64,000 bases of DNA from Carcharhinus longimanus. Its lineage: Eukaryota. This document shows, one piece after another, positions 1 through 64,000 of this stretch. The notes under the pieces were generated by a model. It was not told the DNA's origin. It worked only from the letters and a program-made list of their open reading frames with translations, and made no database searches. Numbering within the stretch: position 1 is the stretch's first letter; each line of letters opens with the position of its first letter. The DNA is taken from the NCBI GenBank assembly GCA_030264375.1, contig JASCQW010000160.1, positions 16,410,061 to 16,474,060 on the forward strand. Direction: 5' to 3'. Both the position numbers and the translations under genes were made by a program.

Positions 1-560
1 TAGGGCACCTAGCTTCAGTTCTTGGATCTTTTCTAGTTCAGTATCATCTTGGAAATTTTTGTCCTCATCAGATATTTTGTAGACCCCTTTTTTTAAGATC
101 ATGTGTTCTTGCATTTGCAGGGTTGGAGAAGTCTGTCAAATCCTACATGCCCTAGTTATGTGGTCTTTCTTGCCACAGCTTCTACATTTATTTTCTCTAC
201 TCAAGATTCATGTGGAGTGGCCCGCCTGAGCACACCTATGGCATACTTGCATTTTAAGAGATTTCTTCTTGTCTGCTCCTACCTTGTGTACTTTGGCTCC
301 AGCTCCAATTTTGGCAGCTTGGTATGGCCAATTCCATGGACACCGCAATATCAATCGCAAGTTTTAGTGTTAAAAGAGCTTTCGATTAGCAAACCTCTTT
401 TAATTGCTTCATTTCAAAGTCCACAAATAAGTCTCTTTCACAGAGTGTTTTTGAGAGTTGAGCCAAACTCACAGTTTTTCACTTTCACCTTCCCCCCCGT
501 TGCCAGTTTTATCTTTAACAACTGAGTTTTCATTGAAGATCCTTCTGAAAAACCTCATCA
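1..560 (-). mobile_element. Degenerate Ty3/Gypsy LTR-retrotransposon gag fragment
   Basis: Minus-strand translation gives CEFGSTLKNTL*KRLICGL*NEAIKR...AIDIAVSMELA and CCHC knuckle CRSCGKKDHITRAC, with stops and frameshifts. Confidence 0.8.
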
Positions 561-833
561 TCGCCGGTCTTTATCTTGTTGTTATATATTAGACGTTTTG
601 ACTGGTAGTAGTAACAAGACAAAATATAATAAGGTGCCACATTGTGGGTTTTGAACCAGCACAATGCAGATTTATTTAAGAGCTGTTACCAGATTGAAGT
701 CCAACATGGAAGAGTGATAAAATCCCTCGAATGCTTCTCGTGACATCAGAGCACATCATGTAAGTAAACACACAAAGATGCATTGCTTTACAATACTTGC
801 CATTGAAGTTTCATTGTACTCCCATTCTTAATT

Positions 834-1078
834 GGAGAAGCAGTGGCAAAAGTAGTATTGTTACTGGACTAGTAATCCAGAAACCCAGAGTAATTGCTCT
901 GAGGATTCAGATTTCAATCCTTCCAGGGCAGACGTTGAAATTAAAATTCAGTAGAAAAATTTGGAATGTAAGTCTAACAATGACATTGAAACCACTGCCG
1001 GTTTGTAAAATGCCACCTTGTTCGCAAATGTCCTTTAGGGAAGGAAATCTATCATCCTTATCTGGTCTGGCCAACATA
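834..1078 (+). mobile_element. tRNA-derived SINE (head shared with the LINE at 20625-23778)
   Basis: ggagaagcagtggc...ggactagtaatccag...tcctttagggaaggaaatct; reverse complement of copies at 2087, 23490 and 55260. Confidence 0.8.
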
Positions 1079-2074
1079 TTCCATCATTTTATAGACAGCA
1101 GTTTTATCCAACATCAGAGGTGGTAAGAGTTTTAATTTTACATTTAAAGCTAAATATTTCAGTGACATATTTACAATGAGCACTAGGAAATCAGAAATTA
1201 AAACAGAAAATGCGAGAAAAACACTGCACGCCCATCAATACATGTAAAGAAAAACATAGGTATACTTTTCACATAGAAATAATTTGCAATTGTATTTTCT
1301 TTGTATTTGAAGTATCCATAATTAAGGTTTTAATATTCTAAAGCCAGGGTGTCCTTTCAACATGCTGCAATAGACTGGCAGTGATTGTGCACAATGCCTC
1401 TTCCAGACTATAGATTGTTCAATCCATTGCCAATGCATTGGCCAGTTCAATCTATCACATATGCTATCACTGTGCCAGAGATCAAACACCCATTTTCTAG
1501 TGAATAAGGCAAAACGTCACTTACCATTTCGGTGCGGGTCCAGTTACAGATACCATCTGTTGTTGACAACTTCAATGAGATGTGAATTCTTCCACAATGC
1601 AGATTGATTCTGCTAAGCTGTTGTGAATTGCTTTTAATTCCTCTCAGCTTCATTTCTTATCTGTTATGGAAAATCACTTACAGCAATGTTACAATAATAG
1701 AACAGTGAAAATGATGACAGATAGGAAAAGTCACCGTTAATTACATAGAACTTACAGCAGAAGCTAGATACAAGCCTTTGGACTCAATATTCCAGGCCTC
1801 TATTATTCTTCATACTAGCCTTCTCCCATCCTCTTCATCAAGCAGTATATCCTTCTATTTCTTTTGCCCTCATATACTGCCACTTAAATGTGACTATCAG
1901 CCTTAACTATCCACTGTAATGTTGAGTTCCATTTTCAAATTACTCTCTGGATAAAGATGTTTTCCTGAATTCCCTATGCCATGCTCACAGATAACAATTA
2001 TATGGTGTTATTCCCGCACCCCCCCACCCCGCCTCCGCCCCCAGACAAGCAGTTTTCAAATCAACAGAAGTAAG

Positions 2075-2425
2075 TTTTTTTTTGTCTTCATTCTTTCATG
2101 AGATGCGGGCATTGCTGGCAAAGCCAGCATTTGTTGCCTTCCCTGATTGCCTTTGAACTGAGGGCAGTTAAAAGTCAACCTCAATTTCTGTGGGTCTAAC
2201 ACAGACCAGGTAAGGATGGCAGATTTCCTTCCCTAAAGGACATTAGCGAGCCAGATGCGTTTTTACAACCATTGCAAATAATTGACATGGTCACCATTTA
2301 TGACTACCTTTTTTCTCCAGATTTATTAATTTAAATCCCACCAGTTGTTGAGGGGGGATTTGAATCCACGTCCCCAGAGCATTAGCATGGGGCCATGGAT
2401 TACTAATCCAGTGACATTACCATCA
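2075..2425 (-). mobile_element. tRNA-derived SINE, near full length (LINE tail joined to tRNA-like head)
   Basis: Tail gccagcatttgttgcc...attgcctttg fused to gagggcagttaaaagtcaacc...ttccctaaaggacattag...ggatttgaatcc...ggattactaatccag. Confidence 0.8.
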
Positions 2426-4014
2426 ATTGTTCCCAGTCATCCCTCCACTGTGAAGTCAACATATATTAAAATAATTGTTGTCACTCTTGACTGAAAATTT
2501 TGTTTAAGAAATCATGGATTCCTATAATAAAACAGAGGAGGCCATTTGGCCCATTGTACCAATGCCAGTTCTTTGAAAGTTCTTGAATTAATCTGCCCTT
2601 TCCCCAAAGACTTTCTTTCTCTTTAAGTAGTGATCCAATTCACCACCCTTTCAATAAGTGTTTTTCAGATCATAACAACGCAATAAAATGCATAATGTTT
2701 TACATAATGAGCTGATTGTCATACAATGAGATGATTTCCGTATGTGGAAATGAAGGCATCAATATGCAGACATTTGAAGAGATCTCTGAGCCATACAGGC
2801 AAATTGACAGATATATCCAGTTTGCTCCGTAGAATTGAGAGTTCTGAATTTCTGGTGTCCATATCAATATCTACCTATATTGTTCTAATAAAATGTCATT
2901 GACCTGAAATATAAACTTGTTTCTCCTTTCATAGACACTACCTGACCAGCTGAGCAACACTGAACTTTGTTCAGAAAATGCTGGAAAATCTCAGGTCTCT
3001 CAAAACATTAGTTCTGTTCTCTACCCACAGATGCTGTCAGACCTGCTGAGATTTTCCATTTTTGTTTCAGAATCCAGCACCTGCAGTATTTTGCTTTTAA
3101 CTGCACTTTTTCATTCTGTGCGGTCTGTTCATTTGAATATACATCTATAATTTTTTTGAGGAATATCTTAAAGGGAACAAGTCTGAGTGGCCTGCATAGT
3201 ACTTTCTAGTTGCTGTGAAGTCACCAAGCTTACATGCTACTGAGTATTTCCAACATTTTCTATTTTATTTCAATTTACAGCATCTGCAATATTTTGTTTT
3301 TAGTCCTTGACTGTGCTATGGACTGGTGGGATCTGTAGTTGTGTCTCTAACTTCCCATAATACACATTTCCTGATCCTTTGGGGAAGATTTCAGATAGAA
3401 TTGCTAGGGTGAAAGGAAAGATTACAGCGGTTTACAGGGCAACTCTGGTGAACCTGTAAGCATATGACCATCTTTCCTTAAAAGGGTAAAATTATACCAC
3501 AATTGCTCACAGCAATCAGATGCAGCCTGTTAAGAACAGAATCAAGTCCTGAAACTCACCAGTCTGATTTAAGAACTAATGGGGAATCACAGACCGTCCT
3601 GGATGTCATACAACTTCAAGCTGGATTTTAAAATTGCTCAATTATAAAATCTCTGCACTATTCTCATTTGCCCTTCAAATGTTTTGGTAGCACCAACGGC
3701 TTGCAAAACATTTAAAAAAATTGGTTTTAAGTGTTGCCTGCATGTATTTGAACCGAGAACTTTTATGATAAAGTACGATTCAGCCTGCACAACTCGGGTT
3801 CTGTTACTGCAATATTTTTTCCAGGTTCTGAACTTACACTGATACTGCAACAACTGCAAGATGGTGAATGGATTACAAAATTTAATAAGGGAGAAATTGA
3901 GATTTCAGGATGTACGTCAATTGGTGGCAACTTATCTGCATTCAGATTACCAGATAATTCTCAATCAGGAATGAGTTATTGTTAGTGCTAGACTGTGATT
4001 ATTCAATTAGACCA

Positions 4015-4610
4015 TAATATTTAGAGCAGAATTAGGTCATTCAGCCCTCAAATCTGCTCTGCCACTCATTCATGGCTGATAAGTTTCTTAACCCCATTCT
4101 CCTGCTTTTTCCCCCAACCCTTGAACCCTTCACCTATCAAGAACTTATCTCTATTTTAAATACACTCAATGACCTGGCCTCCACAGTCTTGTGTGGCGAC
4201 AAATTCCACAGATTCACCACCCTCTGGCTGAAGAAATTCCTTCTCATCTCAGTTCTAAGGGTCATCCCTCTACTTTGAGGCTGTGCCCACAGGTCCTAGT
4301 CTCTCCTACTATTGGAAACATTTTCTCCATGTCCACTCTATTCAGGCCTTTCAATATTCTGTAAGTTTCAATGAGATCCCTCCCTCATCTTTCTAAACTC
4401 CATTGAGTACAGACTTAGAATCCTCAAACGCTCTTCATGTCAAGCTTTTCATTCCTGCGATCATTTTTGTGAACCTCCTCTTGACTCTCTCCAAGGCCAG
4501 CACATCCTTCCTTAGATATGGGGCCCAAATTGCTCACAATCTTCAAAATGTGGTCTCACCTAAGTGTAATAAAGCCTCAGCAATACATCCTTGCTTTTGT
4601 ATTCTAATGT
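4015..4610 (-). mobile_element. CR1-type LINE 3' fragment
   Basis: aattccacagattcaccaccctctggctgaagaaattccttctcatctc motif typical of the RT C-terminus/3' end; repeated at 14170, 17560, 23790, 49585. Confidence 0.8.
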
Positions 4611-5094
4611 ATGATTCCCATAGCACCTCAGCATATTTTATGCTTATATGAAACAGTGAACAATATACTTATTTTAAAATCAGGCTGAGATTGTTATAAA
4701 GTCAAAAGTGGTTCATGAAAAGTCAGTAATAATAATTTTCACTTACATGGCTAATTTCCAAGTTGACACATCCAAAAATTATAAAACAATATTGAATCAA
4801 AATGATATTCAGTATAGTATCTTTTTAAAGAAATATGGACAACAATCCTGCATTTATCAGCCAGTTAAAAACTTCATCCTTGTAAACCCTTTGCCCTGAA
4901 CAAGCAGATTCAGAAAAATAAACTGAGATAAACAGGACTGAGAATGGGCCACATGTTGGCACTATGAAAATCTCATCACCCATTTGCTAAACCTTGTATT
5001 TACAGGTAAAAATAAAGACTCAGGTGTCCAAGAGTAATTTCCAACATTAGTGAGGAATAAAAGACAAAAGTATTAGGCATTTTTTTCAACACTT

Positions 5095-5100
5095 TTTATT
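5095..5100 (-). terminator. Candidate polyadenylation signal AATAAA
   Basis: Plus-strand tttatt; on the minus strand it is followed ~25 nt later by ttttgtcttttattcc, a GU/U-rich downstream element. Confidence 0.5.
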
Positions 5101-5137
5101 CATACCTTGTGTCTACTTTACATTAACTTACATGTGG

Positions 5138-5151
5138 GTTGCCATAGTAAC
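5138..5151. promoter_or_regulatory. RFX X-box motif GTTGCCATAGTAAC
   Basis: Full match to X-box consensus GTNRCC(N0-3)RGYAAC; CpG-containing tgcgcacagcgca (NRF1-like) ~40 nt away. Confidence 0.55.
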
Positions 5152-6914
5152 CTAAACTCTAGTAGGCAAGGTTATTAAAACTAAACCTGCGCACAGCGCA
5201 GAGTTTACAGTTAAGTTTCATATATGGAGATCAAAACAGTTCTAAAAAATGTACCTTATATTTGAATGCACATCGTGATACTTTGTTACATAATGTCAGG
5301 CATAGTCAAGCCACGCAATTCAATTTTACCTCATTCCATCTGATGATGGCTGCATAGCCTACAGGCTAGCATTAGGTAGCATCAGATGTACATGCATCTC
5401 ATTTAAAAAAGAAATATCTGCCTGGAGTGGGCACCATGTTTATTTCAACTAAATTACACTATAGTACAGCATCAACAGTTAGCAGAAACCCTATTCAATG
5501 GGAAGGTTCATTTCAAAAGGGGATTTTTCTTCAGGCACCAGTTCATTCCCCATGCATTCTACAAAGTTTACTTAATTGAAATAATGGGATAACGGAATCA
5601 ATTTGCATTTCCAATAGAACTTCTACTGTCATCTTGTACACATGAAAAGCTTTTGCACATTCGTCAATTGGTAACATAGTAGAGCTAATAAAACAACAAT
5701 TAGCTTCTTTTTAATGGACTCCAACCGTTGCAGTAAATACATTAATTTGTTCAATTCCCCATGCACCTTGTCAGTTTAAAAATCCTAATGCAACGATCAA
5801 TTACAACTACTTTTGTGATTCTTCGCATTATTTAAAACCAAATGACAAGTGGAATGACCCACATGAGGCAGACACTGTCCCTTTTAAACTATCATATTCA
5901 CATTTCAAAATCCTGCGAAACAAGTGATCATCGTTCAATGTCTTGTAACACGACGGCAATCAGTTTAATAAAAAATTCTTACCACACAGTCTGAAAATGT
6001 ACAGCCCATAAAACTCCCCTCAACAGCAAATTCCTTTAATGCATTTTGAATAATAAAGAGAATTCAACATTTTGACATCAGTATGATTTGACTCCGCAAG
6101 ACTTTATATGGGCTGTCTATTTCCTTCTGAAATAATACTATATTTGTGTTCAAGGAAAAGAAAACACAACAATACAGCTTCTACCTTGAGTAATAAGAAT
6201 TAATGACGAGGATGACTGCTGTGCATTAACAGTACACGTAATTGATTTAACAAATAGGTGTGCAACAAAAACCATTGCAATGTATGCAGCAAGAAATGGT
6301 GAAAAAAGTAATTTCCATAGCCTAAAAATTCAGGTGCACCTATATTTGGGGTGGTGATTGGGCGGGGGTTCGTCGGTGGGGGGGTGGTGGAGGTGGCTGG
6401 AGTGTAAGGCCAGGTCCCTGCATTAGATGTTCAGACCCAAGGTGCAACTGATATTCTCACAGGCCTTGTTAACATTGCATGGTGAGCGGGTAAAAAAAAA
6501 CATCTCACCAGCCCAGCAACGCTAATCAGGGTGCTGTGACAAGACAGTTGATGGCTGAAAGAAGGTGATCAGGTTGGAAGCAGTGGTCAGGGGTAGGGTT
6601 GGGGGATGTTCACAGTAGGAGATAGCACCAACGACCAATGTTGGAAAGCAGCAACTTTGAATGGAGTGAGGGCTGAGTGGGAGGAAGCAATGGCTGATAT
6701 TCTTTTAATGTTGAACATGGGGTCAGGAGCAGGATTCCCCACTCCTCCGACTTCCATATTTAGGTAAGTGTATTTTAAAGCTTAACTTGTTAGTTGCACG
6801 AGAACAGGTGGTGCCTTATGGACCGCCTGCAGTGCTGCATGTAACATCTGTTTCACCTGAGTATAGCTGGTGCCAGCACTGGCTGACTCAGGACAAAAGA
6901 ATACATAAGCAGCC

Positions 6915-7128
6915 TACCGCAGATGCTAGAAATAGGAAATAAAAACAGGAAATGCTGGAAATACTCAACAGGCCAGGTAGCATTTGTGGAGAGAAAAAAG
7001 AGTGTTAACATTTCAGGTCAATGATGTTTCATCAGATGAAAGACCTCCAAGCTGAAATGTTAAGTTTCTCCCCACCACAAATGCAAACTGGCTTGCTGAT
7101 ATTTCTAGCATTTTCCATTTTTATTTTG
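6915..7128. repeat. Palindromic (fold-back) interspersed repeat
   Basis: aaataaaaacaggaaatgctggaaatactca...tgatatttctagcattttccatttttatttt; half-copies at ~1190, 2890-3100, 3230, 58090-58220. Confidence 0.75.
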
Positions 7129-10100
7129 GAATAAGCCAATCTGCAGTGGGGCCTGAAGCAAAAGTTAGGCCCCTCATGAAAATATAATTTTTGATCTTTT
7201 CTAAAATGGCAAATTTCCAGCTTGAAATGAGTGTGCACATTCTGCCTATCCGCTGTATTAAACTCAAGAGGCTGTGCGGCCAAATTTCCAGGGCCATATG
7301 CAAGAGGTAATACCACATAAAGGGCCACAAACAGCATAGCTCTTACTGCTATTAGAAATGGTGCTTAATTTACCTTGATCTGATTTTAGTTTCAGATTAT
7401 GCTAAATTTGGGAATGACTGAAAGATGTATACTCAATCATGTTTAACCATAAAATGCAAAAACAAAGAGACAAAAGGTGGACAAAGTGCATGCCCCAAGA
7501 ATTTGAATATAAATCTGAGTAAAAGAGGTAATGCATGTGCCAGTGGGTCCTGAACACTCAAGCACATTGCATCTTTTGCAACAGTGGACATGATTTCTGC
7601 AAATGCATTGTAGCTCTAAGTAGTATCAATATATTGACATTTCAAAAGTGCCACATGAATACAAAATGATTAGAAATAACTGCTTTCAAAATGTTTACTA
7701 TAATTCAGTTGACCAAACCTATTTTACCATTGTTCAATACTTTTAGAATTCTATTGGTCACAAGTTATTTTCAGGCACAGGGATCACTTTACCACCTCCA
7801 TTACATTATGATTATTATATCATGGTAAAATACACTGTACTACCTTCTAGAAAGGAATTCTGAAACATAATCAAATCATCCTTCACTCAAAAGTATCACT
7901 TGTTATGCAGATTAAAGAAAGAAGTAAAACAAACAGATAGCCAGTAAATTCCATCATGTAAATAAATACAAAAATCTACTTATATCAAATACGACCCCGA
8001 TATTGCTTTAAAATTTGTCCTAAAATCTTGGATGATCCTTGGATTAACATTTTACAACTTCTCAAACAAGATAGCCATAGGATATTTCGTAAGGGTAACC
8101 CACCAAGAATGGTGCTGCCCATCTATATTTTAAGCAAAACAATAGCTTAGTTCTGACGGGAGTAAATTTTTATTCTGACTGCTTCAACAATGTCATGTGA
8201 GGAATTCAAATTTGATCCCAGCCGTTGTACAGCAATTTAAATTCTGTGCATTTTATTCAAATGCACAAATCTCTTCTGATAGATACAGGCACGCATGCAC
8301 AAACTCACTCACCACACTCATGGCTAAATATACTCTCAGGCCCACATTATTATTTCTTCATCCTGACACTTTTCTCAAATCCCGCTCAACTGATTTTTGG
8401 TGTCACACATAATGTAAACTCTAAAAACAAAACGAACCAAATGTGTCTTGGCTAGTTTAAAACCAAACAGTTTCAACTCATAATATGCTGGCAATCCTAT
8501 ACAATACGAAGCACAGACACAAAAATAGTACAACTTCTGTAAGCAACTGAACAGAGTGGAGATATCCAAAATTACTTTCCTGCAGTGCAAGTCTATTTTT
8601 TTTTACTAATTTTGAATTCCGTTCCATGAATTGAAAATATAAACTCAAATTTAAAGGCAACACAAAATGTAGCAATGAGCTCAGAATTAAAAAAAGTTAT
8701 TAATTTAGCACATAAAGGAAAAAGCCTGTGTTCATCAACATGATACTATATGGAGTGATCAAAAACACAAACCTATCAAATCTGATGAGTGACATTACTG
8801 CAAACCATCTGCTACTTGATTCTATCAGTCACGTCGAATGTGGATGTGGTATGACAAAAAGCAAGATGAGTGTGGTATTTATGAGTGACCTGTTCACAGA
8901 ATAACATGATCCCATAATTAAGTTCAAAATGGATTTATCATTATTTATCAAAACATCCAAAGTTATTAGAATTGGTCATTGCCTTTTTCAATATTTCCTA
9001 CGATTTAAGCGGATTGTGGAACTTAAATTGGACTACGCCTATCCTTAAAACAAACTATTGTGAGCTTATTGATAAATTGCACTGAAATATTCTGTCAATA
9101 GGTGACAACAGTGCACTGGTATGTACTTGGGCATGTGTGTGCATACTTAGAATGCAAACAAATCTCTGATCTCACACATCTCACTTTAATTGATTCAATA
9201 TTGTTATATAATTTCAGATTGATAACACAAACTTTGAAGCTAATAGAAAGGTTTGTTCTGTTTAGAAAGCAACTTTTTAAGAAAATGTCATTTCAGTCAT
9301 ATTAAAGCACCTTATGTTTGATATCAAATCTTACTGTCTCTGACTGCATTGAAATGGTACATATTGGCAGCTATGTTATGAATCTAGCAATTATCCACAC
9401 AGGAACACTCTCAAGTAAGATGTGCTTAGGGAGTTAGTTGCTGGAGTCCAGTTTCTTTCAAAACCCTGAAGCACATAGTTCTTCCTCCAGATTTCATTAC
9501 AAGTCTTTGAAATTTCAGTTTTCACAAGACTCATAAAATAGCATTAATACAATCCACAGTTCTGGGGAAAACCAAGTTACCATAAATCTCATGTGAAAAA
9601 CATCCGATGACATGTTTTATGAGTCAGTCAGAATTCAACCTCCACTCCTTTCAATTTGTCCCAACAAATTTTAAACACATTAGGTCAGGGCAGCCCATTG
9701 AAATGAATGCTCACAATACTGGTTAGTCTTCTAACAAAATGAAAAAGCATATCCAATTCAGCACCTGTCAACCATTGCACTAAACTTTTCAATTCTGTCA
9801 GCTCATAGACAAGCACAATAATATATTATAAATAAACTATTTAAATATCATTTTTGGACTATATTAGTCAGAGATCAGTTATTCCATCACAAACAGTTCA
9901 CAGATGAGCATTCAATTCCAGGATCCCATTTTTGACAATTGTATCCTAATGAGCCATATTGTTTTCAGAATTCACATTGAATTTGTTTTATTCTTGTACA
10001 AAGAGTGGATAGTTATCTACCAATGTCTCTTTAAAGTGTCAGCATGCACAAATTCAATGATGATATTGGGGCTTGAGTGGATTAAAGTGCTTGGCTGTTG

Positions 10101-11389
10101 TCACTTCATTTTATTAACTCTTTGCCCCTATTCCACCGAGCAGCATGAGTGTTCCTGCACCATGCTCTTGTTATCACAAATATCTCTGTTCTAATGAGCC
10201 AATCACATTGAAATTTGGTCACTACAGATTATATCCTTGACTCCTCTGTATTTAGCATGCACAGAGTAAATTTTCTGTTCTCTAGTGAGAGACTTCAAAA
10301 AAATGGCAACTTAGGCCAAATCCATAACTTTTAATGAAGTGTGGCTCATTGATTCCTGTTGGGAAATGAAAACTCATTGTCAGACAGGGGCAACATTATA
10401 TGTGTATATAAAAAAATTGTACTAATATGTAGTTTTTCAAGTTTCTACGATACAACTGTAGAAATAAAAACTGACATGCCATACTGCTGCAGCACAGCTA
10501 AACGTGCCAACACAATCTCAGCTGCCTTGCACTTCCCTGCAACTGCCTCAACATGTTAATGGTACTGATGATGAAACTCTCATCTGCAACTAACTGTTAC
10601 CATTTCAACAAAGAACACGGAATGCTTCACAGTCAGGTTCCACACATGCACTCTGTGAGCATCAGGTGAGAAATCTGCAGCTTTTAGACATGCTGTAATG
10701 AGAGTTACAGAACAGAGACACACTTTTGCCCTATATATTCTGGGACCTGCCTATGATAGATTGTTTAGTCTGTATTTACAATAATAAATATCTAAGTCAG
10801 TCCATCAGGATTCCAGTTACTTTCTGTAGTTTTTTTTTCAATTTTCTATTATACAACTGTAGAACTAAAAACTGATCAGACTGACATGCCACACTTCTGC
10901 AAGTCATTTGTAACTTAGAATGTCTTCAAGTTTTATCAATACAGATATTCACAGTTTCTTTTCCCATTCACTCTGAGCCAGAATCAATACATTTGATTAA
11001 TTTTGTTAATAATGTGTATAAGTGGTGTTTTCACAGGCACAATGGCCTGTAATAATTTCAAGATCCTCACCCTGCTCCTGTTTGATGAATACCTTAAATA
11101 CAGAGCACACTGGACTTCAATTACATGTCTTCCACAACAGAGACAGCCCAAAGATTATTACATGCTTTTGTTACATGTTAAAGCTTACAGTACAACATTC
11201 TAGGATTTACAACATGAGTGTGTAGGCAGATTAGCGTGGCTGCTGTCTTCCCATGATGCTTCAGTGCTGTCAGAGCCTAGTTCTGCTGCAGTTTCTACTC
11301 GGTACAGGATCTTGATGTCAATTTTGATTCCACTGACTGGGCAGCAGTCTGGAGGTCCAACTCAGCCTGTGGTTCCAGTGTCTTTTTTA

Positions 11390-11433
11390 ATATATATATA
11401 TATATTTATTTATATAATTTATATATATCTATA
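11390..11433. repeat. Imperfect (TA)n microsatellite just after the stop codon
   Basis: atatatatatatatatttatttatataatttatatatatctata. Confidence 0.85.
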
Positions 11434-11470
11434 TTGCACACTATTCCCTCTTCGGCCTTTGTAATGCCCA

Positions 11471-11557
11471 TCAGTGAAACCGATCTCGCTTGTCTGTTTC
11501 AGAACTGTAATCACGCAAACCGATGCCCTTTTGTAGAGTTATTAACGAGTCTCTCAT
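11471..11557 (-). CDS. GRAMD1B: GRAMD1B last coding exon: MRDSLITLQKGIGLRDYSSETDKRDRFH*
   Basis: acag|ATG...CAC TGA; 87 nt; colinear with recalled human C-terminus MKDSLINLQNGI...RNRYH. Confidence 0.94.
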   Translation of the reverse strand: MRDSLITLQKGIGLRDYSSETDKRDRFH

Positions 11558-13149
11558 CTGTAGGATGAATTTTTAAAAAAATAGATGAAATTCCATAGTC
11601 TTTCTGAGCATCTCAATTTTCAGCATCATATTCACATAAGGGGGTCTGAATGCAGCCTGGCTGAGGGCCAGGTCTTCAGGATGAAGCAGATGCCCAGATT
11701 CCATTTCTGCCAACATGATGTACATTTTTAACAAAGGCAGTGTATATTAAAGGGAAGCATCAGTGCTGATGGCACCCTAACTGAATCAGGGATAAAACTG
11801 AAGCAACAGTTTTCATGAAGAACCATTTGCTAAACACTTTAGGGATGATTTGCAAGGCAAACATCTGAATATAATGTAACAAACATAAAGTTCATTCAGG
11901 TAGTATTCTTTAAAGATCAGTTCCACTACTTGGTAGTAGTTTCTTCACAGATTCTTCTACAGCCTCGACATTTGAATGGAAACTCGGGAAAAATTCTGAT
12001 TAGGGAGACGCAACAATGTTAAAATTTAATAACAGCTAAATATGCAATAACTTTCCTCATGCTAATAGCTTAGTACAAATCATTTTACAGGCTTTGCAAG
12101 GGTTAATCCTTCATCACATCAGACTGAGATGAAATTTTGAACTGACAATCTCTGGCAAGCAGGAAATGGGCAGATTCAGAATCACAAATCTCTCATCAGC
12201 TTCAGCAGTTATTTTTGTAAAGGCCAGATTGACACAGATGTAAAGAGTTTCAGGATTCATGGCTGCTTACCCTCCACACTGAGATGTGTGCAGCCACGTG
12301 TTTAAGATGCAGAACGTGATCACGTAAGTTTTCACTCCAGTAAAGTCTGCAGATATGAAAATCAGTTCCCTTAAATTTGGTGGATTTTGTATTTAGAACA
12401 AAGATGATGTTGGTGCTAGCAAGTGGAACACTTAATCATTTCAGTCACCTAAGTTGACTTTCCCAATTGGCCTGCTGTGCCAAGAGTGGAAAGCTAGTAG
12501 AAGCTATGCTCTACTGCATCACCATCTTCCTGCCATTTGCTGCTGACCTAGTCTGATAAAATGTAGGTTGTAGTGTTACAAGCAAGCACATGTAGGCCAT
12601 GCACAATCTGCTCAGACCTGCTAAAGTTCTATCCAATAATATATTTCAGTGCTAATGTCAGAGAAGCACCTCATTGCATCAAGTGTGTCATTTTTAATTT
12701 GCTAGCCTCCTGGGGCCCCTCTGAGAGCGGATGACAATTTAGTGGTAATTCATGCCAATTTGGGTGCAGTTTATGAGTCACTGAGTAGTGAATGAAGGCT
12801 CCCCAAGTTAATTTTATATACAATGTTTCAAACCAATAGCCAGTAGAGACTTTCACCTCAGTATGGACTTGCTCCCAGANNNNNNNNNNNNNNNNNNNNN
12901 NNNNNNNNNNNNNNNNNNNNNNNNNNNNNNNNNNNNNNNNNNNNNNNNNNNNNNNNNNNNNNNNNNNNNNNNNNNNNNNNNNNNNNNNNNNNNNNNNNNN
13001 NNNNNNNNNNNNNNNNNNNNNNNNNNNNNNNNNNNNNNNNNNNNNNNNNNNNNNNNNNNNNNNNNNNNNNNNNNNNNNNNNNNNNNNNNCCGATCTCGGA
13101 GCTTCAGTGGTCCCAATGCTTGCATTAGTAAATAAGAAATAACAGTCAC

Positions 13150-13270
13150 CTGATCTAGAAGTACTACTGATGATTTTAAAATCTCTCTCCATTTCTGTAG
13201 TTCAGTATCATGGTAACGCTGTTGTGACTCTAATAACTGGGCCCACTCCACCTGTGACTGGGGAAGTTTG
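13150..13270 (-). CDS. GRAMD1B: GRAMD1B exon, luminal amphipathic helix: KLPQSQVEWAQLLESQQRYHDTELQKWREILKSSVVLLDQ
   Basis: acag|C...CAG|gtgact; 121 nt, phase 2-0; in ORF 12853..13350. Confidence 0.96.
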
Positions 13271-14040
13271 CTGTATGGAAGAAAAGAAGCAAGTAAAAGG
13301 CTTTGGCTGTGCCAGTACTTCCAGCCTAACCAGCTTACATACAGGATCACAGAATTTCTAACGCAAATTACACTATGTGCAAGTCAGATTTCTGTGACTA
13401 TTTGTGCTGGTTTAAGAAACTAGCCATTCCGACAGAAACTGATAGCCGAAAATTTCCCCAGGGAAATCATAGCGAGTGAGGCAGAAAGTTTGGTGGACCA
13501 TTTAAAGGTTCATTGAACTCGGGTGGGAATTTCTGGTCTTGGGGTGCGTGCAGCTGGAAAATTCCATCCTATGTCTCTGATCAACTTAATCACTATAACA
13601 AGTTTTCATTAATTTCACTCATTTGTAACCCCTCAAGCTGACTTTTAAAATTAAACTTTTTTACGAGAACTTTAAAGATTTTTTAAAAAATTATAAAGTA
13701 TTTAATTTACCTCAAAACTAAGAACACATCATTCAGATGGTAAATCACACTGCATTGTTTCCACTAAGTCATTTTTAGTTATTTAAAATTAGGTTATAAG
13801 TGGTAAACCAGACAATTCCAATTAAAAATGTTCAGTTTTGTGATGAACACATATTCAGCTGTACTAGTTCTACAGTGACATTTTAGACTTTGACATCACA
13901 TTACGGTTGGTGAAAACGTAAATATGGTCCTTGCCAACACTACATCAAAAAAAAGCAGTAGAGTTCAGCAACTACTGAAGTCATTATTTTACACAGTCTC
14001 ATATAAGTGGGCTCTGTCAGGAGAAAAATGTAGACAATAC

Positions 14041-14148
14041 CTCTCCTGGAGCCTGATCCCATGCCACGTAGTGAGACTCTGTGTTGTATATTCCAACATC
14101 CATAGCTTATAAAATAACATCATATTCAGAAATACTAGTAACACCAAG
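14041..14148 (-). CDS. GRAMD1B: GRAMD1B exon, TM helix C-terminal half: LVLLVFLNMMLFYKLWMLEYTTQSLTTWHGIRLQE(S)
   Basis: acag|C...GAGAG|gtattg; 108 nt, phase 2-2. Confidence 0.95.
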
Positions 14149-14169
14149 CTGTGGAGAGAACAACAGTTA

Positions 14170-14680
14170 ACATAAGAACTAGGAGTAGGAGTTGGTCATA
14201 TCGCTCTTTGAGCCTGCTTCATCGTTCAATACAATTGCGGTTGATATTCTGCCTCAATTCTACATTTCACTACTATCCTCCCCATATTCCTTAATTAGTT
14301 TAGCATCCAAATATCTATTAATCTCTGTCTTGAATATACTCAAATTACTGAACATCCACAACTCTCTGGGATAGAGAATTCCAAAAATCCGTAAGCATTT
14401 GAGTGAAGAACTTTCTTCTCATCTCAGGCCTAAAAGGCTGACCTCTTATTCTGAGACTATGACACCCAATTCTGGCCTGCCTAGGTGGCTCAGTCTAGAG
14501 AAGATTTGTTCCACTCCTTGTAAGACAAGTACATTCTTTTTTTAAGTAAGGACACCAAAACTGTATACACTAGTCCAGTTCTGCTCTCACTAAGGTTCTA
14601 TTTGATCCCAATAAGACTTCTTCATTCTTACATTCCCTTTGTAATAATCACTAATGTAACATTTTCTTTCTTAATTGACC
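14170..14680 (-). mobile_element. CR1-type LINE 3' fragment
   Basis: acataagaactaggagtaggagttggtcat tail; gagtgaagaactttcttctcatctc. Confidence 0.75.
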
Positions 14681-15429
14681 TGCAATGTCATCCTAAAAAA
14701 TGAGATTAGGAAGGTGTGTATAGACTATGGAAAAAAGATAGATAAAGAACAATGAATGCTCAGCATTACCCCTGTGTATTTACTGGCTCTGGTCTAAGGG
14801 CAGGCAAAAACATTAAAGGTATCTTTGAAAATGATTCCTTTAAGCGGTTTAATTTTGTCCTTGTGCAATTTCATAGAAGTGTCCACTCTCACTTAGATTA
14901 TTTCAATGTTACAATGAATTAAACTTTAAACCCTGAATATTGCATAAAGAATTTTATTTGTCCTTCACCAATTCTCTCCTTTCTTCAAGGTGTTCCCCAG
15001 AGTGATAACTTCATGGATATCCATCATCCCTGGCACACTGTTCAAAAGCTCATTTACATAGGATTACATTACAGTGAACATACTGCACAGAACAGGCCAT
15101 TCAGTCCACTCAGTCTACGCTGTCATTCATAGTCCACTCTAGATTCTACCCACTTTTTTTCATCTAAATCTACAATTATAACACTTCATCCTCTTATATT
15201 TGTCTAGTTCTCTTTAAATGCATTTCTACTGCCACAGGTTTATACAATAAACACTGTAAAGAGCTAGAATCAGTCATCAGTACTACAAATCTATCATTCT
15301 TAGCTGTTTTAATTTTTTAAAAAGGCAAAATGTAAAAGTTAGCATTTTATTACAACAAAATCTGAATAATAACTGCTGCAGTTTGAGTTTCCCAGTGAGA
15401 TACAGGTTTTCAGAGCAAACTGTCTATTA

Positions 15430-15526
15430 CTTTAAAATCCCATTTAACCTTATTTAAACTGGATATCATCTTTTCTTTAAAATCCCATTTAACCTTATTT
15501 AAACTGGATATCATCTTTTCTTTAAA
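15430..15526. repeat. Perfect 45-bp tandem duplication
   Basis: ctttaaaatcccatttaaccttatttaaactggatatcatctttt x2 plus 7 nt. Confidence 0.95.
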
Positions 15527-15651
15527 CTGATGTTAATTCTAACGAGTTTTAATATGCGTTTAACAAACCACTTCGCCTTTTTTTCCTTCTGGAGTGCAAA
15601 TATTATATAGAAAAGGGAACTGAAGAGAATGCAAAAGAACTACAGTTGTAC

Positions 15652-15663
15652 CTTAAACAGATC
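15652..15663 (-). CDS. GRAMD1B: GRAMD1B 12-nt microexon adding ICLS to the TM helix
   Basis: ccttttctgtttactgctccctttag|GATCTGTTTAAG|gtacaa; phase 2-2, frame-preserving; corresponds to ICFS in recalled human sequence VISCV-ICFS-LVLLV. Confidence 0.85.
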
Positions 15664-16889
15664 CTAAAGGGAGCAGTAAACAGAAAAGGAAAATAGTGAT
15701 CAGAAAGGAAAACTTCAGATGTTGAGTACAATGAGGTTTGAAGTAATTACTGAAGCTTGCTGTCTCAAATGAAAAGGTTCATCATTTACAAAGAATGCAT
15801 CAATCAGCATAAATAGTGGACCAAATTCGAAAGCAAATCAAATCAAATGAATTGACTTTGTAAAGAAACTTGACTAGAAACAAATTTAAGTACAGTAGTT
15901 TCAGCTACAGATGCTGTGTCCTGGCTTATAAATGACCCAGAAATTGCCTTACAGCAGCTTTTAAACATCCTTAGACAGTACAATATACAAGAGAATCTTA
16001 ACCCATTTCAGGTTTGGAGTAGATTGAACCCTTTGAGAAAAATACCAACAATTCCTAATCAAGGACATTCTCTGAAAGAATGTTGCGCAAATGATTGAAG
16101 CTAAAGGTAATTTCACAATCTCATATACGCAGTGACACCTTCATCCATTGGGAACATGAATTGGTGGAGAGGCTATTGCTTTCTACACCATTCTTTGACC
16201 TATATTTCATGTGAGGTTAGCTACACAAGGAGCACTAAATTGTGGAATTGACCACTAAATTATCCTTGCACTTTTAAATACTACAATAGGCCATCTGGAG
16301 GAATGAGATTTACAGTTCTGTTTGTTCCTCTTCTTGGTCAGATAGATTGAATGGTATTTTAGAATCATAAATCTATAGTCATTAGAAGTGCCGGCCCTAA
16401 ATTGCTGCCGCAATTTTAATCTGCAGCACAGAGTAATTTATTGGAACTCATGGTGAGCTCAGGTTTTCACAAAGTAAATCATTTAGTGGTGGAAATCACC
16501 CAGCAACCTGTGGCAATTAAAACTCAGTGTGTCTATTCTTCACCGCAAATTGCTGAATCATTCACACATTAATAATGGAGCGTGTATTAATCTTTGCAGT
16601 ATTTATCACTTTCTCTCAACAGAACATTATGGAAATCTTAAATGATTTCTTTGACTCACTACAGTTACATACTATAAGCTCAAGTCTGTTGTTTATATAC
16701 TCATTCAATATTGAGCCACTGCTGTTAATCATGGGCCAGCCAATTCCAAATGAGGAATTTTCTAATCTTAAAGATTAGATAATGTATCCTTGCTATAAAT
16801 CACTAATGCAGAGTTTACATAACCTTTCAGTCAAAATAGAAACCACATAGAAATGCAACCCATACATGTAAAGGACTCTGGGTTGGTCT

Positions 16890-17236
16890 ATCATAGAATC
16901 ATAGAAACTGTACAGTACAAAAAGACACCATTCGACCCATCGAGTCTGCACGGACCACAATTACACCCAGGCCCTACACCCATATCCCTACATATTTACC
17001 ACTAATCCCTCTAACCTACGCATCTCAGGACACTAAGGGTAATTTTTAGCATGGTCAATTAATGGAACCCTCACATCTTTGGACTGCGGGAGGAAACCAG
17101 AGAACCCAGAGGAAACCCACACACAAACGAGGAGAATGTGCAGACTCCACACAGACAATGACCCAAGCTGGGAATCGAACCCAGGTCCCTGGAGCTATGA
17201 AGCAGCAGTGCTAACCACCGTGCTACCGTGCCACCC
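16890..17236 (-). mobile_element. HE1-like shark SINE
   Basis: tcatagaatcataga tail; ggaatcgaacc B-box; gcagcagtgctaaccaccgtgctaccgtgcc head. Confidence 0.85.
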
Positions 17237-17559
17237 ATTCTATAAATCTCTTATTATTCTACCATTCTATTAAGTAGGAAAAAAAAACCTGGAAGCTACC
17301 ATACCTCTTCTAAGTTGGCCTAGCATTTTTGAAGCCAAAATTTATTTTTGTCCAGATGCCTCCAAGAGGGAGTACTAGTTGTAACATCTTTCCAGCACAA
17401 AAAATATTTTAATTCTTTAACTTTTGCACTGAGCACACAATGGATTCATATGCTCCGGAAATCCAATGATTTTGTTTTTACCAGTTACTAAATATACACA
17501 GCAATTTGCTTTTATCTTGCTTCTCTAATCTAATATTTTCTTGCCTCTATTCCTGGTCT

Positions 17560-17951
17560 ATTCATGCATCTATCCAGATGCTTCTTGAATATTATTATAG
17601 AATCTGTTCCCACCACCTCCTTTGGCAGCGCATTTCAGGCATTCACCACCCTGTGTATGAAAAACTTATCCCTTATGTCTCTTTTAAGCTTTCCTCTCAC
17701 ACTTTCAACCTCTACCTTTGAGTAATTGACCCTTCAACCCTGGGAAAAAGACTGACTATCCACTCTATCCAAGCCTGTCATAATCTTGTAAACCTCGATC
17801 AAGTCCCCCCTCATCTTCCAACGTTCCAATGAAAACAATCCCAAGTTTGTTCAACCTTTCTTCATCATTCATACCTCCCAAATCAGGCAATATTCTGGTA
17901 AATCTCTTCTGCATCCTTTCCAATGCATCAACAACCTTCTGGTAGTGTGAC
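17560..17951 (-). mobile_element. CR1-type LINE fragment
   Basis: ORF 17765..17980: VDALERMQKRFTRILPDLGGMNDEERLNKLG, the CR1 RT C-terminal motif. Confidence 0.85.
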
Positions 17952-18423
17952 TTACTCCAGTTTTCATGCAAATTCGACACTTAGAAATTTTGGGGAGAAT
18001 TCTACCCATCACCTTTTGAGGTGGTGATTGAATTTGAGGATCACCACACCTCAGGCGATGGACAAGGTTGAGATGGCTGAGGTACTTCCTTTCCGAAGGT
18101 TACTATGGATTCTGCTTCTGACATTGTTTTCAGGACAGCATTCCATCCAACAACTCATAAAACAAGTCATGTCACTTTTCCATTCCTTAGTTTTTACATC
18201 TTTGATTACCTACTTAATGACTAATGGAAATAATTTAAGTTCATTTACTTGACTAAAACCCTTCAGAATTTTGAACAACGGCCATTTATGAACCAAAACC
18301 CCAAATTATTTTCAAAAAAAGTTTATTTTTAAATTTTATTTATTAATCACAAGTAAGGCTTACATTAACACTGATCCAATGCCCTCTTTGGCAAAAAAGC
18401 TGTGTGCATGCATTCAATAGGTG

Positions 18424-19240
18424 ATGGGTGGAATTCTCCCCAAAATTTCTAAGTGTCAAATTTTCATGAAAACTGGAGTAATTCACACTTTTTTTCAGTG
18501 GGGAGTTCAGAAAATAATCTTCTATACTCTGTGCACTGCAGAGGCCACCAGTGTGAATATCATTAAAAACTAGCAATTGGGATCTATTCCCGCTGGAAAG
18601 GCTGAAGTCAGTACACTAGACAGAATACTATGCATGTACCGATCTGTCAGCGCTGAGATCAGCGCATGTGCAATGTCAACCCCCCTCCCCCACCCCAGCC
18701 CACCCTGATCGCTAGCCTCCCTCCTTCCCCTATCAATCCCAACTGCAGAATGGCAGCGGGACCTCCCACTCCCACTGAACACCCCCTAGGTCCCGCCCTC
18801 ATTAAGCTGGGTCCGCCACAGGCCCTGCCCCCTTGGCACTGCCCCATGATGGGCAGTGCCAAGGTGCCCCCTGGGCATTGGCACTTTATCCCATGGGCCA
18901 GGGTGCCAATACCCAGGAGGGAAGGGGGGTGCAACTGCCCCCCCCTTCACTCTAGCAGGGTCAGGCTGCCAGCTCCCCAAAAGTGGGGAGCTAGACTAAA
19001 CCCCACTGGAATGAAATATTCCGGTGGGGTGGGAGACCCTAGTGGGCCTGGAGACTAATCATACTCAAATGCAATTGAAGTGACTATTTAAATGGTCTGT
19101 GCGTCTCCCCGCTAATTTCCAGCACAGAGCAGATGCTTCCGGAAATCCGGTGCTGGGTGACGCAAACAGGGTGTGAATGCTCATGCAAACCTTGCGAATT
19201 GGCCGCCGCAGGATTCTCCAGGCCCGCTGCGCTAAAAGTT
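18424..19240. mobile_element. GC-rich non-autonomous DNA transposon (MITE-like)
   Basis: Starts gggtggaattctcc, resembling termini of related elements at 33083, 27715, 42918, 45245; no coding capacity. Confidence 0.55.
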
Positions 19241-19493
19241 TTGCATTAGTCTTCAAAGGTACTGTGCATGTAACATTTAGTATGTATTTCTTTGGCAGCA
19301 TATGCGTAGAAACATAAGAGATTCTAATAAAAGTTTAATTTTAAATAAATTGTTTCCATTTAACTATAAATCCCTGGACACAGTCATAAAATTATTTTAG
19401 GAACTTACAAAGATTATCTTTGTACCTTCCCAGATCTCAAACACAATTGGAATGGAATTGTCAGAGACGCCACCTCATAACATTGATACTCAC

Positions 19494-19584
19494 ACAAAGC
19501 TTATGATGAGCAATAACTTGGAAACGCTGTAAAGCTGAATTCCTCCTTGAACTTCTTCTGGGATGTATTTTGTTTGTGTGGAAC
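19494..19584 (-). CDS. GRAMD1B: GRAMD1B exon, start of TM helix: GSTQTKYIPEEVQGGIQLYSVSKLLLIISF(V)
   Basis: acag|GT...TTTGT|gtgagt; 91 nt, phase 1-2; in ORF 19490..19732. Confidence 0.95.
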
Positions 19585-20624
19585 CTGTGGCAGTAGAGAA
19601 TGCAGATATTTTTAAGTGAATAACAATGCTGTTTCCATTAGTTGTGTCAGGCAGTGTTTCAACATTAAAAACAATACGTATCCTGATTAAATTTCCTGAA
19701 ATAATATAAATTGTAAGATAACCTGAGTGCAAAACACAAGGTTTGAATTAAGACAATGGGCTAAGTCACCTTGGAACAATAATGGTGGATTAATGGTGCA
19801 CATTTCTATTAATGAGTATTAGCCAACAAGTTCAGGGAATGAAGAGCTGCACCATGAATGCAAATCTCCAGGGCTTGCAGGTCAATTTATTTTGCTCCAT
19901 TATTTACTTCGGACAAACAGCAACTCACCCTTAGCCTCCCTATTAGTTTTAAGATCTTGCTGAATCTGCACATTAACTAGCTATGGGAAAGTCAGGCCTC
20001 ATAATTAAAAATTAAGCACCCTGTTAATGCCCTGATAATTATTAATGCAATCTAGTTCAGACTCCCTAGCCCAAAATGAGAACAATTTATCATCTGAGGG
20101 ACAATAAATGGTTGCTGCAAGATTTTGAACATTTCAATTTTAAACTTAAACTTATTTTTCTTACCTATTTTTCTCCCTGTCCCTCATTGCAAGCTTTCTT
20201 CCGANNNNNNNNNNNNNNNNNNNNNNNNNNNNNNNNNNNNNNNNNNNNNNNNNNNNNNNNNNNNNNNNNNNNNNNNNNNNNNNNNNNNNNNNNNNNNNNN
20301 NNNNTTACCTATTTTTCTCCCTGTCCCTTATTGCAAGCTTTCTTCCCATCTCTTTATTGTGTTTTTTGCACCTGATTTGACTCTAATTTACATACTATCA
20401 ATTCACCCTTCTTCGGCCTCCAGTGTTTCATTTCCAATCCTTACATAGCATTGAGTAAGGATATACGTGGTTGGTTCCATCATTTGCTGAGATTCCACGT
20501 GCTTCTTTTCTGTCACTAAGAGCAAGTTTCCGCTCAAAAAAAATTTGATAATCAAGTGCAGGAAAATATCTAATTCTATCAAGACATAATCCATTTAGTT
20601 TTTATAAATGAGACATCTACAGAT

Positions 20625-23600
20625 TTTTTTTTCTCTTTTCTATTCATTCATGTGTGGTGGTTGCCACTCTCTAGGACAGCATTTATTACCCATCACTAAT
20701 TGTCCTTGGTGGTGGTGAACTGTCTCTGGAACCACTGCAAAGAGCTGCGTTATAGAAACACCCACAGTGCTGTTAGGATGGGATTCCAGGAGTTTGACCC
20801 AGCAACAGCAAAGGAATGGTGATATTGCTTCAGGTCAGGACTTGAAGTCATATGTGTGACTTGGGAGGGGAACTTGCAAATGGTGGTGTTCCCATCCATC
20901 TGCTGCCCTTCTCCTTCTAGCAGGTAAAAGTTATGGATTTTGAAGGTGCTGTTGAATGAGCCTTGGTGAGTTGCNNNNNNNNNNNNNNNNNNNNNNNNNN
21001 NNNNNNNNNNNNNNNNNNNNNNNNNNNNNNNNNNNNNNNNNNNNNNNNNNNNNNNNNNNNNNNNNNNNNNNNNNNNNNNNNNNNNNNNNNNNNNNNNNNN
21101 NNNNNNNNNNNNNNNNNNNNNNNNNNNNNNNNNNNNNNNNNNNNNNNNNNNNNNNNNNNNNNNNNNNNNNNNNNNNNNNNNNNNNNNNNNNNNNNNNNNN
21201 NNNNNNNNNNNNNNNNNNNNNNNNNNNNNNNNNNNNNNNNNNNNNNNNNNNNNNNNNNNNNNNNNNNNNNNNNNNNNNNNNNNNNNNNNNNNNNNNNNNN
21301 NNNNNNNNNNNNNNNNNNNNNNNNNNNNNNNNNNNNNNNNNNNNNNNNNNNNNNNNNNNNNNNNNNNNNNNNNNNNNNNNNNNNNNNNNNNNNNNNNNNN
21401 NNNNNNNNNNNNNNNNNNNNNNNNNNNNNNNNNNNNNNNNNNNNNNNNNNNNNNNNNNNNNNNNNNNNNNNNNNNNNNNNNNNNNNNNNNNNNNNNNNNN
21501 NNNNNNNNNNNNNNNNNNNNNNNNNNNNNNNNNNNNNNNNNNNNNNNNNNNNNNNNNNNNNNNNNNNNNNNNNNNNNNNNNNNNNNNNNNNNNNNNNNNN
21601 NNNNNNNNNNNNNNNNNNNNNNNNNNNNNNNNNNNNNNNNNNNNNNNNNNNNNNNNNNNNNNNNNNNNNNNNNNNNNNNNNNNNNNNNNNNNNNNNNNNN
21701 NNNNNNNNNNNNNNNNNNNNNNNNNNNNNNNNNNNNNNNNNNNNNNNNNNNNCTGCCTTGATGGCAGGGCCAGTCACTCTTATCTCACTATTTAAGATAG
21801 GCTGTTTGGATGAAGGCTGTAATGAGGTCAGGAACCAGGTGGTCTGACTGAACTCAAACTGAACAGGTTATTGCTGAATAAGTGCTGCATTACGGCACTG
21901 TCGACCACACTTGCCATCACTTTGCAGATGATCGAGAGTAGACAAGTGGGGCTGCATTTGTGTTTGTCCTGCATTTTGTGGGTAGGACATACCTGGACAA
22001 TTTTTTATATTGCTGGGCAGATGCCAGTGGAACAACTTCGATAGGGATGTGTCTAGTTCTGGAGCACAAGTCATCAGTATCATCGCCAGAATGTTGTCAG
22101 GATCCATAGTCTTTACTGTATTGTGTATTCAGCCATTTCTTGATGTCATGTGGAACGAATCTGATATCTGTGATACCGAGGACTTCAAGTGGAGCTAGAA
22201 CATCTATTTGGCATTTCTGGCTCAAGCTGGCTGTAAGTGCTTCGGCCTTGTCTTTTGCACTGTGATGCTGGGCTCCCCCAACATTGAGAATGGGCTATCC
22301 TCCTCTAGTTAGTTCTTTAACTGTCCACATCATTCATAACTAGACGTGGCAGGATTGCAGAGCCTAGGTCTGATCTGTTGGTTCCAGGATAGCCTTGCTT
22401 TGCTTCTGCTCTTTGAAATGCATGTAGTCCTGTTCTGTAGCTTCACCAGATTGACACTTCATTTCATGATAAACCTGGTACTGCTCCATTCCTGCTCCCC
22501 TCCACTCTTCACCAAACTGGTGCTGACCCCTCAGCTTGAAGGTAATGGTAGAGTGGGGGCTTTGCCAGACTATAAAGTTACAGACTGTGGTTATATGCAC
22601 TTCTGCTGCTGCTAGTGCTTCATGGAAGACAAGTTTTGAGTTGCTAGTTCCATACAGCAGAATCAAAGATATCTTTGGTGTGATAATGGGGCTTCACCTT
22701 CACAAGGACTGTCTGGTGGGTCACTCCTAACAATACTGTCACAGACAGATGTATCTGCGATAGAATGATTGGTGAGGATTAGGTCATCTTGTTGGTTCCC
22801 TCATCACCTGCTAAAGAGCCCTTCCAACAGCCATATTCTTTAAAATTCAGCTAGTTCAGTCAGTAGGGGTGCTACCCAGCCACTCTTGGTGATGAACATT
22901 GAGGTTCATTTTGTACCTTTTTCACCCTCAATGCTTCCTCCAAGTAGTGTTCAACATGGAACAGTACCGAATCATTAGCTGAGGGTGGCAGTAGATGGTA
23001 ACCAGCAGGAGATTTCCTTGCTTACGTTTGACCTAATGGCACAAGACTGCATAGCATCTGAAGTTGATGTTAAGGACTCCCATGGCAGTTCCATCTGAGG
23101 TGTCACCTCCTCAGAGATGGTGGTGGTAATATTATAGAGGCTCCAATGTTCTGACCAGGAAACTCTGCCACTCTTACTGCCTGCCATTGGCATTTGTTGG
23201 AAGTATCTGAGAGTTGATACTTAACCGGCTTGGGTAGACTTTACCAATGGATCTTCCTGGTCCTTGGTATCTGAAACATTGTCTGGAACGTATGATTCCA
23301 TGAGTATGCCTACGTCAGAATGCTGTTTGACTAGTCTATGGGACAGCTCTTCCAATTTACTACAAGCCCCAGATATTACTAAGGAGAACTTTGCAGGTTT
23401 ATACCATTGTTGTTTCCAATGCCCAGACTGATTCAGGTCACCTGTCTGGCTTTCTTTCTTTTTTCAGAGTTTGTCGCAGTTTGATGCAACTGAATGTCTT
23501 GCTGGACAATTTCAAAAGGGATTTAAGAGTAAACCATGTTGCTGTGCGTCTAGAGTAACATGTAGGCCAGACTAGGTAAAGACAGTAGACTTCCTTCCCT

Positions 23601-23778
23601 AAAGGAAATTAGTGAACCATTGGTGAGAGTGTTTACGACAATTGGCTACAATTAAGCAGTTTTTAATTCCAGATTTACTAATTGAATTTAAACTCTGCTG
23701 GCTGCTGTAGTGGGATTTGAACCCATGTCTCCAAAACCTGGTCCTCTGGATTACTAATCCAGGGACATTACCATTATA
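20625..23778 (-). mobile_element. Decayed LINE (APE + RT) with tRNA-like 5' head, partly in an N gap
   Basis: RT motif MDPDNILAMILMTCAPELDTSLSKLF; APE N-terminus LSNIWGL..KLEELSHRLVKQHSDVGILMESY near 23390; tail at 20641; B-box GGTTCAAATCC at 23713-23723. Confidence 0.85.
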
Positions 23779-23784
23779 GTAACA

Positions 23785-24050
23785 GAGGAAACAGACACAG
23801 AATTCAACCCTCCGCCACTCAATCAGATCATGGCTGATCTCTTCCTGGTCTCAAATCCATCTCCCCACCTGTTCCCCACATCCCTTATCCTTTTCTTAAT
23901 GTTAGAAATATGTCAATCTCCCTCTTGAAACCATTCAACGATTCAGACTCCACTGCATATGGGGCAGTGAGTTCCACAAATTCACCACCCTCTGCGAGAA
24001 GTAATTCCTTTTCATCTCAGTTTTAAATCTACCGCCTGGCAACCTATACC
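23785..24050 (-). mobile_element. CR1-type LINE 3' fragment
   Basis: aatcagatcatggctgatct; gttccacaaattcaccaccctctgcgagaagtaattcc. Confidence 0.75.
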
Positions 24051-24330
24051 TGTGGTCAGTGCTTTAACCACTGCTTTCCCAACAGCGACAAAGAAATTAT
24101 TTTAATACAGGGAACACATAATGAGAATAAGTTATTGATAAAAATAAATGATTAACTGGTCAAACGTTGCACAACTCACTATGAATTATTTTTGGCACAT
24201 CACAAGTTTGTGCCCACAGTTCAGGTCCACCCCAAAATACAAATAAAGCATATTTTTCTTTTCAAATATAAAAATCCGTAATAAAGAAAGCAAAGGGCAC
24301 TGAAGGGATGTTCTCCATTCTTAATTTTAC

Positions 24331-24534
24331 CTGCCACATGTTTAATCCTCTGGGCTACCTCTTCATCAGTCGGTGTAGTTACAGGACTGATTGTTTCATC
24401 GAGATGTTGGCTTCGCACATGCATGTGAGGTCGCTTTCTCCTTCGAATTGTGGACGATTTGTTGGGTTTTTCTTTTGGAGATTGCCTGTGCAGTTCAGCA
24501 GCATATTGTTTCTCTACTTTTGCAAGCTCAATAT
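24331..24534 (-). CDS. GRAMD1B: GRAMD1B exon, basic linker: DIELAKVEKQYAAELHRQSPKEKPNKSSTIRRRKRPHMHVRSQHLDETISPVTTPTDEEVAQRIKHVA
   Basis: atag|AT...GCAG|gtaaaa; 204 nt, phase 1-1; in ORF 24221..24547. Confidence 0.95.
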
Positions 24535-24721
24535 CTATGGATACCAAAGTAGGGGTGTTTTAAGTTGCAGTCAACCAAACAAAACCGTGTCTTACCTGAT
24601 TAAGTATTACATTATTCAGAATTGAACCAATATATTCGCTACCTCCTGATTAACGCATTGCCTGCAAGTGTGCCCATTTTGTGCAAAAATCCAAGTATTT
24701 AGTTAGTCTACATCAGATCAA

Positions 24722-25040
24722 AGGATGGTCCGTGTTACAGTGGAAAGTGTTCCTGCCTCTAAGCCGTAGTTCCAGGTTCGAGGTCTACCCCAGGATTTGA
24801 TGGCTAAGGAAGGTACTATGGTAAATGCAACTCACACAGGTTGAGTATCAACTTTCAAATCCTTCCAACAAATGCCATTGCCAGGCAGTAAGAGTGGTAG
24901 AATTTTCTGGTCAGAATAGTGGAGCCTTTACTACTACTTTCCGTAGCTCCAAACCATAATACGAACGAAAAAGTTCATACTGCCACAGCAACTTGGACTT
25001 CCTGGTCAAGTTCTTACTAACGGCATCTCAGTGCACCTTG
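24722..25040 (+). mobile_element. tRNA-derived SINE (second family); inverted partial copy at 23139-23270
   Basis: A-box-like gtgttacagtgg, B-box-like ggttcgaggtc; body matches the reverse complement of 23139-23225. Confidence 0.65.
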
Positions 25041-25494
25041 TCTTGGCTTATTATGGTAAACTGGGGAAACAATTTGCATTTAACATAGTACTGCTCAAGA
25101 TAAATTATTACAACCATTAGTGCTTTTGTGATCTCCAATTGTCAAAGAAAAATAGCAACAGGCTAAAATTATTCCTCTCTGCTCAGACTAACGTTCCTTA
25201 CCCAGAAACAAGTCTCGCTCCCAATTCTTTGCTGATCTTAATCTCATAACGATAGCCTTAGCTTTTTGTACTGAAGGACGAAATGTACTAAAGTTCACAC
25301 TCCTCTGAATATGCAGTAACCAGGGATCAAGTTTGGTTGTGACAGCACACGGAGAAAATGGCTCATCAACTCTCATCATTGGGCACGTACAGGAAAAACA
25401 GCCATTTAGATGGCTAGAATTCTCTGATGTTGGACTCCCCACCACCACTGACAGCGAGAACGGAGAACCTGGCACTCAGCCAAATCTCCAATCA

Positions 25495-25713
<219 letters not shown>

Positions 25714-26659
25714 TTAAGTTAATTGATTAAAGAACACATTTATAATTCAGTTATCTTTCAAAACTTTACGTTATTTATACATGCAATCTCGAACAGCATG
25801 TCAAATACATGAAGGAAATTATTTACCTGCTAATTTCCAGGTCAGTGTGCATGAATGGGATCTTACACTTTGTGGGGTAAATGACTATTTCTAGTAAAGC
25901 CTTTCTCCTGGGCAACAAGATGCACAATTTGTGAGGCATGAAAGAGGTATTAGGATCCGTTCATATGGTTCTGACATGCCAACATTTATCCTGAATGTAC
26001 TTTGCACTGATCATTAAACAGCAAAGAACAACAATCACCTTGCAGCTAGAAATACAAGTACATCATTGTCATAATGTTGATTGCTTCTCCATCAGGTTGG
26101 TTCAAAAACAGCATTTAAATCAGGGTGGCTAAGGTGTTATACATTGCTTGTTATTTAATACGTGCTTTAATGCATGCGGGCAATAACACAGAATCAGTGA
26201 TCCCCTCATGACGAGTATAGCGTTTTGGTAATGAGTCTTAAGTCTTCTAATTTTAGTCACTAGCACTGTGAACAAATAAAATTCACAGCTTGCATATTGA
26301 ACTGAATAGACAGGACATTGTTTCTTTGCAAATACCCTTGCTTGTAAAACTTATTGAGTGTGGATGGGATTCAGTCTAGAATAATATGACACAATAGGTT
26401 GTTTTGTTCTGTGAGTTAAAATGAAAAACATTCACCAGATGATAAATGGACCTGAAACTTATTGGAAAGACACTGTTAATACTCCAAAAAAGGCTGTCAT
26501 TTGGAACTCCATAAATCTTTAAATGAATAGTTGGCAATTTTACTTTGTTTTGAATAGGTACATTTTGATCTCATTTTTTTCCCTTTTCAGACTTCAAAGG
26601 TGTTGGTGCAAAACTCACAGTGTGTCTGTCCAGAATTTTCGAAAGCCATCAAAAGGAAG

Positions 26660-26975
26660 AAGGAACGTAGAATCACTACAGTGTAGAAGGAAGCCATTAG
26701 GCCCATCGAGTATGCATCGACTCTTACCCAGGATAACCCCTTAACCCCACATATTTCTCCCACTAATCCCCCTAACACATAGATCTTGGGACACAAAGTG
26801 CAATTTAGCACAGCCAATCAACTTAACTTGCACAACTTTGGAGTGTGGGAGGAAATTGGAGCACCTGGAGGAAATCCAAGAAGATACAGGGAGAACACAG
26901 TCAGGCTGTGAATCGAACCTGGGTCCTTGGCGCTGTGAGGTAGCAGTGCGAATCACTGTGCTAGTAAGCTGCCCA
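26660..26975 (-). mobile_element. HE1-like SINE
   Basis: gaatcgaacctgggtccttggcgctgtgaggtagcagtgc head; ggcccatcgagt tail. Confidence 0.85.
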
Positions 26976-27080
26976 CAGGACCAGTAGTCAAATATCCAGC
27001 CCTTCAGTTTGTTCTGCCATTCAATTAGATCATTATCAAATTAAGAAGCACTTTAAGGAAGCACAAATTAAAAAGGGTGA

Positions 27081-27340
27081 CAGTCTGTGGGGAGCATACA
27101 TGTCCTTCCCATGTCTGCGAGGGTTTCCTCAGGGTGCTCTGGTTTCCTCCCATTGTACAAAGAGGTACAAGTTAAATGGACAAACTAAATTGCCCCTTAA
27201 TGTCGAAAAATGTCTAGGTTAGTGGATTAAACATGGTAAATGTGTAAGGTTACAGGGATAGAGCCAGGGTGTGGGCCTAGGTAAGATACACTTTTGGAGG
27301 GCTATATGGCCTCTTTCTGCATGTGGGGATTCTATGGTTC
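27081..27340 (+). mobile_element. HE1-like SINE (5' truncated)
   Basis: gggtttcctcagggtgctctggtttcctccc...gggattctatgg. Confidence 0.8.
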
Positions 27341-28501
27341 CAAACACAAAGACTGACTGATGTTTGAAACTCTTCTACAAATAGCAACAGTTGCAAAATA
27401 AATTTTAGGGTATTAACAGATTGGGGAGTTTGTGGATTTAGTTTGCAGATCAGCCATAAATCTCATTGAAAGGCAGAGCAGTTTCAAATAACCTGGTTCC
27501 TGGTTCCTACTTCCAAAATGTTGAACAGTATTTCCCATGTCCATCTGCCTTAATTCCCTTGCCAAACAAATATTTATCAGTATCATTTTTGAATTTTCAA
27601 GTCACAACAGCGTCTCTGGGAAAAAAGTCTCATTTTCTATTCATCTTTGTGTGAAGTAGTAGCAAAGTAGTTGTCCAAGTATTAGAAGGCTCCATGGGGG
27701 GGAAAATGACTAAAGGCCAAAATTTTCAGTCCTCATTCGCAGTTGGGATTTTCCGGTGCCGCTAAAAACAAATGGAGCTTTGGCTGGAACACCAAATTTT
27801 CTGTTCTTGTTTGCACTGGGTTCCGCCATGGACAAGACAGAAAAACCCCACTCAAAGAATACCATCTGAGGTTGCTTAGGGATGTTGAATTATTAAGAGA
27901 TATTAAGAATACAAGAATACGATATTAAGAAGACTTCTTAATATTTACTATTTTCTGTATTCAAGGGGGAATACATTCTAGGAAGTTGTGCAATCTTCTG
28001 GATTGACTTTACTATTAATTATTAGTCATTATTGGCAGATATTTTCAGTAAATGATGGTATAAGAATGTTTCTTTTATTGCTTTCCCAAATCTAGGACAC
28101 TAGGAGAGGGCTGTTGATATCTCCAGTAAGATAAAGGGAGAAGAGTTTCTGGTTGAACCCTGAGCTTGCAATGTTATCAAATAATGGGTATTTGAAGGTG
28201 CAAGTCGGTTCTTAAAGAGAAATGGTGCATCCAAGGTTGGTCTTTGACACTAAATGTGAAACCATATCAACCCATCAAAGCAGCTGCACGAAGATGTAAC
28301 ATTGCAGTGGCGAAAATCTATTCCAGCTCCATTCAGGTTCCACTGTCTAAAATTATCTCCTTGGTGTTAAGTAATGCTCTCTTCAGAGAATTGCAAAATG
28401 ATGAAGAATTTAAGAATCGCAAACTTTTTGTGGTACTTGCTGCACTTAAATTCAATATGTTGCTACACAAAACTACTAAATCAGGAGTAACAGCTTCCTT
28501 A

Positions 28502-28648
<147 letters not shown>

Positions 28649-28984
28649 TTAATGAAGAAAAATTTCAAAGTGCACAAATTGCAATCAGTACATTGGAAAA
28701 ACACTCTAGGGAATACATATCACAAGTGGTAATTGCTTACTTCAAGATCAGTCCTCTGCAGTTTACATTAAACAATATTTTACCAAACTAAACAGTTATT
28801 TAGTTTTTGATGGTTGAAACTACAAAGCTCAGGAGTCAGTGTCTTGCAGTGCTATAAAATGCTAATTTTGATAACCTGCAAACAGCAAGTATTTTAGTTG
28901 GATAAAATAGCCTAATGTATTCCATCACTAATTATAGCTTCATAGAATCGGTGCTGTCAGTTGTTAGAAGCATAAATACCTCGG

Positions 28985-29258
28985 AAGCACAGTGGTTAGA
29001 ACTGCTGCCTCACAGCGCCAGGGACCTAGGTACGATTCCCTGCTGAGGTCACTGTCTGTGTGAAGCTTGCATATTTTCCCCATGTCTCCATGGGTTTCCC
29101 CTAAGTGCTCTGGTTAGGTGGATTGGCCATGCTAAATTGCCCATTAGTGTCAGGGGGTCTAGCTCGGGTAAATGCATGGGAATGGGGCTTGGCTGGGATT
29201 GTGGCAGATTTGATGGGCTGGATGGCCTCCTGCACTGTTGGATTCTATGATTCTATGA
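28985..29258 (+). mobile_element. HE1-like SINE
   Basis: gcacagtggttagaactgctgcctcacagcgccaggg...gattctatgattctatga. Confidence 0.85.
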
Positions 29259-29383
29259 AATTGTACTGAGATCACAGGATTTACTTACTCCAACAACACT
29301 GACTTAGGAATCAAAGATGAACTCTATCAAGTGCTAAAGATATAAGCCAGATCACATTTAATGTTAACTTTGAAGAGTCTTAC

Positions 29384-29502
29384 CTGGGTCTCGGTGACTG
29401 TGGCAGTTTTTGGCGCAAGTGGGTTTGAGAGAGCAATAGTGTACAACATCACTCGGGTCTGATTGCCATCAACTTCTTTCTTCCAAGGATGACTAACCAT
29501 AT
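29384..29502 (-). CDS. GRAMD1B: GRAMD1B exon, VASt domain: DMVSHPWKKEVDGNQTRVMLYTIALSNPLAPKTATVTETQ
   Basis: ctag|AT...CAG|gtaaga; 119 nt, phase 1-0; in ORF 29327..29536. Confidence 0.96.
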
Positions 29503-29877
29503 CTAGAGTGAAAAATAATTCAGTATTGTTAGCCATTCTTCATCATTCTAGGACCTTCATCTGGAATGCAGGATTTGCAGAAGTAGCTTTCATTATGGCT
29601 AATATGAGTATTCAGTTTCATCATACACATAGGTCAGAATCTGACCTCGCTGCAGTGAGTTTCTCTGCAGTGAATGTGCGAACCTATCAAACGTCCATTG
29701 ACTTTGGCAGGAAAGGCCAGAAAATAGAATGTGTGTGTGTGTTTTTAAACTTCTCATTTTACTTTCACTTAATCACTTATTCCAATTCTGAATCGTGCAG
29801 AGTCATGGTGTTCGGCAGGGTTCACGCAGGACAGGATCGCAGTTCAGCGTAGGACTCGCACTCGCACACAGACAAAC

Positions 29878-30075
29878 TTAAGACAATTTAGCATGGCCTA
29901 TTTACCTAACCTGCCATCTTTAGACGGGGGAGGAAACTGGAGCACCCAGTGAAAACCCATGCAGACACAGATAGAATCTGCAGACTCCACACAGACAGAC
30001 ATAAGGCCGGAATTGAACTTGGGTCCCTGGAGCTGTGAGGCAGCAGCATCAACTATTGTGCCACCGTGCTGCCCA
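29878..30075 (-). mobile_element. HE1-like SINE (5' half)
   Basis: caatttagcatggcc...ggaattgaacttgggtccctggagctgtgaggcagc...gtgccaccgtgctgccc. Confidence 0.8.
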
Positions 30076-31817
30076 GTGTTTTTTAAACATCTCTGTCAAT
30101 TAGGTGATCAATGGAGGTTAAAAAATATACATTTTATGGTTGTGTTTGATTAAACAAATCATTTTCTTTCCTATTGAAACATTTGTGAATGCATGATCAA
30201 TTGTGTTAAGCATCATACATTGGCAATTTCTGTCCTCAAAGTCTCACTGCTTTTCACATTTTTGTACCAATCCCGCATATTAGAAACTTCTTACATATAT
30301 TTATTACACCGTGATGGCATTTCATTGCTTCAGTTTTGCATTTCCAGCTCTTCAGTGTGTAATAAGCACTTAAGTCCCAACCAGACCTACTCTTGTGCTT
30401 CCCAAAATGCCATAAGTTTTGCAGAAAAAACAATTTCAAAAATAAATTGATTGGATGGCCACAAAAAGGAAATACACTTGCCAGATAGAGCAGAGAATAG
30501 GACTAAGTGGAATGGTCTACAGAGAGCCTACATGGACTTGATGGCCTCTTTCTGTTTGTCGTGAGACTATGCACCTTCACTTTTTCGAAAAAACGGTTTT
30601 TCAACTTTCAAGTGACTGAAGTTTGGAAATTTTGCACTTTGAATAGAGACAGAGCAAACTGTTTAAAAACGCAAGGTCACGTTCCAAGGTGAAAGTGAGG
30701 AACAAATAAATTACCCTCAGGGGAAATTGAAGAGAGCAACATTTCTTATAGTCTAGAAACAATAACTGTCACAGAAGTACACGTGCAAAACCTCTTCGAA
30801 ATTCAAAATGGATGAAGTATTTCAAGGCAAAGCTGACCAATCACTTGAGAGAGATTGCAAGTGACAACAGGTGTTGTCAAGAAAGTCATCAGCAGAGAAA
30901 AGGGACTGAAGGCTGCTTTCGCTTCTATTTACACTTTTGGAATAACAGTGTCACCCAATTTGAAAAGCCAACTCTATCAGGAACCTACCAGCAAGTGAAG
31001 GATCTCGTAATAATTACAACATCTTCTGAAGCTGATTGCATCAAAGAAACAAGCTAACCTAAATGAGCCATAGCATTTAACATCTATGCCTCAATGACAA
31101 TCAAAGGACATTTAATTGTATATTATTTTACCTTTTGTTTGGACTCTAACTTCCAAATGTTTGACCTCACATTATTACTTGGGATTAGAAGTTAATAAAT
31201 TTGTTTTTTTCACTCAAAACACTCCGTTTGATTCCTTAAAAACTTAAAACATTCTGATTTGGAAAAGGCATATTCTTGTAAAAGAGAAACTTAAACCTTT
31301 GTACCAAAGGGAGTGAGTTCACCTCTTTTCTCCTGATTATAACATAGGCCATAATGACTTTATGATCTAATTATGAATGATCTGAACTTAAAATACCATA
31401 TGTAAATAAGAGTGGAATGGATGATTATAAAATAGAAATTGAATTAAGCTTGCAAGTGGTGGTCCATTGTTACCTGCCCTCTACATGTGCTTCACCTGAA
31501 AAGTACCCTTGGTTTGAATCCCATTGCACAATGTTAAGGAAACTGCCTAGTTTATGTCAAGAAAAAAAAAAATCACAATTCAAATTATCAAAATAAATAC
31601 TTACATCGCTGGGAAAAGAACTATTATCACATCTAAGGTGATACAATACATTTTGTTCATCTGGTTGTAAACAACAGAAGGGTTAATATACATATTTTAT
31701 GATGTTCATGCCCTTTAAGAACTCTGTATATGGGTATGTTCCAGTAATGATTGATCATATATTTTTGTTGACATTAACTAATTCTTCAAAAAAAAACAAC
31801 GCAGGTGATCCCCAACC

Positions 31818-32011
31818 GACTCAAGAACAGCTTCTTCTCTGCTGCCATCAGACTTCTGAATGGATCTGCCTCGTATTAAGTTGATCTTTCTCTGCAGTCT
31901 AGCTATGACTGTAACACTACATGCTGCACTCTCTCCTTTCCTTCTCCATGTACAATACTTTTCACTGTATACTAATACATGTGACAATAATAAATCAAAT
32001 CAAATCAAATC
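31818..32011 (+). mobile_element. Rex1/Babar-like LINE 3' end with (CAAAT)n tail
   Basis: Encodes RLKNSFFSAAIRLLN, followed by aataaatcaaatcaaatcaaatc. Confidence 0.7.
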
Positions 32012-32559
32012 CAACAAGTGTACAGCTCCTCTGTATCAGTGAGGATCGCAAAGCAGCCTGTCATCACCGATCTAGAGAAGCTAGAGGAAAAAGGACCTAA
32101 AATGCTGGGCCCCTTCTCAAGCACATTTAATATTTTGTCTGAAAACACCAAAGAATTTTTTCCATGCACAATTTTTTTCCCTTCTGTCACACTTCTAATG
32201 TAGCATTTTCAAATGTCAAAAATATAAGAGAGAAAAATAAAGGCAGTCTGTTTCATCTTAGTTTCTTCTGATCTGCAGTTTACTATTTAGAAGTACTCAC
32301 CAATCTGTAAGTCTCCTTTACCCATAGTACTTAACCACAAATTGATCTCAAGATACTGTTCGTAAAATAGTAAGACACTGTGACCATGAAGGGTTAAAGG
32401 CAACTGTAGCTTAACAGGACAGCAGGTTGTCCATTAATTAGCATGAATCTGCTAACGCACAAAGGTCTTCCATACCTGTCAAGTGACCATGAGCAATACC
32501 GTGGGAGATTTTAGTATTAATTATTAGATCAAAAAAAGGTAAACTCTCACTCCCCATCC

Positions 32560-34272
32560 TTCTCATCCTGTCCAGTCTTTGAGACTGTTGATCACACTAT
32601 CTTCCTCCAATGCCTCTCCACGGTTGTCTAGCTGGGTGGGACTGCTCTCATGTGGTTCAATTATTATCTAGTCATAGCCAAAGAATCACTGCAATTCTTT
32701 ACTTCTTGTGTCTACACCGTTATCTGTGCTGTCCTCCATGGATCTATCTTGATCTCTTTTCTATATCTCATTTACATAATCTGCTTCAGTGGCATTATCC
32801 ACAAACTGACAACACCCATCTCTACCTCACCATCACCTTTCTTGAGAACCTCACTGTTGATATATCATCAGACAGTTTATTTGACATTCAATACTGAATG
32901 AGCAGAAATTTCCTCCAACTAAACTGGAAAGACTGAAGCCGTTGTTTTCATTGTTTACCTACCACATATACTGCTCTCCAATTACTGACACTACCCCTTT
33001 GCTTGGCAGCAGTATGAGATCAAACCAGTTTGTTCAAAATCTTGGTGTCACATCTGATCCCGAGTTAGGTTTCTGACATCATGGCCAGGATTCTCCAAAA
33101 AACAAACTAAGCATCCAACGTGCAGGAAAATGGGAATATTTCCTGCCTGTTTTTTGGGCGCTCCCACCAGAGCGAATCTCCGACACTCTGAGCATTGCAG
33201 AGTGCCTCAGCGTGAATCACTCTCGGGTAAGTAGGTGGCGAGGCCTATTCCTGTCCAAGAGGCCAGCATGTGGGTATGCCGGCGTTGGACTGGCGTAAAC
33301 ACAGTAAAAAGTCTGACAACACCAGGTTTTAGTCCAACCTNNNNNNNNNNNNNNNNNNNNNNNNNNNNNNNNNNNNNNCGCAAGCCCCTGTTCACTGGCC
33401 TCCCGAACCTCCCCTAGCCAGCTCCTTTGTGCTCTCTCTATCCGAGCGCTGATCTCCCCTGCCTTACCCACTCCCCCACCTGATCCCGAGCACCAATTCC
33501 CCTCCCCCACCCTTCGCTCGGATAGTCCAGCGTGGAGCTGATTACGCTAAAAAAAACCTGGGAGATTGTGCCCAGCATTACAGGCCCCCTGCTGGTGTTT
33601 CCTGGCCCATATTTGTGCCATTACTAAGACCACCTATTTTGACATCTGTGATGTTGCCTGAATTCACTTATCTCAGCTCATCTGCCGCGATAACCCTCAT
33701 TCATGCCTTTCTTATATCCAGATTCAATTATCCAAATACATTCTTGGTTGGCCATTCAAAATTTTTGTAAACTTGAGGTCATCCAAAATCCTGCTGCCTT
33801 TGTCTTCAATTACAGCAAGTCCTATTCCCCCTTCAATCCTGAGCTCAATGATTTACATTGGATCTCAGTCAGCTATGTCTTGAGTTTAAAATTTTCAATC
33901 TTCTTCTTAAATCCCTCCATGGCCATGTCCCTTTCTATTGCTGCATTCTTGTTCAGCCCCACAACCCTCTGAGATATCTGTACTCCTCTAAATCATGCCT
34001 ATTGCACATTCCCATGATAACTGATCCACCACTGGTGGCCACACCTTCAGTTGCCTTGTCTCCAAGCACTGGAATTTCCCTACATCTCTTTACCTTGCTT
34101 TTCCTTCTTTCAGGCAATCCTTAAAACATTTCTATTCAACCAAGCTTTTGGTCATTTGGCCTAATATTGTCTTATGTGGCTAGGTGTCACCTTAGTTTTG
34201 TTATGCTTCTCTGAAGTGCTTGGGGTATTTCATTACACGAATAGCATTATATAAATGTAAGTTATTGTTATT
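32560..34272 (+). mobile_element. L2-type LINE 3' fragment, interrupted by a MITE
   Basis: FETVDHTI RT motif (ttgagactgttgatcacactatc), LHW motif, tail attatataaatgtaagttattgttattg. Confidence 0.8.
33083..33607. mobile_element. PIF/Harbinger-like MITE with TIR GGCCAGGA and 3-bp TSD CAT
   Basis: cat|ggccagga ... tcctggcc|cat; the L2 sequence resumes seamlessly on both sides. Confidence 0.7.
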
Positions 34273-34510
34273 GGCTTTGGGATGGTAATTCACTTTGGGA
34301 CAGAAGCTTGAACGTTTTCCCCTTTAATTATCTTCAGAATTTAAATAACTTCAGTGTATACCCTTTACCTTCGTTTGGAAAGTTGCATTATGGTTAGAGT
34401 AAAATAAAACTTTTTTTCAGCTTTTCTGAGACAGAAGAACACCATAGTCCTGGGAACACTGAGTTCTCCATAGGCTTTATCTACACAAGATATTATGAAA
34501 ACTAGTTTAC

Positions 34511-34654
34511 CAGTGAACCTCCGCTGCTCAAAGAAATCTCGTAGAAACTGGGAGTCAGTGAAGAGTAGATCGTACAGCTTGTCCACATTGACATGGAAAA
34601 CCTCATTAATGTACTGTCGGCCATTGAGATCTTCATAGAACGCTTGCACTTCTC
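34511..34654 (-). CDS. GRAMD1B: GRAMD1B exon, start of VASt/ASTER domain: GEVQAFYEDLNGRQYINEVFHVNVDKLYDLLFTDSQFLRDFFEQRRFT
   Basis: gcag|GA...ACTG|gtaaac; 144 nt, phase 1-1; in ORF 34365..34709. Confidence 0.96.
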
Positions 34655-37041
34655 CTGCAGTGAGGAGATGTAAAAATAAAATTAGACATAAATTAATCCG
34701 ACATTGCAAAACAAAACACTATACAACTGGTGGAAGATTATAGCAATAGCTTTGAGAGATGATGCTGATCATCATCTAATTTCCCTTCATTTAGTTTTAT
34801 ATCCTGATTTAATGCATGGTTATAAAAGCTCAGCAACTAAATAGCCAAACAGTAGATCTGCTGCAGAGGGCTTCAGGCAATATCGTCTCCTGTTCTTATA
34901 ATTCAATCTAATCTCTTCCATATGTATGTTTGCTTGAAATATTTCTTGCCGGGTCCTTCATCAGTCAAATTAACAAAAACTCTTTTACTCCAGCTCCTCA
35001 TAGTTACTTAAGAAATACTTGGAACAATAAATTTGACATATATATGGGAGAAATCCAAAAATATAACATTAGTATACACTATTATTTCCTTTGAGAGAGA
35101 TGAATAATGACCCTAACTTGTTACTCATGATTGATAGTAACTATCAGTGAATATTTAATTTATTAGCCTTGCATCTAATCCTGTAGCCCACGTAAAAATT
35201 ATTTCTGTTTTAAATTCTGTGCTGTCCAGTAACCACCATTCTGTCTTATCGCTTTTACTCCATGAACGTTTGTGAAAGTTGATTCTAACATGATTGTTTG
35301 AAGAAATGTTTTTTACTAAAACACTGACTTCTTGCCCCACTTGATTATCATTTAATGATCCACATCATGTGTCAACTTTGGGGCTGAGTTTAAATCAAGT
35401 AGAATGGGTCATGCGCTACAAAAAGAGATTTAAAACAAAATAAATCTTGCACTGGTGATATTGCGTCCCAATTTCTTTACACTCAAATCTGTATTAGCAA
35501 CCTACATCACATTTTGAAAGCAGGACAAATGCAACTTAATCCATTAACAGCTATTGTTACATGCAGAAAAAAGTCCATTTTATTTGGAAGAAATTAAAGG
35601 GAACTTCAACCCCACTTAAAATTGGAAAATGTGAACAGTCTCCACGCCAAAGCAGCCTTTTAATTTGCTTATCATTTCATACTTGCAAAATAATTTCATG
35701 TTTCCAAAAAGTTAATGATGTAATGCTCTTTAACAAAATGCTGCCTCAATAAAAATATATTTTGCTTTGCCAAAAATGAGAATAAGGCTTGGATTCAAAA
35801 CACTTGATGGAAGTGAAATTGCTTCGCAGTTATTTAATAAGCACTGTGGGAGGAAGGGGAAGAGGAAGTAAAAATATTCAGTGAATGATTCTACATGACG
35901 ATTATGCTATATGTGTTTAACCCAAGGAATGAAGGGGTGAATCTTTGGTAATCGTGGTAAGGAACGTCCTGTCATGTTTTATCAAATGCAGTATGGCCAT
36001 TCTATAACTAAACCATATGATTCTGAGATCCCTGTTCTGAACATGATGGATAAAATACAGGACTAACTGAATGTGGGAAAGCAATTTTATATGGCACAGG
36101 ATTAATTGAATTTGGGGAAGCAATTTTATTTGGCAATCGATTAGACTGCACCAATTTTCCAGTATCTTGAGACAGTAAATATGTTTGTGTTTATACCTAT
36201 ACAATTAAGTGTGATCATTTATTTTAAATTGGGTTGAATTCTCCTTACAGGTAAAGAACCTGTGTTCTTTTTCAGTATTCACAAGACACAAAATATTTAT
36301 TAAATACTCTTAAAATCTAATAAATGATTATCTTTAAACTCAATGGTTCCATACCTGTTTTCAGTTTTTTAAAATCAGCTGTAGTTAGTCCCACTAAAAT
36401 GAATGTAGACAGGAAAAATGAAAGTGAAAATGGGGCAAACGTTTCTAATATATATTGTGCTTAGACTAGTTATCATCACAGCTTCAAATGTGCTTTGTGT
36501 CAATCATTCTGATTCAATTTTTCAAAGAATGGTCCAGCAAGCATTGAAATTTTGTGTGTACCACTGAGGTAACAAAAATATACTGAAAATAAAACAAACT
36601 GCTTCTGAATATTTTATAAAAAAAGTTAAAACGCATTTCTGAAGACGCACATTTTGCTCTATTTTACATGCAGATTTTTTTTCTAAAATAAACCTAGCTG
36701 CTCTTTTCTCTCCCTTGCTGAGAAGCCTTGAACCTCATGCAGTTTTAAAAGCATCAAGCTGGAAAAAATTATATAAAACATGCCTTAGCTAATTCAAAAT
36801 AATCCCCACAAAGTTAACTGTTTCAGCATGATGGTCGATCAATATCACATGATCAATATCGCCTGATCAATTTCATAGGCCCTACATAGTGTTTAATAAC
36901 AAATAAAATCTCTGTCTAATCATGGTTTGCTGATGTTCCCTTCTCACCCCCTCACTCCAAACTAGGTTTCAGATCTGAAGTGGTAGAGAACCTCTGAAGG
37001 GATGTAAAAACTGACAGCCATAAAATGGGTTAATGACATAC

Positions 37042-37216
37042 CCTCGTCATGTGTTTCAGAGGAGTCACTAAGCTCTGTTGGAATATCCTCATTATCATTG
37101 AAGTCCAGGGAAGGAGAGTTCACTGGCAAAATGATTTCATTCTTGTCAATGGCCTGAAGGGCTTCAATTTCATCTTCTAGGTGATGGTCATCCTCTTCTG
37201 GCAGAATACCATCGAA
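37042..37216 (-). CDS. GRAMD1B: GRAMD1B exon, acidic linker: FDGILPEEDDHHLEDEIEALQAIDKNEIILPVNSPSLDFNDNEDIPTELSDSSETHDE
   Basis: atag|TTC...GAGG|gtatgt; 175 nt, phase 0-1; conserved PVNSPSLDFNDNEDIPTELSDSS motif. Confidence 0.94.
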
Positions 37217-39117
37217 CTATGACAATAGAAATAAGAGAAATTCAGATTGTAGTACGAGTTTTGAAGATACCTTTGAAATCCATGTTTGTTGGTTGTGATT
37301 ATGAATTTAAGTGTAGTTAACATTTTCATCATTAGTAAATGTTATTTTTCATAGGGATCATCATTAGAACTATTTTATTTCAGCATGGCTTCTGAGGTCT
37401 GCCCTTGGTGGATCCTGGGTGAATTGGCATAGATGTAAGAGAAAAAGGTTGTGAGCATATCTTGGCGTGAGTTGGCATATGGGCTATAAAGGGCAATGGG
37501 GATGAGTAAGGGGGTCACAGATTGGCACCGCTAGCATGGTAATGAGTAGGGGCATGAAATGCATGAATTGGCATGGGTGGGGCATGGGGAAACACGTGAA
37601 GGATGGGGTGTGGGCTTTGTTGTATGAAAGGCACTAACCTTTCACAGAGACGGTGTTGGCACCTAGCACTCCTGTGGCTGCCTCCACACTATTTTCCAGG
37701 AACAAAATTTGGAACATCTGGGAATTTTCTCAACTCAGCAAAAATCCAGACCTAGCCGTTTTCTCTTGAGCAAAGTCCTAACTAATTTAATAAATATATT
37801 TAATAAATCCTAATTTATTAACAAATTAATAAAGCTTAAGCTTCAAAGTTTTGACTAAAGTTTTGCAAATTAAGTACTTGGGTAAGATGGATAAGCTTTA
37901 AGAAAAGGGCTGAAAAGCTATGCAGATTTTTTGGAACTACAGTTAGTGCTATGGAGAGTAGGGGAGGCAGAAGGCAGATTGCAAAAGGAAGCACTAAAAC
38001 AGATGCCCAGTCCCTGCCGAAGAACCAGAAACAGCAACAGAACATAGTATATTAGTAACGATAGCTAGCTTAAAGGGGTAGTCATGCTTTAATGAAAAAT
38101 CATTCAGTAAGGCTCAAGATTGTCAAACATACCTTTAAAACTTTATCACGATGAGATCAAGGAACAGGTTAATATGCTCTAAATTTAACTTTTCTGGAGT
38201 TTTAACCCCCCAAAAAATTAAAAGAACTGCTTGCGATAAAGTGGTATAGTGGTCGGTTGTTTTAAATTAATATTGCTAAATTTCCCAATTTCTTCTCAGC
38301 TTAAGGCATTAATTCCCACTGGAGCAAAGTTCCAAAAGCATCACCCAGTTCTCAGCCTAGTGGCAGGTCTGGACAACAACTAGAAATCATAGAAACCCTA
38401 CAGTGCAGAAAGAGGCCATTTGGCCCATCGAGTCTGCACCGACCACAATCCCACCCAGGCAGTTGTTAGGTTATTGAGACATCATTGCTGAATGTGTTAC
38501 CATCCTGGACAGACATCCCAATAAGTGCATTTTCCAGCAAGAATCACCAAATAGCAGTCAGCAGTAAGAATGAGAAATTATTTTCTCTCCATTAGCCAAT
38601 TTGGTCATTTGCAATACCCTACTGCCATCTTGGCTGAGATCATCTCATTCAGCATAATCTAGAAATATAATTGGGATCTTGAGGCCATGCCCTAATGTGT
38701 TTGGGTGACGTAGCTGGGAAGGTGAAGACATTTAGTTGTATACATTAATATGCTATTTCAAATCTTCCAGGCAGTGGTTCATAACGTCATTAACTCTTAG
38801 GCATTAATAGTTTCTTAATTTGATTTGTCTGAATTGGAATAATAGTTGCAGTTAAGGCTACATTATTTATTTTAAGGATCTGGAGGTGCAGGGATGGGGT
38901 GTTGACTTTACTAAGTGAGCCACTGGAGTTAGTAACATTAAATAAAAAGGAATATATGGGTAGACAGGCAGATCACTGGAATATGGTGCCTATACTTCTA
39001 AATATCAGTATTTTCATTGCATTTTTTTATTTCAAAAAGACATGCAATATTTCAGTTTTTTTAAAAAAAATTGCTGAATGAGATTGTAAATTGAAAATGC
39101 TGGAATTATTCACATAC

Positions 39118-39274
39118 TGAGGCAGGAGCCTCACTGCTCCCTGTGGAGGTTATTGTGCTGTTCGTGACTGATTTCTTTTGCATCTGTGGACTGGCATCCG
39201 TTTTTACTTCTATGCTGCTTTTAGATGTGTTATCATTCACCTCTACTTCTTCCACTGGGATTTCTTCACAGAAC
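39118..39274 (-). CDS. GRAMD1B: GRAMD1B exon, Ser/Thr-rich linker: FCEEIPVEEVEVNDNTSKSSIEVKTDASPQMQKKSVTNSTITSTGSSEAPAS
   Basis: gtag|G...TCA|gtatgt; 157 nt, phase 2-0; open frame colinear with recalled human YCEEIPVEE...SSEAPVS. Confidence 0.94.
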
Positions 39275-39915
39275 CTACCAGAAATAGAATAACCCCGTTA
39301 CATATGACAATAACATACTGGCAAATATTTCACAAGGCAGACAATGAAAAGCTCTGTGTTCTTGTCTGTGATATTTGTTAAGAGTCTTTCATCCATTAAA
39401 TTCTTCAGATGGAAACAGAGGAAGAGAACCTCAATTTCTGATCTTCATTATCCCATTTTAAATAAATGCATTAATGTTGCCATAAAATAAGGCAAATTGA
39501 AAAATCTATGCTGGGAAGTCTGTTTATTCTGAAGTTGATTCATAAGTACCATGTAGTATTTCTTCGGTATTACTCTCATTTTCTGAAGTATACTTCTTTA
39601 ATATTCATAAAATGACCGCATAGCATTTGAGTTTTCAATTATAATTCATTCTGCAAATTCCTCAGAAATCCTTTTCCCCCAACCGTCTCAAGTCACTAAT
39701 TCTCCTCTCACTAATTAATCTTCAAACAAAATGGTTCCCATTGAGTGTAATTACCAGAGATCTACCTTGTCTGATCTTGTGTATGATTCTGATGCTCATT
39801 CTCTGACAGATAATGTTCCTAATAGCACTGCGATGTGTCTACAACATATGGACTGCAGTGCTGCAAGAAAACAGTAGATCATCACTTTCTCAAGGGTATG
39901 ACTGAAAAACATGTG

Positions 39916-40762
39916 TGACATTCGTGTACTTTTAAGAATTTTTTTTAAATCGTGTTCTCTAAACAAATTACCTGTTTTGATTTCATTGCTGTTGGGCTGT
40001 CTGCTAGAAGTCTTTTTATTGCTCCTTCAGTGGTTTAAACAGGGTTGTTAATATTTACTCTGGGATCTTTTATGATCCTGCACTGTTAGGAGGAAGGTCA
40101 TGTGTTTTAGACAGTTCTTTTCTTAATGAATTTAAGGTTTCATTTTCTGTTTTGGCTGGCTGCAGTTTTAGAAGGGACATCAAAGCTCTCTCTCATCCTG
40201 GTTTTGGAAAATTCTATTGGTTCACTGAAAGCAAGGCTTCTTGCCTTCCTGGAGTAGAACATCTGCTGTTGGTGGCTTGACCAGAGAGTCTCCCTGGTGT
40301 TCTGGGAAACTGCTCTCACTTCAACTTGTTCTGAAAGTGTCCAGAGGACTGGTAGAAGTTACAAGGCTAAGAAGTCAGGATTTTCAATTCTCCAACCAAA
40401 GGACTCAATTCTAGCATCATGTGAGCAGTAGTCTTTGCTGTGCTAAACCTGTGGAAAGGGTTTTTTTGTCTTTGGGAAGTTTTTGTTTGATTGGAACATT
40501 TTAGATATATTTGTTAAGGGTTATACATTATCATTGTTGATTTGTTTCTGTCTGAATTAATAAAGGTTATTTCTAATTTTCTTCCTATACATGTTAACTA
40601 TATTCTTAAATAAACTCTATTTGATAAAAGCTCCCTAGTGGGTCATCTGAATCATATCTGAAGTGAAACATACCATGCTTATCCTATCCAACTTCAAAGC
40701 AAAAATTATGATCCAGGCAGGCTTCATAAAACACTTTGGAGTTTCTGACCTGGATTATAACT
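39916..40762 (+). mobile_element. Solo LTR (~850 bp) with 4-bp TSD TGTG
   Basis: tgtg|TGacatt...ggattataaCT|tgtg; internal aataaa at ~40609; inserted in a SINE. Confidence 0.65.
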
Positions 40763-41712
40763 TGTGCTGATTAGGTGTGTTGACCGTGCTAAATTCTCCC
40801 TCAGAGTACCTGAACAGTTGCTGGGGTGTGGCAACTAGGGGATTTTCACAGTAACTTCATTGCAGTGTTAATGAAAGCCTACTAGTGACACTAAATGAAC
40901 TTTTAACTTAAGGATGGGCCATACATACTAGCCTAGCCAGCAACATCCATATCCCCTGAACAACTGAAAGAGATAAAGCTAGATGTTGAGCTGAGAGAAG
41001 CTCTGCACTTTTATTGAGATTGATGAACAATTAAGAGGCACAGATTTACAAAATATACTTGGAATTAACAATGTTTTAAACTTTAATACTCAAAATGTAA
41101 GCCTTTGCCAGAATCCAAAGATAGGAATAAATGTTCATTATGTAATTGAAAGCATATAAATATATATATATTGATTGATTTGATAGGCCTTGAAATGTCC
41201 AACGTATGTAATGACAATCTTATTTTTAATTCCATGGGTAAGTCAATCTACAGAACCTGTGTATTTGTAAGCTATGTACATTCACCTTTTCTCCACCTCC
41301 CAGTAAAATGTTCACTGGACTGTCCCTATACTAAAATGTCCATATGACACAAAACAACGTTGATTTATGTGGTGTTTAAGTTGTGTTCCAATTGTTGTCA
41401 AACTCCCTGTTTGCTACATTGATTTAGCACTCTTCAGGTTAGAAAAATATTCCTCAAGGAGTCTTCCCCTTGAGGGAGTACCCCACCCTCTGGTGCGATC
41501 ACTCACTCTCAGTTTTCATTGGCCCCTCAAATCAGGTGACTCACTTCTTCTGTACTGTCTTAAAGAGACAGTCACCACCCACACAACAGAAGTGGTGTCG
41601 TATAATTATTCAGCAGTCTCTACCCCTTCAATGTTCCATCAGCCGTGCTGGCTTTACATCAAGGTGAACCAAGATAAGAAGCTTTGTTTAAAGGAAAAAA
41701 AAAAAACCTCAC

Positions 41713-41828
41713 CCCATAGTGTTGAAGTCATCATCTGGAGGAACATAATCTTCATCATCACTGGTTAGACCAAGTTCATTCCCATAACACTGATGAACAA
41801 AGTGCCACAGCTCTTTGGGACAAAGAGG
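41713..41828 (-). CDS. GRAMD1B: GRAMD1B exon: PLCPKELWHFVHQCYGNELGLTSDDEDYVPPDDDFNTM(G)
   Basis: gcag|CCT...ATGGG|gtgagg; 116 nt, phase 0-2; in ORF 41709..41921. Confidence 0.96.
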
Positions 41829-43186
41829 CTGCAAATATACCAATGCAGTATCAGATATGAATCCCAATTCACAAACAATGGACAGCAAAAAATAATTGTT
41901 CTTAATTCTACTGCCAGTCATTTACATGACAATTACACTGGCTGTATGAACAAGTTTATCTGTCAAAATGTCTTAAATGCATTAAAAATATATCAATAAT
42001 CATCGCACCCACACAGTGCAGATGGAAGACAATTGCCCCAACAAGTCTGCACTGACCCTCCGAAACAGCATCCCATCCAAGCCAAACCCCCTCAACCCCA
42101 CTTATTTACTATGGATAGCTCATCCAATTGCACATCTTTGAACACGAAGGGGCAATTTACCGTGACTAATCCACCTACCCTGTGCATCTTTCCACATTTT
42201 GCAAAAATGTATAAGGTTAATTTCTCACTTACATGCTTACCATAAGTCACTGATAGGTTTGAAATATCAGCTTTGCTAAACGATATGTATTTTATCCCAT
42301 ATTAATAGCTGGGGCAGAAAAAAGTGGTATTCTCATGCGGGGAGGTGGGGTATAGAAATTCAAATCTAATACCAACAAGATGTTAAAAATCTATAGCCAT
42401 ATACTGCCAATTCTGTTTCTTATTATAAATTCCCATGTGCATTTTTATAATGAAAACCTATCACCTTTCCCTCCACCCTAACTGGAGAATCTACAATGCC
42501 AGAAGTTCATCTGAATTGTGCCACTAGAAATTCTTACACTGACATTCATGATGCAGTATAAAAGTAAGGATAGGACGTATAAATTCTAAAGTGAGAACTA
42601 AAATTAGCCACCACTTTATAACAATGATGTGAGCCCAACTTTAACTGTGTCAATGAATGGATTTTGAGTGAGTTAAAATTTTGCCCTTTATCTTGACTCA
42701 CACAATGCAACCCAGTGATAACTTGACTATGTTTTTAATTTTCTTTTAGGTTTATCTCCCTATTTTCCCTAGGTTACTTGCAAATGTTGCACTAAGGAAC
42801 AATTAGGAATTTCATTTCGTGAACTGGGAATGACTGTTCGTTTTCTTGGTGATTGCTTCTGAACTCTGACCTTAAAGCGATTTAACAATAAAGGAAGATA
42901 TGCAGAGAGAAATCAAAGCCGAGACATTCCTACCACTCCACATTGATGTTTTGGCTGGATCTTCTGCCCCCACCTGATGTACGTAGCATTTTACAACGCT
43001 GTCCCGCTGCCTCGGACCCTATCACGTGGTCATCTTTGGCAGGACTCGAATGTCCTGCTAGCAGGACGGGTCGGAAAATCCCACCCAAATTCTGCATGAG
43101 AGATTATCTTCCTAATCTGGCATGCTGCACTATCCAATGTTATTTCTTTATAGGGAATTTGATTTTCAATCGTTTTTCATCATTAC

Positions 43187-43267
43187 CTTTTCAAGCAGTG
43201 CATTTTGCCAGAGTCTGAACATCATCATGTAGGTTCTGTCCCGGGCTCCAAATGAAGTAAAAAAGTG
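43187..43267 (-). CDS. GRAMD1B: GRAMD1B exon, end of GRAM domain: HFFTSFGARDRTYMMMFRLWQNALLEK
   Basis: gtag|CAC...AAG|gtaatg; 81 nt, phase 0-0. Confidence 0.96.
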
Positions 43268-45430
43268 CTACGAATAAATAATAAATTCAAACCACTGGCC
43301 ACACAAAGCAAGTCACAAATTTCAACCACTAAGTGATGCAATAGCAAACACAAACAACAGAGCAGTTAAGAAGTGCTAGAACAATAACATTTCTGAATAT
43401 AATTCCCAAGTATTTAAAAACTATCACTGATTGAGTGCTACATAAACATCACCAGCACAAGTGAAATGGATCTACTGGATCACAAAGTTATGGCTGATTT
43501 TACTGTCACTTACTATCCATACATCCATGAGAAAACGCACAAGTAAACCAGTTACAAAAGTTAATCGGTACATCTTACATCAGGCTTCAAAGTTCAATTT
43601 GTAAGAGGTTGGGCTTCTCCTCTCAGTGTAGTGCACACAAGGATCGAATTTCAGTCCACTCTCTGAGTGGAACTTCAATTCAGTTTGTGGATTGCAGAGT
43701 GATACCGCAGAGAACATAGAACATAGAACATACAGCGCGGAACAGGCCCTTCGGCCCACAATGTTGCGCCAGCCAGTCTTGTTTTTTNNNNNNNNNNNNN
43801 NNNNNNNNNNNNNNNNNNNNNNNNNNNNNNNNNNNNNNNNNNNNNNNNNNNNNNNNNNNNNNNNNNNNNNNNNNNNNNNNNNNNNNNACACATACACCTA
43901 GATCCCTCTGCTCCTCCACTCTATTCAAAGTCCTCCCGTTAGCCCTATACTCAACACATCTGTTGAGAGGGAGTTTGTCTTGTTTAAAAAAAATGAAACC
44001 TGCAGATATTGCTACTGCAGCACCAGACATGTTTTGTGTAATGTTAAAGGGGCAGAGGTGCCCCTGAGATTGTAGAAGATACTCCACCAAAGTCTTTAAT
44101 CAACTACATGACCTCAGGAGATGAGGCTGTCTCCCAAGTCTTTCTGCCTGCTTTCCCATGATGGTCTTGGGAACTAGTGGCAATATGAGAGAATGGGGGA
44201 AACACAAAAACCTGTGTCTGAGTCCTTTCCATGTCTTGCACCAAACGGCATCTCACCCACCAGCACCACCATTTAATATGGCAGAAGGAGAAACCTAGCT
44301 GAGTGGTGAAGAGAAGTGTCTCCCAACAGCACAATAGTGATAGGCCTTAAATCTTCTCTTATTTTTTACTGCTATCCTGCATAATGTCAAGTGGAATATG
44401 AGAGGAAAGTGCAACCTATTGTTAGGATAATGATTATCAGTTGTAAGACAAAGTATGATGTATATTTGGTCCAGCCTGGACGTGGAAGAACAAATTCATG
44501 TTCAGCCTGGGCATGGAAGAATGAAGTACATCCCTTGGCACATACAGTCGACTCACCTTCATTCAAAGTTGCTTAATTCAAATTATCTGAAAATGTATTT
44601 TTCTAGCACCGAATTCCCACTTTGCCCTTTATGTTGGTCAATTCAAATTTTTGGATATTTTGTATCCTTGATTAGTTGACCACGTATAGTTTGTTTCCAT
44701 CTCACTTTTATCACTAGACGGCAACATTTCCTAAAAATGTTATTGTTTTGAGCAACCAGTGCTTTTGATGTGTGTCGCCATTTTTTTTTTGCATAACCAT
44801 GCATGCACGGTATTTATCATGGAACAAGACCCGCCTAATACTTGCAAGGCCGCTGCTTGCCCACATGCATTTGGGAGCATTGTTGACCAAGCAAAATAGT
44901 ATCATATTTTATCTGTGGCAAAGGCAATGTGATTTCACAGTTGTTATATTGGTTAATCTTTAATGATTTATTTTCTCTGTTTCAACGGCCAAGCTACTTA
45001 TAACTCAACTGAAACCATTTGAATAAGGGGTGATTTCATCAGCAAGTGTAAACAAGGCAGAAAGCCAACTGATACTTGTGTTTTTAGCACTGATGAAATA
45101 TTAGATTGCTCTATGCCGAAATGGACAAAAAAAATCTAAACTGATGCAAATACAAGATGTGCATTTCAGTTTCAGGTCAATTCAGGAAAACCCATCTCAT
45201 TGGCTTTTCATCAAACCAAATTTAATGCTTTCCATAAGCATTGCCTTGGATTTTCTGGTCCCCTCCCAACTGAAGTCAATAGACTTTGGCAGGTCAAATT
45301 TTCCACCCTGTGTGCAATGATTTCCATTACAGGTGGGGCTAGGAAATCCTGGCCATTATGCTAAACCCTTTATTATAGGATGACTAGTTTTCCTGAAGAT
45401 GACTTGTACGAAACACCAACTGTACTTTAC

Positions 45431-45526
45431 CTTTTCAGTGTCAGTGCAAACTTGGACAGCATTGGGAATGAGGCGGGCTGTTTTCTCCTTTGTCATCGAG
45501 CAAACATCCTTGAGACGTACAGTGAG
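45431..45526 (-). CDS. GRAMD1B: GRAMD1B exon, GRAM domain: LTVRLKDVCSMTKEKTARLIPNAVQVCTDTEK
   Basis: ctag|CTC...AAG|gtaaag; 96 nt, phase 0-0; contains basic KEKTAR motif. Confidence 0.96.
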
Positions 45527-47519
45527 CTAGACCACACAAAAATTTATAAATCAAAAGATTGCCAACAAAATACAGTCCATTTTAAATAGTCAAAGAGCGT
45601 ATCCTATTTATAGAAATAAGTTTGTGGTTCCTTTTCAACCGGTTGGAATTTGCACATTTTAAATGGACATTTGGCACTTGGGAAATGTGTGTTAGAAGGC
45701 ACATTGCCAGACACAGAAGCGATTTTGTGCATAATTAGAATATCTTTAACGCACTAGGGATATGACTTTTTTGGAAATAATTAAGTTGGAAATGAATTAT
45801 ACAGTCCTCCCAAAAAATTTTCATAGTTATCGTTACTACAGTAGAATGCTTTAGTCAAATAGATGTCTTACTGGACAGGTGTTAACTTATCTGCAGCAAC
45901 AGAAAATAATCCCATCAGCCACTTTTCCACTCACTGTTCAAGTTACTGCTGGCTGCTCCAACAGTTAGATTCCATTAAAATCCAAAATAAAAGCAGCAGC
46001 ATTCTTAAAGAAATCTTGAAAATGCCTGACTTCTAACTTGGCTGCAACAAAAATATCATCTGGAAAATATTGGAAGACAAATATGTGGACATGATGCAAC
46101 AAATTGGACAAGTGGCTAAATACTGTGGGGACATTTCATGAGAGTTAGGGTTCCATTTATTCGTGGCATGAGTGTGATAAAGTCCAGTGATGTCAATTTT
46201 CTTTCGCAACAAATAACAAAATTAACAGCAAAAAATGCTGTCGAAGATTACATCCTAACTGCTTTAACTGCTGTGGAATTGTAATTCTAATCCTTGCTAA
46301 TTACAGGCATTGAGGGAAAGAAATATCTCTATATTTTGTTCCATAGTGCACATAGGAATTTTCATCTTTTCATTTAAATATGTTAAAGTTGGCAAAAGAG
46401 AGATTAAGACAACAGCTGACCTTTCTATCTTGTTCGTATCACAAAATGATCAAATAATTTCTGTAAACTGCTGAATCTATCACCATCTTTAATATATAAA
46501 ATAACACAATACCCATTCAGTACAGTTTAGCATAATTCCAAACACTGAAATGTGACCGTGATACTCACTATTTATTTTATTTGTGTTTAATGAATTTGAA
46601 ACAATTTCATTTAAACATGTAAATTTTAAAAATGCTTGTTTAAACAGTGAAGGTTGACGACTGCTCTGGAAATTGGCTTGGATGAGTCACGAGTCTGAAC
46701 GTTCCATGTTTACACACAATCAATACTAAAATACTTTAATTTGAGGGCTTATGCTTCAGTTGTAAAGAATGATTCAGCTCTCCTGCAATCAAGCTTCAGG
46801 CTTGCCCTCAGCATGGCCGATATGATCTTGATGCTCTGAACGATGTTCTTGTATGTCATACTGACTCTGACAATTGTGCACTCAGAAAATGTACAAAGTA
46901 AAGCAAACAAATCTCAACTTTAATATTAATAATAATTCAGATTGATTTCTACAAGTCATCCTAATTGTTAGACTCCTTGTTGGCTATGTTTGCTAAAGCA
47001 ATTTTGTTTTAATTTGAAAAGAAAAATGGACTTTGTGTTTTAAAAAGGTCAACTTGCTGAACTGTAGATTGTTAAAGATTATTTTAGGGTGGCCTGATGG
47101 TCACAAAGCACAGAGAGGTGAATGAAAGTTTGCATATATGGGTTTCAGCAGGGTGAACGCCCCAGCTTGATTGAGTCATGATTACAACATGAGAGGTAGA
47201 AGTCCAATCGATGCCCATAGGTAAAAAAAAAATCAGTCACTGCAGGCTGCAGTAACGCACCATGATGTACTTGCTTACAACGCAACAGCCCCAAGAACTG
47301 AGTGTGATTATCTTCTGTCCTGTACTTGGAATGTAAAAAGCAAAATAGTGAAAAAAATAAAGCTATACCGCAAAATTAGAACTCAACCTAATTTTTTGGC
47401 CAAAACTCCTTTAACGTGCAGAAAATTCTTTGTAAAGGTAATGTCTGTTGTGAGGTATTCCATAGGAAAATAATTTTACTTAAAACTCCATGCTTGCATT
47501 GATGAAACAGTAAAGATTG

Positions 47520-47874
47520 GGGTGGCATGGTGGCACAGTGGTTAATAATGCTGCCTCATAGCGCCAGGGATCAAAATTTAATTTTGGCCTTGGGTGGCTG
47601 TGTGGAGTTTCCAATATTTTCCAGATGATATTTTTGTTGCAGCCAAGTTGGAAGCACTGTGTCTGCATGGTTTCCTCTGGGTGCTCTAGTTTCTTCCCAC
47701 AGTCCAAAGATGTGCGGGTTAGATGGGTTGGCCATGTTAAATTGCTCCTTAGTGTCGGGGATTGGCTAGGGTAAATGCATGGGGTTGTGTATATGGGACC
47801 TGGGTGGGATTATGGTAGGTACAGGCTCAATGGGCCAAATGGCCTCTTTTTGCACTGTAGGATTCTATGATTCT
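47520..47874 (+). mobile_element. HE1-like SINE
   Basis: ggcatggtggcacagtggtt...cagtccaaagatgtgcgggttag...ggattctatgattcta. Confidence 0.85.
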
Positions 47875-47875
47875 A

Positions 47876-48020
47876 ATCTGAGGATCACCACGCCTCAGCT
47901 GAGGGGCAAGGTTGGAAATGCGGGCCTTTGTGAATAATCTCAGCCAGGACGGAATTATACCTGTGCTTTTGACATTACTTTGCATCATTAGCCAGCTGTG
48001 CAGCCAACTCAGCTAAACCG
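47876..48020 (-). mobile_element. tRNA-derived SINE head (third family; relatives at 18020-18078 and 53590-53700)
   Basis: Minus strand reads cggtttagctgagttggctg...; shared gaggatcaccac(g/a)cctcag segment. Confidence 0.55.
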
Positions 48021-48596
48021 ATCTATCAAATGTGATCTATCCCAATAGTTTTACATCATTAATTTATGTTTCAGTAATGTGAATTCAATAATTCTATTGT
48101 TTCTTATTAATGCTGAACAAAATTCAGTTAGGAAATGAGTTTACACAATCTTCTCTGAAGTACTAACACAGCCCTACTTATGGGTTGCATAAAAATAATC
48201 ACCACTCCTCTAATACAGTCCATCAGGTCATTAATAACTCATGTAATTGGACCCTGACTCTAAACAATTTACATATATTACTGACTAAAACGAATAATTC
48301 TAAGTTGACATGTTAATTCAAGATTTTATACTGAACCAAACATAGTAATCATAGTCCCCTACTAAATAAATTTTATTTGGCAAAAATTTACTCAAATGAT
48401 TTTATAACATCTTACAATATTTTATTATGTAACAATACTGTTCATCTGACTATTCCCCAGATATTTTATAAGTTTGCCTATTGGAACATTCAATTTGTCA
48501 GCAGATACAAATCATAATTCCTTGTCTTTGCTGGGTGCACATTGTCTTCTTAAAACCAGAGAAGAATAGTAACTGTATTAGTTCAGGATGACATAC

Positions 48597-48700
48597 CAGT
48601 GTTTCCCATCTGAAGATGTTGCTATAGAAGCAGATCCAATTTTCCGAGAGGTAGAGTCGCCCTTGCAGGAGGATGTCCCTTTGCAGGGCACATGAGTAAT
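48597..48700 (-). CDS. GRAMD1B: GRAMD1B exon, GRAM domain: DYSCALQRDILLQGRLYLSENWICFYSNIFRWETL
   Basis: acag|AT...CTG|gtatgt; 104 nt, phase 1-0; seen in ORF 48498..48707; GRAM signature QGRLYLSENWICFYS. Confidence 0.97.
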
Positions 48701-49584
48701 CTGTCACATCACAACAGAAATAAAATTATAATTATTGATATGCACAAATCTGTCCACCAGAACCCAAGTGCCACCCAATGCATATTCACCAACATCTAAA
48801 GCAACATGCATTCTTTGGATCAACAGCATACCAATGTCAGCACCAGCACTGAATCTATATGGCAAACCAAGGCAGATAGGCAATTGAAGCGAGTGAACCT
48901 ACAGTCAAAACTGAGGTGAAATAACAATATAAAAATTGATTTGGCCACCCACAAAGAGTCAAAAATCCGGCTTCCAGAAACTGTTCCATGTTTTAGAAGC
49001 TGAAGGATTTTTTTTACCCTATATTCATTTTAGTCTATTATTGAAGTGGCCGCTGCACCAATAGGAGATTTAATTAACTTGTATAAAATAACGAGGAACC
49101 CAGTTAGAGTGAAAACAAAAACCATTGTTTCCTTAGAAGGGAGGTCAATAAGGGGTGTAGATTTCGGATAATTGGTGGAAGGATTAGAAGAGAGCTGAGG
49201 AACAACTTTTTTCTCTCTGAAATTGATTAGGGTCGGGAACTCACTACCTGAAAAGGATGGTAGAGGCAGAAACCTTACTATATTTTGAAAATAAATATTT
49301 AATATTCATTTGAGATACCATGACCTACAGGATATGTGGACCTACAGCTGGAAAGTGGAATCAGACTAGATAACCTTTTTTGGTTGACATGAAGAGTAGG
49401 TACTCAATGGTTTCAATGTTTTGCAGTAAATTTTATTATAGTTCTACACCATGTCTTGTTTCCAGGTTTATGAAACTCATGGCAAATCAAGCCCATTTTG
49501 AAAAATATATTAACTTCCATAGTATTGAAAGTACACCAACTGCAGTATATCCATCTGATACAAAAGCTACAGAAAGTGCTAATA

Positions 49585-49930
49585 AGAACATAAGAAATAG
49601 GAGCAGGAGTAGGCCATCTAGTCCTTCGAGCCTGCCCTGCCATTCAATAAGATCATGGCTGATNNNNNNNNNNNNNNNNNNNNNNNNNNNNNNNNNNNNN
49701 NNNNNNNNNNNNNNNNNNNNNNNNNNNNNNNNNNNNNNNNNNNNNNNNNNNNNNNNNNNNNNNCTGGTGAACCTTCTCTGTACTCCCTCCAAGGCCAATA
49801 TATCCTTTCACAAATAAGGGGACCAAAACTGCACACAGTAGTCCAGTTGCGGCCTTACCAGTGCCTTGTACAGTTGCAGCAAGACCTCCCTGCTTTTATA
49901 TTCTAACCCCCTCGCGATAAAGGCCAATAA
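49585..49930 (-). mobile_element. CR1-type LINE 3' end spanning an N gap
   Basis: ALEGVQRRFT RT C-terminal motif; aagaacataagaaataggagcaggagtaggccat tail. Confidence 0.85.
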
Positions 49931-50537
49931 GCAGCAAATGGCTCTTTCACTAAGGCAGTCACAGCAATTTTAGCTCCACCCTAACACTAAAGTTGAGGAT
50001 TGCACATCAGATATGGGAATTCAAGCCGAATCCCAATGGAGAGAGGTGAAACTCGTGCCTCCACTGATCTCAACTTACTTTGACCTACTGCTAATTTAGA
50101 TTCTGATTCTGGTTTCAGGCCATATTTATACAAGAAAAGCAATATTGGAGTAGGAGTATAGCACCTTTCACTCTCGAGTGAATTTCATATTAATCTCCTT
50201 ATAAAATGGTTTCAACTGAATCTCAGCACGTGCAAAAATTTTCCACTAGGACTTCAAATCTATTCATTTTTTCTTCTAAATTACAGCAACTATATAAACT
50301 AAAATCCAAATGGTAAGCTGTGCTGGAAGTAGTACAGTATCATTGGAGATCATATCCTTGTTTTTTCCTCTGAACAGGAAACCCAGTCTACCAATAAATC
50401 ATTCCTTTTCCATCATCTAAATGAAACTTATTTAGTATGGAAGTATTTATCTAATGATAAATGTTTAGTCTTTTCATGCAGCCAGTCTCGTTTGAAGCAT
50501 GCTTATATTACAACACCAGCAGATGCTTGTTCTTTAC

Positions 50538-50622
50538 CAACAATGAGTCGCTCCGTGTCTGGCAGCTGCTTAAAGAGCTTTCTGAAATCTTCATTTCGCT
50601 GTTTGTAGGTTGGACTCAAAAC
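50538..50622 (-). CDS. GRAMD1B: GRAMD1B coding exon (first seen in window), start of GRAM domain: VLSPTYKQRNEDFRKLFKQLPDTERLIV
   Basis: tttcag|GTT...GTTG|gtaaag; 85 nt, phase 0-1; matches recalled human GRAMD1B sequence. Confidence 0.96.
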
Positions 50623-50792
50623 CTGAAATACAAAAAAGCAAATTAAGAATTTTGATTCAAACTAATTGCTAAATTCTAGAAAGAAACCTTGTGATCATTT
50701 TACAAGTTTTTCTTTTCTGAAATTCGCATGGAATCCCTCGGCATCTAGAAATACAAGGTGGGGTTCAGTTTAAAATAATCGGCCGAGCAGGA

Positions 50793-51480
50793 ATTTTTTT
50801 TTTATTCATTCAAGGACGTGGCTTCTCTGGCAAGGCTAGAATTTATTGTCCATCTATAATTGCCCTTGAGATAATAGCGGGGTGAGTCACCTTCTTGCAC
50901 TGCTTTAGTTCATGTGGTCAAGACCCACACACAACGTTGTTCAGAAGGCCCAACAATGAGGAAGGAATGGCGACATGTGTAACTTGGAGGGAACTTGGAG
51001 GTAGTGGTCGCGTACCTGCAACCATTGCCATTCTATGTGGTAAAGGTCGTGAGTTAGAGAGATGTTGGTGAGCTGCTGCAGTGCATTTTGTAGATGATTC
51101 ACATTGCATCCACAATATGCAGGTAATGGACAAAGTGAATATTTAAGGTGGTGATGGGATGGTAAATAAATAAGCTGCTTTGTCCTGGATGGTCGTGAGC
51201 TTTGAGTCTCTTTGAAGCTGCATTTATCCTGGCCAAGTCTTCCATCACATTCCTGGTTTATGTCTATGCGGATGATGGAAATACTTGGAGCACTTAGGTA
51301 GTGAGTCACTTGGTGCAAAATACGCAGCCTCTGATGTGCTCTTGCAGTCATAGTATTTAGTGCCTGGTTAATTTCAGGTCAATTATCCCCAGGATGTGGA
51401 TGAGAATGGATTTGACAATGGTAAAGCTGCTGAGTCTCTTGGAAATGATCCTTGTCTAGCATTTGCTTTACATGCTGCCC
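50793..51480 (-). mobile_element. 3' fragment of the same LINE family as 20625-23778
   Basis: Poly-T then attcattc...aatttattgtccatctataattgcccttgag; colinear with 20641-20970. Confidence 0.75.
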
Positions 51481-54400
51481 AATGTTATCCTTTAGTGATT
51501 TCAATGGAGACTGAAGTGGGGTTGGGTGTAAAACTATTGTGGCATGCAATCCTGTCAGTTTCCTGATGATTGAGTTAAAAAGTGCTCCCAATGCAGTTTC
51601 TCTGGAACGAGAATATTGAAGCCTTATGTCTTTGTAATCCACAGGCATGAATACCATGAAGCCTCTGGCCACATATCATTAATCTACATTTCTTTTGCTT
51701 CTTTGCACTTGTATTTCAAGTTGTTGTTGCTAACACACGTTGGTGTTGAGCTTTATCTACAAATGAAGCAAAAGTGTTTAAAATCTCAAGTGTCCTCAAA
51801 ACAGAATAAACCAGCAAATAAGAATTATATAAATAGGACAGAGTTACCAGAGTTCAGACTACATTTGGCCCATAGTCTGGTTCGCCTTGCTCTAGAATGT
51901 AGTTTGGACACTTGCAGGGGCAGTGTTAGATACTTCTCATTACTTACAAGCATATACAAACATGTTAGCTAGTGTTATTGGAAAGATGGTAAAACAAAAC
52001 GTAAAAATGTCACATTGTCACAAATACCACAAATATTTAGTTGCAGTGTGCACAATAAGCACAAGAGACTTACTCAAAAGTCCATGTTTCTAAATTACTT
52101 GCTGAGCTTTCCATTCTTCAGTTTACATACAAATCTTAGCAGATATTTTAAGACATGATTTGTGATATGTCTTGACACAACATCCAAAATGCAAAAATAT
52201 TCAAAATATAAACACACAGAAACATACTACCAGCTTAAGCAACACTGACATTCTTGAGAATGAATTGCAAAGCATCTCAAACATGATTCAAATCTTCCAT
52301 CTATTTTATATTTTTTAATCCATTTTTGTGTTCTACAATATATGATAATTCTGTTACTATCACTTCAGTCTAAGACAATCGGCGTGGTAATGAAGGGTGA
52401 TAAGGGAAACAGCTCCCAGTTCCTCCTCGTTCCAAAAACTTGCGTCAGAAAGTTGACATACATCAAGCAAAGCTTGTTCCCCCAGCTTCTGTTATGACCA
52501 ATACAGACACAAGCAATGTAAACTAGGCTATTTTAACCTAAGCAGTTCATGGCTGGAGCACCATCAGACTGTCAGACTACAAGTATTGTCTCACAAGTGG
52601 TGCATTTGGTTTATACAAGAGTTGACACATCAGAATATGGGGATAACTACTGTATACTGACATTATGAACTTCCTATGATACCAAGCTGATACGCCAGCT
52701 AGGGTATCAAAAAACCTGAAGGTTCTGATTTATGCTAGGGCTCAGCACTACAGCAACTAGATCTCCTGAAATGACGTGTGCCTGGTCACTGCACATTACT
52801 CTTGGTTAAGACTAACAGCAGACTGATCGTGGACAACATCACAGCATAACCAATCTTATCCTCAGCTGCCACCTACAAACATCTATTTTCCATTACAGGT
52901 TACTGGATGGTGATCAGGGGCAGCAAAATTACTTAATTTTTCCTCCTCAACAGAGATGTATTGTTGCCAATTGTAGCACCTTAATTATTCACCTAAGATC
53001 AACTACTTTTCCATAGACCAGAGGGCAAACCTGGGAGACCCTTAGCTTTCTGATCATCAAACACTAAAAATGATATTCAGATTGTCATTAATAGTCAGTT
53101 AGCTTAATAATATTGAGAAAAGTATAATGTGAGCCTAAAGGATACTTTCTCCTGAACAACTCAGCAAGACAAGTCAAGATTAAAATGTCATCATTTTGTG
53201 GCAGTTGTTTACTTTTGTTTTTGAAGTATAAATGTTTATACTTAACTTGCAGTGTTGTAATAAATAATTGCAAGCAGCTTCACCAACAGTGCCACAACTA
53301 CTGCAGAAAAACAACGTACCTTAAAGTACCTTTCTCTTCTGTTTGCAGGACAGGTTTAAAGTCTTGGAAGTACATGGTACAAGTGCCTCATAAACTTGAA
53401 AAGACTTGCTTTCGCTTCTATTAAATCTTATTGCACTCAGAACACAACATGGCTAATGTACAGACTACTTCAATTAAAAACAAGTCAGGTTAAAAACTCC
53501 TCCATAGCATTTTTCCTGTTAAAAGTAATTGATTATATGGTCAGAAGCAATAATCAAAAAGGGTTCAGAATCTAATAATCTAATTACAGGCTGGTTAGCA
53601 CAGTTGGCTGGAAGACTAACATGTGGTTCAGAATAATGCCAGCAGCATGAGCTTGATTTCTGATTCAGCTGAGGCAGTCTTGAGACTTATCTCCTTGACG
53701 TGCCGCCAGAGACTTGTAGGCAAACCAATACTGAGAAAAATGGTCAAGAAAATAGCTCAGGGTGAAGCACCAGCAGACAATGAAGTAAAGACATGCCTTC
53801 GGGCAGAGCATCCATACCATGCTGTACGTAGTCATTTGCAATCTAATGTAGGAATTTGTTTTATTTGAAGCTTGAAGAGCAGGAGTTACAAACACAGTTT
53901 AGATGATTTCATACAAGTGCATGTCACAAACACATAGTTCTGATATTACAGCTTTTTGTTAAGAAAAGCTAATCTTCCTTTTAAGTGGACAAGTCGTCTT
54001 AAGGATAGATGCCAAAGGTCACCTGACCTTTTTCTACTGCGATGTGGTCAATCTTTATAAGGCTCCAAGTAGACTGCAGGTAAACATGTCCAGACACAAG
54101 ACGACATTTGAAATTCAATTCCCATTTCCGCAACAGTAAACCAAAACTCACTGTGGCTTCTCTGGAAGTGTGAATATTGTTTTCTTACCTCCTTGGGAGA
54201 ATGGGAGTCAATTCAAGTTAAGGGCTAAGATATTTAAAAGGTTGATTTCCTCGGCTAATAAGACAATGGATGGGACTGTGCCCGTTATCTAATGCAGAAA
54301 CATGATCGACAGTTTGAGATAACAGCCATTTTAAACTTTGGAACTGTATAATGTCTGAGTGAGAATAGTCATGTTGTGTACAGGCTCCCAGGAAGAACTC

Positions 54401-54759
54401 TGAGAAACAACATTAGAGAGAGTTCTTGGTCAAGGAAGGACAAAGAGGAAGGTATTAAGAAATCAACTACTGTTCCAGCTCAAGAGTCCAGGCAATCTGC
54501 AAGTAATCTACATCTCTGAGTACTTACGGAAGTGGCCCTAGAAATACTAGATTCAGTGGTAGTCATCTTCCCAGATTCTATATACTTTGGAACAGTTTCT
54601 ATTGATTAGAGGGTACCTAATGTAACCCCACTATTTAAAAAGGGAGAGAAAATGAGTAATTAAGACCAGTCAGCCTGACATCAGGAGTGGGAACCAAATC
54701 CACTATTAAGCAAGTAGGAGTTAAGACCCCCAAGTTAGAAAAAGAAACAGCTGGCTGAA

Positions 54760-55257
54760 AATTCTGAATTCAGTCGAGAGTCAGAACAGGCAGCAGAAAC
54801 TGATTCAGAACCAAACTGCGTTACTTTAGCCAAAACAGAGCTGGAGAAGCTGAAAAATGAGATAGAGTTAAAGCCCAGGCAGAAAGGAAGGAAAGACAAG
54901 CACAAAAAAGGAAGTGAAAAACATAATCTCCAGCCATAGAAGTTGGAATTAGAGCTACAAGTACGGAGTGATAAAGACCAAATGCACCTTGATAATGATA
55001 GCCCAAATCCCTAGAACTCTAAAACAGGCCTCAAGGCTTTACAACTCTAAATTTATTCCCAAATCAAAGAGGACATTGACCGGCAACAGTTTACCTCAAA
55101 GTGTGGACTCTGATGATCCAGGGTCAGTTAACAGGAAAAGTCCAAGAGATCTCCACACTGGCCTCTGAGGTGATTGCTGGTCATAAACAGACTAAGGGTG
55201 CAATCCTGAGTGCTTATGAACTCGTGCCAGGGGCATATCATCAGAAATTCTGAAAGT
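54760..55257 (+). mobile_element. Gmr1-like Gypsy gag remnant
   Basis: Translates to KVWTLMIQGQLTGK and AILSAYELVPGAYHQKF*, motifs of SCAN-related Gypsy gag. Confidence 0.6.
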
Positions 55258-55775
55258 TTTTTTGTTTATTCGTGGGACATGGGCATCATTGGCTGGCCAG
55301 CATTTATTGCCGATCCCTAGTTGCTTAAGGGCAGTTGAGAATCAACTACATCGCTGTGGCTCTGCAGTCACATGTAGGCCAGACTGGGATGGCAGATTTC
55401 CTTCCCTAAAGGACATTAGTGAACCAGATGGATTTTTCCAATAATCGACAATGCTTTCATGGTTATCAGTAGACTCTTAATTCCAAATTTTTTTCATTAA
55501 ATTCAAATTCCACTATCTGTCGTGGTGGAATTTGAACCTCCGGGTCACTAGAACATGAGCGGAGTTTCTGGATTAATAGTCTAGNNNNNNNNNNNNNNNN
55601 NNNNNNNNNNNNNNNNNNNNNNNNNNNNNNNNNNNNNNNNNNNNNNNNNNNNNNNNNNNNNNNNNNNNNNNNNNNNNNNNNNNNCGTGGTGGAATTTGAA
55701 CCTCCGGGTCACTAGAACATGAGCTGAGTTTCTGGATTAATAGTCTAGTGATAATATCACTAGGACATTGCCTCC
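55258..55775 (-). mobile_element. tRNA-derived SINE (LINE tail + tRNA-like head), spanning an N gap
   Basis: ggccagcatttattgccgatccctagttgc fused to agggcagttgagaatcaac...ttccctaaaggacattagtgaacc...ggaatttgaacc. Confidence 0.8.
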
Positions 55776-58700
55776 CCTTCTGAAATATGGAATGCTTTTT
55801 ATATGGCCATGATCCCTGACTGGTTTCTAATCACTTGAAACCAGACAGTGTGTTACACGTTTGAATACACTCCCTGCCATTTTCTTTCCACTGATTTCCT
55901 TCTGTACCCCTCCATTTGTGAAATTCCTGACGCAAATTTTTAAATTTTCCTCTGCTATTGAACATCAACAACATAGAATATTACAGCACAAAAGGCTGCC
56001 ATTGGGTCCATTGTGAGATCCTCATTATCACTTGATAATAAATAATTTCCTATTCTGGTATCATGTAATAGCAGCAGGCCCAGTTTACATGCAGAGTAAG
56101 GATCTCTTTATACTGGTGTAATCATATACATTGTATCAAATTTCAGAAGCATTCCCACATTTGCAAATTTGCAGCACTTTGACATCTGGGCCCTGTAGTC
56201 ATTTGGTTGAGACTCACCAAATTGATTTTGCATTGGGTCTTTGCAGGAGGCGGCTTTCATTTATCATTCTGGGTTAGATTTAAAAGCAGTCCCTTGACAG
56301 AAAGAACTAAGGCACTAACCAGTTTCCTTGTGCATCAAGTGCAAGTTGGTGACACAACATCAAGACAGTAACAGTATCCATTGATAAGAAGATAGCAGTT
56401 TATTGGAAAACACTGCCATTTTGTTGGGTTATTCTATTCTTATGTAAACCTCCATAACCATAAGGAGCATGGAGTGATGCCAAGGCTGAAACTTAATTAA
56501 GTTTTGATATACAAGTATAAGGTTGCTGAAATAATTTATTTTTTCATCAAAAATTAAATCTTTGGAAGTCTTCTCTTGGACTTGTCATTGTTATACTGCA
56601 TGCTGGATATTTATGTCTCTCAGCAGGATCATGACTGTAATCAGATATTGTGCCAGGCAGCCATGCGAGTTAAGAACTTGTGTGAAATTCATCCTGACAC
56701 CATTTTATTTAAAAATAAATGTATTGTGCTCCTTCCTCTGGTAGATAAAATTAAGTGTCTACTTGTCACCTGAAAAAGGTTAAAAAAGTTGAGATAATCT
56801 TTTGAGATTCTATTGCTTTAGCCTGTTACAAGCTTTTGGGAATTCGACAGCTGAAAGCAGGAATTCACATGATTAATGCTGTCTGTGCTATTATTACTAC
56901 AGGCATTGGATAGGACAGTGGAGTCTATCAATGGTCTTTCTTCTTTGGTCTCAGCTAAGCCTCAACCTAACCCACAATAATCCAAGTCTCAGATTGTTGG
57001 TTATAAGGGGTCCACCCAAAATAAGCCCACAATACAAAAGTACCTATAATCAGCACAAGATCAAAATCTCATTTACATGGATAGTTAAATGTAATAGAAA
57101 TGTCAGGGTGATGCAGTAGTGGGTGCTTTAGTGAGACTAAGGCTAAAACATGCCATTTGAGTGCGAGAGAGAAAATTCTCCATTCTGTTCTTTAGCTTGA
57201 AGTGTACAAATGAAACTCAGTAACTGCTTCTGTAGTTTCAGGCATTGCACATTCAACATGTACTTTAAATGATCATTTCTGTAGATTATCTCTGCAGGTT
57301 AATGTAACTGAAAAACAAATACTGTAAACACTGGTGTATATTACATAGTGTCAGGTATATCCCTTGATGCTCCAACTAGAAGCATGTAACTTATATCAAA
57401 AGGACAATAATGAAACAAGAGAGAAAGTTATACATCAGACACATAAACCAGATATAAAGTCTGTTCAATGAAAGTTTTTCATTAATTATAAGATGTGAAA
57501 TTCTAGTCAGGAGTCAATTCAAATTAGAACAATTGACTTAAGGGAAAATTCTACCTGAGCTCAAGGAGAATCAAGTTAGAATTGGAGGTATGGATTGTAT
57601 GAATAGCCCAGCAGAATAGCAAATAGGACACTTGCATTGCAAACCTATGGTTACAGATTGGAGTTCCAGTACCTACTGCCAGTCCAATCTGCCAGCCACA
57701 TGTGCAATGGTTGTTTGTTCTCAACAGGGCCACAAGGTGGGACGGTGGAAAAACATCGTCCAACTCACCCCGCAGCAAGCACAACTCCTATCAACTGAAC
57801 ATGGAGAATCATCAGAAGAAGTCGTCAAAGAGAAGCCTGTGTTCCCGTCCGCCTCGCCCTCCAGGATTGAGGAGGATGTTTTGGGGTGAGTGGCCTTGGG
57901 GTGGGGGAGGGAAGGGAAGAAAAATGGAGGGCAAAAAATACATTTGAATTGAATTATTACAAATGACTGATATAAACAACAAGACTGCAGAAGATAAAAT
58001 GTTGAAGACCAACATAAACAGGGAGATTTACCGTCAAAGCCAGTTTAAAAACAATGCTTGTTTTTTTCAGTCAATGTCTGTAATATTTATTCTGTAGAAG
58101 GATCAGTTTGGTCTGAAACATTAACTTTGTGTCTCTCCACAGATGCTCTCAGACCTGAGTTTATTCAGCATTTTCTGTTTTTAGTTCGTATTTCCAACAT
58201 CTCCAGTATTCTGCCTTTAGCTGTAATATGTTTTTGCTCAAAAACGGACTCTTGGTGATACCTGAGTTTTCGGTCCAAGAGCGAAGGGAGCTTAGGGTGG
58301 GTTAACACAGTCTGAGTTAACCAGAGTTACTTTCACTAACTTGTTATTTTAAACAATTCAGCCCCTTCACACATCTGGACCTTGAAACTCCTCACGGCCA
58401 ATCGTTTCAGTGAGATCATTAGTACCAACTGTTCAACCAAAAGTGCAAGAGAAATTGACAGAAAAAAAAAACTGAAGTGAAAAGAGGTTTGAACATCCTT
58501 ACTTAAAATGCTCAACTGTTCCATCTTCATTTAATAGATATCCATAAAAATTATCCATGGTTTTAAAAATGAAAGATAACTCTACCTGGACAGAAATCTG
58601 ACAGTTTGTCTCCTACTCCTAGACCATTCCATAACATCAATAATAGATATGCTAAACAACTCCAATCACTGACAGATGTTCTAGAGCCACACCACTCCAG

Positions 58701-60276
58701 AATATCATTCAAGTATGGTATATTGTTTTAAATGTAGGTAAGAAAATACGTCAAAGTCCTCAGACTTTCTACCTCCATTTGACGTCAGTCCCAGTAAGAG
58801 CACAATTTTAAAAGACTATTAATGATGAGAACACATCATTTGCAGATCATGTCACATTGCAAGGCATATACTTCATCAATGAAGCATTCCCAGGCTTATA
58901 GGGTTGACAAAATTTAAAATAGGATGAAGTAAAGCTGTTGAAATACGGAGAGTTTGCTGAATGCAAAGATCTTAAAGTGTGAGGTTTATGAGGCAGGAGC
59001 TGGTCTCAGGCATTTTGACAGCCTAGGTGACAAGGTTCTTAGGTGGCTCATAATGTGACAAACAGGATTGTGTGTTCTGTAGAGAGGGTACCAGGGTGGT
59101 TCATTATTAATAGGAAAAGACTTCAGAGCAATGATAATTGCATACGAACCAGTGGAAATGTCCATCAACACCCCAGCAACTTGTAGGGTGTTATAAGGAG
59201 CCAAACAGTGATGATACCTGGCAACAACAGATGATTGGCGTGGTGTCAAAAGTAGCAGTTTGTATATTTTCATACTGTGTTACAGTTTCCTCATTTTTCA
59301 TACATAATAGATACCAGGCAATCTCCCTTATATGGCAATGTATATTGCCTGTTAATATTTTACCTCACAGGACTTGGTGGAAGCTGGTACCTGGTACTAT
59401 TTTATTAGGCTGTCATTACAAAAGTAAACAAAACTAGGAATGTAGTTTCAAGCCAGTTGAGCAATGCAGCTAAACATTATCCTTGAATTGCCAAATGGCA
59501 GTTCATAAATTAAACATTCTAAGAGCAACAATAAATTTAACTCCTCAAACCAAACTTATACCTGGTTGTCAGATGACTAGTCAAATGAAGAGAGGGCATC
59601 CTGCATTTTAATCGGATATTCGACTATGACAGCCACCATCTACAATCCAAATTTCCCTGTCCAAATCAACAATCCAATGAAGGCAGACCCAAGGTTTGTG
59701 GTGGTCCAAATAAACTCCCTAGATGTAAGAAGTACCTCAAAATGTTGTCCAGATGTAAAATGAAAAGGACCAAAAACACCTTCACAAAAATAAAAAATGA
59801 GACAAGGGGGTGGACTAAATCAAACGCCTTTCTGAATGTATTTGATGAAACATTGAAAAAAAAGTTAGAACCCAAGTTGATAATGGTGATCCAATACATG
59901 CCAGTTCCAAAACATTAAAATGTACTGACTTTTCTTCAATCCTAGTCTCAAAACTAACTGGATAAGTTTCAAACCCAGACACTCAAGTTCCCAAGAATCC
60001 AGCCTCTGGTCCAGAACTGAAGAGAATACTCATGTAATCTTTAAACATTGATGAAAGTTTCCTCCCTCCCTTTATATGTTTATAGTTGCAAATTTTTATC
60101 TTGTAAATCCTTTTTACAGGGAAACCACCAACACTGATTTATTGCAACTGCCTTTTGAACATCCCACACAGGTCTTGATTGCAAAATTTACAAATGATTA
60201 CAATTGTCAACTTTCAGAAGCATTATCCATTTCTAAACATAATCTGTCCGGTGAATTGACTTATGATGTAATTTTG

Positions 60277-60608
60277 TAGAATCCCTCCTGCGTAGAAAGA
60301 ATCCATCAGGCCCACTGACTCTGCGCCGACTCGACTGCATCCCACCCAGGACCTCACCTCTGCCCTATCCCCATAACCCTGTGCATTTACCACGACTAAT
60401 CCATCTAATCAACACATTTTTGACACTGAGGGGCAATTTATATGGTCAATTCACCTAACCTGCACATCTTTGGAGTATTGGTGGAAACTGGAACACCCAG
60501 AGGAAACTCACGGAGACACGGGGAGAACGTACAAACTCTACACAGTCACCCAAGACTGGAATTGAATCCAGGTCCTTAGTATTGTGCAGTAGCAGGGTTA
60601 ACCACTCT
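60277..60608 (-). mobile_element. HE1-like SINE
   Basis: tagaatccct tail; acctaacctgcacatctttgga; ggaattgaatccaggtcc. Confidence 0.85.
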
Positions 60609-61149
60609 TCTGTCCATTGTTTTCAAACAATAAAACTGTTTTATTGAAAACAATTCACAGTACTTCATAATCATGAAATTTAAATAGTGCTACTTTTAGT
60701 GTCTCTTGACTTGCATGAAGTGAGATGTTCCAAAATAGTTTGTGAAGTCTATGCAAGACTGCACTAAATATAATTGCTTGCTGTTCATATGCACATGATT
60801 CCCAAAGGCATAAACACAACTTTTTCTTACTTAAAGTCAGAAATTGCAATTTGAATTCTGTACAAATAGTTTAGTTGCACTATAACTGTTAATTCCAACC
60901 AATCCAGACTGCTACTTATACAAGAAATTAAACCAAAACACTCCCTTCATTGAACCAAATCTCTCCTCCTAAGGATGAATGAAGCCAGCAAGATAGATGA
61001 GATTCACTCCAAAAGACCATCTATCATTGATTAATTTAGGCAGTAGTTGCTTTATACGTAACAATTACATTTAAAGTTGGCCTTGTTTGCAGACTGAGCT
61101 ATTTCTTCATATCACATTAAAATATGCACTACTGATTTACTTGTAATCT

Positions 61150-61455
61150 GGGGTGACATTACAGAGCAGCTTTGCACTGTTGGACGATGCATTAAACTGG
61201 GATCTTGACTGCCCCCTCAGATGGATATTCATGATTTTATTTCACTACATGAAGAAAAGCATGAGCTCTTCTGGTTTCCTTGCCAAAACTCAGGTCTCAA
61301 CCAGCATCAGAAAAAACAAATTGTTTGGTCATTTATCTCACTGCTGTTTATGGGACCTATACAAATTGGTTATGTTTCTCAACAGTCACTACATTTCCAA
61401 AGTATATTATGATGCCCCAAAGACACGAAAGGTGCTATATAAATAAAATTCTTTT
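61150..61455 (+). mobile_element. Deu-domain SINE (SacSINE1/AmnSINE1-like), old copy
   Basis: ctcaaccagcatc...tggtcatttatctcactgctgtttatggga...aacagtcactaca...aaggtgctatataaat, resembling the recalled DeuSINE body and L2-type tail. Confidence 0.55.
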
Positions 61456-62339
61456 CTAGTTGCCAAAAAAATCAATATCTTCTTGATTTGATTTAAAACC
61501 ATGAAAGCAACAGATTTAATGAAATTAGCAGGTTTTGACAGAAGAGACAAAATAGGATTGGAAACTACACTTCAAGTGACTGCATGTACTTTGCTTCCAT
61601 TCACTTCCTTCACTCACTGTCTAGTCTATTATTAGGGAGAAATTGACCATTTGTCTATTCGTGGACAACAGTGTCCTTTGGGTGAAATCAGAAATGCGGC
61701 AAGTGGGAGGCTGCTCTGATGACCTTCCATTGTGCAACACAACATATTCAAGCTCTAACACGCATGCATGGTGCTAAAGATTGACTGAAACTTTACGAGA
61801 GAACTCAAATACATTATAAGGGGTCACTGAATTCTACCTATTGCAAATGGAGTGAAAAGATGTTATGCAAGATAACACCACCTGGTTAAAACAAAGCAGT
61901 AAAGGAAATTCTTTAATCATTTGATTCAATTTTATGACTTTTTAATCTGGAAAAGGATTCCATTTTCCTCTTTGTGTAAATACACGGTACTTTGTGTAGT
62001 GAATCTTCTTCAATAAGGTACTTACTGATACAGGAGTCATATCCAAAAGTCAGAAGATAATGATGTATAAAATTGGATGCATCACCTAGATACATTTACA
62101 GGATGTACTTGAAAAAGTTCCATGGGTGGCGCTTTCAGTGATGATCAGGGATCATACAATGAGAGGGGGAGGAAAGTCGTAAGTTGCAATTCAAGGTTTT
62201 ATTCTAAGTCCTCTGTTTACATTATTTGTAAGTGAATTGGAGAAAAGGGACATCCAGTAATATTAAGTGCTTAATGTTACCAAGCCAGGAGACTAATAAG
62301 GGGAAGTTGTTAATATTGAGAAACATGCAAAAGATGGGC

Positions 62340-63800
62340 AACAGAAAGACCCACAACATATGCATCTAGGACCCTCTCAGATGCCGAACAGAGGTTCTCA
62401 CAAATTGAGAAAGAGGGATTGATGGTTATCTTTTGCATTTAAAAAATCATCAGTACGTTATGGTAGGCACTTTACAATTGTGACAGATCACAAACCTCTA
62501 CCTGGACTATTCAAATAGGATGAGGCTATTCCCTCTATTGCTTCCATCCAGAAACATCGTTGCGCTCTGCCACTTGCTGCTTACAAATTCCTTTTAGAGC
62601 ATTACTCCTGGACCCGAATTGCCAATGCTTTGTAACCTTCCACTGCCTGTGAGTCCTGCTCCTCCACTGGATTACTTTAAATCTTTAAAGAGGCCCTACT
62701 GATATCTGGAAATCAGATTAAGACCCGGACTCAGAGACCCAACTTTATCACAAGTGAAGCACATGATCTTGAATGGCAAACTCCAAGGATGATTCGCGGA
62801 AGATTTGAAGCCCTAACTGATTGAGAAGGATGGGCTCAGTGTGGAATAAACCTTTGGGGTCCTAAGTGATTGTCCATCATCCAGGATGGTGCCCAACAAT
62901 ATTTAAGGAATTATATAGTGGCCACTCTGGAATACTGAAAATGAAAATGCTGGCCTGGAGCTATGTCTGGTGGTCTGGCCTTAACTCAGAAATCAGTAAG
63001 ACTGTGGGATGTATGCCAAGAGAATCAAAAGCTTCTTCCTTCAGCCTCTTTGCAGCCATGGAAATGGTCAGGCAGGCCATGAGTGAGAGTGCACATGGAT
63101 CTTGCAGGATCTTTTAAGGCTCCATGTTTTTGAACCTGGTAGGTGCACACTCTAAAATTCTACGACTTTGCATGCTGCAATGGAGAAGCTAAGGGATTCT
63201 ATAAAAGATTCTATGTTAAGACAGTACTTTCGTATACATGGCAATAGTCTGGTGTCCGACAATGGCACTGCCTTTATCAGTAGCAAATTCCAAAAATTCA
63301 TGCTTTCTAATGGCATCAAACATGTTAAAATGGCATCTTACCACCCATCCTCAAATGGGCTGGCAGAATGGGCGGTGCAAACTTTTAAAACTGGCATGAA
63401 GAAATTGCCTCCGGCACCTATAGGGACCAAATTGGCACAATTCTTATTCAATTATATAGCCATCCAACACACTATGACATGAATCAGTCCAGCAGAACTT
63501 CGGCTTCGTACGAGACTCAGTCTATTATTCCCAAATCTGGTGGAGAGGGTGGAATCTCGGCAAAAGAACCAGAAAGAAATTCCAACTCTGCAAGAGCACA
63601 GAAGGTATTTGAAATAAGTGATCTGTTCTACATGAGGAATGCTGGTGTGGTTCTGGCTGGGTTCCAGGGATCATAATAAAGAAATGGAGCCAGTGTCCTA
63701 CGAAGTGAAGGTCCAAGACAAGGTCGTGAAAATCTAAGACAAGGTCGTGAAAAGAACACCTATACACCTGAGCAGGGAGTCTGGCTTAGAAAAGACTTTC
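62340..63800 (+). mobile_element. Degenerate Ty3/Gypsy pol (RNase H, integrase zinc finger and core)
   Basis: RTLSDAEQRFSQIEKEGL, GRHFTIVTDHKPL, HSGILKMKMLAWSYVWWSGL, VSDNGTAF...YHPSSNGLAEWAVQTFK; multiple stops and frameshifts. Confidence 0.92.
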
Positions 63801-64000
63801 CTACCAGCCATGGAGGTGGCCACCATCAGTTTAGGACAACAGTTCAAGGCTAACCCAGAGCTTGCTCTTCCAGACGGCTAAGAAACAGACTCAGATGGAA
63901 GTTGAGGAAGCAGTTGCCCCGAGTGAAACAAACCCTGAAGAGGAACCTGACCAGTGACACTTTGGCGTTCCCTCTAAAAATCAAAGTCTCCAATTAGATT

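Follow-up and report, generated by a model that had tools for sequence, protein, structure and literature searches.

The GRAMD1B locus and its 12-nt exon

The 64,000-nt stretch of DNA analysed here (the window) carries part of GRAMD1B, the gene for Aster-B, and the 5′ exons of the gene lie beyond the right end of the window (Table 1). Aster-B of Mustelus and of catshark matches the window exon by exon, in order between 50628 and 11474 and mostly with 86–100% identity, and the domain order (GRAM, VASt, C-terminal transmembrane (TM) helix, luminal helix) is that of Aster-B. The Aster-B-like protein of Mustelus, P0005, bears PF02893 and PF16016, the latter of which (VASt) matches within the window, and for the luminal-helix exon the identity to four Aster-B records of sharks in RefSeq is 100%. 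Thus, judged from sequence, the ordered exon matches, the PF16016 match and the identical luminal-helix exon identify the gene as GRAMD1B, in a shark-like genome.

Table 1. Features of GRAMD1B in the window
Feature	Position	Strand	Basis or remark
GRAMD1B/Aster-B, part within the window (GRAM, VASt, TM, luminal exons)	11474..50628	-	tblastn of P0005 and P0133
Upstream exon, 91 nt	19494..19584	-	juxtamembrane region and first part of TM helix
3′ splice site: polypyrimidine tract, 47-nt AG-free zone	15664..15712	-	acceptor ...ccctttag
UGC, candidate SRRM3/4 element	15673..15675	-	-12 to -10; inferred role
12-nt cassette microexon	15652..15663	-	included form reads I-C-L-S within TM helix
5′ splice site, AAG/gtacaa	15646..15651	-	+4 to +6 depart from GTRAGT consensus
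Downstream exon, 108 nt	14041..14148	-	second part of TM helix plus luminal linker
Next exon, luminal helix region	13150..13270	-	40 aa identical (100%) to Aster-B of catshark and of Mustelus

Other small exons and inserts were seen in this gene. A 39-nt exon (36355-36393, minus strand) adds 13 residues directly before the VASt domain; of 104 full-length chondrichthyan records of Aster-B, 96 keep it and eight skip it, and it is missing from all 169 other records; by this distribution it is a cassette specific to cartilaginous fish. Directly before the GRAM domain, past the right end of the window, lies a 21-nt exon (L044:7680-7700, minus strand). An alternative 7-residue insert of some isoforms did not turn up in a search of 40 kb. 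A 21-nt GRAMD1B microexon is listed as retina-specific in human and chicken (PMC9303857). Some mammalian Aster-B models (P0075, P0078, P0084, P0085 and others) carry an extra insert of 24 residues, which in P0078 and P0085 lies between the TM and luminal helices.

Two genome searches, in which only the best candidates were scored, yielded no GRAMD1A-like gene, a result of little weight; they returned GRAMD1B, one diverged VASt gene on contig C98, and matches to GRAM alone on C148, C43 and C150. The C98 gene (about 1.78-1.82 Mb), which we take to be GRAMD1C-like, has a GRAM exon whose alignment is split over two frames and contains a stop, and its TM exons were not located in these searches; it is possibly a pseudogene or an assembly error.

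The microexon lies on the minus strand at 15663-15652, where acceptor side, 12-nt exon and donor read tttactgctccctttag GATCTGTTTAAG gtacaa. An earlier note, made from the letters alone, had proposed this exon together with the UGC at -12 to -10, the donor gtacaa and the junction coordinates, all of which we recover on the sequence. The flanking exons join in frame both with the exon (ISFV-ICLS-LVLL) and without it (ISFV-LVLL); with its 12 nt and both joins open, it fits the class of frame-preserving microexons of 3–27 nt. The proposal that skipping is tolerated thus holds, and both forms are annotated in relatives. Upstream lies CTGAT, a branch-point-like sequence whose A is at -37 (15700), and the UGC is present between this A and the 3′ AG. 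The donor AAG/gtacaa matches the consensus on the exonic side and at +1 to +3 and is unmatched at +4 to +6.

A scan of the intron for AG-(3n nt, 3–27)-GT candidates returned 195, of which 143 keep the frame open. Only two intron candidates have an AG preceded by 20 nt that are at least 80% pyrimidine, and the 12-nt exon is the only one that has a UGC as well. Taken alone, the UGC is weak evidence for a microexon; it occurs at -20 to -5 of 23 of the 101 pyrimidine-rich YAG sites on the minus strand of the window. What raises the exon above chance is the insert in protein records, the 11/12 identity to a mouse exon and the junction signature of an RNA contig, all described below. Some 60 nt downstream, the intron has another pyrimidine-rich AG that follows a UGC; the possible 24-nt frame-preserving exon that it would define (15565-15588, minus strand) has a poor donor, and no insert matching it was seen at the TM junction among the proteins scored. 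The intron downstream of the microexon also contains a tandem duplication of ∼53 nt (window about 15422-15528), one copy of which is absent in the related organisms of sequencing runs X3 and X6.

Transcript and protein records of the exon

Reads were placed on 13900-17000, a span that leaves the upstream junction 19494>15663 outside. Run X1 is presumed to be an RNA run; that its contig ends at exon boundaries led us to judge it spliced. This contig of 5919 nt matches 14041-14150 with no mismatch; it ends exactly at the donor of the downstream exon, where the next exon starts with a different base, and overruns the acceptor by 2 nt. Inclusion of the microexon predicts an overrun of 2 nt, skipping predicts 0, and skipping of the upstream exon as well would, by inspection, give 3. 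The observed overrun therefore indicates that the microexon is used in spliced RNA, in agreement with the junction 15652>14148 proposed earlier, and the included form is the sole form seen, in one contig; the 12 nt themselves, too short for placement, drew no X1 coverage, an absence without weight. Intronic contigs of X1 differ from the window by 1–4 letters per 150–240 nt, and by sequence X1 is the window's species or a close relative. For X6, from a related organism, differences are fewer near the exon, four in 605 nt compared with 27 in 1101 nt (P about 0.001, Poisson), and for X3, from a related organism as well, none of the differences listed falls within 15647-15828.

Conservation analysis of 306 related protein records, which are isoform models and non-independent, with a second search biased to inclusion by its query, showed the insert in 99 (72 ICLS, 15 ICFS, 7 ICIS and 5 ICVS); 164 lack it and 43 are outside the pattern. 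From sharks to mammals, all 99 inserts have the same length and the pattern I-C-x-S, with an invariant Cys and L, F, I or V as the third residue. The earlier note's expectation of conservation across jawed vertebrates is borne out by these inserts and by the mouse exon, and ICFS, which it gave for human, is the mammalian version in the protein records. In an alignment of 172 Aster-B isoforms, the ICxS junction is the sole frequent 4-residue cassette (138 rows lack it), and two rarer 4-column gaps fall at a 7-residue cassette and within a variable exon.

Among 107 chondrichthyan records, labelled by name, 16 include the exon, 86 skip it and five could not be scored; inclusion was seen in at least four of about 23 species, by a hand count among the matches listed. 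ICLS is found in RefSeq models of S. canicula, A. radiata, C. plagiosum and P. pectinata. Both forms are annotated in the last three of these, with the insert in most A. radiata models, and all S. canicula models found carry it (five distinct records: P0003, P0004, P0127, P0133 and P0136). Both forms also occur in Latimeria (P0209/P0227), Polypterus (P0220/P0247), Cavia, Phoca, Halichoerus and Zalophus, so that cassette behaviour is seen in annotated forms of related fishes and of four mammals. The closest model, P0005 from Mustelus, is without the microexon. Skipped chondrichthyan models may stem from libraries of non-neural tissue in which the exon is truly left out, or from alignment programs that overlook a 12-nt exon. 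The suggestion that annotation pipelines are likely to miss this exon does not extend to VastDB-based tables or to RefSeq of the four cartilaginous fishes, all of which have the exon, although 86 of 107 chondrichthyan records are without it.

Probable neural inclusion and predicted lengthening of the ER anchor

With a probability of roughly 0.8, we read the locus as a cassette exon that is included mainly in neurons under SRRM3/4 and is predicted to lengthen the ER anchor of Aster-B from 21 to 25 residues. That the shark GRAMD1B exon is real is virtually certain; its neural SRRM3/4 regulation in the shark is argued by analogy and is probable; a measurable effect of the insert on oligomers or recruitment is a more tentative proposition, which we hold at less than even odds.

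The regulatory part is drawn from likely orthologs. In zebrafish, the 12-nt exon DreEX0035920 of gramd1ba has a neural dPSI of 90.98 and a dPSI of -43.72 upon srrm3/4 loss of function, and its PSI rises from 11 at 20 hpf to 84 at 4 dpf (Lopez-Blanch 2025, PMC12626424). The human ortholog, HsaEX0028506, has a neural dPSI of 53.94 and the value NA for SRRM4 overexpression (PMC12626424). In the 5-dpf eye, gramd1ba PSI is 72.5 in the wild type vs 28.8 in the srrm3 mutant (Ciampi 2022, PMC9303857); the inclusion left in the mutant indicates that Srrm3 dependence is partial. The two VastDB identifiers were matched to the shark exon by gene, length and the 172-isoform alignment and are its likely orthologs. 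Since the likely zebrafish ortholog is neural and Srrm3-dependent and the human one is neural-enriched, neural inclusion is likely in the shark as well. By inference from these orthologs and from the family, SRRM3/4 would act in neurons through the UGC at -12, promoting use of the 3′ splice site and early spliceosome assembly on the microexon.

Alternatively, the shark exon could be included broadly, or in nerve and muscle, under other regulators, the skipped models being in part aligner misses. The inclusion seen in the X1 contig, in every S. canicula model found and in most A. radiata models would fit such a pattern. The mouse transcript ENSMUST00000045682, whose gene name is absent from the MicroExonator table, is presumably Gramd1b. 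Its microexon, chr9_-_40300439_40300451, is flagged 'Annotated', has a mean vertebrate conservation of 3.83 and falls in the neuro-muscular cluster NM4, and in the mouse embryo its differential flags for brain, heart, muscle and adrenal are all FALSE (Parada 2021, PMC7821500). The embryo result counts against strict neural specificity in mammals. Broad inclusion is nevertheless improbable, given that both forms are annotated in three chondrichthyan species, that inclusion of the likely zebrafish ortholog is strongly neural and depends on Srrm3 (PMC12626424, PMC9303857) and that the layout of the 3′ splice site fits the SRRM3/4 type.

At the protein level, the hydrophobic span from lysine to lysine measures 21 residues in the skipped form and 25 in the included form, at nearly equal mean hydropathy (2.74 vs 2.79). 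ER transmembrane helices are typically shorter than those of the plasma membrane. In the AlphaFold model of P0003, an included form, ICLS occupies residues 732-735 of one continuous helix (716-767, local pLDDT 79); the model is poor overall (mean pLDDT 39) and informative for helix continuity only. The four added residues would make the helix ∼6 Å longer and rotate its luminal half by ∼40 degrees relative to the cytosolic half, which may retune TM-TM packing or hydrophobic match and, through altered packing, change Aster clustering at ER-plasma-membrane contacts in neurons.

In line with the earlier note, which held that GRAMD1 TM and luminal helices mediate oligomerisation, GRAMD1 complexes are driven primarily by the luminal helices and secondarily by the TM, through which a residual interaction persists, and they are needed for efficient accumulation at ER-PM contacts (Naito 2019, PMC6905856). 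As the TM contributes to these complexes, a change in its packing or hydrophobic match would be the most likely effect of the insert. That work, done with HeLa and COS-7 cells, places L434 and W678 by the numbering of NP_065767.1 (PMC6905856), and this spacing of 244 matches nine insert-bearing records and none of 52 skipped ones (modal spacing 240). By this residue count, the human GRAMD1b construct was likely the included isoform. We found no paper comparing the two Aster-B isoforms among the titles and abstract starts searched.

Two other accounts concern what the insert does. The exon may be real and regulated while its four residues have no measurable effect, the longer helix simply tilting in the ER membrane; this is a distinct possibility, though we would not bet on it. 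The unchanged mean hydropathy fits this account, as do the primary part that the luminal helix plays in oligomers, which leaves the TM a residual one (PMC6905856), and the little phenotype of most individual zebrafish microexon deletions, which show none in most tests (PMC12626424). Conservation weighs on the other side: length and I-C-x-S are kept in all 99 inserts, and in GRAMD1A, the paralog, an exon of 12 nt lies at this junction too, which together point to long-standing selection. The exon could also matter through its invariant Cys, by S-acylation or by an intramembrane disulfide of paired helices, rather than through helix length. We regard this as quite unlikely: the Cys is kept in 99 of 99 inserts while the third residue varies, but S-acylation is usually juxtamembrane and the Cys, at position 10 of 25 in the span, lies near mid-membrane and away from the juxtamembrane zone. 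Splicing constraints at the nucleotide level in a 12-nt exon could also fix the codon.

Returning to the preferred reading, a neuronal cassette that lengthens the anchor, it may be taken jointly with the paralog. Aster-A and Aster-B would then share an ancient SRRM3/4 switch of ER-anchor length, in which neurons have an Aster-B anchor of 25 residues and most cells one of 21, and the change would alter TM packing or membrane-thickness preference and thereby clustering and cholesterol movement; studies in non-neural cells with standard human GRAMD1b may have used the neuronal isoform. This wider proposal is speculative, and as a whole we consider it rather doubtful. Its interest lies in a microexon that, in two paralogs, falls midway along the one TM helix of a single-pass protein, a helix that helps Aster oligomerisation; if the isoforms differ, neurons would tune plasma-membrane cholesterol sensing and transport in their own way.

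Relation to catalogued microexons

Published catalogues of zebrafish, mouse and human already list what is likely the same exon, and models of four cartilaginous fishes annotate it. The shark exon confirms its jawed-vertebrate range and fills a likely annotation gap; the exon itself adds little, and novelty lies only in the proposed TM-length function. A full-text search, covering mostly open-access papers, found no main text joining GRAMD1B and microexon, and for GRAMD1A and microexon it found only the Insplico paper and its preprint. Among the matches in the SRRM4 supplement tables of PMC7935315 (12 of 19 files), no GRAMD1B inclusion row appeared, and 'gramd1' is absent from the supplements covered of PMC12626420 (12 of 13 files), PMC12868881 (one file) and PMC4387716 (five of six files).

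For the paralog, zebrafish gramd1a DreEX0035911 has a neural dPSI of 90.63 and a srrm3/4 loss-of-function dPSI of -27.96, and the corresponding human values are 73.9 and, for SRRM4 overexpression, 99.27 (PMC12626424). The human 12-nt exon HsaEX0028492 of GRAMD1A goes from a PSI of 0.1 to 99.14 with SRRM4 (Head 2021, PMC7935315). It was used for RT-PCR validation in the Insplico paper, whose junction primers map it to the TM junction of the Aster-B microexon (PMC10250204).

SRRM3/4 microexons are characterised by a distal branch point and pyrimidine tract; 74–79% of them have a UGC and, as a tendency, their 5′ splice sites are stronger (Bonnal 2025, bioRxiv 10.1101/2024.09.17.613571). The shark exon is alike on the 3′ side, but its donor is weak at +4 to +6. 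The earlier note listed the weak donor gtacaa, but a weak donor is no hallmark of SRRM3/4 exons; on the points examined, the account given in that note is otherwise supported. Zebrafish DreEX0035920 and human HsaEX0028506 resemble the shark exon in gene and in their length of 12 nt and are likely orthologs. The mouse exon is identical to it at 11 of 12 nt and has the same phase, but encodes ICFS, with Phe where the shark has Leu. The human GRAMD1A exon likewise has 12 nt and, as derived from the primers, the same TM junction and phase; in contrast to the others it belongs to a paralog, with a switch-like response (PSI 0.1 to 99) and a human neural dPSI of 74 vs 54 for GRAMD1B.
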